A stretch of DNA of 64,000 nucleotides from Lama glama (Eukaryota). Position numbers and translations under genes: made by a program. The stretch lies in NCBI GenBank assembly GCA_028534125.1, contig CM052849.1:20460001-20524000 (forward strand). Direction: 5' to 3'. The stretch's first letter is position 1. Every line of letters begins with the position of its first letter. Below, one piece after another: positions 1 to 64,000 of this stretch. A model generated the notes under the pieces. That model was not told where the DNA came from and made no database searches. It was given only the letters and a program-made list of their open reading frames with translations.

Positions 1-71
1 GGACTGGGGATTGAACCCAGGACCTTGTGCTTGCTAAGTGTGCCCTTTACCACTGAGCTGTGCCCTCCCCC
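1..71 (-). mobile_element. tRNA-derived SINE, camelid Vic-1 type (partial)
   Basis: Reverse complement gives GGGGAGGGCACAGCTCAGTGGTAAAG...GTCCTGGGTTCAATCCCCAG (A and B boxes). Confidence 0.8.
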
Positions 72-708
72 CTTGAGTTAATGTTTGTGAAGGGAATGGG
101 TCTTTGTCTAGATTTACTTTTTCCCCTCCCATTTAAAAATCCTGTATCAAGGAAAACTTTTGAGACGTTTGAAGTAGAATAATACAGCGAATCCCAGTGT
201 GGCCATTGCCTGTTTTCCACGGTTGTTAACTCAGTCCTGCTTGCTCTGTGCCCGTTCCCCTGAGCATAGAGTACTTTGAAATAAATTCTTGACAAACACA
301 ATTTTTCCCTCTGTAAGATTTCTCTGTGCCCTGAAAGGCTGGGAGTCTTTAAACACAATCACAGTACTGTTACGACACCTAGAAAATTAATTTTGTCTCA
401 TCATCAAATGTCTGTTCAGTATTTACTTTATTGATTATCTCATAAGTAGTCTTTTTTATAGTTGAAGCCAGCATCACAGTAAGGTGGATGCACAGCAATC
501 AGTTTGTGTCTCCTATGTATCTTTTAATCTATAGGCTCTATTTCTGTTTCTCCCTTTTTACCCCTTGCAGTTTATTTGTTGACGAAGCCTGGGGCTTTGC
601 TGTGTGGAATTTCCCGCAGTCTGGGTTTGCTGACCGAGTCCCCGTGGTGTAATTTAACGTGCTGCTTTGTCCTCTGTATTGATCAACTGCAGTTCTTTAT
701 TTGTTGTT

Positions 709-738
709 TGTGTGTGTGTGTGTGTGCGCGCGCGTGCA
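709..738. repeat. (TG)9(CG)4 compound microsatellite
   Basis: Directly visible. Confidence 0.9.
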
Positions 739-779
739 GGAGTAGGTGACGCTTTGTCCTGCCGTCAGGAAGCACGTAG

Positions 780-1560
780 CGTCTCTCCTGGGGTCGTCGT
801 TTTGCACGTGGATGTCCGGTTGTCCTAGCTCCGTTGAAAAGACTGTCTTTGTTCCCTTGTGCTCCCTGCGCTCCTTTGTCAAAGGTCAGATGGCTGTGTT
901 TGCGAGAGTCTGTCTCTGGGCTTTCTTTTCTGTTCCATTGATCTGTTTATTATTATTTATTCACCAGCACCACACAGTCTTGATTTCTGGTGCTTTATAG
1001 TGAGTCTTGAAGGCGATGGTGCCAGTGCTCCAACTTTTTCTAGTTCAGGGTTGTGTTGGCTCTTCTGGTCTGTTGCTTCCCCACATAAACTTTATTATTT
1101 TTTCCTTCCTTCCTCTCTCCCCCCCCCCACTCCTTTCCTCTTATTTATTTTTATTTGAGTAAAGTTGATTTACCACGTTAGTTCTAGGTGTACAGCAGTG
1201 ATTCGATTGTATACATAAACACATGTATGTAAGTATTCGTTTTCAGGTTCTTTTCTGTTGTAGGTCATTACGAGGTGCTGAATGTGGTCTCCTGTGCCAT
1301 CTGTTTGTCTGCTCTGTGTACAGCAGTGCTGCTTTTCTGTAGACGCTTCAGACTCAGTTTGTCGGTATCTACAAAATTGCTGCCTGGGGCTGCGTTGAAT
1401 GTGTAGATCAGGTTGGGAAGAACTGACATCTTGACAATACTGGGTCTTCCTGTCCGTGAACTTGGAATCTGTCTCCTTTTGTTTAGTGCTTCTTTGGGTT
1501 CACTGATCAGAGCTTTGGCCGTCAGTGGCTGTTCACTTTGCACGTGGTTGGTAGCAAGTC
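780..1560 (-). mobile_element. Old L1 ORF2 fragment, interrupted by a younger L1 3' tail (~1090-1330)
   Basis: IPSSRTGRPSIVKMSVLPNLIYTFNA resembles L1 ORF2 [26 protein letters not shown]. Confidence 0.75.
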
Positions 1561-2052
1561 TTGCGAGCCCAGCTTGTGCTGATGCCCAGAGTGAGGGCTT
1601 TCCTGGAGGTCAGGGCGGGCGCCAGGGTGGCCCAGTGGCTCGTCCGAGTCATGGTGGTGCTGCTCTCTGCTGCCCACAAGCCTGGCTCCCTCCTGGGGGC
1701 ACGGTGGCCATGGCAGCTGCAGGGCTCACCTCCCCCAAGACTGTCCGGAAGACGGAGCATCTGTGCCCCAGGACTCCCAGCAGAAGGCTGGTGCTGCAGG
1801 GCCCTGTCTCCACGCCCGGTCCTGTGGCCTGGGGGCCGCCTACGCCGCTCCTTCTGGTCTGGGTGGCCCTTGCTGGCTGCGGCAGGTTGGGCATGCTTCC
1901 AGCAGCTGCGTCACCTGACTGGAGTCAGGCACCTGGCTTCTCTGACGGTTCTGTCCTCTTCCTTCCTGAGCCTTCGCTGCCTGAGACAGAGGTGCTACCT
2001 GGTGGGGACGCCACGGGAGCCACCTGTGACAGGTGTGCTTTCTGCTTCTCAG

Positions 2053-2255
2053 GGTGGTGTGTGTGATCCCTCCAGTGGTGGCTGCGCCCCCGTGCTTGTG
2101 GGTGGCAAGGCCGCCCTCGCTCTACAGCCACAGGATGAGGCTCTTGAGGCAGGGCCTGAAGGAGCACATGGCCGCCTACGCCCAGCAGCTGCAGCAGGTG
2201 ACGGCCCCGCGCTCGCTGCGCTTTCCTGAGCTGAGACTGGTCCAGTTTGACTCAG
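2053..2255 (+). CDS. EP400: EP400 exon (VVCVIPPVV...LVQFDS)
   Basis: ctcag| ... TCAG|gtatg; peptide match. Confidence 0.93.
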
Positions 2256-5200
2256 GTATGGGGGGCCCGCCTGCCCTGCTGCCGCGCTGGGTCTGCCCCC
2301 CGGGGTCGCAGGCCCTCTGATGTGACTCGTTTCCTAGGGAAGCTGGAGGCTTTGGCCATCCTACTTCAGAAGCTGAGATCTGAAGGACGCCGAGTGCTGA
2401 TTTTGTCTCAGATGGTGCTGATGTTAGACATCTTAGAGATGTTCCTCAACTTCCATTACCTCACCTACGTGAGGATCGATGAAAATGCCAACAGCGAGCA
2501 GCGGCAGGTGAGGAGGGGTGTTCTGTTTTGTTACCGCTTGTGATTGAGCTGCGATAGCTTTAACCTCCAGCTGTGCAGACCCAGCACGCTTGTGCCCTCT
2601 GAACAAAGGGGACAGTGTCTCGGTGTCTCTGGACTTCAGCTGCGTCCTGTCATTCAGGACGTGCTGTCGGCTCGGCAGCTCAGAATCAGTTGGTGACCGG
2701 CCGTCAGGACAGCACGAGAGGGGTGAACTTCAGGTGGCAGCCACGTGAAACGTGAAAAGTCCCGGAGTAATCACAGTTACAGGCCCGCTTTTCACTTGTG
2801 CAGTTAGCCGAGGGTAACTTGATGCCATCAGGCACAGGGTGACAGGCACTCTCAGACCCTGCAGCGGGGGCGCGGATGAGTGCAGCTTCCCAGAAGGCGA
2901 GCGGAGAGGAGGGCCGTGTGCTTGAGCACGTGACTGCGTGTGCAGGACTCCCTCCTGCAGCAGCACCCCGCACCTCTCAGAGGTTTACGTGCACAGCCCG
3001 CCCAGTGCGGCAGGGTCTGAACGGCCCCAGTCCAGGAGCCGAGCGAATGGCCAGGAGGATGAGAGCGGGTGCCAGGCTGTCTGCGTGCCGCCGGGCCTGG
3101 CCCTGTCGTGAACACACAGCGTCCCGAGTATTCCGTAGGATGAACTAGGAAGCCTCCAGCCGCGGCTCAGAGCAGGCTGTAGCGTCCTGGCGGAGCATTC
3201 CTAACCGCAGACACACCGCTGGGCTGGAGGTCGTGTCACCCGCACCCGCAGGACAGCGCAGGGGACTCCTCACAGCGGCTGCACGCCAGGGTGGCCTGGA
3301 GGGCGTAACGTACACTGCGGTCTTAAGTAACAGGTTTTCCTGGTGCTGATGTAACAGATCACGTAGAGAACTTAATGGAAAGAAGAGGGTCGGTCACCTG
3401 TTGAGGTGTGTTTTGGCACTGAAGTGAGTGCAGAAGAGAAGTGGGAACCAGGCCAGCTGGGCTGCGGGAGGCGGGGGCCCCTCTTCCTGGCCGGTTTCGC
3501 TCCCTCAGCCTTACTGCAGGGCACTTTTGCTGTAGAGTGCCCTGACATTGCCTGAGGGCACAGGAAAGAGCACCCATCCCTCCCCAGAGAGACTCTGTGT
3601 TCTTGTGGGGCCTACACGGTGAGCTCACAGTTCCTGTCGCAGGGGTCTGTAAGCGAGGCCTGGCGAGGTTGGGACCGGTGGGAATGTCGGGCAGCAGGGA
3701 GTGAGCCATGTGTGGTGCCCACGAGAGAGCGGGCCACGCGCCCGGTGAGACCCAGGCTGAGCGGTTTTGTGCTGGGCTAGTGGCCAGCTGTGGAATACCA
3801 GCACATGGGAGGTGCCATCCTTTATACCGACCCGAGGGCTTGTCCCCCCACAGGAGCTGATGAGGACCTTCAACCGAGACCGACGGGTCTTCTGCGCCCT
3901 CCTCTCCACCCACAGCCGTGCCACGGGTGTGAGCCTGGTGGAGGCGGATGCGGTGGTCTTCTATGACCATGACCTGAACCCGGTGATGGATGCCAAGGCC
4001 CAGGAGTGGTGTGACCGGATTGGGAGGCGCAGGGACGTGCACATTTACAGGTGGGCACGGCCGTGCGCTCCCTAGCCCGCTGCGCTCTGCGTGCCTGCCC
4101 TCAGGCCGACAGCAGGTCTCTCCTGCCGCCGTCTGTCGGCTTCCTTCCCGCTCAGCGTTTGCCTGGAGTGTGCCTGGGCTGAGTTGCGGGGACGTGCCAT
4201 GGTGTTCTTCTACCACAGCCGGGCGCCTCTCCTGGGGCAGCTGGCCCTCAAAGGGTGGTTCACGCTTCAGGCTGTTTCCCGCGTCATCAGATGTGAACTA
4301 TCTGCAGCAGCTTTGTGCTGTCAGTTCCTAAGTCAGCTCTTCAGAGTGTTTGAGTCTCGCACTTGGCTCCACGCCAGCAGCTGAGGAAGAGGGAGAGGCT
4401 CTGGTGCGTGTGGAAGCACTGGTGGCGACAGCGTGGCGGCCTGGCCTGTACTGTTGGCTGGGCGTGTGCCTGGTGGCCCAGCACGTGCTCGCCCGCCAGT
4501 CCTGGGAGGTGTTGCCGCAGGAACTGAGGTTCCTGCCGCCGACCTGGACCGCGTGCTATTTCAGTCAAGACGTGGGAATCCATACGCTGAATTTAAATAG
4601 CTATTTAAAAAAAATTATAAGTGTATCACTTATTTATTGAAAAGAAAAGAAGGAAAGCATGTGCAGAAAAATACCCTGTCCAGAGGCAGTTACTAGCGTC
4701 TTGGTGTGTTTTTCCAGACAGTGCCCTGATTTTTCGGATGACTCAGGCCAGCAGTCTTATTTCGTAATCCCGTTTTCTTTTAATGATATAAGTGTATTTC
4801 CATGCTGATAAATATAAATTTGGTACATTGTGTATCTTGAAAGAATTAGTGTTTCACTGGGTAACCGCTCCCTTACTGTTGACCTGTTAGTAATTGCTAG
4901 CTAGAAATGAGCTAGAAATGGAAAAGACGTTTTATCCTCAGTGGCCAGTCTGTCAACAGGAAGGATCTTAGCCGCAGAGGGGCAGAGTGTCCAGGGAGCG
5001 CAGGGTGAAACTGGGTGGGAGTGAGGAGAGAGATGTCCCGAGCAGGAGGACGTGCTGTGTTCTTGGATGGGAAGACCTGGTTCGTAAGATTGTGACGTTT
5101 CCCCGCAGCAATGGTAAAAGTTAGCGTAACTGTAACGAGGGCCCTGAAGGTGAGTGTGGTGGTGGCTCCTGCGGCCTTTCCGGGGCTAGAAGCAGGAGCC

Positions 5201-8200
5201 AGGGGATGTGTGCTCTGGCCCCTTGGGGGCCCTGCACACGCTGCTTGGTGGGAGGCACAGCGCTGGGGGAGGGTGTGGCCGGGCAGAGGCCCTGCTGCCG
5301 AGTGTGGACGTGGTCCTGGGGGAGCTGGGGCCAGGAGGTCAGCAAGGCTGCTGGGCTGAGGTGGGAGGTGGTGACACACGAAGGCAGGAACTGCATGGTC
5401 TGTGAGCCGGGCCAGCCTGGGCGCTGTGCAGAGCCTCCAGGCGACTTAGTGGGCGTGCCTGCCTGTGTTCTGCTCGTAGGCTTGTGAGTGGCAATTCCAT
5501 CGAAGAGAAGTTGCTGAAAAACGGAACCAAAGACTTGATCCGAGAAGTGGCTGCCCAGGGAAACGACTACTCCACGGCGTTCCTCACGCAGGTACCCTGC
5601 TCCGGCCAGGCCGGGGCCGCCGCGTGCGGCTGGGGTCGCGTGCGCCGCCGTGCTGGTCACGTCTTGCAACGGGCGTCTCTCTTTCCAGCGGACCATCCAG
5701 GAGCTGTTCGAGATCTGCTCACCTGTGGACGACGCTGGCTTCCCGGTGAAAGCTGAGGAGTTTGTCGTCCTTTCCCAGGAGCCTTCCGTCACGGAAACCA
5801 TTGCGCCCAAGATTGCAAGACCTTTCATCGAGGTAAGGCTGACTGGCGCCTGCCTGGAGTCTGACCCAGGCCGCGTGCCAGCCGTGTGCCCTCGCCGTCG
5901 TGCTTTCCGTTCGCGCCCCTTGGCCGCACTTGATCTCTGGGGCCATCAGTCAGTGCCTGTCCTGGGTGACCATCTGCTCTGCCCCCACTGGCCTCCCTGG
6001 TCCCAGCTCCTCCTCTGTCACTGTGAGGCTGGAGGAGTCTCCAGGCCCTGGCATCCACGTCATGTTCTGAGGACAGAACCAAAAGGAGCACCGGCCGCCT
6101 CACTTGGCTTTCTTACGTGGGTTGCAGGGTGAATGATAATGCTTCAGACTTACTGGGTTAAACAGCACGTTTACATTTTTGACATGGGCACTAGAGACGT
6201 CAGACTGCACGCTCGACTCACATGCTGCTGCCTCTGGGCAGCGCTGCTGTGTAGACACGTCCCAGACTCACCTGTCAGGGCCCCTCACTTCCCTTCCCAA
6301 GGCCCTGCTCCCATCCTGCCTCTTGGAGGGGCCTTTGACTGCAGGGCGCCTCATTTTCTATTTTTTAAAATTAATTGGTTACTGAGAAGTAATACGTACA
6401 CATGGTAGAACCTTCAGGAATTTACAATGGAAAGTAAGCCTCCTGCACCAGGCCCTCATCCCTGCTTAGACAGCCGCGGCCTGCTGTTCCCGCTTCCTCC
6501 CGGAGTTGTCCGAGTGTAGTGTCGCTTGGCACGGAAATGCCTTGCTCCGTCTCTGTCACGAAAGGCTCTCAGAAGAAGATGATAGAAGCGTTAGGGCGAA
6601 AAGGGAAAAACAGCACGAAGTGGGGGGAGGGAGGTAACCGTTCAGCCGTCGTCACGGATCTCACAGGCCTCCTGGGGGACAAACGGGCGTGAGGATGCGT
6701 GTGCGTGAGAAGTGTGCGTGTGCTGCACACCCTGCTGCTGCGCTCAGCACGTCTTGGAGACGCTGGCACAGAAGTGTCTCCTCTGTCTCTGAAGCGGTGC
6801 GTGCAGACCCTTGGCAGCGTCTCTCTGGGTGTCGGCCCTGTCCCGGCAGGAGGGCTGTGGCCTTGAGGAGACGCAGGTCTCAGCTGTGAAGGTTGTGTCC
6901 TAGTGGGCGAGACGTGTCGCCTGCAGGCGGCAGCACTCAGGACCCCTGTGAGTCTGGGGCAGAGGGTCAGGTGTGGCCCGGGGCGAGGAGGTGGAGCGGA
7001 GGCCTCCGCGGCGGGCGGGCCCTGTCTGTGCTGGCAGCAGCCGGGGCCGGCTCAGAGCCGCAGGCGCGGGGTGGCTTCCTGGGCTGGGTTTGCAGTTTGC
7101 TGTCGGCTGATGAGCTTGTGTGTTCGTCGGCAGTGCGGATAATAGCTTTTTACAAGACGCTCGGTCGCATCTTTTTCCTACTTCTTTTTAGCTGGGTTGT
7201 CTCTTTCTTCGTGGCTTTTTGGCATCCTTTCTGTGTTCTGGGTGCAGGGCCTTTGTGGGTTACATGGACGGTGTCTTCTTCCAGCCTGGGCTTTGGTCTT
7301 CTTAATGCTGTGTTTTGGTGAGCAGGAATTCTTGGTCCTTGGCCACCCAGCAGACCGTTTTTCTCATGTACTTGGTGCTTCTGTGTTCTGCTAAGAGAGG
7401 GCCTCCTTTATTTTCTTCATCCTTAGATGAGCGATCTGTCTGGAAATGGCTGTACACCGTGTACAGTGTGAGATAGGGTTGCATCTTAAACTTGTCAGAT
7501 TTTGCTCAGTTGCCCTAGAAGGAGGTTGTTCCAGTTCCTAATTGGCGAGCTCTAAGCTGCAGGTTGTCCCCTTGGCTGCTGGGAGAGGCGCACCTGACGT
7601 CTGCCTCACTCGTTTGCATTTCTTGAACTGGGGTGATGCTGACTGTCTTCTGTGTCTGCCATCACCGCAGCACGTCTGTTTATACCTCCGACGGCGGCTT
7701 GTGTCCTCAGCACCATGAAGAATTGTTCTTGCTGGCCGGGACCCGAGGGCAGGGCGGGTGTCGGGTGTGAGACTGACCCAGGCGCCCTGTCTTGCTGGGT
7801 CTCTTAAGAGCCTCGTGTGCGTGTCGGCCAGCGCACCCCTGGCCCTCCCCAAGGCCTTCCGTTTGCCGTGTCCCCTTAGGCGTGTGGGCGGTTCTCGAAG
7901 ACTGAACGAGTCATCGTAGAGGCGCTTGGTGTGCGGTGTGGGTGTGCAGTCAGATCTGTGTGGTGTGGTTCTTTCTTAAAAGCCTTTCATTAAAAATTTA
8001 AGTCTATCAGAGGAGCCTAACCCAAGCCCGTCCTCAGGCCCTCAAGAGCATCGAGCACCTGGAGGAAGATGAGCAGAAGCCCATGGAGGAGGCGGTGCTG
8101 GGGTCCTCGGACGCTGCTGGGTCCCAGGGGGACGAGGAGCCGTCGCAGCTGGAGGAGTTGGCTGACTTCATGGGACAGGTTTGGGCGTCTTCTCTTTGGG

Positions 8201-11200
8201 CCTTAAGTTAATTCCCTTCTTTACAACTAAATATTTTAAACTTGTGACCCTTTTATGAAATATTTCTTGGTGGTTTTAACTGAGAACAATCCCTGTTTTG
8301 ATTCAAATGTCGGTAGGGATTGTATAAGGAATTAAACCCTTGTTAACTTGCTGTTAACTCGATTCAAAAAATATATTTTTGAAACAGCTTACACCCATTG
8401 AAAAATACGCTTTGAATTACCTGGAGTTATTCCATACTTCCATTGATCAAGAGAGAGAGAGAAGTAGCGAGGTAAGAGAATGAACTTTCGTTACCTTAAC
8501 ACTTGGGAACATCAAATTCTTCAGTGTCAAATTTGTTGTGAAATAGGAGTGACCTGCCTGGAATTAAAGGAACAGTCCATGTGTACACTCACTGGAAACG
8601 CGAGTGCGCAGTTGGACTTGGTCTTGAGGCGGTGTGGTGCTGGGTGCAGTCCAGGCCAAGGGTCCGTGGGCAGGAGGGGTCCCGGGGGCTGCTTCATCTC
8701 TGCCCTGGGGCAGGGATGGTGCGGGCGGCCACGGGAGCCCTGCCTTTCCCGCCAGGGCACCATGCTGACCGCGGTGCAGGAGTGGGAGGCCCAGAATGCC
8801 AGGACGCTGCGGGAGCTGGAGGCCCAGGCGCTGCGCGAGCAGGAGCAGGAGCAGCTCCTCACCTACACGCGGGAGGACGCCTACAGCGCGGTAGGTGCCC
8901 AGCTGGCGCCCAGCAGGTGTGCCGGCTTTTCCCCGAGGCCTGGCCGCTGTGCTGAGACCGCGTCGTCGGTCCTGTGCACAGTCAGGCTTTTTTTAAAGAC
9001 CTGAGAGGTATGGACATAGGTAGTCGGTGGCTTGCACCTCAAGGCTGGGACTGTGTGGGCTTGAAATGTCTCCCCTTTCCCGCAGGAGTACGTGTGTGAA
9101 GGTGCCGACGGGCAGACGGAAGTCATGCCGGTGAGTGTCCCAACCCCCTGTCCCCTCATCCCCCCATTCCCCCATCTCCCCATCCCTCTGTCCCCTTGTT
9201 CCCTTTGTTCCCCGTCCCCTCATCTCCCCGTCACCCCATTCTCTGTCCCCCTTTTCCCCGTCTTCTCCATCCCTATCCTCCTACCCCCCTTTCCCCATCC
9301 CCTCCATCCCCCATCCCCTCCATCATCCTGTTCCCCCATCCTCTCCATCCACCTCTCCATGGCACAGCTCATGCCCCTCCCTTCCCCATGCAGCTCTGGA
9401 CCCCGCCCACGCCACCCCAGGATGACAACGACATCTACATCGACTCAGTCATGTGTCTCATGTACGAGACCACGCCCATTCCAGAGGCCAAGCTGCCGCC
9501 TGTGTACGTTCGGAAGGAGCGCCGGCGACACAAGACGGACCCCTCAGGTGGGCTTCCACCACACCCACCCGCCAGCAAGCCCGGGTCAGCCGCCAGTGGG
9601 GGCGGGTGGGTTTCCCTGGGCCCAACCGTGGTCTCCCTTGTTCCCCCTGCTGCTCTGGCTGAGGCGAGGCCCTCTGGCTGGCCAGCTCGCTGAGGACAGC
9701 CTCTCTGCTCAGCCGCGGGTAGGAAGAAGAAGCAGCGCCACGGGGAGGCGGTGGTGCCCCCGCGGTCACTGTTCGACCGTGCGACGCCTGGCATGCTGAA
9801 AATCCGGCGGGAGGGGAAGGAGCAGAAGAAGAACATCCTGCTGAAGCAGCAGACGCAGTTCGCCAAGCCTCTGCCGACGTTTGCCAAGCCAAGCGCAGAG
9901 GCAGGCCCCGACAACCCCGAGTGGCTCATCAGCGAGGACTGGGCGCTGCTGCAGGTGAGCGCGGCCCCGCGTGGCTGGCCTGGCCCTGTAAGCCCTCCAG
10001 GAGGGGCGCCGCTGACCTGCCGCCCTGCGCTGACCTGCCCTGCCTGGCCTCCCCCCCCTAGGCCGTGAAGCAGCTCCTAGAGCTGCCGCTGAACCTCACG
10101 ATCGTGTCCCCGGCCCACACGCCCAACTGGGACCTCGTCAGCGACGTCGTCAACTCGTGCAGCCGCATCTACCGCTCCTCCAAGCAGTGCCGGGCCCGCT
10201 ACGAGGGCGTGCTCATCCCGAGGGAGGAGGGCAGGGTGAGGTGGCCCTCGCACCCGGCCCCGGCCCGGGCCTCGGCTCGCTCGCTGTTCGGCGTTGGCTG
10301 AGACGTCCCTGTGGGGCCTCACCCTCCCTTTGTCCCGGGTCCGTGTTTACTTTGCCGCGAGGTGGGAAGGCCTCCGCCTGCGGCTGACGTCCGGAAGCCG
10401 CCCGGCCAGCCTCGCGCTGGATTTGTGGTTCTGGTTTTCCTGGGTGTTGCCTGCTTGATTAGGGTTCCTGTGGCACAGAGGACATGTGGGGCGTGCGCAC
10501 ACACCCCCCTAGTCCGGCTGGGGGTCGGCTGCCATCTGGGCATGCTGTGTCTGACTCCCAGTTCGGGGGTGGCTGGGCTTGGAGACGGAGGGGGCCTGTG
10601 CGAGGACCAAGCCCTGACCCGGTGGCCGCGCAGCCCTCAGCCTGGCACACCTGCGCCGCTGAGGCTCTGCGGGAGCAGCAGGCGGCCACGCCATGGGGTC
10701 TGTGCAGGAGAGCGCACCAGGCACCAGTGGCACTGGGGTCCCCGAGGACGGACGCAGACACCATGGGACAGCCGTCCCTCCCCGCCCACTGCGGGCAGAG
10801 GCCCCCAGGGGCCGGGCCAGTGGTGTAGGTGCCCTGGCCCTGTGTCTCTCGCCGTGTGATCTCTCCCTGGCGGAAGGCGGGCGCTCTCCCTCTGGGTGTG
10901 GAGGCTTCTGTGAGGCTGCACACAGGCAGGATGTGTGTGTCACTGCTGGGGTGTCTGTGTTGAGTCTCGGGGGGGAGGATAGGGAGAGGGCTGGGTGTTT
11001 AACCTGGGGGCCCCTGTGGGGCTTCCACGGGGATGCTGCTCCCCTGGTGATGGAACGTGCTGCTGTGGATCCTGTTCCAGAGTAAGAACAACCGCCCTCT
11101 GCGCACGGGCCAGATGTACGCCCAGGACGAGAATGCCTCGCACACGCAGCTGTACACGAGCCGCTTTGACCTGATGAAGATGACGGCCGGGAAGAGGAGC

Positions 11201-14200
11201 CCCCCCATCAAGCCCCTGTACGCACCTGCGTCCTGCCTGCGCTGGCTGTCGGCGGGGGGGCGGGGCTCGGTTTACCCTTTGTCCTTAGCGTTTCCTCCTT
11301 CGGTGTGTTTTCCTTCGGTTAGTAATTCTTGTGTCTTTTCTGTGCTGCAGGCTTGGCATGAATCCCTTTCAGAAAAACCCCAAGCATGCCTCCGTGTTGG
11401 CAGAAAGGTATTTCTGTATTCGTGACTCAGTTTTCACTCTTTGAAATGATCTCACTTTGGTGTTCTCTTAAACCCAGCAAGTTGAGTGAGTTACTGTGCA
11501 AAGGTGTGTCCAAGTGTCAGCTGGGGCGTATCATGTGGGGCGGGCCCTGTGTGGCGAGTGTCCCTGCTCATACAATGGGGTGTGTCCCTGCCTGCAGTCT
11601 GGTGGAGGACAGGCTGACATACTTGACGGGCTGCCTCCCCTTTCTTCATCACTCCCACCTCTATAATCTGTCCTACAGCTTGTTGGCTCTGCCTTAAAAA
11701 TGCATCCTGTCGGGGGGTGAGTGTACTGCTTTGAACATCTGCAAAGGAACAAAGAAGGTGCCTGGGTGGGTGGGCAGAGAGGGGTGGATGTGAGGAAGCA
11801 GAGAGTGAAACAGCCTCCTGGTGTCCAGGGTGCTGGGGGTGTGGGCATTTGCTGTAGTCCCTGCGCCTTCCTATACGTTTGTCTTTTTATAATAAAGTTT
11901 CGGGAAAAAAACAGATGTTCAGATGTAGCCCAGCTGCCCTTCTGGCTCCAGCTCTCCTTGTTGCTGGGTAGGTTGTGCAGACACCACCCGGGCCCGGCCC
12001 CACTGGGAGCCCCCGGCCTGCTGGGGCTGCCTCGGGTGCGCAGGCCGCCCCGCCTCACGGCTCTGCCTGGCTGGGCACTCTCTCTGGGGCGGTCTCCCTG
12101 GACGTGTGCACGGCTCCCTTCCCCACACACTGTCGTCCTCGCCTGGTTGGACTGCCACCCATGCAGATTGTCTGTACGTTTTTAATGACTCCCTCGGTGT
12201 CTGCGCGAGCTCTGTGGACACAGATTCTAGGTGCTCGAGACAGAGCCGGTGTCCACGTGAATCTGTTGAGTGGCTTGATGAACTATTGTCCTGCCTGTTT
12301 TTCTTAATATGCCGCGTGCCGAGCACCAGGCTGGCCTGGGGGCTCCGCAGTGACCAAGATGGGCCCCATCCTGCTCTCTTATCTCACATGAGACACAAAA
12401 TGCTGAGCCCTCACGGAGGGTGAGGGTTCACCTGGAGGCGGGCAGAACTTAGCAAGGCAGAGCCGAGGGCAGGCGGGCTGCAGGCTTGCGGGGCCATCAG
12501 CGAAGGGGCCCGCTGGGCGGGTGTGGCGGGGCTGGAGAGGGCCGGGCGTGTCTGTCATGGTCCCTGTTCGGCTGAGTGAGGGTGGCCATGGGCAGGAGTG
12601 TGCAGTGGGGTGGGAGGGCAGCCAACCAGAAGGCCGGTCTGCAGGGTGGGAGGAGGAGGTCTGGGGATGGCGCCACCAAGGTGGAGGAGCCTGTGGTGAG
12701 TAGGGAGGCCCAGGGGCAGCGCGGAGGTAACCGAGGGCCTTGGCGGAAGCAGATGTGGTGTGAAGTCCTCCGGGAGTGAGTTGGCAAGATACAGGAAATT
12801 TTGGGGGGGGGGATTATTTTAATGGAGGAATTGGGGGTTGAACCCAGAACTTCGTGCATGCTAACCAGGCACTCTGCCACTGAGCTGTACCTGCCCACCT
12901 GCTCTTTGGGGGAGGGCTGATGCTCAGCGCGGCAGGGCAGGTGGGCTTCGGGAGGGGCAGGTGCCCTGCAGTCTCGCCCCAACGCGTTCTGGGGCACGCG
13001 GACCAGGCCTACCCCGCCCGCCGTCCGGGGCCGTTCTGGGCAGGATGGGAGGAGAGGTCCAGGGTAGACTGGCAGCCTTTCTCCTTTCCAAGTCCGATCA
13101 GCTCAGCGCCGTGGCGCTCAGGGCTTGATAGGAGTTACCTCCCAGCGCCGGGCAGCTTGGGAAAGGAGGACACTGGGTTTCCGGAACGCCGTCTACTTCA
13201 GGACTTGCCCGTGTGGTTTTAACTCTTGCATTTGTCTTTAGCGGAATCAACTACGACAAACCACTGCCTCCCATTCAAGTCGCGTCTCTGCGCGCGGAGC
13301 GGATCGCCAAGGAAAAGAAGGTGTGGGGCCCTGGTCCTCTGTCCCGGGAGGGCGGGGCTGGGGGGTGGGCGGAGGGCGGGGCTGGGGGTGGGCGGAGGGC
13401 GGGGCTGCCGGCTCTGACTCCTCCCACTGCCCCCCCCCCCGCAGGCCCTGGCGGATCAGCAGAAGGCGCAGCAGCCGCCCGTGGCGCCGCCCCCGCCTCC
13501 CCCGCCGCAGCCGCAGCCGCCGCCGCCCCAGCAGCCGCCGCCGCCTCTGCCGCAGCCACAGGCAGCGGGCGGCCAGCAGCCCGCGGGGCCGCCGGCCGTG
13601 CAGCCCCAGGCCCCAGCGCAGCCCCCCGCGCAGCCGGCGCAGGCCCCGCCCAAGGTGCCCCCTGCGATCACGACGGTGGGGAGTGCAGCGGTGCTGGTGA
13701 GAAGGCGCCCTCGCTGCTCTGTCCACGCGCACCCCCTGTGAGGCCTCCCGAGGAAGCGCGGGTCTGGAGGGCTGTGTCCCCCCCACGCTCCGCCAGCCCT
13801 GCCCTCCGGGGCCGGGTCACTCCGCGTGACTGGGGAGGTGGAGGTTCTGAAGCAGGGCTCTGGGAAGCGTGGCTGTGAAGAACCGCGCGCTCTTTCCTGC
13901 AGACTTGCAGAGCAGGCCCTGTTAGTGCGCTCTGTCCCCTCCTGGCCCTGCCCCGCTTCCCCTCAGAGCAGAGCGCACGTGCGCGTGCGCGAGAAAGAGA
14001 AAGGCAGCCGCCGGTCGCACTCCCCGCGCTGTCGCCGCCACAGCCTGGTGTGTCCCTGGCTGCGTGTGCCTGGTGTGCGTCCTGACCCCACACGGAAGGT
14101 CTTGGGAGAGCCGTTTCTTCCCTTGGTTCCTGGTTACATTTGCTGCAGGAGTGGTTTACATGCCCTCGGGCAGCTCTGTCCTCCTGTTCTGAAAACTAAG

Positions 14201-17200
14201 CGTCTGCTTGGCCTGAGGGCTGCTCCGTGCGTGGTAGGTGGTGAGGACGAGACTGCAGAGCTGAACCCTGGGCTGCGGCCTCAGTGACCTCAGTCAGAGA
14301 AGAATGGGAAACGGCAAGCGCGGGGGCCCTCAGCTTGGCAAGTGTGGAGTCAGGAGGGTCAGCGTGGCCAGAGCCTGGCGACTGGGCTGCGTGGGGGCAG
14401 AAGTCAGCCTCATGGGCCGGGTAGCTGTGGTTAGGAGTTTGGATTGGATTCTGATGAAACGGAAGCCTTTGGAGGAGAGCTCGACCTGAAACTCAGACGG
14501 TTTTCTTTCTTCAGCAGGCAGGCGCCATTAAGACGTCTGTTACAGGGACAAGCATGCCTACGGGTAAGAGTCAGAGATGCCACGATCCAGGACAGTCCTT
14601 CCCTCTCCCCCTGCCTCACAGCCCCTCTCTCTGCAGGTGCGGTGAGCGGAAACGTGATTGTGAACACCATCGCTGGTGTCCCCGCCGCCACCTTCCAGTC
14701 CATTAACAAGCGCCTAGCTTCACCCGTGGCACCTGGAGCCTTGACCGTGAGTTGTCTCTGCCCCTGGGTGCTTGTGGTGGCATGAGTGGCCTAGGAGGCT
14801 GCAGAAGTTGTTTGCTTTTTGAAAAATATTCCGTCGGTACAGGAAGTGCTAATCTAAGACTCGTGACCATTCAGGTGTTCAGAGGATGGTTTCTGTGTTG
14901 TCTTCCAAGGGAGTGTGCGTGTGGAAACCCACCATGTGATTGTGGGAGGTGGTGGGCTATGAAGGCGCCCACGTGCCACGGTGACAGATGTGCCTGGTGG
15001 GGGACGTTGGGGCTCTCGCACGGTGTCACAGGATGGCGGGACACGCCTTCACGCGGCTTGCCCAAGTGTGCAAGTGCTGTACTGGGCACGAGGGGTCAGT
15101 TTCTGGGGGTCCAGGCCCAGGTGTGGACGCGGAGCTGCAGGCCCCCTGAGCTTGTAACCAAAGGAGACAGGGCGCTCAGCAGAAGACACAGCTGGCTGGC
15201 TGTGGTGTGTCACCGTAAGAAGCAGACAAGAACAACTGAAATGAAGGAGTTTACATTGCATCCTGATTTCCAGTTGAGCCATAGGCCTGAAAGCACCCTG
15301 TGTGCCCTGAATGAGACAAAGCGGTTTCAAAGTCAGCAGTGCTGTGGCAGGTTGTGTGATGTCTCTCTTGGGCTCTGAGACGTGTCTTTCCTACGAAGGA
15401 GTTGCTGTAGTGATGTAGACAGTGTGGAGTTGGCAGGGGCAGACCGTAAGACCACGAGAGGACGAGGGTCCGTGCAGACCCACACGTACAAGTCAGGCAG
15501 GCCTCATTGGGAGTGTCCGAGGGTCTCAGTGGAGAATGGTGCTGGAGGAGGGGTAGCCATACGCAGAACTGAAGTGTATACAGTATCTACGGAAAGTCAT
15601 CAGAATGGATCACAGACCCGAATGTAAAACCCAAAACTAGAGAACTTCTAGAAGAAAACATAGGACATCTTTGCTACCTTGATTAGGCAAAGATTTCTTA
15701 GGATATCAAAAGCATGCAAATTGTGGTGGGAAAAATAATGTAGGCTTCTTCAAATCAAGAACTTCTGCTTTTTGGAAACTTATTAAGAAATGAAAAGCAT
15801 GGGGAATGTTTGCAGAATGTATCTGATAAAGAATTGGTATTCAGATTATATAAAGATTCTCCAATATAAAGAGTCTTCAGCGAGGAGGGTATAGCTCAGT
15901 GGTAGAGTATGTGCTTAGCATGCATGAGGTCCTGGGTTCCATCCCCAGTACCTCCACTAAAAGTTAATAGGTAAACTTAATTACCTCCCCCTCAGAAAAA
16001 CAAAGACAAAATAAAAAAACCAAAAAACAAACACCTACATTAAAGGGAGAGGTCCTCTCATTTAAAAAAAAAGATTCTTCAGTCAATAATAAGAAAACAG
16101 ACAACTGTAAGAAATGGAAGGTCTGAGCAGTTACTTTGCCACAGACCATACACGGATGGCACATAAAACACGAGAAGGCGTGCAGCGCGTCGTCACTCGG
16201 GAGAGGTAACAGCCGAGTCTCCAGCACCACACACCTGCGAGGACGGCCTGCAGGAAGCCCGAAGGCCGGCGGTGCCGAGCGCGGTGAGGGTGCAGGACAG
16301 CTGAAGTCCTCCAGCCAGTCTGGAAGACCGCCCGGGTGTTTCTGAGAGAGTTAACCGTACACTTAGTGTACAGCCTGTCAGTCCCACTCCTGGGTTTCCC
16401 CCAAGAGGAACGAAAACACAGGTATGCACAAAAAACCCAGACGTGACTGTGTTGAGGGGCTGTATTCATCATTACTAAGTACGGGAACGACCCGGTGTCC
16501 GGCAGCTCGGGTGGCTCTCAGGCTGGCGGGTTGCTGGCTAGCAGCCGTTTCCAGAGGCTGCATGTGTGTGTGGTTCCAGTTAAATAATTCCGGGAAGGCA
16601 AAGCCGTAGGGATGGAAACAAAATATGTTCTGTGTCTGGATTATGGTGGCTCTTTGGCCATGTACCCATGTAATTCATAGAACTCTGTACCCGAAACAGG
16701 TGAACTTTTCTGTGTGTAAATTACACACAGTAAATTGGGCTTTAAAAGTTAAAATAATCTCAGCAATGGGATATATATGAAAACGGTTTCTAGGATGTGA
16801 TTTAGGATTATTCATTCATTTTCCTTTCTGCTTTGTAATAAACTGCTTTAGATTCGGCCACTTCAGTAAATAGCAGAAGCTATTAGGCCTGTGGCATTAG
16901 GGTCATTCTGTACGACCGGTGCCGCCGCTTCTGGGAGGGTGGCAGACTACGCTCAATTGCATTTGATGTTTTACTTTGAAAAAGACCTGTTTCTTTGGTG
17001 ATACACTTGAAAGAGAGCAGTTGATCCACAATGTGTTTTTTGAGCAACTCTTGTAGACAGGATTCTCTCCCTGGTGATGTGGAGACAGGAGTAGGAATCA
17101 AACTGGTGGCACGCCTTCATAGCGCCCCTGCAGTCCTAGGGCCGGAGCACAGAGGAGGCACAGGTGACAGGCGGGGAAGGCGGCTGGGGCTCCTACAGAC

Positions 17201-20200
17201 CAGGGAGATGAGCCACAGAAACGGCTCTCGGGAAGATGGCAAGCCGTGTGAGCAGAGGGTCAGCAGCGAGAGAGGGGATGGCGTATCCAGGGCAGAGTGG
17301 GCGGTTCTGGTCAGATGGAGGACAGAACGCATCAGCAGAGGCGTGATGGGGCCCACAGCCTCCCAGAGGCTCTTGAGTGGCTCCGTCTGCTTGGCCTGGT
17401 GACCTCGAGGCCAGATTGTTTGGGGGCTTGGAGATCAGGCCAGAGAACACGGGTTTTGTTCACCATGTGATGGGGAGCCCTTGACAATCTTTGAGCAGTG
17501 GTATGTTTTAGGAAAAGTCGTGTGATGAGCGGATTAGAGCAGGAAAGTTTAGAGCTGCTTCAGTAGTGTGGGAAGGGACTTCTGTTTCTGGTATTAAGGT
17601 GAGTTATTTATACCACTTTCCTAATGAACTGAAATTATTGGATAAAAAATGTAAACATCTTAAAAGCCTCAAGGAACTGCCCGAGAGTAACTGATTATTA
17701 GGCCAAAATCTAAGGGAAGAGGAAACCCAGAGGTAAACAGTGCACTGAGGCTGTGTCTGCCTTAGAGTACACTCCCCTTCTCAGACAGGGGCCTCCTGTT
17801 CAAGCCCAAGGCCCCGCCCACCCGGCTGGAACGTGAGGAAGGAGGCGTGGATACCTTGAGACAGGGTCTGGATGGCGGAGGTTGGAGGGCAGGGTGAACC
17901 AGAAGGAAAGTCCATCTGCCCTACACCCTCATGCTGAGCAGAGGTGGGGTCGGGGACTCTTCCTGCAAAGTTGGAGCCACAAGTCAGCTCTCGGTCAGTT
18001 TGCAGCTTGAAAGTTGCCTCCAAAGGGCCCCCTAACCCTCAAATCCAGTGATGTAGTCCTGGATGGGCAGTGTCCCTGGATGGTGGCCAGAGTCACATGC
18101 AGATTTTTCTGGACGTGTATGCCTTTGTCCTGGGCTTGTTGGAGTGTGTGCAGTGGCTTTTCAGGTGCAGTGAGCAGCATGTGAAAGAAGATAACCAAGC
18201 ACACAAGGGAAGGCAGCACCACGAGGGAGAGTGAGCAGAAACAGCCCACAATAGTGGGCTGGCCTTTACGGCTTGAGATAGTGGGGTTATTGGGTACAGG
18301 TTATAGAACCATTATACTTTTGTTTTAAAGAAATAAGAGACGCTTGAGAATGTAAAAACCAGGAAACTATAAAAAAAAAAAGCCAACATAGAGAACTTTA
18401 AGAAATGAAAAAAACAGTTACCAACATTGAAACATAAATCTTATAATTGGGCTTAATATCAGTTTCCACACAGTTGAAGAGAGACTTAGTGAACTGGAAG
18501 GTAAATCACAAGAAGTTATTCGGCACGTGGCGGGGGAGATAGCAGGCGGAGGTACTGGAGAGAATTTAGAGCTGTGGAGGACGGGGTGAGAGGAGGTGAC
18601 ATGTGGTTACTCAGAGTTCCAGACAGAGTTGAGCAGAGACCGTAGAGGTTCCCAGAACTGATGGACGGCACTGACTTGTACACGCCCAAAGCCCAGCTCA
18701 CCTGCACCTACGTGATGCCAGTGATGAGGAGGTCTTGGCTGCAGCCAGAGAAAAGGCAGGTTGCCTTCAGAAGTCCATCAGCTTCCTGCTCGGTGGGAGA
18801 GCTGAAGTCAGGAGCCAGGGGATGACATTTTTGCTGGAGGGAGAGAAAACTACTGCCAGCTGGAGGTTCTGTATCTTCTGAAAATGCCTTGAGCAACAAC
18901 GGTAAAATAAAAAACATTTCGAACAAGGCTTGAGAGCGTTACCTGCAGACCTTTCCTAAATGAACAGTCGTCCCTCAGCATCCGCGGGGGACGCATTCCA
19001 GAGCCTTCCGGGTCTGCCGAGGTCTGAGGACGCTCGCGTCCCCAGAGCCGGCCTGGGTGTCCTGGTCCTGCGCTGTGGGGTCTGTCAGCCTAGGTCAGGT
19101 AGCGCTGGATGACAGACTGAGAAAAATCCACGTGCAGGTGGACCCGTGCAGCGCAAGCCCGTGTTGCTGCTCAAGGGTCAGCTGTACTGGAGGCAGAAGG
19201 TAGGTGCTCCCAGATGGAAGGTCTGTGAAACGAGAGCAGAGGAAACAAGTATGTGACGTAGTTGAGGTGCAAATTGACTTCATAAGCAACAGTGACTCAC
19301 TCACTGTGGGGTCAGCAGAGGTGGGTGTAGCACACGGTGCAGTGACGTGAGCTGGGAAAGCGGGAGGTGTTGAGTGTTCCAGAAGCTCTTCCTTGTTCAG
19401 GAGAAGTGTGAAGTTACTGACAAGGCTTCGGTATAATTTTTGACAAGCCACCAAAGAAAAATAGAGTATAACTTCTAAACTTAGGGAAAAGTGGGGTGAG
19501 AAAAAAATCTGAAAGAAAGCAAGAAAGGTGATTAAAAGGCACATGGAATGGAGGAGAGGACAGAGCTCAGTGCTGCAGCATGGGCCTAGTGTGCACAAGG
19601 TCCTGGGTTCCATCCCCAGTGCCTCCGTTAATTAATTAACCTAATTACCTCTCCCCTCGCCCCCCGAAACATGGGACGGATAGATTGAATAGAAATCACA
19701 GAGTAAGATGCTGGGTTTAGATTTAAAACCAGAAGCAGTGGAATGTCAAAAGGTCAGAAATGAACTGAATAGTCCAGGAAGATGTCTGCACCAACGGGGC
19801 CAGCGGAGGACAGAGTCATGTTTAAGGGCAGTTTCAGAGGTGGACAGAGGTAGTTGGTCCACCGGTTGTGGGGCTGGGGTGGGGCGCTGCGCCTCGGAGG
19901 GACGCGGGAAGCCGTGGGGCTGCCCCAGGACCCGGAGCAGAAGGGGGCGGGTTCAGGAATGGCGGTGGAAAGCCGGGATCCTGGGACTGTGTGTTCTGGG
20001 GGACAAACTTGGGCATTGGGAGGATAGCCAAGAATCTCGTATGTTCCTTGGGGCCAGGAGGTCTTTTGAGTGAGCACAGGAGGACAGGGACAGCCAGCGT
20101 TTTGGAGTGGGAATGGGAACGTTGTTTCCTGAAATTTCATTCTGTGGTTACCCGTCCCCTCTGGAGCACAGGGGGCGTGCTTTGAGCTTACAGATGAAGC

Positions 20201-23200
20201 TTTCTCTTAGCACACTGTCTGTCGAAAGGCCAGCATCTGGAATGCCCTTTGTTTTCTTGGATTTAGAGTTTGCTGCCCTTTCTATCCACCCGATGAGTGT
20301 AAAAGTCTTGAGGAGCAGCACGATGCCGCCTGATAGTGTCTGTTGCCTTTTCCAGACGTCCGGAGGCTCCGCCCCCGCCCAGGTGGTCCACACCCAGCCT
20401 CGAGCGGTCGGCTCACCGGCCACGGCCACGTCGGACCTGGTGTCTCTGGCACCAACTCAGGGCGTTCGCGCAGTGACCTCGGTGACGGCCTCGGCCGTGG
20501 TCACGACCAGCCTGACCCCCGTGCAGACCACGACCCGGTCTCTGGTGACTCAGGTGTCCCAGGGTAAGGGCAGGTTTGGTTTCCCCTGCGGCCTGTCCTG
20601 CTTCTTCCGTAGGGCGGGGCCGACGCTTGCACGCGTAGTGGGCGGGGGTGGGCCAGGTCAGCCTGCAGGCTCACGGCAGGCAGCCTCTTCCAGCCACAGG
20701 GGTCCAGCTTCCCGGGAAAAGCATCACCCCGGCGCACTTCCAGCTCCTCCGGCAGCAGCAGCAGCAGCAGCAGCAGCAGCCGCAGGCGGCCTCGCAGGCG
20801 CAGGTCCCTCAGATGCAGGGCCAGGCCCAGTCGCCCGCGCAGATCAAAGCCGTAGGCAAGTTGACTCCGGTGAGCATCCTCCAGAAAGCCGTGAACACGC
20901 TGTCTGTGCGATGATGCCTTGTGTCCTGTAGTCCAGAGTGTATTCTGCATGACCGCCATTGTCTGTATGCGGGACCTGGGTCTGTCGTCTGTAAGAGCAG
21001 TTTTCCACGCGGAACCGCTGTCGTGGCGGTGTGGGCAGCTGGCTGTCAGCTCTCCGGAGGCCGTCGCCCCGGCTTCCAGGTGCACCGTCCCACTCGCTTT
21101 CTTGTGCTGTGTCTGCGTGGCAGCGTGGGCTCAGAGAGAACTGGGCGCCTCCCCCGACCAGAGAAGATGCTGGTGAAGGGCCTTCCTTGACAGTTTCAGA
21201 GACGAGGTGGTGAGGCTTGACCTCTTTAGGAAACAGTTCATTTGTGGTACTGTTTCTCAGTTAGCCGTTTGAGCACTGATGTTCCTGAGTGTCCCTGATC
21301 TCCGTATCCCCTGTGCTGTTATGTAAGGAAACACGTTCATTTTAAAAGGAAATACTATATTCCTGCCACAAATGGAAAAGCATTAGTACTCAATGTAGAA
21401 AGTAACCAGAAAAGCACATGAAATAAAAACAAGACCTTTAGAGTTGCAGCTAGCTGTTGGGCCTGCGCAGTAAGCACCTGACCCAGGCCTGCCCCATGTC
21501 GGTCACAGAGGGGACCAGGGTGCTGGAGGGCTGTGGAGGGCGTGCTGGCACTAGCGAGATCCATCCTCGAGGCACCCGACCACGTGCCACAGACACAAAG
21601 TGCAGCCAAACAAGATGTTCGGTTCCTCAGTCACACCAGCCACATTTCAAGGGCACAGTGGCCACGGTGGCTGTGATGACTGCATTGGCCAGCCCAGGTT
21701 GAGCATGTGTCCATCACTGCAGAAAGCGCTGGTGGGCAGCACCCAGCTACAGGCGAGCTGTCAGAGGGGTCTGCTTCCCTTCGCACTTCCATAGCCCTCC
21801 CCCTGCAGGGCAGCAGGGCCTTCGGCACCCTGCTCAGCGCCGCCACCCCTTTGTCTGGTCCCCTGCTCCTGCCCTTCTCCTAAACCAGGTGCAGAGTCCT
21901 TTACCTTTTCAGCCTCTTGAAAAGAGATCTGATAGTGATGAACAACTCAGTATGCTTTCTTTTTCTTTATTTTTTAAAGAAAAACATTTATTCCTTAAAG
22001 TTATTTTTTTAACTGTCTTAGTATCTTTATGTTTTGACTTCTCTTGAAGACGTGGGTTATGGATTAAATTTTCATTTGGAGACAGAATACAGAATTTAGA
22101 ACTGAAGCTTATCTTATAATAAGCTTTAAAATTTCCAGAGGGACCACAATTTTAAGACAAAATTTTTTGATGGCGTGACAGCTTTAAATTGACCTGTTTG
22201 TAAGTGATGAGAGCTGAGGAATTTGCTGATCTGTCAGAATCACTGTTGCGAGTTCTCATCAGTGATACGCTGACTTCTAATAAAGGATCGTTTTTCAGTG
22301 TTGGAAGGCCTGGAGGACGGTTTGCACACTGTATGTTAGCACTGTTTACTTTGCTATTTAACGGGTGGTGGAACAGTAACTTAAAACCAAGATTTATATT
22401 TTAAAGACCAGAACACAGGTAGCGTTGATGCAAGGTGACTTTGTCTGGGTTTCAGGAGCACCTGATCAAGATGCAGAAGCAGAAGCTGCAGCTGCCCCAG
22501 CAGGCGCCCCCGCCGCAGGCCCCCCCAGGGCCGCCTCCGCCGCCGGCACAAGTGCAGGTGCAGCCCCCGCAGCCCGCGCAGCAGCAGAGCCCCCAGCTCA
22601 CCACGGTCACGGCGCCGCGGCCCGGCGCCCTGCTCACGGGCACCACCGTGGCCAACCTCCAGGTGGCCCGGCTTGTAAGTTCCGGTCGATGTGCTTGTTT
22701 TTCCAGAGCAGCGTCTTCTTACGTTTTACCTAAGGTTTTACCTGCTGAGGCCCATGCAGGTATCACAGCGAAGTTACCAGTAAAGACGTGCTCTTTCCCC
22801 AGGAACTAGAGTTCTCTTTGGAGAGAATGCGACCCCACACGTGGGAAACATTCACGTCTGCGTACTTTCCAGGGCCCTGTGTCACAAAGCCGGTGGTGGC
22901 CCGAGAGTTGGGGGAGGAGGGAGCGAGCCAGACCATGGAGGGCAGTAGGGCTGGTGCAGGGGCCGAGGGGAGGGTGAGGTGCGGCCTGGGGAAGGCCACC
23001 CGGGGCGCTGGGCTGGAGCTCGGGGGCAAGGCCTGTGTGGCTGGAGTGGAGGGCAGGGTGAGGGAGGCCCGACGGCCCGGCTCGGGCACCGCGGTGACTT
23101 ATAGGCACTGAGACTCCACAGCTGTCTAAGGATGGGATAGCGTTGGCTGAGAGTGGTGTCTGGGAAGATTGGTTACACTTGGCGAGTGTTGGTTGAGGGT

Positions 23201-26200
23201 CCTCTGGGCTGGATGCTGTCACATCAGGCCAGCCGGTGCCCGGCGCACCGGCGACAGCAGCTAACGTTGGGGTTCCTGCTTGGGGCCAGGTGTTGCCTTA
23301 GGCTCCATGCCTGTCACCTGACTGCCGCTCACAGGCAGGAGTGGGTGTTTAACGTTAACTCCGTCTCGCAGGTGCAGAAATGGAGGCACGCAGCCTCAAG
23401 TAACTTGCCCAGGGCTGCAGCTAGTCCCCACCATGCCACCGCGACGTGCGGCCGGGTCCAGGCTCTGCTTCCTGTGTGCTTCACTCTGCTTAGTCTGTGA
23501 GGGGGGCATAGAAGTGGATAAAACTGCTAAAGCAGCTTGTTTCTCGTGCATTAAATAAATGCCAGTTCAAATGAGAAGAGTAGTGGTCAGGCTGGCGGCC
23601 GGAGCCAGGGAAGGCCCGGTCCTTGGTGGGGGGGGGGGTCTTGCTGGACAGGCAGCGGCTCCCCGCTGTGGAGGGGATTCTAGGAGTCGAGCTGCAGTGT
23701 GCACACCATCTTCCCCCACGGTCCTGTTCCTGTTGTATCCTGAAGGAACAACAGAGCAAGCACAGCGATGAGCGTGCAGACTGGTGTGTCAGGGACGTCA
23801 GAGGCAGCGTAAGCCCCCAGCACTGAGACGGCCACTGTCCGCAGTGGGATGGTCGGCCGCCCTGAAGCACGGCTCTTGTGAAGGGAAGAGACCCGTTTCA
23901 CATACTTGCACAGTCAGAGGCAGATACGGTCTGCTGGGCTGCAGGTCATCTGCGCAGGCTCACGGCTTGCTTCTGTTCTGTGTATTTTCTGAGGTAGTCT
24001 CGGGGTTTTGTACATATGAAAATGGATCTACTTCCATTTTCCTTTTACACGGACAGCTTAGGGAGGCAAGTGGTAGGTAGCTGCGTGGTAACTGAGTAAC
24101 AGGAGGTGGGGTGGTGGGTGGGCCCCAGCGGGCCCCGGGCTGAGCGGCGCCGCAGCTGCAGGGATGGGAGTTGAGAGGCGGAGGAAACGTGGCGTGGCCT
24201 GGTCACCCTGGGGCGCAGGCTGGAGGGAGAGGTGGGGTCCCCAGCCGAGCGTGCACGTGCCCGAGGCGCGCAGGTCTTGCTGAGCCGCGTTCCCTGCGTG
24301 TGCTGGTGGTGACCGAGCCCCGGAGTCCTCCCGCGGTGAGTGGACCTCCTTGGCGACGCGTTGGCAGACGCGGAATCCTGAGTGTCTCTGGACTCCTCCT
24401 TGTTTTCCTGTCTAGACCCGGGTTCCCACTTCACAGCTGCAGGCGCAGGGGCAGCTGCAGGCCCAGGCACCCCAGCCGGCGCAGGTGGCGTTGGCGAAGC
24501 CCCCGGTGGTGTCCGTGCCCGCAGCCGTGGTCTCCTCGCCGGGCGTCACGACCCTGCCCATGAACGTCGCGGGCATCAGCGTGGCCATCGGGCAGCCGCA
24601 GAAAGCCACAGGTGCGTGTCACGTGCTCGCCCTGCACCCCTCTGCCCGCAGCCGCGCCCAGTGAGCGTGGCCGCCAGCTGTCTGGGGTGTCATGGTGCGT
24701 TTTAGCAGCAGTGTCCCTCAGTTCAACATTACCGTTCTCAACTCCCCGCACCTTGATCTGACGGTGAGCTGAGAGACGTTTTAAGTATCTGGTAGACATA
24801 AGGGGCGCGTCATTCATCTCAGCATTGTTCCAGTGAGGTTTTCGGTGCAGAAGTCAGTGAAGGGGAGCCCAGTGCCCGTCCTTAGCCTGGTGACTGAACA
24901 GCCTGACGGGGGTGTGCCCTGATGGGGGTGTGTGTGTGTGTCCTGACGGGGGTGTGTGCCCTGACGGTGGGGGGGTCCGCCCTGACCAGGGGTGGGGGGG
25001 AGGTCCACCCTGACGGGGTGGGGCTGGGGGCGGGGGTTGGGGAGCGCCCTGACGCCCGCCCGCCCTGACGCGTGTCCGCAGGGCAGACTGTCGTGGCCCA
25101 GCCCGTGCACGTCCAGCAGCTGCTGAAGCTCAAGCAGCAGGCCGTCCAGCAGCAGAAGGCCATCCAGCCACAAGCTGCCCCAGGCCCGGCCGCCGTCCAG
25201 CAGAAGGTACTGTCGGGGTCGGGCCGCTGCCGTGTCGGGGAGGCGTGGAGGTGGAGCGCATGGCCCTCCCGCACTGTCGGCCCCCACGCGCAGGAGACCT
25301 GTGGTCATGGGGAGGCAGTGGTCAATGAGACGGGGAGCCCGGAGCCCCGAGGGCCTGCGGGAACCGTAAGGGATGGGCTGTGGAATCGGGATTGGGAAGA
25401 GGCCGGAAGGATCGGGAGAGCAGCGGGAGCCCACGGGGTGTGGCCCTCCTGGGCTGGCCTCCGGCGGCATAAAGCCCACCGCACCGCGGGTGCCGTCTTG
25501 GTCCTTGAGTCGGGGGTCGTGCCTGAGCTGTTCTCTGAGCTGTAGCTGCACACGCCTCTCCCTGGGGCCGGGCCTCGGGAAACACACGCTCAGAGAAGTG
25601 AGGTGACTTCTGCGGTGGGGAGCACTTGTGACAGCAGACAGAAACGGGGCCTGGGTGTCGCGGAGGCCCAGCGAACGTCTGAAAGAGGAAAGAGGACTAG
25701 AAGGGCTTTGGCCGAAGTACTTGTCTGTACGTTCACGTAACTTGAAATAAAACTTTGGAGCCGTGGAAGAATTTCCTTACGTGCAGTGGCTTTGTAAACC
25801 CCTGTGCAGGCCGCATGTGTGCGTGCCTTTCTGAGCAGTGTTTAACTCTCCTGGCAGAGGAACTAGAAATTAGGTTAAACATGCAGAGACCGTGCAGGTA
25901 GGTTTGTTAGTCTTCGTGCTGTTTTGGGGCATGTGGTAAGTTCTTAAAATGTGATTCGAGATGTATGTGTGGCGCTCACTCACCCCCATGGTGAGCAGAC
26001 CAGGTGCCTGCAGGGGGCGGAGCGCCGACCCCGGCTGCGAGGGGGCCTGGCAGAGGCGGCACTGCGGTGGGGGGCTGCAAGGCCCGGGAGAGGGTAGAGG
26101 GCGGGCGGGAGCCGGCGGATGCCTGCGTCTCTGAGGAGGGGCCTCTCACCTGGGTTCTCTCTCTCTCCCCCCACAGATCACCGCCCAGCAGATCGCTGCT

Positions 26201-29200
26201 CAGGGCCAAGCTCAGAAGGTCACCTATGCTGCCCAGCCAGCCCTTAAAACCCAGTTTCTCACCACGCCCATCTCCCAGGCCCAGAAGCTGGCAGGGGCTC
26301 AGCAGGTGCAGACGCAGATCCAGGTGAGCCAGAGCGGAGTGGGGGGGTGGGAGGCAGACACGCAGACACGTGGGCGCTGGGCGGGGAGCAGAGCAGGTGG
26401 CCGCCGCAGACTAGCACTCCTTGAGGGCATCGTGGAAGCCTGACAGCCTCGCCACGCGGGCTGCTGGGGCCTGCAGGGTGGCCTGGGGGCCCGGCTGAGG
26501 TCACACTGAGGCGGCGGCCCTTGTGCTGGCGAGGCTCCTCCCGGGGTCGTGGTCATCCCTCTGCTTTGGCGGGACGCCCGTGCTCTGCTCCTGGCTGGGC
26601 CTCCCAGCACTGCATGCGGCCCCTAGCCGGTGTGGGGAGGTGGTGCGCACGTGCCCCCTGCAGTGGAGCTGTGCTTCTTGGGACGACTTGGGCAATGCTG
26701 GCCCAGCGCCGCGTCTGTCCCAGGTGCACACCTTCAGGTCTGTGTGCTGCGTGTCCCCTGGTCTGTCGCTTTTCTTCTCGCTCACTGTGCGGTGTCTGGA
26801 CACGTAGAGGTCCTTAGCTTGAGGGCATTGGAATTCATCACTTTTTGTTTCTGAAGAGTGTTTTTTAAGTGTCTGGCTTAAGAAGTTCTTCCCAAGGTCA
26901 TGGTGACATTTCCCTGTGTCATTGTCTAAAACCTTTATAACTTTGTTCGCATTCAGCTCTTTAACCTGCCTGAAGTTGGTTTTTGCAGATAATACAGAAG
27001 TAGTTCAGTTAAGTTTTCCATTTGAATGCCTGGTTTTTCTCACACTGCTTGTTAAGGAGTCGCCCCTCCTCTGACTCTCGGTGTGGCGGGCGTGAGCCAC
27101 ACCTGTCCTGCATGGGCTTCCCTCCTGCACCGCGGCTCTGGTCTTCGTCTTCGTCACGCTGGCAACGTGAAGGGACTCGGCAGCTCTCCTCCACCTGTCG
27201 GGAGCGTCCTGCTTTCCGGGCTGTCTGCACTTCAGTGTTGATTCTGAGTCCCCTCTTAAGTCTGCACGCCACAGTCAGAGCCGTTGGGGTTTCTGTTAGA
27301 GTCGCACTGAGTCTGTAGATCAGTTTAGGGGGCGTCGACGTTTTCAGAGTCGTGACTTCACAGTCACCAACATGATACACCGTTCGGTGTTTCGTTTGTC
27401 TTTAATGCCCTTTCATGAAGTTTTCTTACCTTTTCCACAAAGACCTGATGGCGTGTGTTGGAGTTGCTCCTGGGCAGTCGGCATTTCTGCTGCTCTCCCT
27501 GAGGGGCCTGTTTCCATCTGTCTGTCTCTCCCGTACTCTGATGTTCGCATCCCGCCGTCAGTTGTCCGCGGGCTCCTCCGCGTCCCTCTGGGTTGATGGC
27601 ACTGCCTGTGGGTCCCGGTGGCCAGCGTCTTCCTCCTCCTCCTTCTCTTCTCCGTTCTGTCTCGCTGTGCCAGGAGGCCTGCGGGTGCGTGACGGCGCAG
27701 ACAGGCCGCTGCCCCACACGCCTTCCCCGGGCCATTCTGCAGGGTCGGGTTTTTAAATCGCCCTTTGGCACACCAAGAAACTCCCTTTTCTGTCTGGTTT
27801 GCTGCAGGGTGGCATTCCTTTTGCTGTGGGGTCTGTCTTTTCACTAACCCTCTGTCTGCACCCTCCCAGGCAGGGCTCCCCCGTCTCCCAGCTGCAGCCC
27901 AGCCCGGTGCCCACGAGTCCAGGCCCAGGTCACAGCCGGTTGCCCTCCCTGCTCAGTTTAATCTGAGCTGCCTCTGAACGGGTCCCCAAGGCGTGAGCCC
28001 AGGCACCTGAGCCCCCCTCCAGCACAGGAAGTCCGACCAGGCCAGCCCCGTGGGCCTCCACTCTCTGCCCTGCACTCCAGGCCCAGCTGTCAGGGGCCTG
28101 TGGTGATGGGCTGGCGTGACCTTGCGGCGGGGCTGGCGTGGCCATGCGGTTGTCTTGTCCCCTCTGGGTCACCTTGGTGCTGCTGCGCCTGCCGACCTGT
28201 TCGGGCAGCTGCCGAGACAGCGCATCAGCCTGTCTCGGCCTGGCTGTGGCTTTGTTTGTTTCCCTTCTTATGTGAGATACTTTATTATGAGCTACGTGTA
28301 AATGGAAACTTTTATTATTTTGAAGAATGTCTGGTCCCCAGCCTGTGTTGCCCACACAGAGACCTTGGCGGCCCATGTGAGACTTCCCTGTGCGTCCCCC
28401 GCCTTTGCGTCTCTGGTCCGCGTCCCTGACTCTCGCTCTTCACAGAGGCGGCTGGAAGGTGGCGGCTGTCACTGGCATCCAGGGCCTTGGTTCTGGTCTC
28501 ACTTGACCCGTTGGCTCACCCTTGTGGGGGCGCCCAGTACAGCGTCCTGTAGCTCCCGTCCTGTTCGGGTTTCGGCTTCTTCTACTTGCTTTCCGTCCTT
28601 TCCTGCCTTCCCTTAATGCCGCTCAGGTATTTGTCGTTCTGTTCTTCCCTTCTCTGCTGCTTTGAAAATTACATGTTTCTTCCTGTCCTGTAAGCGCAGG
28701 TGCAGAGTTTCTCTGCCAAGCGGAGTGCACGCGGTTCCCGGCCCCTGGTCTGCTGCCCCGCCCCTTCCCCGGCCCCTGGGCCCACATGCTGCTGTGACCA
28801 TGCCGTACCCTCCTGTCCCATTTCATCTTCACTTTGTACATAAAACTACTTTTCTTCTGTTTGAGGTACATCCTTCGGAATTTCCTGTAGTGTTGAAAAT
28901 GCCTGTGTCTCACCCCTGCTCCTGAAAGGTGCTGATTCTGTTAGACCTTTACCTCCTCCACATGTTAGCAGCCCCGCCGCGTCCCGTCCTGCTTACCTGG
29001 TGGGTGAGACGCCAGCTGTTTGCCGCCTGCTGCTGCCTCGACAGTCGTCTTCCTCCCTCTTGCCTTTTGACGTCTGCCCTTTGTCTCTGGTGCCTTGTCA
29101 GCCCCGGGGTGCTCCAGCTGGGTTTGCTGATCTTCTGGAATCTGGGCATTGGCTTCTTTCATTGTTAGGAAGTGACCAGCTGCTGCGTCTTCAGATGCCG

Positions 29201-32136
29201 CCTCTGCCCCCTTCCCGAGCCTGCCTTCCGCGTGTCCGGGCTTGTCCGTTTCCCTTGCCGTGTCTCTGCTGCACCCTGAGTAATGTCCTCCAGCCCACGC
29301 CCCTGCGTTCTCTTCGGTCACATCTAGTCTGCTGTTAAGCTCGTCCATGGAATTTCGATTGTGGTGATTATAAGTATTTTATTCTGAGGCATTCTGTTTG
29401 TCTTTATCTCAAATCTGCTTTGCGTCTGCAGTTCCTTGTTCTGCCCGCGTTTTCAGGCCGCACAGAGTGGCACACTGCGTTGTGTGTGCCTGGTAACTCC
29501 TGTTGGAAGTCGTGATGCATCTGATTTTACTTTTTTCTACCGTTCTTGCTTCAGGACCTCTGGGGGTTTTGTCTCTGTCGTAGTTGTTTTCTCGTGAGCT
29601 GGTTTTCCTTGAAGTTCTGCTTGTGGCAAGGCTCTGAGGTCTGGGTTGAAGGTGGGTTCTTGCTTCTGCTGGGCTCCCATGAGCACGCTGGGGACCACGT
29701 CAGCTTTGGTATCTCTCAGTCCAGGTCTCCTCCTGCCCTGCCCGGCCCTGGCCCGAGGCAGGCGACTTTCTCGCAGACCTTTGAGTGACAGGATCACAGC
29801 TGCGAGGGGTGTCGCATGGCCCTCCCCTTAGCTGCTCCTGAGAGCAGGTGCAGACTTGGTCTCTTGTCTGCCGCCCTGGGAGACTGTGAACCCCGGCGCA
29901 AGGCTCCCGCGCAGCACGTGGGGCGCCCTCCGCGTGGCCCAGGTCCCTGCTGTTGCTCAGGGTTTGGAGCCCGGAGCTCTGCACTCATGCAAGTTATCGA
30001 TGCACTTAAGATGTCACCTTAGTCTTATCTGTGGTGTCTCAGCTTTTCAGTGGCTGCCAGTCTCAGGTGTGGCCCTTGAGCCTGCGGTGGTGTCTGCTTC
30101 CCATCAGAGGAACGCGCGGGGCTCAGCCAGGTGTTCTCCTCGCCTCAGTGAATCCGGTTTACAGGATTTTAAGTTACGATAAACTAGTGAATGGCTTCTG
30201 ATTAACCTCAGTTTCCATAATGAGAACTTAGTTGACTCAGAGCTTGTCATTTACATAATGCAATTTCACATGTTCTCCAAGTTATCTTGGGCAAGACTTT
30301 ATTTCCATCCCTGTTCTATCGATTAGTAGACCCGGGGTGGGGGGTGGCTTCGCGGCCTCCAGCACCTTCTGCGATCCGGTGCCCCCGCAGCCCCGAGGGG
30401 GCACAGTGGCCCCTTATCACATCAAGGCAGCGATGTATGCTTGTCTGCAAAAAGTGACCACAGGGTGGGCAGTTCTGCTTTCTAAGGGGGAAGATCTCAA
30501 TCATGATGAAGAAAAACGTAGAAAAATGATACAATAACAACTTGAACATTTTGGCACACCTGCGGATGAGGGCCAAGCCTTGGTATTGGTCTGAGCCAGT
30601 TCACGGTGGGGGCGCCTCCTGGAACGCCCGCCACCCGGACTTGAAGATGAGCTGCTGAAATATCTGACTTCCTCTTCAATTGAATTCTCTCATGTCAACT
30701 TCGAGTAGTTTTTGAAAGAAAAATGTGACGATCTGAAACATGAGGCCAAAGATGAGCTTCCAGTTACGTGTGATTACGGATCAGGAAGGCGGTTGCTGTT
30801 TGGCGTGAAGGTGGACTGACCGGCCCTCCCGGGCTCCGGGCAGTGCACCTTGAGAGGAGCTCCTTTGTGTCACCTGACCCTGGTTTATTTGGGGTTTTTT
30901 GGTGTTAAGAACCGAGAAGTATTTTGAATTCCGCATTTGGCTTTTCTTCTGTTTTGTCAAAGGTCGCGAAACTTCCTCAAGTCATGCAGCAGCAAACGCC
31001 CGTGGCCGGCATCCAGCAGGCGGCCTCCGCTCCCCAGCAGGTAGGACCCGGGCTCGCGTGGCTCTTGGGAAGTCCCCACAGTTCTGGGTGTCCAGCCAGA
31101 GGGGGTCAAATCTGAGTTATTAGAAAATCACTTTTGATTTTCACAATACAGAAAAAAAGTAACTTTGGGGAAAACACTTGATATCCTTAGACTAGCAAGA
31201 AAAAAACCAAGCAGATGTGCACAGATGCAGTGTCACGTGAGCTGCAGGGGCTCCTTCAGTCGCTCATCTCAGGTGCGTCCTCTCGGCTGAGGCCCCTCAC
31301 CTTCGTTCTGGGAAGACAGAGAGAGGACACAGTGCTCGCAGCAACTGTGGGTCTAGGAGTGGAAGTGCCCGGGGCAGCGTGGCTTCCAGCTTCTTACCAT
31401 TTTACTTGCTTCTCCGAAATGTGACTGTGTGTAAAAGTAGTGCTTTAACATAATTTACAAAGCGTGTGCTTAGCGTACCTGAGGTCCTGGGCTCAATCCC
31501 CAGCACTTCTGTTAAAAAAAAAAATTTAAATTTGCTCAAAATCACACTGGCATATAGATTTCAAGAAACCATATAGTGTTAAAAACTGACCCCACCCCCA
31601 GCCAGTCCCCAGACGCCAGCCTGGGCCTTCTCCCAGAGGCATCTGCTTTTAGTGTAAAAGCAACAATAGTTTAGTTTTACACTTTTGTTTGGTTGGAAAC
31701 CAGAGGTCGTATTTTGAGACATCGGCAGTTTTTACGTTTCACAGAGGCATTTATGCCGGTGAAGTTGCTGAGACTCGTCCCCCAACCCCAGGAATGTTTA
31801 ATTTGTCATGTCAGGCACATCACTTGAGCTACGTTTTCTAGGCCACGTGTTTCTGTTTTGGGTCAGGCTTCTCCGCAGACCGTGACCCTCACCCAGGCGT
31901 CGGCAGCTGGACAGCAGGTCCAGATGATCCCTGCGGTGACGGCGACGGCGCAAGTGGTCCAGCAGAAGCTCCTGCAGCAGCAGGTGGTGACCACGGCGGC
32001 CCAGCTGCAGACCCCCGGGGTGCCCACCCCGGCCCAGGTGCCAGCCAGCTCCGAGAGCCCCGGCCAGCAGCCCAAGCTCCAGATGAGAGTCCCTGCCGTC
32101 CGGCTGAAGACGCCCACCAAACCTCCCTGCCCCTAG
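2053..32136 (+). CDS. EP400: EP400 (E1A-binding protein p400, SWR1/INO80-class ATPase), 3' portion: helicase C-terminal lobe, SANT/Myb domain, polyQ and Q/P-rich tail; 26 coding exons, 5' exons lie before the window
   Basis: All exons are bounded by AG/GT and phases chain to 1300 codons ending TAG at 32134-32136. Exons: 2053-2255, 2338-2507, 3854-4050, 5480-5591, 5689-5832, 8038-8178, 8388-8471, 8756-8890, 9086-9130, 9394-9547, 9713-9954, 10062-10235, 11081-11217, 11351-11407, 13242-13320, 13445-13696, 14518-14563, 14637-14746, 20356-20563, 20694-20869, 22456-22674, 24416-24611, 25082-25206, 26177-26323, 30963-31040, 31867-32136. Recognised peptides include ELRLVQFDSGKLEALAILLQKL, DAKAQEWCDRIGR, EWLISEDWALLQAVKQLLELPLNL and QPKLQMRVPAVRLKTPTKPPC. 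Confidence 0.97.
2338..2507 (+). CDS. EP400: EP400 exon (GKLEALAILLQKL...SEQRQ)
   Basis: cctag| ... CAG|gtgag. Confidence 0.95.
3500..3632 (+). ncRNA. SNORA49: H/ACA box snoRNA SNORA49 (ACA49), intronic in EP400
   Basis: Hairpin 1: ccctcag 3502-3508 pairs with ctgaggg 3552-3558, and cagggcact 3517-3525 with agtgccctg 3536-3544. H box ACAGGA at 3560-3565, then a second hairpin closed by gagc...gctc, and ACA at 3627-3629 three nt from the end. Sequence and host gene match human SNORA49 as recalled. Confidence 0.88.
3854..4050 (+). CDS. EP400: EP400 exon (ELMRTFNRD...DVHIYR), helicase C lobe
   Basis: cacag| ... ACAG|gtggg. Confidence 0.95.
5480..5591 (+). CDS. EP400: EP400 exon (LVSGNSIEEKLLK...FLTQ)
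   Basis: cgtag| ... CAG|gtacc. Confidence 0.95.
5689..5832 (+). CDS. EP400: EP400 exon (RTIQELF...RPFIE)
   Basis: tccag| ... GAG|gtaag. Confidence 0.95.
7140..7700 (-). mobile_element. Degenerate L1 fragment
   Basis: T-rich antisense sequence resembling L1 ORF2/3' end; boundaries approximate. Confidence 0.5.
8038..8178 (+). CDS. EP400: EP400 exon (ALKSIEHLEED...ADFMGQ)
   Basis: ctcag| ... CAG|gtttg; not in the ORF track, read by hand. Confidence 0.92.
8388..8471 (+). CDS. EP400: EP400 exon (LTPIEKYALNYLE...SSE)
   Basis: aacag| ... GAG|gtaag; read by hand. Confidence 0.93.
8756..8890 (+). CDS. EP400: EP400 exon (GTMLTAVQEW...LTYTREDAYSA)
   Basis: gccag| ... GCG|gtagg. Confidence 0.92.
9086..9130 (+). 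CDS. EP400: EP400 exon (EYVCEGADGQTEVMP)
   Basis: cgcag| ... CCG|gtgag. Confidence 0.92.
9140..9390 (+). repeat. C-rich low-complexity repeat, CCCCAT/CCCCTT-like
   Basis: Fills almost the whole intron 9131-9393. Confidence 0.85.
9394..9547 (+). CDS. EP400: EP400 exon (LWTPPTPPQDD...KTDPS)
   Basis: tgcag| ... TCAG|gtggg. Confidence 0.95.
9713..9954 (+). CDS. EP400: EP400 exon (AGRKKKQRH...DWALLQ)
   Basis: ctcag| ... CAG|gtgag. Confidence 0.95.
10062..10235 (+). CDS. EP400: EP400 exon, SANT domain (AVKQLLELP...REEGR)
   Basis: cctag| ... AGG|gtgag. Confidence 0.95.
11081..11217 (+). CDS. EP400: EP400 exon (SKNNRPLRT...PPIKPL)
   Basis: tccag| ... CCT|gtacg (weak donor, phase 2). Confidence 0.92.
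11351..11407 (+). CDS. EP400: EP400 exon (LGMNPFQKNPKHASVLAE)
   Basis: tgcag| ... AAG|gtatt. Confidence 0.93.
12798..12897 (-). mobile_element. tRNA-derived SINE, Vic-1 type
   Basis: A box CAGCTCAGTGG and B box GGGTTCAACCCC on the minus strand. Confidence 0.78.
13242..13320 (+). CDS. EP400: EP400 exon (GINYDKPLPP...AKEKK)
   Basis: tttag| ... AAG|gtgtg. Confidence 0.94.
13347..13407 (+). repeat. 23-bp G-rich tandem repeat, ~2.6 copies
   Basis: GGAGGGCGGGGCTGGGGGTGGGC units. Confidence 0.85.
13445..13696 (+). CDS. EP400: EP400 Pro/Gln-rich exon (ALADQQKAQQ...SAAVL)
   Basis: cgcag| ... CTG|gtgag. Confidence 0.93.
14518..14563 (+). CDS. EP400: EP400 exon (AGAIKTSVTGTSMPT)
   Basis: ttcagcag| tandem acceptor ... 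CGG|gtaag. Confidence 0.88.
14637..14746 (+). CDS. EP400: EP400 exon (AVSGNVIVNTIAG...GALT)
   Basis: tgcag| ... ACC|gtgag. Confidence 0.94.
15230..16750 (+). mobile_element. L1 ORF2 3' end and 3'UTR, degenerate
   Basis: tggatcacagacccgaatgtaaaacccaaaactagagaacttctagaagaaaacatagg is a typical L1 ORF2 segment. Confidence 0.75.
15881..16069 (+). mobile_element. Full-length Vic-1-type SINE with TSD, nested in L1
   Basis: GGAGGGTATAGCTCAGTGGTAGAG...GTCCTGGGTTCCATCCCCAGTACCTCC, A-rich tail; TSD aaagagtcttcag 15868-15880 / aaagattcttcag 16070-16082. Confidence 0.88.
18965..19184 (+). mobile_element. MER8-like TcMar-Tigger MITE
   Basis: TIRs cagtcgtccct... / ...caagggtcagctg followed by TA; internal aaaatccacgtgcaggtggacccgtgcag. 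Confidence 0.75.
19550..19668 (+). mobile_element. tRNA-derived SINE, Vic-1 type
   Basis: AGCTCAGTG...GTCCTGGGTTCCATCCCCAG...AACCTAATTACCTC; flanked by acatgg. Confidence 0.78.
20356..20563 (+). CDS. EP400: EP400 exon (TSGGSAPAQ...QVSQ)
   Basis: tccag| ... CAGG|gtaag. Confidence 0.94.
20694..20869 (+). CDS. EP400: EP400 polyQ exon (TGVQLPGK...GKLTP)
   Basis: tccag| ... CCG|gtgag. Confidence 0.94.
20753..20779 (+). repeat. Pure (CAG)9 encoding the EP400 polyQ
   Basis: Directly counted. Confidence 0.95.
21510..21697. mobile_element. MER3/MER33-like hAT-Charlie fragment
   Basis: cacatttcaagggcacagtggccacggtggctg...gcattggccagcccag resembles the MER3 terminus. Confidence 0.5.
22456..22674 (+). 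CDS. EP400: EP400 exon (EHLIKMQKQK...QVARL)
   Basis: ttcag| ... CTT|gtaag. Confidence 0.94.
23270..23470 (-). mobile_element. MIR
   Basis: caggtgcagaaatggaggcac..aagtaacttgcccaggg core. Confidence 0.6.
24416..24611 (+). CDS. EP400: EP400 exon (TRVPTSQLQ...QPQKAT)
   Basis: tctag| ... ACAG|gtgcg. Confidence 0.93.
24902..25070 (+). repeat. Degenerate tandem array of CCTGAC(G) plus G-run, 8 copies
   Basis: Copies at 24902, 24918, 24942, 24960, 24981, 25009, 25048, 25064. Confidence 0.8.
25082..25206 (+). CDS. EP400: EP400 exon (QTVVAQPVH...AVQQK)
   Basis: cgcag| ... AAG|gtact. Confidence 0.93.
26177..26323 (+). CDS. EP400: EP400 exon (ITAQQIAAQ...VQTQIQ)
   Basis: cacag| ... CAG|gtgag. Confidence 0.93.
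26780..27460 (-). mobile_element. L1 ORF2 fragment
   Basis: Minus-strand PPKLIYRLSA resembles L1 LPKLIYRFNA. Confidence 0.65.
28200..29550 (-). mobile_element. Old L1 ORF1 fragment
   Basis: Minus-strand MDELNSRLDVTEE, ORF1 coiled-coil-like. Confidence 0.6.
30963..31040 (+). CDS. EP400: EP400 penultimate exon (VAKLPQV...APQQ)
   Basis: caaag| ... CAG|gtagg. Confidence 0.93.
31464..31525 (+). mobile_element. 5'-truncated Vic-1-type SINE
   Basis: GTGCTTAGC..GAGGTCCTGGGCTCAATCCCCAGCAC plus poly(A). Confidence 0.7.
31867..32136 (+). CDS. EP400: EP400 last coding exon (ASPQTV...TKPPCP*)
   Basis: gtcag| ... TAG stop. Confidence 0.95.
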   Translation, partial: ASPQTVTLTQASAAGQQVQMIPAVTATAQVVQQKLLQQQVVTTAAQLQTPGVPTPAQVPASSESPGQQPKLQMRVPAVRLKTPTKPPCP

Positions 32137-34746
32137 TCGGGAAGGCAGGCGGGGCGGCCCCCGCGTGTCCCGCCGGCCAGCCAGGACGGGGTCGATTTTG
32201 CATACTGAACCGTGGGACCGCGTTACCCGAGAGGTCCGGCAGCTGTAGCACTGGTCCTCCGCCAGCGTCCCCTTTCCGGGGTTATGTGACTGAAAGTGAC
32301 AGTGACAACTTTTCCTAGATTGTTTTACGTTTTAGTTTCTCCTCCAGAGCAACAGTGCTGGGCCTTGAAAGCCATGTAGAATTCCTGTTAGTGCACAGTT
32401 CTGCACATCACAAGTAGCCATCTGGAATGTGCAGTGAGTCATAAAACGGACTTTGTGAAGCTAAAATGTGGTCTTTGACAGCATCTGCCTTTGCTTGGTT
32501 CTTTATACCAAATCAAAAATGCGTCACGGTCCCTGGAGAGGAGAAACTGATGGAGGCAGATCATCTCAGATCAGAGAAAATCAACGTGGCTTCTTCCCGC
32601 GTAAGATGTGGCTTGTTTGGACTTTTAAAGGAGGTATTCAGTGCTGATAGGCATTGAAGCACCTTCGTGACATGGCCCCACGAAGGGGAATGACCTGCGT
32701 TTGAATCTTCATCCCCAAGAGCAGCTGGCCTGGCGTCCCCAGAGTGACCTGTTGCCGGGCGGGCGGGCAGAACCTGGGCCGGCTCCCCATCCCCGCGCAC
32801 CCACTGTGTTTCCCGGATCTCGGATGCACTTGTGTGTGGACTTCGTGCCCTGAGGCAGCTCCAGAGCTGCTTCATGAGGCTCCCGTCCGGGGGTGGTTCG
32901 GGCCGGGTGAGCACTGTTCCGTCGAGGGGCGCTGCCATGGGCGGCGAGGTGGACACTCGGCAAGGGCGGTCCTGCCCGTCCCGCCCCTTTGCTTCCGTGA
33001 CCCGCGGGAGTGAGACGCCTCCTTGTACAGGTGGCTCGTGTGCGAGCCTGCGCAGTATTAGCCACGACAGTGGGCCTGATAACTCCTCACCCAGACTCAG
33101 GCTTCCTGCCTGCCAGGCCCTCCTGTGGGCGGGCGGGCTGCCGCCGGTTCTGAGTGGAGGAAGTGGAGAGCCGTCTGGGCGCTTGGGGCTGCGGGCACAG
33201 GGGAGAACCTGGGTTTGCAGCTGTGTTCCTGTTGTCACTACGGCCGGGTGACAAGCTGCTGTGTGGACTTCGCTGGCCGGTGATGCTTGCTTACCGGGAA
33301 GTTTCCGCCCACCCCCTGCGCTGTCTCCATGCCCCTGGACGATTTCGGTCCAGGAGGTCAGGCTATGTTAGGTCTGTGTGTAGTAAGGGTCAGTTCCGGC
33401 ATACTGAGAGACTTTAAATTCTTAATTTTAGTCAGTCTGTTTCCTCCCCCATCACATCACTTGAACAGACGCTAAGGAAAGGGTTCTGTCCTGTGGTTTT
33501 TGTTTCTCGTCAGTCTGTGTGGTGGTTGATGTCTTAGTGAAGCCAACTGGGCATCTCATTTCTGAGTTCTTGGTGAGAAATTTGGGTAAAAGTAAAAATC
33601 AGGTGTTAGGAGAGGAAAGGACTTAACATTCTGGTTAATTGAACACATCACAACAGAGCGCTGCAGTGGGCTTCCTAACCTGCCCATTGTGGTTGGGCGC
33701 GTGCCGCCGTGGGAAGGCCCGGCATGCGGGGTGGCTCTCTGGGCACCAAGGCAAGTTCCTACTCTTTGTTTTAATCCTCAAATGTGCAGAACTACAGAGG
33801 AGCCCTTTCTGCAGCGTATTTTCACCTGGGCACCCGCTGCTTTCCCTCTTGCCCATCGTGGGTGCTGATGCCTCTCTTCAGACGACGGGGAGACGTGCGT
33901 GCACGTGCAGACTGTCCTAACGTGGGTGCCCGGGAAGAAGTCCTCTGTTAACCTAGAGCCCTAGAAAGGAGTTTAGGAACCTCTCTCAAAAGCTTTCTAA
34001 GAGAACAGAGCTGGGGGGTTCTGAATATTTGCATTGTGGGGCTCCTGCTGTATCGTATTATGTGAGTGAAAGAGTTATTTTCTCCAGTGATTCCCTAACG
34101 CAGAAAATGGAACCGAAAATAGTTTACTTGTATCCCCCAGTAACATCTAGACGTCACCACTGCCCTTGTAGCCTTCGATAGTGTCGTTTAAGTAAGGGCC
34201 CTCCTCCCAGTGTGGTGTTCTCTTGGCCTTCTGTTTTAAAAGTTAAACTGTCCATATTTAAGAATTAAGTGTGAGTTTAGGAAGTGGTTGTCGGGGCTTT
34301 CTCAGATTCTTCTCGTTAGCAGAATCGCATGTTACCTAGCGGGACCCGACCTACTGGGCCCCTCCCCAGTCCCGTGGTGACGGCTGGGGGAATCTGCGGC
34401 TCATAAAACAAGGACTGCAGCCAAGACACCGTCAGCCTGAAACTGGCCACCGTGGAGGCAGTCACCCGGGTTTTCTGTGATTCAGAGATGTTTGTCCCAC
34501 GGAGGCCAGTCTTTGAGGACCCGTGGGCGGGAGTTTGGCTCGCGCGCACGTCACGTCCGATGCCTCCCGGGGCCGAGGCTCCCTTCCCGTCTTCCTGGTG
34601 TTCTGTCGGCCGTTGTAACCGGACAGCTGTCACGTTCTAAGGTATAAACGAGGAAGGCTGGACCTGTAAATACTTTGTAAACATGACCATTTGTACTTGA
34701 ACAGTAGGGTTTTAAAGGGCACTGATACCCCGCCAAACAAAAGGTG

Positions 34747-34752
34747 AATAAA
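34747..34752 (+). terminator. Probable EP400 polyadenylation signal AATAAA (3'UTR ~2.6 kb)
   Basis: AATAAA preceded by three TGTA motifs (34665, 34676, 34692) and followed by a T-rich tract. Confidence 0.65.
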
Positions 34753-37309
34753 TTGACCTTTTTATAAGCTCTTTTTTGTCTTTCATGGAAAACTAGTGTT
34801 CATGTTGAAAGAAGGTGCTGGTTTGTATTTATTTCATTTGCATGAAGAGAAAACAGGACAAAGCCACAAGGGAAACAAGTGGTGTGGGAGGCAGAGGTGT
34901 CTCTGCTGCTCCGCGCAATGGAAGAACTGGAGGGAACGAGGGTTTCTCGAGAAATCAGCGGCTCTCCCTGCAGAGACCACGCCCTCCAAGAGGCCACGCC
35001 CACCGGCCGGGGAGGAGGAAAGACCCGTGCGTCTAGCCTCGGTGCCACCGCTGCTGCCCGGTCCCTGCGTGACTTTTTAACTTCTCTTTCAGCAAAGTCC
35101 TTTTCCTTTTGTTGGGAAGAAAAAGCTCCTGATTACAAGCCACCCCCCCATACTCTATAAAAAGTGGACGCGACACAAAGTTAAGAAGAGCACAGGGAAT
35201 CCGTGGTTGGTTTTGCTGTCTTCCTCCCCGGCGCAGAAGCGGGGGCGCAGGGGCCCCGGCCTGCACCGCCTGCGCTCGGACCCGGCTGGGGGCGTGGCCC
35301 GGGCGTCTGGACTCAGGTGCCCGCCCAGCCATGGGACGGGGGTCCGGCGCTGCCGTCCCGCTCAAGACTCCTTCCCTCCGAGGTCGCCCCTCCCAAGGCG
35401 GTTGAAGCCGGTTGACGGTCAGGAAGCAGCAGCCTCTGGCGTCCGCGCTCAGTCGTGCTTGCTTTCTTCAGGACTGTTCTCGGCAGGGAGGTTGTGCGTT
35501 TTCAGAGCGCCGATCCATGGCTGTGACCCTGCGGTCACATGGCTGTCAGCTGTACACATGGCGGCAGGCCTAGGGGTGGGCTTATCTGGCCACGAGGCTG
35601 TATTTCTGTGCGTCCTAGTCAGGGCTGAGTCGCTCAGGGGAAGTGACCCTGCGGTGCGGCCACATGGCCCCCACCCCCGGCGTGCAGGGGCATCTAAATT
35701 CAGGTGAATGTGAAACCCGCCCTGCGGGCTCTCCCACAGGCCGTCCGACGTGACCAGCCTCCAGGTCTCACTTAGGTTTCTCTCGGCTCTAACCAGGTTC
35801 CGCGGTAGCCCTGCCAGCACCCTCTGCGCTGTCCAGACAGGCTGTGATCCTGGGGCCCTGGGGGAAGAGGGGATCTCGTCCACCACAGGCTCTGGTTGGC
35901 AGCCCTCCCTTGCTCTGCCCACGGTCTGCACCGTCCACGTTCCAAAGCAAACTAGCCTTCAAAGCTCTGTTTTCCTGGACAAGTCAGCACACCTGCGGCC
36001 AGTGGTGCTGGCGTGTCGCTGTTAAGAACAAAGTCGAGCTGTGTAACCTGGGCCGCAAGTCCTCCAGGTGTAGGAGTCGGAAGGCACAGTCCGTGTCTGT
36101 GCGCCTGGATGTGCATGCAATATCCCGAAGGCTGTTGTGGCCGGAGCTGCAGCAGCCGCAGTGAGTGAGGGCGGGCGGCAGGTCCGCGCCGGGGCAGGGG
36201 TAGGGTGTGATGGCGGCGCGGCCCTCTTTGGGATCCTGGCCCCGACGTTGCCCCTGTGATGCCCCCAGCTCCTCCTCAGCCCTCATGGGAGAGTCGCTCG
36301 CCTTGGTGACACCCACCATGGTGACCCTCGCCCAGCCAGCAACCTCTGCCCTGGTGATCATCTCCACAGCCTGGAGCCCCCCAACCCCCCACCCCAGTAC
36401 CCTCCATCCTCATGACGCTCACCCCCACGACCCGGATCCAGGGATCCTCCTCCCAGTGACCCCCGCCCTGCCAGCCCAGGAGGCCGCTGTCCACAGCGCT
36501 GACACCGCTGGTGCCGCTGGTCAGGGTGTGGCGTCCAGGGTTGCAGTGTCTCCCCTTGGGCAACCCTGACGGGAGTCTGTCGAGAGGGACACCACCCCAC
36601 CCCTACCCCTGGAGGCCTTGCCCAGGACAGAAAGCAAGAACTGGGGACACCGTTACACTGAAGACCAAGAATCGCACATTTTAAAAGACAATAATTTGGC
36701 CCAAAAGCTGAGTGAAGATTCCTTCCTCACAGAAAACTGGTTTAGCTACTTAGTTTGCAGAAGGCCCGCTGGCACTGGAGTCTTAGCTTACTTGCAGAGA
36801 TCCAGGCAGGTTGGCTGACCAGTTTCCGGTCCGTCGGACTGGATGAACCATCCCCTGCTCCGTGGGGCCATGTCGGAGAGTGACACGTGCGAGCAGTCCC
36901 GGCGTCTGCAGAACTGAGGGCGTGGAGGACCTCAATACACGGAACTTACTTTCCAACTGCGGTCTTGGGTCTTCAACTTCCCAGGCTTTGTTCGTTGAGT
37001 GGCGACGGCCAACGCCGACAAAATGACAGAGGTATTGCACACATGTTTCTGTAACCTCTGCCAAACTAACAGGTGGTTAGTTTATTTGTAAAAGTCTCTA
37101 CTTAATGTTCACATCGAGGTAATAGACAGAACTTTCTCCTCTGAAGGTAAGCAGCAGACACAGAAAAAGAGGTTTTCTGAGGACAGTGTAGTACAGAGTA
37201 CTCCTGGGCCCGTGGCCGCAAAACTGAAGTGATGATCACGTTAAAACTTAAATGTAAATGATCATCGTTGTAACAGTTTTCATCACAGATGATGAAAAGT
37301 GGTAAAGTG

Positions 37310-37713
37310 TTTTTTTTTTTCAAATTGGAGTAGTCAGTTACAATGTGTCAATTTCTGGCGAACAGCACAATGTCCCAGTCATACATATACATACGTATGT
37401 TCACGTTCATATTTTTTTTTTCATGAGGGTTATTACAAGATACTGAGTATAGTCCCTGTGCTCAACAGAACAAATTTGCTTAATCTATTTTTATATGTCG
37501 TGGCTAACATTTGCAAATCTCAAACTCCCAAGTTTATCCCCTCCCGCCCCCTTTCCCCCAGTAACTGTAAGATTGTCTGTGAGTCTGTTTCTGATTTGTA
37601 GATGAGTTCCTAGTGTCCTCCTTTTTTTCTTTTTAAGATTCCACATGAGTGATATCATATTGCTATTTTTCTTTCTCTTTCTGGCTTACTTCACTTAGAA
37701 TGACCATCTCCAG
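37310..37713 (-). mobile_element. L1 3' end, 5'-truncated
   Basis: Poly(T) followed by L1 3'UTR (gattccacatgagtgatatcat...tttctggcttacttcacttagaatga). Confidence 0.8.
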
Positions 37714-37897
37714 GTAAAAACAGTAGTTTTAATATTTTAAAGTTGATACTGGAATGCGGGGCCCTTGGGAGGTGCTGGGAAGATCGCCCATTTGTTAGGT
37801 GATATTTACATATTTTGAAAGCATTAAAAGAATGCTTTTCAGGAGTGACCCTGAGGACCATGGGGCACTTGCACATTCTGTCAAGAACGAAACATTT

Positions 37898-38186
37898 TAT
37901 TTCTTTAAACTTTTTTATTGAGTTATAGTCATTTTACAACATTGTCAAATTCCAGTGTAGAGCACAATTTTTCAGTTATACATGAACATATATATATTCA
38001 TTGTCACATTTTTTTTCGCTGTGAGCTACCACAGGATCTTATAATTTCCCTGTGCTTTACAGTATAATCTTGTTTATCTATTCTACATTTTGAAATCCCA
38101 GCCTGTCCCTTCCCACCCTGTGCCCCCTTGGCAACCACAAGTTTGTATTCTATGTCTGTGAGTCTGTTTCTGTTTTGCATTTATGT
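37898..38186 (-). mobile_element. L1 3' end, 5'-truncated, with TSD
   Basis: TSD agaacgaaacattt 37884-37897 / agaacaaaacattt 38187-38200; ggcaaccacaagtttgtattctatgtctgtgagtctgtttctg. Confidence 0.85.
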
Positions 38187-38510
38187 AGAACAAAACATTT
38201 CAAAGTGATTCTTGGTCCCCTAAAAGTTTTGGGGACCCCACCACGTGGCAGAGATTGGTGAAGGAATATGGTTGGCGCAGTGTGACGGTGCTGAGGCATT
38301 TTAAGCAGAAGGAAAACCCAGCCCCTGCTAAAGGTCCCGTTTTCCTGGACAAAATCACCACACCTACCTCTGAGGCACAGAGCGATGCTGGTAAGTGGAC
38401 AAAGCAGAGCTGTAAACCTGGAATGGGGAGCTCTCCCCCAGGTGCAGCAGTGAGAAGGCACAGAGGTTCGTTTCATCGCAACTGCCAGAGGTTACATACT
38501 CGTTTCTGGC

Positions 38511-38601
38511 TTTTTTCCCCTTAATGGAGGCACTGGGAATTGAACCCAGGACCTCATTCACGCCGAGTCCCTGCTCTACCACTGAGCTGTGCTCCCCGCC
38601 C
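38511..38601 (-). mobile_element. tRNA-derived SINE, Vic-1 type
   Basis: Minus strand CAGCTCAGTGGTAGAG...GTCCTGGGTTCAATTCCCAG. Confidence 0.8.
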
Positions 38602-38649
38602 TGCTACTGGCTAATTTCTTTGACTTCTTCAGATCTCAAGATAGTCAGG

Positions 38650-39470
38650 AAAACTTTGATTTGCCAAAGTAAATTTTTTTGTACCTTGAAATTGGCATAT
38701 TTTCAAATTAGTTTTTAAATATTATAAAGTACATCCTCATAAGAATTCAAACAACACAGAAAAATAAGAATTCCTTTCTCTCCTGGCCTCCTCAGTCCCA
38801 TTTACCCCACCCCCAACCCCACTTTTTTTCCCTCTTCACTTAGCAATAGGTCTTCAACGTCTACTCAAGTCAGGAGATAGATTTAAAAAAAAAAAAACAC
38901 TATTTTTACAGCTGCATAATTGTCCACAGTGAGCAGATACCGTGTTTATTCGATTATTCCCCACAGACGGGTTTCACTTTGTGCCCGACTTCTGCCGCTG
39001 CGAGTCATGAGCATTTTTACATGTGGTTCCCGGTACTTGCCTTCTGTAGGCTAGATTCCCATTAGTGGGAACTAAATTGGGAGAATGGGTCAGGGGACGT
39101 GTACATTTAAAATCTTAGTCGGTGTTGACAGGGTATTTCCCAGGAAGTTACAGCCGCTTACATTCCTCTCGGCCACGCGCAGGGGCCTCTGCTGTGTGAA
39201 GCTTCGCCAGCCGAGCGAGCCGGTGGCAGGGCTTCCCGCCCCTGCAGAGGCCGCCTGTTCCTCCCCGTTTCCCTGTAAGCTGCTTTCTGACTGGCTGGGA
39301 GGAGCTCTTCGCTGTTAGGGGTGGTGCCCCTCTGAGGCTGTAAGTCACATCCCGCACATACCTTCCCCGACTGTTTTGTGTTTTGACCTTCGTGTTTTCC
39401 TTTGTGGCATCTGGGTTTCCTGTCGTGCTTATCAGGGAAGTTTTCACTCTCCCAGGATTAGAGAAATACT
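38650..39470 (-). mobile_element. Old L1 3' fragments abutting the EP400NL relic
   Basis: L1M-like antisense stretches, ending cccaggattagagaaatactctcct. Confidence 0.5.
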
Positions 39471-39596
39471 CTCCTGCAGCACCTTCGAGGGAATGTGATG
39501 GCTGGCTTAGCTTCTAAGAAACACTCTGCCCCGTTACGAGCTTACCTGAGGCAGAGTGACTGGGCCCTGGAGGAGCCTGAAGCTGTTAACGACGAG
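39471..39596 (+). pseudogene. EP400P1: Relic of EP400NL/EP400P1 (duplicate of the 3' end of the large EP400 N-terminal exon)
   Basis: Translates LLQHLRGNVMAGLASKKHSAPLRAYLRQSDWALEEPEAVNDE|gtaaaa, against recalled EP400 N-terminal [37 protein letters not shown]...EVINDE. Same strand and position as human EP400NL, between EP400 and DDX51. Confidence 0.8.
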
Positions 39597-40812
39597 GTAA
39601 AAGTTCCCGGGCTTCATTACCTGTTGTGGAAGTGGGTGGCATGGCCTATACTTACACAAGTGCACCTCACAGCTGCATCGAGACATTCTCCTTTCACACC
39701 AGAACCACAGTTACAGTAACTTGAGGATGGGTCTGGGACCCACACACAGCTGAGGCCACCCGCACCCATGTGCCAGCGAGGGGGTCGAGCCACTCACTCT
39801 CTGCACCTGCCCTTCCAGTTCTTCCCACACTGTTCCAGGCTGTGCCGCGCAGGGTGGTGGCGCCCAGAGCCCCCTCAGCAGTGCCCCTCGCAGGTAAGTA
39901 CCTGGAGCTGGGAATCCTGAACACGCACATCTCAGCGTCGAACCCTGCCCTGCACTGTCCCTCAGGGCCCCAGGCCTTGGACCCCGGCACGCACCCAGCG
40001 TGCCAGGGCTCGCCCACGTGACGCACACCTGCACCACGCGTCCCCTCGGGTGACAGCCAGCACACAGGACGTGAGGGCCGGTGTGTCGATTGTCACTCTG
40101 CTGACGCAGGTGATGCACCTTCAGGCAGAGACGAAGAACCTCGGTCGACTCCGATTCTACGTGTGTTTTAACGCCAGCACGTGAGTTTCGGAAATGAGGC
40201 TTTCTCACCGACAGTGGTCAGCGCCCTGAAGCTCGTTTTCTGTTCACGTGATGGAGCCCATCTCGCTCCGAGCTTGTCTCCCACGGTGACAAGTCGTGAA
40301 GCAAAGCGTCGGTGACCACAGTGCAGTCCTGATCTGTGACACCTCGTGAGGAACAGTTCCTTCCCGGGTCGGCTGCCCAGGGCCAGCGGGTCCCCAGCTG
40401 GGGCCTGGCAACACCACCTCACACACGGGAGTGGGGCTCATGCCCCGAAGCACGGAACCCAGAGTTACCCCGAGGCCAGCCCCCACCTTTCAGCCAAACA
40501 CACGACAGACGCCATCCAGTCAGTTCTGAGGCAGTTTCAGCTGGTTCACTAAAGCCTCATTTCCAGAAAAGCCCCGAGTGGAGGCTGACCTTGTGCGTCC
40601 TCAACGGTCCCCTGGCGGGTCTGGTGGGGCGATGAACGCACGGGTCCAGGGGTGTGGCTGAGGCGGCGAGCTTGGGGACAGAGCCCTTTCCGAGGAGGAA
40701 TCCCTGTGATTTGCTCCCAAGTCCAGCAGCCAGCATTCAGATGTTTCCAGAAAGGAGGTGGAAACCCCATCAGAAAAGGACGGACCCCTCCAGGTCCACC
40801 CACAGCCCTGGC

Positions 40813-40839
40813 CTAGGCCGCCTTCTGCTTCTGCTCCTC
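40813..40839 (-). CDS. DDX51: DDX51 exon 15, coding part (EEQKQKAA*)
   Basis: cgcag|GAG...GCC TAG. Confidence 0.9.
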   Translation of the reverse strand, partial: EEQKQKAA

Positions 40840-43800
40840 CTGCGGGAGGAGAGGGGGAGGTGGGCACGATGCCCCCCCTGCCCGCCCGCCCCCGCGGGGA
40901 GAGATGCCCAGAGCTCACTCAGAAAGAGGAGTCCTGACCCTGGCACAACCCCCACCCTAGGCCTGGGGCGTCCCCTCCCCGTCCCCTCCCTCCACGGGCA
41001 GTGACACGAGGCAGCCCAGCCCTCACCTTGACCGCCCTCTCCAGCTGGGACAAGGCCTCCTCGTACCGCGGGACCAGCGGCTGCAGGAGCTCGCTGGGGG
41101 TGTCGTGCCGCTGCAGCCCCGGCACCCCGCCTTCGGCCAGCATCCTGAGGAATCGCCTCTCCTGGAGGGGAGCACTCGAGGGGTAGAGGTCCCCGTCCTC
41201 CCCGTGCCCACGGGAGAGCCCCACCCCTGGCCTCCCGCTAAGACCCACGCCACGTGGACTGACCTGCACTTTGAGGAGCAGCGTGAAGGCCTGTCCGGTC
41301 TTCCCAGCGCGGGCGGTTCTGCCGACCCTGAAACCAGGCACAGCCACCTCCAGGACGGTGGCCCCTGGCCCTCTCGAGGCCACCCCACCCAGACCTAGGA
41401 CCAGCCCCCACAGGTGCCCCAGGCCAGCCTCACCGGTGCACGTAGGTCCGCAGGTACTGGGGGGCGTCGTAGTTCAGCACCAGCTGCACACCCTGCACAT
41501 CGATGCCGCGGGCCGTGGCGTCGGTGCTGACGAGGCTGGTGGGACACGAGCGGCTGGAGGCCCCGCCCGGGGCCAGGAGCAAGGCCCCCCACCCCTAGCT
41601 CCCGTGCCGTGGAGTTGGGAGCGCCCTTCAGGAACCCCGAGCAGGGCCCCCGCCCGCCGTCCGGGCACTCACAGCTGAATCTTCCCCTGCTCAAACTGCT
41701 TCAAGATCATCTTCCTCTGACCAGGCCCGTAGCGAGAGGAGAACTCGGCCACGGCCACTCCCCCGAAAGCCTGGACGAGCAGGAACAGCCTGGGCGGGAG
41801 GAGCCAGAGCCGGGTGGGCGAGGCCATCGCCACCTCTGCCTCGGCTCCTGCCCCGCCCTGCGCAGCCAGGCCTCACCTGTGGGCGTTCTCGCGGGAGTTG
41901 GTGAAACAGAGGACCCTTGAGAACTTCATTTCCAGGATCAGGTGCAGGACGACCAGTGGCTTGGAGCGGAGGCTGCAGGGCACGTAGTGATGCTGTGGGG
42001 GACGGCGCGGGGTTGGCCAGGGCCCGGGTGCCGAGATGTGCCCCCTCCCCAGCCCCCCGTGCCCTGCTCACCGCGAGCCCCGCAGGGAAGAGGTACTTCC
42101 CACCCAAGTCCCCATCCACGTCCACGTCAGGGGCTCCAAGGCCCCTGCGCACCGCCCCCGTGGAGAAGAGCCGGGGCTGGAAGAGGCCGAGCTGCTGCAG
42201 CTTTTCAGGGTTCTGGGTCAGGGTGGCCGAGAAGAGCAGTTTCTGCAGTGGCGTCTGGGGACAGCAGATGCTGAAAGAGAGGGGGTGCTGGGGAAGCAGC
42301 CCAGCCAGCCCACCCAGTGTGTGTGTGGGGGGTGTCTCAAAGACGGGGGCAGTGGGAGGGACCTGGGCCCGGGGCTGCTCTCCTGGGTGCGAAGCGTGGC
42401 GCAGGGCCAGGTACCTGGCTGCGGTCACAGCCTGGGGCTGCGTTCTCTGCAGCAGAGCAGAGGGGCCCCTGGTGCCCCCGCTGGGGAAGGCCGCCGCCAC
42501 CACCCGTGGCAGCCAGGACTGGTGCATGCTATCGATCATCCGGTCAGCCTCGTCGATGACCTGCAGGAGACAGGGGACCGAGGTCAGCCTCGGCTCGGGG
42601 CCCGGGCCTCCCTCCCGGCGGGTGACCTACCAGGAAGCGGAGGTGCTGGAGGCTGAATCCCGGGGTTTGGTCGATGTGGTCCACCAGGCGGCCGGGTGTG
42701 GCCACCACGATGTCGGCCAGGCAGCGGAAGCCGTCAGCTCTGTGGAACAGAGAGTGGCTCGGCGGGGCCCCTGCCCTGCGCCCTGCTCCCCACCCCCAGG
42801 GCCAGATGGCCACACTGGCTGCACAGAGTGGGCCACCTCCCAGGAGAGCCCACAGCCCAGCAGGACGTACGTCTTCTGTACCAGGCTCTCCTGCTCCTTG
42901 GCCAGCGACTTCTGCCCGGTGACCAGGGCGACCCGCAGGGAGGTGGCGTCTGTGTAGACGTTGAACACTTTGCTCACCTGGAGGAGAGCAGCCGTCAGCA
43001 GCATGACCGGGGACCCCGCTGCAGCGAGAGCAACCTGGGGCTGACCGCCAGGCGTGGGGCCCACGTACCTGCTGGGCCAGCTCCTTGGTTGGCAGCACGG
43101 CCAGGGCGCGGACCCGGCACACGGCTCGGGGCAGCAGGGCCTGTGGGGGTGAGACAGCCGTGTGAGCAGCAGCAGCTCTGTGCCTGCCAGACCCGCCTGG
43201 CCGGTGAGGGGCCCTCACACTCACCTGCACCACAGGGATGACAAAGGCCAGGGTCTTCCCGCTGCCCGTAGGGGCGGAAACACAGAGGTCGCTGGGCCGG
43301 TAGCCGCCTCTGCTCACCAGGAACCCGCCGGCTGCGCTCTCCAGGAGCGCGGGGATCACCGCTGCCTGGACTGGATGGAGAGGGTGAGGGGCAAGTCACG
43401 TCTGTGCAGATGCCCGGGGCTCACGAGCACAGATATCGGGCTGCCAGCGGCCTCTCTTGGCTCTGGGACTCCAGGCTGGGCGGCTCTTGCTTGAGGCCCC
43501 AGAGCCTCCAGGGCCATCGAGAGGCCCGAGACGCCGACACCGAGCACAGGGGCGGCCTGCCTCTAGAACGAGCCTCCCCTCCCCCGCCCGCCCCTCCCCC
43601 TGCCCAGGCAGGGCACCTGGAAAGTAGGACGAGATGCCCTGTGCCCGCAGCTTCTTCTGCAGGTCCGGGTGCACTTCAGGGATGTCCTCGATAGGCACCA
43701 GGCCTTCCATGATGTTCTTTCCAACGCAGCTCGGTTCAGCCAGCCACACCGGCAGGAACGGCTGGACCTGTCACAGAGGGCGGGAGAAGGAGGCCGGGTG

Positions 43801-46800
43801 AGGAGCCCCGAACCCGCCTGTCCAAGCCCTGCACACACTCAGGCTGAAGAGGCCGCAAGGAGGAGATCCCACAAGCCTCTACCTTCTCCTGGCTTCTCAG
43901 CCCCCCACGAGGCACGCTCCACTTGGCCTTACAGGAGTTGAGAAATACACACCAAAAGGCGCCACTCCCGAAGCCAAACGCCCAGAGACTTGCCGCGGTG
44001 CCAGCTGGGCCTGCGACCCCAACTTCCAGCCCCTGGGCGCCTGCTTGCTCCTCTTTGGAAGATGAGGTGCCCCCTCTCCTGACGGTGTGACCCGAGCACT
44101 GTTAGCCCCGGAAACGGCCAGCCCCGCCGCAGGATGCCTTGTCTCAGCTCCATCCCGCTGGGGCCGTAAGCCCACCCCCACCCTCCTCCCATACACCAGA
44201 GCCCCTCACCTCACTCTCAGCCCATCAGAAATCTGCTCCCCCGCTCCTTTGTGTTCACAGCCCCTTCCCCAGTAACAGACGCTGCACGCTCACCCCCGAG
44301 CTCACACAGGCACCTCTTGTCTGTGTGGCCCGCTGTTGCCAGCAGCAGCGTATCTGTTACACTTTCCTTTTGTCTTTGGTAAATCCTTTTACTGCCGACG
44401 ACACTGGCCCACTGTGTCCACCAAACATTTGGCAGCCCGTATGGGGAACCCCCAAAACATGGGGGACTCCAAAGGTACACGGAGCCTAGGGGCAGATCTC
44501 TCTCCCCCACTTCATACTGCGGCCTCTCCCCTGAGCAGGAGGCCAGACGGCCGGGGCGGGCTTCCCTGCCCGCCTCTGCTCTGCTCTCTCTCACTTCCCC
44601 TCCCGCTGCTCCCTAGTGTTGGGGACTTCTCCCAAGTCCTGCCGAGAACTGAGGACCTCCGGCTGGGCTGCTCTCAGCAGGCTCTGAAACGCGGTCTGAT
44701 GGACGGGGGTGACCCCTGCCCTGACCTCAGGAACGCACACAGGAAGCACCTTCCTTCTCTACCTCCTCCACCCGCTTAGCTCTTGGCTACTACACAGCCC
44801 GTCCCTGGGCCAGAGGGGGCTCTGCATCTCCCCGGGGAAGGCACACATGAGGACTGGTCGTCCAGTGCCTTGAGTCACCCAGGACCCTGTCTCCTGGTCG
44901 GCCCCAGACACGTGAGAGGGAAAGGCGGGTCCAGCGGGTAAAAGCCCTTCTCCCCACAATCAGTGCACTCCCATACGGACTTTCCTGCTCCCGCTCTGCG
45001 GTCTCGGAGCCCAAGAGCCAGATGCTGTCCTCCTGCGTCTCCTCCCACACCGCCTCTGCGACCACGACGCGTCAGAGACATCAGCTGAGTCTCCTGTCTC
45101 CAATCCCTGCCCAGGCAGAAGCCCCCAGTGGGCGAGGTGCGGCCTTTCCCTCTTTCTAAGCTGCTCAGCCCTCGCGCTGGTCTGGCCTTGGCACTGACCC
45201 CTTGGCGCTAGTGGGATGGCTCCTTGAGCCCCCGCGCTGGTCTGTTTCTCAGCCTCTCCGCTGGTGGCCTTGGCACCGGCTTTGGCCCACGTGCCGGCTG
45301 GCTTCCCTTCCCTGGGGGACACCCAAAGTAAAAGGACGCCGGAGGTTTGGCCTCTCTTTCTGGGGCAGATGCCCCAGAACAGCCTGCTGGCTCCCTCTCT
45401 GCTACCTCCCTTAACTGCCACGGGAGGCGCTGCTTCTGTTCCCCGGGACTCACTGCTGGGTGCATTTTGAAACACTGGAGTAAGTCTGACTCCCAGACAT
45501 TGGGAAAAAAAAAGCAGCTTGTCTTTTTCTGTAATGTCACCTGGCCCCAGTACCAACTTCCAGATCAGGAGACCCGGCCCCTTCGGGGACCCTGAAGTCT
45601 AACACTCTTCTCCAGCTTGATTTTCTGTCGCCAACTGGGCAAACGGTCTGAGGTCCCCTGTGTCCAGGCTTTTACAGTTCTCTCCCCAAATTCGGACCTT
45701 CGTGAAAACTACCGTATGTGTCTCTCCCGATTCTTGCAGACCCCGCCACACTCCAGTCCCCGTGTGCCCGATGATCAGCCAGACATTCTGGCTGACCCCT
45801 CCTCTCTCGGGTTCCTAACGACAACCAGACGCCTTCTCTACAGCCTTCACTGCCCACTCTGCCTCCGACCGCCCCAGCTCTGGGACTGCTTCGTCCTCTG
45901 CCTCTCCCCCGCCCCCTCTCCCCTTGGGCCCCTCGACGGCTGAGTACCGTTCCTGGTCCCCGCTCTGTATCAGGGCCCCTTCTCCCCACCACACGCTGGA
46001 CCAGGTGTTATTTACAACACAGCAGGACCGGCACCCCCAGTCAAGATGGATGTTCCAGAAGTCCCAGAACAAGACAGCACGCTGCCCCCTCGTGAGGTCA
46101 CTGATGGGGAAGTGGGCGCCGTTCGGGGCCATGGGCCTTCTCTGTGTCAGGACCCTCACAGACACAGGCCAGGCTAGGCTCTTTCAGCCAGAACGCGTCT
46201 CGCTTCATACAGGAGTTCCAGGTCCTCACCGCCTTTGACTTGAGCCGGCAGGACGTACTTGTTTTCACCACCTGTTGTACTAGTGGAGAAAAAGCCGCAT
46301 CTGGTCCTCGGTCAGCGCTGGGCTGACGAGGTCCACGCTCGAGCTGCCCAAAATGCCAAGCCTGGGAAGGAAGCAGATCTCCACTGGACGTACAAGAAAG
46401 GGGCCCCGGGAGCGAACGGCGCAACCATGTGATTGCCTCCTTGCTGGAAGGGATGAAAAAGGCTGTGGTGAGACCTGTTAATTATACTGAACTGAGAGTG
46501 ATCTTTCAGACACCTGATGGAAGTCCAGCCCTCCTCCATTCCAGGTTGGCGGAAGCCACGTGGAAGTGCCCCAGTCGCAGCCCTGACAGCCCAGGGGGCC
46601 CCGCGACACGAGCAGCTCATTTCAGCCGCCCGGCGTCCCCACACACCAGACAACAGCTTCAGGAGCTTGACCACGGCCCACAGACGCCCCTCCTGTCCTG
46701 TCAGGTGTGGCTTCCAGGTCTTTACCGACCGGGCAGAGACACCGAGGGGGAACGGGAAACGGGAGGGACAAGCAGCAGAGTGAACACCAGGCCTCCAGGA

Positions 46801-49800
46801 CTGCCAACGCCCCGCAGGCACCCACTCAACCGGCCGCAAGCACAAGCGTCTGTCCGCAGGGAGCCCCGCCCTGGACAAGACCGTCTCTCTCCCTTGTCAA
46901 CAGGCTGGGCATCCCAGTCCACACTGCGGGGAGGCCCCTCCAGGCCTTGCCCTGTATGCAAGGAAAAGGGTCACTGGAGGCCGGACTGCCCCTCTCTCCT
47001 GGCGCGGGATTGGGAGGGCCACCCCAGAGCCAAGGAGCCCTGTCAAGGCCGAGGCCCGTGCCCCAGGGCGCGCCTGCGGCTGGAGCCACAGAGGCCAGCA
47101 GGCCCCCCAACTCCGTTCCTCGACTTTGAGGAGCCGGGCAAGTACCGAGGGGGGGGGAGTGGCCCTCCCCCGGCCCACGGGGCCCAGAGGCTGTGGCAGG
47201 AAAGTCAGTCACATTTCTAGCTGACTCGAAAGACACTTACACCACCGGAACTTCACGTTTTCCTAGACCGAGCTGCCGGTCCTGGGTCCTCCTTCCTGGC
47301 ACAGACGGCCATCCCCAGACTGGCCGATCAACCCCACAGTTACCCAGGACTCCAGAAAACTGATTTTCACTCCCACGCTCCTTGTCCTCCCGAACGCCCC
47401 ACAACACTAGAGACCAAGCCTCGCGCCCACCCCCACTTCCCAGAGTCAGCCCCTCGGCAGCTCAGCCCTCAGCCCTAAAACACACAATCTGCTAAGGCCA
47501 GCAAGCACCTCAGAGGCCAGCGACAAGAGCCAGACCTGGCTAAGCCGGTGCAAGTCCAGATGAAAGAACCTAACTTTCCCTCAGGAATCTCAGTGACCCC
47601 TTTCCCCTGAGGAATCTCAGTGACCCCTTTCCCCTCAGGAATCTCAGTGACCCCTTTCCCCTCAGAAACCTCAGTGACTCCTTTCCCCTCAGGAATCTCA
47701 GTAACCATTTCCCCTCCATATACTCAATAGCGTTTGAAGCCTGCGGCCTGGAGGGGCCTCCGGTACCTGTTTCTTGCATTCTTGTCATTGCCATGCAACA
47801 CTTGATCCCACCCGTATAAAAGGCGGATGGGACGTATGGGTGGCTGAGCTCACGGCCTCCGTGAGGCTGTGGTCTCCACACACCCACTGGGCAAATCCCT
47901 GACAGTCTGGGCAGAGTCCCGCTCAACCCTCTGGTACTGTGTGAGACCTTAAGGAGGCCTTCCTCTGCATCCTGGACACCCTCCCTCCCAGTTTCCTTTT
48001 GCTCTTGAAGCAAGATTTACAAACTGAAGTGTCCCAACCGTCAACCTGGACAGTCCCGTCCCAGGGGGTCAGAGACAGCCCCCATTTATCCGGACGAGCT
48101 CTAGCAAAGGATCTCTCTGCTTCGGTTTTCCCCGGCAGGGCCTTACCTCTGTATTTAGCAGACTTGCCAACGTGTAGCCTTGATAGAGTCTTCTGACTCA
48201 AGCACCATAATGGCACTACAAAAACCGGCCTCACGTGGGGATAAAGTCTCTCCCTCTGAGACCCAAACATGCACTCACAGGGCACAATTCCTGGGCCTCA
48301 CAGTAACCCCAGGAACAATGGGTTTGCCAGTCCAGAGAAACAGACTACTCTAGACACGGGGACCCCAGAGCTTTCCTGGGAATGGCAGGGTTTTGTAGGG
48401 CCTGGACACCCCGGTTTGGCCTCACAGCAAAGCTGCTCCACGCAGCTCTACAGGGACCAGAAAAGGAGCCCTGAGATGGACCAGGCACTGCAAACCCTCT
48501 AACAGACCCCCACAGCGCCCCAGCTTTAGCTCTGCCTAATCTACAAAACCCTTTCTCCTGTTCGTGCATGGAATGCGGGGTTGCCCTGGAAGTCCTTCCA
48601 CAGGACCCACCAGGCGGCCTGGAGCATCTCTCTCTAAAAATCTGGATCCTGTGGCCCAAGGAGGGCCCCGTGCCTCAGACCTCTAGCTTCTGTAGTTGAA
48701 GAGGCTTCAAAATTAACTCTGGGGCAAAATTAACTGCCTACCCGCCCCATCAAGTAATGGGCATTCTAAATTCAAAGCCTTTTCACTGGGTCTCTGACAG
48801 TCAGATCACCAAATAGCGAACGTTCCTCTTAAAAACTCCTGAACTCATGATTAAACAGTGTCAAACCCTCAGCGCAGCCCCTTCACTTCCTGACCCAGAG
48901 GCAGACTCCTCTACTGAACACTCATGCCTTCAGATACTAGATCTGACTTGTGCTGCTAGACCAGACTTACAAGGTAAGCCGCTCGAGGACCCAGATGACA
49001 CCTGGCTTCCTGGTGCTGGGAGTGTTATGTTAAATGGGGCTCGACTGTCCGGTTACACCTCTGTGAGCCTTGCCAGTGCTACAGAATCAGGGCCTCCTCC
49101 CGGAGGCCCCTCTTCTGCTCAGAAGGCTGAACGCACAGCTCTCACCCGAGCTGTGCAACCAGGGGCAGGAGTGAGGTTAAACGCTGACACTGACTCATCA
49201 TGCGCCTTCCGTGTTGTTCACACACATGCCGCCATCTGGTGAGAAAGGGGTCTTCTCACAGCACAAAACACACCCACCAGACATGCTTCGGAAATCTCAG
49301 ACTTGCTGGAAGCTGTAAATTATGCTTCCTACACATGGCAGTGATTCCGTCAAGCGCATCAAAGGGTAACGTGAGATTTCCCGAGAAAAATCACAAAGCA
49401 AACAGGCCAGAGAAGCGGCAAAACTTCCCACTCAGGCAGCTTTACTTCCAACCCGCATGCCGGGGACCCCTCAGCACACTGAGGGAAAATGCAGGAGGCA
49501 ACAAACACGGGACTCACTTTCACTCCTGAAGATGGCTTAAAAGCCCTGAGGGTAATGGTGACTCCCAAGAGCCTGAGCACAGAAAGCGCCACAGAACCTC
49601 CACGAGTCCGCCCCTTTGGGGGCAAAGGCCCTACAGGACTTAACACAGCCTCCGTTCGCGGGAAAGGGGACTTCTCAGACCCTGCGTGACACCTCCCACG
49701 CACGCCCAGTTCGTCGCCGGGTTAATAGCGAGGGACACGTTAGGCCACCGCCTCTCCTTCACCCAGTTCAGAGAAGAACCTCAGCCACCAGGACAGGACT

Positions 49801-52560
49801 GGCAGATAAAGCTCACCCACGCGCCCCCATGTAGACCTGAATTACCTCCCGGCGTTTATGGACGCTGCCACAGGACGGACTGAAGCTTTCCCCACGAAAA
49901 CAGAGAGGACACCAGAAGTAGCTGCTGCTTTGCTGGCTCATGGTTAGTCCGTTACGGCCTACCCTGCTCCTTAACAACCAGACAACGGCCCAGGTTTTGT
50001 TCCTCAAATAACCCAAGGACTGGCAGAAGCCCTGCAAGTCAAACATCGTTCACATGCTATGCGGCACCCCCAGTCCTCTGGCAAAGTAGAGAGCGCCAAC
50101 CAAACAGTAAAAAGAATAAAATAAAAAAGAATCCTAACAAAACTTACACAAGAAGCCCAGCAGTCCTGGTCCACCCTCCTCCCTACTGCCTTGCTACGAA
50201 CACGAATTACTCCAAAAGCAGCAGCTCACTAAGTCTCCAGGCTCCCCCGTGGCAGGCCCTTCCTCCAGACAGATTCACTAGCGGCTTCTGAGAGGCACCA
50301 CCTGGCCCAACACGCGGTGACTTCAGATCAGACTGCAGAGGCCCTGCTGAGTATCATGATCATGCGAGTCCAAAGCCTGACCCTGATTTTCAGGAAATTC
50401 CCATCCAAACCTTGTCCCCAGGGACTGGGTTTATCTCAAATTCTTCCACAGGACAAACAGCCGCTTCAGCCTGTCTGGACGCGACCTCATCCGGTGCTTC
50501 TGACCGTTCCCACGGCAGTGAGGCTAGATGGGCTTACTCCTTGGACATACCTGTCCCACGTAAAGGCTGCCGCCCCGCAGCCCTTGAAAGTGGATAAGTT
50601 GCTGACAAATACCTCGTACAGCTGTGAACCCCTAGAGGCGCTCCATCTACTGCGCAAATCAGGCGCTAGTCCCGATCCCTAGCTCAGTGAGTGCCACCTG
50701 CTGGGCTACTCCAGAAGCATTGGATTTGAGGCCAGCTCCCGTGTAGTGTCCACATCTGCTGGCTTGCCATGGTCAGCTTCACCCCTACAAGGATCTGATC
50801 GGAAAGAGTCTTCCACGTTTACTCGTCAACTAATATTTAACATGAATGAAGATGTAACTTGTTATGACCCTTTAAAACGCCACCCTTTGAGGGCACCTAT
50901 GTGAAATCACTAACTATGACCCGTCAAAGTGGCCCACAGGAAACACCGCTGATCTGCCGTAGCTCAGGCTGACTTGTCTCAGCCCGCGTTTCCTCCACAT
51001 CGGAGTCATAAAGCCCACCAACCTGCCATACACCAAAGCCCCTCACCTCATTTACGGCCAATCAAAAATCTGTTCCCCTGTCCCTTTGTGTTCACAGCCC
51101 CTTCCCCAATAAAAGACCCCGCACGTTCACCCCACTGCTCACACAGGCACCATCTGTGTGGCCCACTGCTGCCTGCAGCAGCCTATTTATTAAACTTTTC
51201 CTTTGTTTCTTAAACCTTCCTTTCTCTGTGGTAAATTCTTTTACTGCCCGTGACACTGGCCTGCTTTGTCCCTCAACACTTACCTTCACCCCTACAACAT
51301 CCACCCTCCGAGCCCCACCTGCAAGGCCCTCCGTGACCCAGTGCTCTCCTGCCTGCACCTTTGTTTCCTACTGCTGGCTGTGTCCCAGGCATGTGAACCC
51401 CCGTTTTTCTCACACACAAAGCTCCTTGCTACCTCGGGGCCTTTGCCCCAGCCCTGCCCTCTGCTTGGCACACACTGCCCTGCCACCCCCCAACCTTAAC
51501 TAGGCTGATCCCTGTCTTCTAATCCCAACCCAAAGTGGACCTCCCAAGTCTGTCAAATCTCTTGTGCTTCCTAGTGACCATCACCCTCCAAACACCCTTT
51601 AGCTCGTGTATTTACTGAAATCTCTTACGCTAAGATAAACTTGCGCAGCTGGCCCAGAAACCTGGTAGACTCTCCCATTTTGCGTGCTAGGTTGGTGAGC
51701 ACAGTGGAAGCTCCTTAAATGTGCACCCCGAGTAAGCGAAGCTGTTTAGAGAGATCTCTGTGACAGCAGCACGGAAGCCGATTTCATATACCGCTTTAGA
51801 AAAAAAAAAAAAACCACAGAACTCTTACAATTGAAGTTCACACAGCATTCAAACCACTAGCAGACACTGCAGGAAAGGCAGCTGAGATGTCCCCCGTTAC
51901 CCTGCTAAGGTACTCACTGGACACACACCACCGCCCTCCAAGCTACCGCAGTAGTAGGAGCGGCAGTAAGGACAGCCACCCTGGCCCTGCAGCCTTCCAC
52001 CCACCCCGGCCGCTCACCTTTGGCGCCCTGCTCCTCCCGAAGCCCCCGAGCACCAGGGCCTGGGCTGGGGGCCCAGGGGCCTCTTCGGGGAGCGGGCCGC
52101 CTGGGCCCTCCGGCGGCCGTGCCGCGTCCGCGCCCACGCTGCTCTCCTCCGGCGCCTCCTCGCCGCTCTCTGCGAGGCAGAAGCGGGGCCGGGGCCGCGC
52201 GTCAGCCGCACGTGGACCCGAGCCCCAGGGCCGCGGCCCCGCCCGGCTCCGCGCCGCCTCACCTGCGCCCGCGTCCTCGCCGTCCGCTCTCCGCCGCTTG
52301 CCGCTCGGCTCGCCCGGGCTCGCCGGCGCCCCACCGCCCTCGCGCCTCCGCGTCCTGCGCGGCCGCCGCCGCCGCTTCCCCGCCGCCTGTGCGGGCTCCG
52401 CGGACCCCGCGGGCTCCTGCTGCAGCGGCTGCCTCTGCCGCTCCCGCTCTCGAGCCCGGCACTGCAGCCGCTGCAGCAGCGCGCGAGCCCGGCCGTCCGC
52501 GTCGGCCTCCGCCCCGGCCGCCTCAGGGCCGGCGTACCGCGCGACGTGGAAGAGCGCCAT
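40813..52560 (-). CDS. DDX51: DDX51, DEAD-box RNA helicase (Dbp6 orthologue, 60S biogenesis); complete, 15 exons, 646 aa
   Basis: Exons (plus-strand coordinates): 52263-52560, 52018-52169, 43617-43767, 43225-43370, 43069-43140, 42871-42977, 42631-42739, 42415-42560, 42072-42270, 41877-41992, 41673-41789, 41434-41535, 41264-41327, 41027-41161, 40813-40839. Sum 1941 nt, all GT-AG, no frameshift. Motifs: [48 protein letters not shown]. Confidence 0.97.
41027..41161 (-). CDS. DDX51: DDX51 exon 14 (ERRFLRML...RAVK)
   Basis: tccag| ... AAG|gtgag. Confidence 0.94.
41264..41327 (-). CDS. DDX51: DDX51 exon 13 ([11 protein letters not shown])
   Basis: ttcag| ... CAG|gtcag. Confidence 0.94.
41434..41535 (-). 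CDS. DDX51: DDX51 exon 12 (TDATARGID...TYVH)
   Basis: accag| ... CCG|gtgag. Confidence 0.94.
41673..41789 (-). CDS. DDX51: DDX51 exon 11 ([10 protein letters not shown]...GKIQ)
   Basis: cccag| ... GCT|gtgag. Confidence 0.94.
41877..41992 (-). CDS. DDX51: DDX51 exon 10 (HHYVPC...FTNSRENAH)
   Basis: cacag| ... CAG|gtgag. Confidence 0.94.
42072..42270 (-). CDS. DDX51: DDX51 exon 9 (KLLFSATLT)
   Basis: ttcag| ... GCG|gtgag. Confidence 0.94.
42415..42560 (-). CDS. DDX51: DDX51 exon 8 (VIDEADRM)
   Basis: tgcag| ... CAG|gtacc. Confidence 0.94.
42631..42739 (-). CDS. DDX51: DDX51 exon 7 (ATPGRLVDH)
   Basis: cacag| ... CTG|gtagg. Confidence 0.94.
42871..42977 (-). CDS. DDX51: DDX51 exon 6 ([12 protein letters not shown]...)
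   Basis: tccag| ... GAC|gtacg. Confidence 0.93.
43069..43140 (-). CDS. DDX51: DDX51 exon 5 (LPTKELAQQ)
   Basis: cacag| ... CAG|gtacg. Confidence 0.94.
43225..43370 (-). CDS. DDX51: DDX51 exon 4 (motif I APTGSGKT)
   Basis: tccag| ... CAG|gtgag. Confidence 0.95.
43617..43767 (-). CDS. DDX51: DDX51 exon 3 ([12 protein letters not shown]...SYFP)
   Basis: gacag| ... CCAG|gtgcc. Confidence 0.94.
43930..44427 (+). repeat. 5' LTR of the provirus (5' end approximate)
   Basis: 44085-44427 aligns with 50915-51278 (shared tttgtgttcacagccccttcccca, gctcacacaggcacc, ggtaaat..ttttactgcc, gacactggcc). Ends in CA directly before the PBS. Confidence 0.82.
44430..44447 (+). promoter_or_regulatory. Retroviral primer binding site, best match tRNA-Ile(AAT)
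   Basis: TGGCAGCCCGTATGGGGA versus TGGTGGCCCGTACGGGGA, the complement of the recalled tRNA-Ile 3' end (15/18); 2 nt after the LTR end. Confidence 0.7.
45420..47148 (+). pseudogene. ERV gag relic
   Basis: MA: [33 protein letters not shown] and [11 protein letters not shown]: [21 protein letters not shown] and [23 protein letters not shown]. Intact zinc knuckle [14 protein letters not shown] at 46948-46989. Confidence 0.88.
47149..50682 (+). pseudogene. ERV pro-pol relic
   Basis: Protease [16 protein letters not shown] (~47193). RT: [24 protein letters not shown] and LYLADL (degenerate YVDD). RNase H: [13 protein letters not shown]...[18 protein letters not shown]. Integrase: [21 protein letters not shown], and GPY/F-type [23 protein letters not shown]. 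Confidence 0.88.
47575..47715 (+). repeat. 27-bp minisatellite, ~5.2 copies (TTTCCCCTCAGGAATCTCAGTGACCCC)
   Basis: Directly visible tandem units with 0-3 differences each. Confidence 0.95.
50718..50805 (+). pseudogene. Short env SU remnant
   Basis: HWI*GQLP (decayed CWIC) followed, with a frameshift, by [18 protein letters not shown], typical of a gamma-type SU N-terminus; the rest of env is missing. Confidence 0.55.
50915..51278 (+). repeat. 3' LTR of the provirus (start of U3 and PPT not recognisable)
   Basis: Direct-repeat homology to the 5' LTR; CCAAT 51058-51062, AATAAAA 51108-51114, ATTAAA 51189-51194; ends tcaaca. Confidence 0.82.
52018..52169 (-). CDS. DDX51: DDX51 exon 2 (ESGEEAP...[10 protein letters not shown])
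   Basis: ctcgcag| ... AAG|gtgagc. Confidence 0.9.
52263..52560 (-). CDS. DDX51: DDX51 exon 1 (MALFHVARY...GEDAGA)
   Basis: ATG at 52560; GCAG|gtgagg donor. Confidence 0.9.
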
Positions 52561-52721
52561 GCCGGCCGGCCGCGCGCCTCTCCCGCCCCGCGCGCCGCGA
52601 TGACGGCGCCGGCGCCGGCCGTGACGTCAGCAGCGCGCCCGCCACGACGTCAGTGGCGCGCCGGCCGGCGGGCGGCGGGCGGCGGGCGGCGGTGTTGCTC
52701 TCTCCCGCGTGGGGCGGCGGC
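52561..52721. promoter_or_regulatory. Bidirectional DDX51/NOC4L promoter in a CpG island (~52000-52940), with CRE sites
   Basis: Divergent ATGs at 52560 (-) and 52722 (+). TGACGTCA at 52622-52629, CGACGTCA at 52645-52652, TGACG at 52601, plus GGGCGG boxes. Confidence 0.88.
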
Positions 52722-52838
52722 ATGGAGCGGGAGCCCGGCCCCGGCGGCGCGCGCCGGGCGCTGGGCCGCCTGGTGGAGGCGGTGCTGGCGAGCCGCGGCG
52801 AGGCCAACGCCGTGTTCGACATCCTGGCCGTGCTGCAG
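52722..52838 (+). CDS. NOC4L: NOC4L exon 1
   Basis: ggcggcATGG Kozak; CAG|gtggg. Confidence 0.93.
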
Positions 52839-54218
52839 GTGGGGCACGTGGGGTGGCGGGGTCCGCGGCCGGGTCCTGGAGTTGGAGGCCAGAGTGGGGA
52901 CCTCTTCGGGCTCGGACGACGCGGGGCTTGGCCTCGGATGAGGGCAGATCATTGCATAGCGGGGTTCGCGACTCTGCTGGGGATATTCTCCCGCCTCGCA
53001 GGGCCCCCGGTTTGAGGGCCTGGTGAGAGGTTTGGCAGAGGCGGGGCGGGAGGGGCATGCCGAGATCAAGGGTGGGGTGCGATGGGGCTGGAGTCCTGGC
53101 CGGGAAAGGGGCAGAGGGCGCAGTTCCCGACGGGACACCGAGACCCGCCTCTCCCCCAGTCTGAGGACCAGGAGGAGGTTCAGGAAGCCGTGCGTGCATG
53201 CAGCCGACTCTTTGGGGCCCTGCTGGCCCGCGGAGAGCTGTTTGTGGGCCAGCTGCCCTCTGAGGAGATGGTCATGGCAGGTGAGCGTCCAGGAGGGTCT
53301 AGTCTCCGGGAGGGTTGGACAGAGACCTTGCTAATATGGGATGAGCCCCTCCAAAACTCCATCATAGGGCCTGTAGGTTGGTAGGATCTAAGACTTTGTA
53401 TGGGGGGAGGGGTAGACCTCGAATACAGATCTTGAAGCCAGATTTAAGTAAAAGTTGAGTGTGGTGTGACTTTATTTTGTTTTCAGCACTCATGGAATTT
53501 GATGTTGTGTTAATTCCACAAAGAATCAGGGTTATGTGTCACAGTCCTTGGCATGTCTGAGTGTTGGGGTAAAGAGAGAGGACCCTCTAGGCAAAGTAGG
53601 GCCCTCTCCCCCTGCGGGGATTGCGGGGGTGTTGGTCCTGCCCCAGGTCTGGTGACAGGTTTCCACTTGTTCCCTGGTTGGGTGGAGTAGAACGCAGTGG
53701 GAGGGTGAGGCTGACCACCCTGCCCCACCTGCAGGGTCCCAGGGGGCCACTCGCAAGTACAAGGTGTGGATGCGGCATCGATACCACAGCTGCTGCAACA
53801 GCCTGGGGGAGCTCTTGGCCCACTCCTCCTTTCAGGTCAAGGTGAGTCTGGGTTGCTGGCCTTGCCTCATCCCTGGACCCCCCCCACCAACCCCCAGCTC
53901 CCTGCTCATCAAAGGTCTGGGGCCGTGGCTGCAAGTACTTGTCTAGATAAGGATGCTCTCTCTTTCTTTGGTTAGTTTTCTGGGGTGTGGGTTCCTTCTG
54001 TCTCCTGACTCACAGGAATGTGATTTGGTGGATATTCTGAATGCCAGGGGGACTCTGGGCCTGTCTGCGGAGGGTGTTGGGGTGGGAACAACTCGATCCC
54101 TTTGTCACCTGTCCTTCTAGGAGCTGGCTCTCAGCACGCTTATGAAGTTTGTGCAGCTGGAGGGCGAGCATCCCCTGGAGAAGCCCAAGTGGGAGGGCAA
54201 CTATCTGTTCCCCCGCCA
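52722..54218 (+). CDS. NOC4L: NOC4L (nucleolar complex-associated 4 homolog), exons 1-4, cut off by the assembly gap
   Basis: Exons 52722-52838, 53160-53280, 53735-53841, 54121->54218. Peptides MEREPG..LASRGEANAVFDILAVLQ, SEDQEEVQEAVRACSRLFGALL, RKYKVWMRHRYHSCCN, ELALSTLMKFVQLEG. Head-to-head with DDX51 as in human. Confidence 0.95.
53160..53280 (+). CDS. NOC4L: NOC4L exon 2
   Basis: cccag| ... GCAG|gtgag. Confidence 0.94.
53735..53841 (+). CDS. NOC4L: NOC4L exon 3
   Basis: tgcag| ... AAG|gtgag. Confidence 0.94.
54121..54218 (+). CDS. NOC4L: NOC4L exon 4 (partial)
   Basis: tctag|GAG CTG...; runs into the N gap. Confidence 0.92.
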
Positions 54219-54718
54219 NNNNNNNNNNNNNNNNNNNNNNNNNNNNNNNNNNNNNNNNNNNNNNNNNNNNNNNNNNNNNNNNNNNNNNNNNNNNNNNNNN
54301 NNNNNNNNNNNNNNNNNNNNNNNNNNNNNNNNNNNNNNNNNNNNNNNNNNNNNNNNNNNNNNNNNNNNNNNNNNNNNNNNNNNNNNNNNNNNNNNNNNNN
54401 NNNNNNNNNNNNNNNNNNNNNNNNNNNNNNNNNNNNNNNNNNNNNNNNNNNNNNNNNNNNNNNNNNNNNNNNNNNNNNNNNNNNNNNNNNNNNNNNNNNN
54501 NNNNNNNNNNNNNNNNNNNNNNNNNNNNNNNNNNNNNNNNNNNNNNNNNNNNNNNNNNNNNNNNNNNNNNNNNNNNNNNNNNNNNNNNNNNNNNNNNNNN
54601 NNNNNNNNNNNNNNNNNNNNNNNNNNNNNNNNNNNNNNNNNNNNNNNNNNNNNNNNNNNNNNNNNNNNNNNNNNNNNNNNNNNNNNNNNNNNNNNNNNNN
54701 NNNNNNNNNNNNNNNNNN
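54219..54718. other. Assembly gap, exactly 500 N
   Basis: Run of N. Confidence 0.99.
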
Positions 54719-55501
54719 GGAGACGTGCTGAGACCCTGGGGAAGCGTGTGCAGGATGTGGCTGGGTGGGTGCGAAGGCTGGATGTGGAGATGAGTATGTC
54801 ACGGGGGAGGGAGGGGCGAGTCGGGGAGCCCACTCAGCGGGGGTGGAGGGGGACCTAAGGGGGGACCGTAGGGGTCATGGCCAGAGGGCAGGGGTGTGAG
54901 GAAGGCCAGCCCTGGAAACAGAGGAGTGGGAGGAAATGCAGGTGAAATGGTCCCTAACAAAACATGGGGGAAGGAGGCCGGCGCCGAGGGAGGGGCTCGC
55001 GATCTGGTGATTCCCAGAGCAGGCGCCCGTGCTGTCCACGCCCAGCAAGACTGAGAGCGGAGGGAGGCCTGTGTGAGCGGGAAGGGGCCGTGGGGGGCAG
55101 GGGGGGCCCCTTCGAACTCTCATCCCGAATACCTGTTCTCGGGGCTCAGGATTTGAGCCCAGCAGCCCCCCGCAGGGCACATGAGGGATTTCAGAGGCTT
55201 CCCGGGAAGGGAAGTCTGGTCCCACTTGGCCGGCAGCTGGGGTGGGGTCTTCCGGGGTGGTCATACCTCAACCCTCTGCCTGAATGCCCTCCCCAGGGGG
55301 CCGGAGGAGGCCGCAGGGTCGGGGACAGAGAGACTGGAGGAGGCGGCCACCGTGCCGTGACCAGCCCAGTGCAGCCCTCCCCCGGCTGCGACTGTGGGCC
55401 GATCACCTAATGGCTGTGAGACGGAGATCACCTGACCCAGCCCCCCACCCCGAGCACTGGAGCTTGGCCCCTGCTGTCCTCACTGCCCCCCCCGGGCTGA
55501 C

Positions 55502-55669
55502 CTGGGTGAAGTCCCACAGCCGCTGCGCCGGCCGGGCCACGTCCTCACACTTCTTCAGGGCGGGCGTGCGGCCCCTGCCGTCATCCACCAGGCACTTGGA
55601 GTCCGGCAGGAAGGCGGTGGAGCCCAGGGGGCCCAGCTGCAGGAGGCCTTCGGCGCTGTACCGCACCAG
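55502..55669 (-). CDS. GALNT9: GALNT9 exon (LVRYSAEG...RLWDFTQ)
   Basis: cccag| ... CAG|gtcag. Confidence 0.94.
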
Positions 55670-58600
55670 CTGGGGAGAGGCCGCGTGGGGGGCGTGGGCG
55701 TCAGGTGGCCCCGGGCAGGGCTGGTGTCGGGGGCTCGGCCTCGCGGCCCCGAAGGGAGGTGGTGGGGCATCGAGGCAGGGGCCACCTAGGCACCAGGGCC
55801 AGCCTTCCTGGGAAGGGGTGGTCCCTGAGGAGCCCTGCTCTGCCCCGGCACAGGGGCCACTGTGTGCGAAGAGCCCACGGAGGGACACCTCCCAAAAACC
55901 CCAGCAGGACTGCCTCGGACTCCTTCCCCAGACCCCTGCTCGGACCCACCCTCAGTGGCTCCCAGAGCCTCCGCCTCAGAGGAGAATTCCACACGTGCTC
56001 CAGGCCGCCCAACTGCCCTTGAACCAAAGGTGGCCCCAAGTTCAAGGTCCCAGTTCATGTTTTTAGCCAAACGCCAGGTTAAGAGACAACTAGAGGTTTA
56101 CAGGGAACCCAGTGCTATCCATTCCTGCCGCTCCCCAGCTGTGTGGCCTTGAGCAAGTGACGCCACCTCTCTGTGCCTCAGTTTCCTTGTCTGTAAGCGG
56201 GAGATTATGACAGCACCTGCTGGCAGGGCTGCCGGGAGGACCGCGTGGGTTCTGTACACGAGACGCTGGATGAACGCAGCAGGTGCTACTGCAGGTCAAG
56301 TGCACCCCCCTCTCCTTTCTCTCACTTTCTCTCCCATGTGGCACACACGTGCACACACACACTCTGCCTGAACCCTCGTCACGGGCAGCTGTATCTTCCA
56401 GGACAGTTCGATAGACCAGCACCTCCCCTGCGTGTTTGCGCAGCCCTGTGACCCTGACGTCCCTGTTAAGCGCGGGGCCCAGATTCTCTCCTGAGTCTTC
56501 CTGGGGGGCGTGGACGTTGCAGAAGGGGTGCTATCCAACTCTGGGGCCTGGCGGAACCGGCCGTGACACCTCCCACGTCTCCTGGGATGCCTGCCCCCTG
56601 GAATCACCGGAGACGCCACTCTGCTGTGACGGAGCCTGAGCAGCCGGGGAGAGGCCACGAGGGGGCAGGCCGAGGCCCTGGAGCGGCCGGCGCACCTGCG
56701 GCCAGGTAGCCCCCAGGCCTGCCGGGTGGTCTGCACAGAGCGGAGAGACTGGCCTTGCTGCAGCTTTGGGAGCAAAATGAAGACGGCACTCCCTTCAGAC
56801 CATTCTGTTTGGGGCAGGTGCTCACTGACACGCACATGTCCCTTCACTGTTCACTTTCTTCCTGAAGCCAAGGAGGTTTGGTTCTGGGGTCCGCGGCACA
56901 TCGAAGTGCAGGACAAACTCCAAGCCACAGCCCTGCTGACCTGCAGCTTCAGCCTCCCAAGTAAGTAAGGACCTGGCAGAGCCAGGAAGCAGGAGCCTTG
57001 GTGCTGGGGACCTGGCAGGGTCGGCGAGTCCAGTGGTGCATCCCCGCGCCCACGGAGGACCAGCGGCCGGAAGGTGACAGTCAGGAGGCCGCTCTGAGCG
57101 AAGGAGGTGCCTCGGCTTCTGTGATTTACCACCAACCCCACCCCAGCCCCACCTCGGAAACGCCCCGCGGGGAAGCAGCTGGGGCTGGGGCGGGGCATCG
57201 AGGACTGCAGGGGGCTCCTGTTGGCCTCAGGGAAGCCTCTACAGATGCCTTCTCGAATGCGTAGAGGTGAAAGGATGTGACGCCTGCAGCTCGCTTTACG
57301 TGACTCATAAAAAAATAGGTGATGGGAACACAGGCAATCTGTCTGGACCGGGGAGTGAAAACCGTACCTGTAAAGGGCGCTTCGCGGATACTGCGGCATG
57401 TTCTTCACCTTTTTCCCCTCACAAACCTTTAAACTGGTAAAAACCTCTCTGCCCCGCAGACTGCGGTTAGCTGACCCCAGACGTGTGTGGTTGGCCATCT
57501 CACGGCTTTTCTACTTTTCCGGGTGTTTGAGAAGTGTCATATAAAACCTGACAAGTAAAGGAGGAGCACCCTGATGGCCCCAGGCTGCCCGTGTCCAGGC
57601 TGGAGGGGTCCTGTGAGGACGCGGAGGCCCACATGCCTGCCCCGTGCCCCGCTCACGCACACTGGTCGGGCCAGTGCTGCGGACAGAGGGCTGGACCCCA
57701 TCGTGGGGGGTCTACGTGCTGGTCTGTGTCTGGGGCCCAGGACTGCTTCCTAACCATCTACACGTGTGCAGATTTTGGTCGGAGACTGGCTTTCTATGTG
57801 GCCATTGTTATGGGTTGAGTTGTGTCCCCACAAAAGTCATGTCAAAGTCCTAACCCCCGGGTACCTGGGAAGGTGACCTCATTTGGAAAGAGGGTCACTG
57901 CTGATGTGCTCAAGGGACGATGGTCATCCTGGGTTAGGGTGGCCCTCAGCCAGTGTGACTGGTGTCTTGATAAGGAGAAAAAACAGACACAGGAGAAGGC
58001 AGGGGAACACAGACACAGACCTGCACAGGCCACATGGCGACAGAGGCAGAGACTGGGGGATGCAGACACAAGACGATAATCTCTGGGGGACCAGAGGCTG
58101 GGAGAGGCGGGAAGGACCCCCGCCCCGACAGCCCCGCTGACACCTCGATCTGGGGTTTCTGGTCTCCAGAAGCCAGAGACTAGATGTCTGCTCTGTAAGC
58201 CAGTGCCCAGCTGGCGGTACTTCGTCGTGGTGGCCCAGGGCACTAGCACAGCCGGGGATGGGGTTGAGGGAGGTGGCCTGTCCCCATTAACGTCGCAGCA
58301 GCCTCCTCAGAGACCAAGCAGACTGAGGTCGTTGGCAAAGGAGACGTCGCTGCAGGCACATCCGGCCTGGCTGGGGACGTGGGTCCACCTGATCTCTCTG
58401 AAGGGCTCGGCCACATGGGCCAGCCTCTCCCATCCACCTGCCTCCGCCTCCACTGTGTTTCCAGCAGAAGCAGGGCCGCTCCTGCAGCTGCCCTGGGGTC
58501 CAGTCGTGGTGGGGGCTCCCCTGGGCGTTGCTCGGGGTCACTGGGACACCCATGCCTCACCCAGCCACATGACTTCCTGCCCCTAGACACTTCCAAGGCC

Positions 58601-61516
58601 GGCCCCCCGAGCTGCCCCTCCAGCCGCAGAAATGGAGGTGACATGGTGTCCTCTCTCGGTCACGTGTTGCTCCGCCTCATGGGTGCAGAGGAGCAGGGCA
58701 TGTCCAGAGACCTCTCCGTACAGGACGCGGCCTCTCCCCTCATGTCCATGCCAGCCAGAGGATTCCCCACCTGTGACTGAGGGGCCCAGCAAATTGAATT
58801 TCTTTGGGAGGGCTGAGGTGCATTTGCATCTCAAAGGAAGACTCTGTTTTGCTCTTAATCCCAGGCCCGCACGCCAGCTGGAGGTCCTGGGAGGAGGCTG
58901 CAGTCATGCCCTCGGCTCCCGTCTTCACAGGCTGGGCCTCCGGCGCCCACGGAGTAACCCCCGGGCGGCGGCACGGACGCTCCAGCGTCCATGGACGTCT
59001 CAGCACGTGGCTCAGACCCAGAGCGTGTGTCATTTCCAGGGTTTAGTGTAAATAGCACCCAATCGCCACTGCAGGCAGGAGGAGTCACCTGGGATGGGAA
59101 GCCTCAGGCTCTGCTTCCATCGGGGTCCAGGGCACCAGCACCGCTAGAGCTTCGGAAACACACCTCCCCCCTCCCCCGCCCGGCCCCTGCGGCCTGCGGG
59201 CATCGGGCACCTGCCTGCGAGGGTGTTTGAAAGCCCTCCTGGCAATTCTGAGCTGGAGCCTGGCTGAGCGTCACTTGGCAGGCGCTCCACTGACAAGAAC
59301 CGGTGGTTGCCGGCGATACTTTCTGGGTTCTGTCTGCACCACGGCTACCGTTTACCCTCATTTTCCTCTTCAGTCCACACAGCAGCCCCGAGGAGCCGGC
59401 ATGGGAATCATCCCATCTGATGGATGTGAAAACTTAGGCACAGATGTTGGGTGAGTCCCCTAAGGCCTGTTCGGCGCCAAAGCCCTTGCCGTTCATTTTC
59501 CCGGGGCCGGGGTCTCCAGGAGGGGCCCGAACCCACAGCCTCAGTGGCACCAGGATGCCCGCCACGTGCCACCGCCCCCTGCGGCCGGGGCGTCCCCGCC
59601 GCCCCTACCTGGGAGGACATCCCGTGGCAGGGGTACAGGATGGCCCGGTCGTCATCTTCCGCCCCCTGGTCCAAGCAGTAGCCGCTGGCTTTGCTGTTTC
59701 TCACCTGCAGCCAGAAAGCCAAGGAGACGCCCCATCACAAGGGTCCCTGAGGCCGAAGCGGGCTGGAGGCGCTGTACCTGCCCATCCCTGCCCAGTGCCA
59801 GGGGTCTCAGGAAAGCGTGGGCCCGACGTCCAGGATGAGACCCACCAGGGCGCGGGGGCTGCCCTGGAAAGGGGAGGCGTGCGCCATGCGTGTGTGGATG
59901 TGCCTGAGCACTTCGCTGTCTGCTGTCCACGCACACAGGCACAGGGAGGGGTGTGGGTGCCGGGTGGTGGGGTGCGGGGGGTGCAGGCTGGGGGCCATCC
60001 CGGCGGAGGCGGTACCTCTCCGTACGTCAGCGTGTCGTTGTAGGTCCTCATCTCTGGGTACACGTTGTCCAGGTACCACTTGAAGCTTCGGCATTTCAGC
60101 CTCTGGCGCAGGGCCAGCCGCTCAGACACGTCCCCGAAGTCCACCCCCGGGTTCTGCAAGGCCAGAAGGGCACTTGAATGTGGAGCGCCTCCACTACCCA
60201 GGCCTCTGCCCAGGGCAGGGGAGCCTCAGGGCCCACAGACCCTCCTACCGGAGCAGCCCCCACCCTCCAGGCTCCCAGACACCGAGCCTCTGGGGTGGCC
60301 TCCCGCCCTCCCAGGACCCTAGCAGGTCCCGGGTAGCTGTTCCCGATGGGAAAACCCTGGTGTCTCCAGCCTGCTTTGCGGCGGGTCCTGCTGGAGACCA
60401 GCCTGGCCTGGATGGACGGGCACTGGTGGTGTGTGGGCCTGGCTTGTCCACACCCTGCACGCTCCAAAGGAAAGACTTGCCCTTGGCCAGCTCGCCCATG
60501 TGTGTGCTGGGTCCTAGTGCAAGATCTAGCTCTGATGGTGGGTTGATGTATAAAAGCTTTTTCCAGGACAAGTCTATACCAGGGCCCAGGGACTCGAATC
60601 CTCCGTGTCCAGGGAAGCAATGTGTGCATGAAGCTGGTCCTGCAGTCCGTGCGGGTGGGCGGGGACGGCAGCCCGGGTGTCACCCCACCAAAGGGGCAGC
60701 CTGTCCTCAGCACACACGCACACCCAGTGCACACACGTACATGCACGCATGCAGTGCGTATGCCCAAGCCCGCTCCTCCAGGCTGCCCCCCGGGTTAGGA
60801 ACCCCTGGCTTACACCCAGCTCCTGCTTCCTGCCAGCAGCAGGCAAGCACCTCTCCAGGCCTCCTGTCCCCCACTCCCTGCAGGGCAGGCTGGTCTGGCT
60901 GCAGGCAGCACCCAAAGCGGGAGAGGAAGCCGCCATCCCTACAGCGGGGCCCCCGAGAACCTGGTTACGGGTCTGACAGGGGACGCAGTTCTGTTCTGGC
61001 TCTGGCTCTCAGCAGCAGTGCGTCCCCGCATGCCTCGGTTTCCCTCTCCGGCAGTTGGGAGGGGGTGCTGTGTTCTAGGGGGTGCTGCCGTCGCCCTGGG
61101 GGAGCTCCCGTGGTGGAAGGAGGGGCGTGCTAATTAGCGCAGTGGTCGTTGCACTACAGACAAGGAATGGGCTCTCCTCGCCGCCGGAAGTATCGACATT
61201 CCAGAGACCCTTCCGGCTGAGCTGCCCGGGAGGCCCCACCTCCCCTGATGGGCTGCACCTCCCTGGGGCGGCCTCCCCCCCCATCCCCGCCCTGGCTTCC
61301 GCCCCGCCCGGCCCCACCCGGCCGGCTTACGGTCATGGGGATGTTCCAGGCCATGTACACGTGGGACTTGAAGCCGTCCATCCACACCTCGGCGGCCCGC
61401 AGGGCGTTGCGCTTGGCGTAGTAGTCGATGTCATTGTTGTAGGGCTTCTTGGTGCGCTCGATGTGGGCCACGCGGGAGCAGGGCAGCACCTCCATGCTGC
61501 CGCCGCACTGCCACAC
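55502..61516 (-). CDS. GALNT9: GALNT9 (polypeptide GalNAc-transferase 9), four 3' internal exons: end of the catalytic domain and the ricin-type lectin domain
   Basis: Exons 61331-61516, 60016-60153, 59609-59704 and 55502-55669, all phase 0 and GT-AG. The last exon was not seen (probably in the gap); upstream exons lie beyond the window. Synteny supports GALNT9 over the paralogues GALNT17/18. Confidence 0.93.
56090..56290 (+). mobile_element. MIR
   Basis: ctgtgtggccttgagcaagtgac..cctctctgtgcctcagtttccttgtctgtaa core. Confidence 0.8.
57806..58250 (+). mobile_element. MLT1-type MaLR solo LTR
   Basis: tgttatgggttgagttgtgtcccc...gtgacctcatttggaaagaggg...cactagcaca. Confidence 0.82.
59609..59704 (-). 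CDS. GALNT9: GALNT9 exon ([14 protein letters not shown]...HGMSSQ)
   Basis: tgcag| ... CAG|gtagg. Confidence 0.94.
60016..60153 (-). CDS. GALNT9: GALNT9 exon ([13 protein letters not shown]...TYGE)
   Basis: tgcag| ... GAG|gtacc. Confidence 0.94.
61331..61516 (-). CDS. GALNT9: GALNT9 exon ([18 protein letters not shown]...WNIPMT)
   Basis: cgcag| ... ACC|gtaag. Confidence 0.94.
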
Positions 61517-62224
61517 CTGCGGGGGCACCCAGGGCCCGCTGGCTGGCCGGCCCTGCCCTACCCCCCAGCCCCCGGGGCACCCGCCTCCACCCGGGCACCC
61601 CTGCTCCCAGACCCCGGGACACGCCTCCCCGAGGGGGCCCTGGCCGCCTGGGCCGCTGGGGGCAAGAGGCCCAAGAGAAGCCGCGGCCTTGGGTCCAGTC
61701 CACCAAAGCCTGGGTGCCAGGCGGCCTCGCCCTCTGGCTTTCCCATCAATTCTTTTCCCTGAACCTTCCAGGATCTAAACAAGAGAGAGATTCTTCTCCT
61801 GACACCTCGACACTTCCTTAGTATCCCCTTCCCGGGGCCCCCAACCCACCCCCACCCAGGGCTGGCTCCGGGCTGGGAGTTTGGCCTGAGAAGCGTCACT
61901 TCCCACCAGCAGCTGCCCCTCCCCTCCAGCCAGAAGAAGAAACCTACAATCTAATTTAAAAAGAGCAGCTCGCTCGGCAAACCGTTCCAGACAACTTCGA
62001 TCCAAGGACGCACGGCTCCCAGTACCCCAGGCGCAGTCTCGGCCTACAGAAGTCTAAACAGGCAGCGCTGCTTCTGCAAACAAGGCTCCCCAGGGGCCCT
62101 GGCTGCCGGAACCCTCAGCGGGGATAGAAAGGTATTTTGCATCATAATCTCCTTTCTATGCATGGTTACCTCTGCACTGCTTCGCCCAAACAGAACAGCC
62201 TCACTAGGCACGGGGTGTGTTAGT

Positions 62225-62300
62225 CTGCTCTGTTCTGTTCTATTCGATTCCATTCTGTTCCATTCTGTCCCACCCTTTTCTGTCCCATCCTCTGCCATCC
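62225..62300 (+). repeat. Degenerate pentamer repeat (TTCTG/TTCTA/TTCCA)
   Basis: ctgttctgttctattcgattccattctgttccattctgtccc. Confidence 0.7.
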
Positions 62301-62304
62301 TATC

Positions 62305-62707
62305 TCTGATGGTTAATTTTATGTGCCAACGTGACTGAGCCACGGGCTGTTCAGGTATTTGGTTCGCCGCTGTTCTGGGTGTGTCCAGGAGCGTGTGTCC
62401 CGGTGAGAGGAACACTTAACTTGGTGGGCTGAGTATAGGAGACTGCCCTCCTCAGTGTGGGTGGGCCCTGTCCAATCAGTTGAAGGCCTGAATAGAACGA
62501 AAACCAACTGAGCAGGGAGAACTCACCCTTTCTGCCTGCCCGTCCGCGAGGTGGGACGCTCATCATTTCTTGCCTTGGGACTTGGACGGGAACTACCCCC
62601 TTAGCATCCTGGGCCTCCCACTCGCCAGCTGCAGACCTCGGGCTTCTCAGCTTCCATGACTGTGTGGGCCAACCCCTCGTCCTCTCGGGAGAACCCAGAC
62701 TAACACA
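62305..62707 (+). mobile_element. MLT2-type ERVL solo LTR
   Basis: tgatggttaattttatgtgccaac...caatcagttgaaggcctgaatagaac...gagaacccagactaacaca. Confidence 0.82.
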
Positions 62708-63479
62708 CCCCCTACCCTACCCCGCGCCACCCTGCTGGAAACTTGCTGGTGCTGACACGGCCCGCAGCCGGGATAAGAAGTCATCTCTGAGCAAGTCGGG
62801 CATCCTGGCTGAGGGCAGGCTGTCTGCCCCTGGTGGTTCCCTGAGCACGTCCCCACACGTCCAGTCTCCCCTGGTCCGGCTCACGGCCTGCTCGGGCCCA
62901 CCAGCTCCGCACCTGCACGCTCAGCGGGCGTCACCGCCCCCTTCGTCATGACCGTCAGACGCTGACCAGCTTGTTCCCAACTCCCGAGTGACATAGACGT
63001 GGCCCTGCTTCCACGTCGCTGGAGGAGGGCCTGGTCCCGGGGGGACGCCGGGGGCAGCAGGGGGAGGGCTGGAGGCCCTGCAGGGGCTTTGAAGGGCCAG
63101 GCCTGTGCGTGACTTCCGCCACTTCTGCTCACACGCCTGTCAAACCCAGGCACGTGGCCCAGCTGCCCAGGAGGCTGGGAACGTAGGTGGACACCCGGTG
63201 AGCCAGGGATCTTCCAGAAGGCCAAACATGGAAACAGAAGGGAGGAAGCTCTACAGACCTGCAGGGAAGCATCCGACTCCCCCGCCCACCTTCTGTGGTT
63301 GCTGTCACTGCCAGTTTCCTGGGTCCCCCTGTTCCAGCTGCTGTCCCTCCCTGCCCAGACTCAGCACAGGGCTGGGGTTCTGCCAAAACCCAAGTCTGGC
63401 TGTCCTGTCCTCTGCTGCTCCCAAGACTCACCAGCCTCAGCCCCGCTCTGCCTCTGCTCACTTCAGAGCCCGGCGCGTA

Positions 63480-63930
63480 CCCTGCCCAGGGCCTTTGCAC
63501 CAGCTGCAAAAGGCCTCCACCCGGAACTTCCTCCCCGGAGCTCCGTCTGCCTGGCTGCCTGCCCACCTTCAACTATGCTCAGATGTCACCTCCTCCAGGA
63601 TTCCCTCTTGACTGCCCCATTTAAAGCTACAGCGTCTCGGGTCTCATCCCCTGGCCAGCCTTATTTACTGTCGTGGCTTTTTTTCTCCTCACACCATTGA
63701 CTTACTGATTCCATTTTGTCCGTCTGCGCTACGCAGATGTGAGCCTTGGTCAGGGGGGTTTCTGTTGCTACGTTCCTGACTGATCTACCTGGACCAGGAG
63801 ATAGCAGTCTGCCGTGTGGGGGCGGGGCGGGGTTAACTCGGTCCTCACTACAGATGAAAGGAAGACCTAGGCTCAGAGGAGTTAAGAAGCGTGTCCAGGG
63901 TCACACGGCTGGCTCGTGGTGGGGCAGGGA
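63480..63930. mobile_element. L2 3' fragment followed by a MIR
   Basis: cagggcctttgcac...ctcagatgtcacctcctccagga (L2); cagatgaaaggaagacctaggctcagagga (MIR). Confidence 0.6.
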
Positions 63931-64000
63931 CTCGGAAACACTGCACGCAGCCCCCGAAGTGGCTTCTTCGCCCAGACTGGTGGAGGTGTCGCAGGGCCGG

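Follow-up and report, generated by a model that had tools for sequence, protein, structure and literature searches.

In the human genome EP400NL lies downstream of EP400 and before DDX51, and the corresponding place in the llama raises the question of how much of an EP400 duplicate is left there, to which of the known copies it belongs and whether it still does anything. The window, a stretch of 64,000 nucleotides of Lama glama contig CM052849.1, carries the C-terminal exons of EP400 up to the plus-strand stop codon at 32134-32136, which an AATAAA follows at 34747, and a minus-strand DEAD-box helicase gene with its stop codon at 40813-40815, so that the two stop codons are 8.7 kb apart, as had been noted before. 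The helicase gene, which received no name from PDB or Atlas searches and only the Pfam matches DEAD and Helicase_C, is by synteny presumably DDX51. The candidate relic at 39471-39596 is located downstream of EP400, on the same strand and before the helicase gene, as expected for the EP400NL locus. The EP400-helicase interval contains no N, the sole N run of the window being at 54219-54718 (500 bases).

Human EP400NL adjoins EP400 (review, PMC11462934), is expressed, with peptide support (PMC12679747, PMC11601488), and has been described in a preprint as a coactivator encoded beside EP400 with exons 'highly conserved across mammals' (10.1101/2021.05.30.446361). It forms the TINTIN complex with BRD8-MRGBP-MRG15/X; the BRD8-binding fragment corresponds to EP400 aa 194-446, and short EP400 isoforms are considered possibly redundant with EP400NL in TINTIN in that work (10.1101/2021.08.11.456009).

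The plus-strand frame at 39471-39596 translates as claimed, and its identification as a relic of the EP400 N-terminal region holds, with a match to Pfam EP400_N (PF15790; 33.2 bits, E 3.4e-8, gathering cut-off 27) and to human EP400 aa 393-432 (E 2e-6), while in a word search the 42-aa piece gave no match. It derives, in decayed form, from an EP400 duplicate, of which it is the 3' end of the large N-terminal coding exon (roughly EP400 aa 392-445), and it borders on the ancestral splice donor GAG/gtaaaa (39597-39602). That the donor has been kept, as stated in the original prediction, is supported by the large exon of a distant EP400 locus, L001, which ends at the identical codon (GAG/gtaaga) and has 92 of 126 bases in common with the relic; L001, one of three non-mammal-like loci from a metagenome scan, was used for the exon boundary only. 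The proposed size of 126 bp, correct for the exon part, falls short for the relic as a whole. Homology continues past the donor to around 39680, with an equid exon-plus-intron frame aligned over 77 residues (tblastn, E 3.5e-14) and a gap-free match of the intron start at 39597-39680 to an equid EP400-like intron read-through (P0040/P0263), which gives, as exon end plus 84 intron bases, a length of at least 210 bp. Intron sequence and exon boundary are thus both kept, traits of an unprocessed pseudogene.

Upstream of 39471 an apparent EP400 extension, a REVF look-alike, was rejected, as 80 of 300 random pieces score equally well; with no EP400 homology there, the 5' breakpoint is placed at about this position. 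The flank at 38940-39470, the left limit of which is approximate, is what the original prediction had called L1-like sequence joined to the relic. We would also take it to resemble an old antisense L1, but the claim found no support, as there was no match in PDB, Pfam or the window itself, searches which old L1s often escape; a FAM177 match on this flank was below the cut-off and set aside as chance.

Searches with tblastn, using 126 and then 17 EP400-family proteins, returned one credible EP400 N-terminal match in the EP400-helicase interval, and profile searches of 32137-40813 for the 5' exon body, the cassette exon, the next exon and the HSA exon found none above reversed or intron controls. 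The near-total deletion postulated for the old duplicate is supported, no other EP400 N-terminal piece having been found in the interval. Weak, roughly collinear tblastn matches at 35237-36755 (E 0.3-0.9) were no better than reversed or intron controls. The strongest donor-like site of the interval, CAG/gtaagt at 39893, has possible acceptors at 39777 and 39819 (39777-39899); as a cassette-exon end, with upstream codons faintly alike, it was discarded as no EP400 profile matched. The idea that a 36-aa insert arises via a second donor proved wrong, the insert being a separate exon.

The intron start also bears on the gene to which the relic belongs. From a collection of 293 proteins, those that read at least 20 residues past the donor provided, spliced products excluded, 47 distinct tails, a set lacking the closest controls, namely the horse EP400 intron and the llama's own EP400 intron, which is the main gap of this comparison. 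In donor-anchored alignment the equid EP400-like tail was identical at 10 of 27 positions with a score of 56, a value reached by none of 5000 shuffles, and the next best of the 47 tails scored -8. The tail of a close relative, P0002, scored higher than the equid copy (13/27, score 71), and P0002 and P0006 (5 and 1 contigs) share the deletions of the relic. Neither the nine mammalian EP400-type tails nor the primate EP400NL intron tails matched the intron of the relic. Because of the intron match the equid EP400-like gene and the relic are likely old orthologues, and the EP400 duplicate is, on the same sequence comparison, likely older than the split from horses.

The equid gene, annotated as 'putative EP400-like protein' in donkey (XP_044632050.1) and horse (XP_070076576.1, XP_023503139.1), is represented by NCBI models of 253-631 aa, those of the horse being 503-540 aa. 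It is a separate paralogue, characterized by its short E tract, by a cassette exon followed directly by the HSA exon as in monkey EP400NL, and by divergence of this HSA exon, which is nearly identical among the EP400s of vole, tiger and bird. The donkey models P0040, P0129 and P0254 show an apparent frameshift in the large exon, where the models of horse, Przewalski's horse and zebra read through; ongoing loss or assembly error are both possible causes. Relic and equid gene are alike in the exon end, the donor and the first 84 intron bases, but in the equid models the exon is complete and is accompanied by the cassette exon and an HSA exon, whereas about 210 heavily substituted bp are left in the llama. 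Human EP400NL/EP400P1 (Q6ZTU2) contains the same EP400_N segment and likewise adjoins EP400; unlike it, the relic is without four fifths of the BRD8-binding fragment, and the intron tails of the two do not align.

We consider it probable, with a good deal of confidence, that the relic is the decayed exon end and intron start of a second EP400 copy, which is likely orthologous to the equid EP400-like gene and probably to human EP400NL, that deletions likely removed the rest and that it is probably functionless. The course of events would have started with a tandem duplication of EP400, possibly of the whole gene, in an early placental, after which gene conversion would have rewritten the exon body time and again, with the exon end and the later exons diverging. 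In the llama lineage the duplicate would have died early and then drifted neutrally, and at least two deletions would have removed, on the upstream side, some 1.1 kb of the exon and, on the downstream side, all later exons. The frame of the relic may still be open since it is short and since both deletions it carries lie in triplet runs.

The age of the duplication is where this reading meets its most serious competitor, a duplication restricted to Laurasiatheria which gave rise to the relic and the equid gene, with independent duplications of EP400 at that same site in primates, lemurs and afrotherians, so that there would be no orthology to EP400NL. In an exon-body tree built from 19 proteins, the relic not among them, the horse copy falls, on starred branches, within the laurasiatherian EP400s, the golden mole copy is grouped with the EP400 of elephant, and an EP400NL clade is rejected (p-AU 0.003). 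A laurasiatherian deletion is common to the horse copy and EP400, and the unmatched primate intron tails point the same way. Rejection of the clade indicates either gene conversion or repeated duplication. Repeated duplications account for the tree, but leave unexplained why a short E tract is retained in the copies of horse, lemur and simians, in place of the long tract with K in the eutherian EP400s seen (the elephant model being unreadable at this tract), and why the next exon in the primate copies is opossum- and gecko-like while that of the eutherian EP400s seen is derived. As late independent copies would inherit the derived states of EP400, these retained ancestral states speak against separate duplications. 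Both the tree and the ancestral states would be accounted for by one old duplication with later gene conversion, which we infer to have occurred; a Laurasiatheria-only origin appears improbable.

The exon body groups by lineage, the exon end and the next exon by paralogue, a pattern expected under gene conversion between EP400 and its duplicate. The gene tree that had been suggested as a check was run on the exon body and recovered no EP400NL clade, but the test is confounded because the horse copy itself clusters with laurasiatherian EP400, and given the conversion pattern clustering with EP400 is no proof of a recent copy. Hence rejection of the EP400NL clade lowers the probability of orthology, yet conversion would give the same result. 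The original proposal that the duplication predates the split from primates accordingly survives in part: an old duplicate and shared descent of the relic with primate EP400NL are likely as judged from these sequence patterns, even though the unmatched primate intron tails and the rejected clade weigh on the other side.

Further back, the duplicate may originally have been a whole gene. The Lemur catta 'E1A-binding protein p400-like' (XP_045390686.1, P0264; 3077 aa) combines an EP400NL-type N-terminus, the feature it has in common with the relic, with HSA, SNF2 and helicase C domains and weak Myb matches and is, unlike the relic, an apparently full-length paralogue; it is 67-69% identical to vole EP400, compared with 75-77% between bat and vole. 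There is perhaps an even chance that a whole-gene tandem duplicate of EP400 existed in the placental ancestor and has remained full-length in the ring-tailed lemur, has been cut down, in simians and horses, to an N-terminal decoy and has shrunk to 0.2 kb in the llama lineage, with conversion keeping the big exon like each lineage's own EP400. In literature outside subscription journals and preprint supplements no paper was found on the history or loss of the EP400 duplicate.

That the sequence is instead a recent small copy of the llama's own EP400, or that assembly collapse hides an intact EP400NL, is very unlikely. Exon 2 of the llama's own EP400 lies outside the window and hence outside the comparison, which leaves some room for a recent copy, but 14 of the 42 residues of the relic differ from every intact copy, which excludes its belonging to an intact gene collapsed in the assembly, P0002 and P0006 show the same decay, the interval is, as mentioned, free of N and the intron matches the equid paralogue.

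These 14 residues are replaced relative to the states common to the horse copy and eutherian EP400, compared with two in the horse copy (a three-way majority ancestor counted 15 replacements in the relic), and many of them are invariant from gecko to mammals. Compared with L001 and the horse copy there are in addition two in-frame deletions, 3 nt in an AAG run and 18 nt in a GAG run. In simulation a neutral distance near 0.2 produces about 14 changes, and the intron match, which implies a distance of about 0.5 over both branches, is in line with this exon estimate. The frame is indeed open over its 126 nt, as originally emphasized, but this is no more than chance provides: given the observed decay it stayed stop-free in 35-52% of neutral runs, 4692 of 17102 stretches of 126 nt in the interval (27%) are stop-free likewise and the intron of the relic is itself open for 40 codons. 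Residue differences between the window and P0002 are similarly frequent in exon (2/33) and intron (4/37; Fisher p 0.68), both exon changes carry the window away from a conserved residue, and the end of P0002 is frameshifted. The neutral test was made on differences at the protein level, with a closest-codon ancestor and under a simple model of substitution, and 42 codons provide little power. The tests, weak singly but all in one direction, are consistent with neutral evolution, and the relic is probably without function. Over 39498-39707, five of the six residue differences from P0002 require a C in the window where the relative has T, which would fit GC-biased drift in this region.

With only the last fifth of the BRD8-binding fragment left, the relic cannot work in the manner of EP400NL, and a functional role of another kind, spliced as a 117-nt exon (39480-39596) or translated as a 73-aa micropeptide, is hardly credible. 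Such a role could appeal to the kept donor, to a frame that both the window and P0002 keep open and to the predicted ATG frame at 39498-39719, which comprises the exon end plus intron read-through and has a start codon with G at -3 and +4. On the other hand, the proposed ctcctgcag acceptor (39471-39479), which is present as described, consists of coding F-L-Q codons (TTCCTGCAA in L001) at the 5' deletion breakpoint with AGs close upstream, and its score of 1.47 is below 14 of 17 acceptors of EP400 introns inferred by protein-guided search, some of which are possibly misplaced, and among the 589 AGs of the interval 130 do as well. The donor is middling, 15 of the 17 inferred EP400 donors of the window scoring higher. 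The interval contains 13 exon-like acceptor-donor pairs as good, the relic included, the plus strand has no AATAAA or ATTAAA between 39597 and 44000, and replaced invariant residues, decay at the neutral level and the frameshifted end of P0002 complete the case against the spliced exon, which is left without support, and against the micropeptide.

The first canonical minus-strand AATAAA downstream of the helicase stop lies beyond the relic, at 38945-38950; if this signal is used, the predicted helicase 3' UTR would run antisense over the relic. That pairing of such a UTR dampens EP400 is, however, just as implausible, since the weaker AATGAA at 39613 is reached from the helicase stop before the relic, there is no sign of selection, the coverage by the UTR would be incidental and the pairing imperfect. 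A sequencing-run listing contains the region 38800-40800 in 20 of 24 rows, with a share of at least 0.96 in 14 of them, four of which, from two studies, carry no flag as possible source, and five RNA rows and one guessed RNA row cover 0.20-0.25 of it, where a short transcribed part and a diverged relative are indistinguishable; none of these shares counts as evidence here.

Taken as a decayed remnant of the second EP400 copy, the relic is an ordinary dead fragment and apparently an instance of ordinary gene loss by deletion, with value as a marker. With the class of unprocessed duplicate-gene pseudogene fragments it shares the copied exon and intron, a decay consistent with neutrality and truncation by deletion, and its one unusual trait is how small a piece has survived of a gene for which a function is reported in humans. 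It also indicates that the EP400 duplicate can be lost, contrary to the conservation across mammals stated in the preprint (10.1101/2021.05.30.446361). Under the whole-gene scenario the llama lineage would represent a natural EP400NL knockout in which TINTIN is formed via short EP400 isoforms or not at all. The relic further offers a natural test of whether these isoforms can replace EP400NL in TINTIN, as raised in the work on that complex (10.1101/2021.08.11.456009). How the duplicate has fared across mammals is a better lead than the relic itself.

Several other features of the locus were observed. Just past the EP400 polyadenylation signal, a GC-rich stretch at 35001-35500 with a CpG observed/expected ratio of 0.8 carries motifs of GC-box type and, at 35316, a donor-like site, and could be a promoter relic of the EP400 duplicate. 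Two segments of about 150 bp, at 35959-36107 and 38329-38484, are 69% alike and probably represent two copies of an old repeat. One helicase-gene intron contains an old provirus-like insert (44177-51271), bounded by direct repeats at 44177-44419 and 51014-51271 which are 76% identical, with Gag p30 and zinc-knuckle matches in the frame at 46327-47217.
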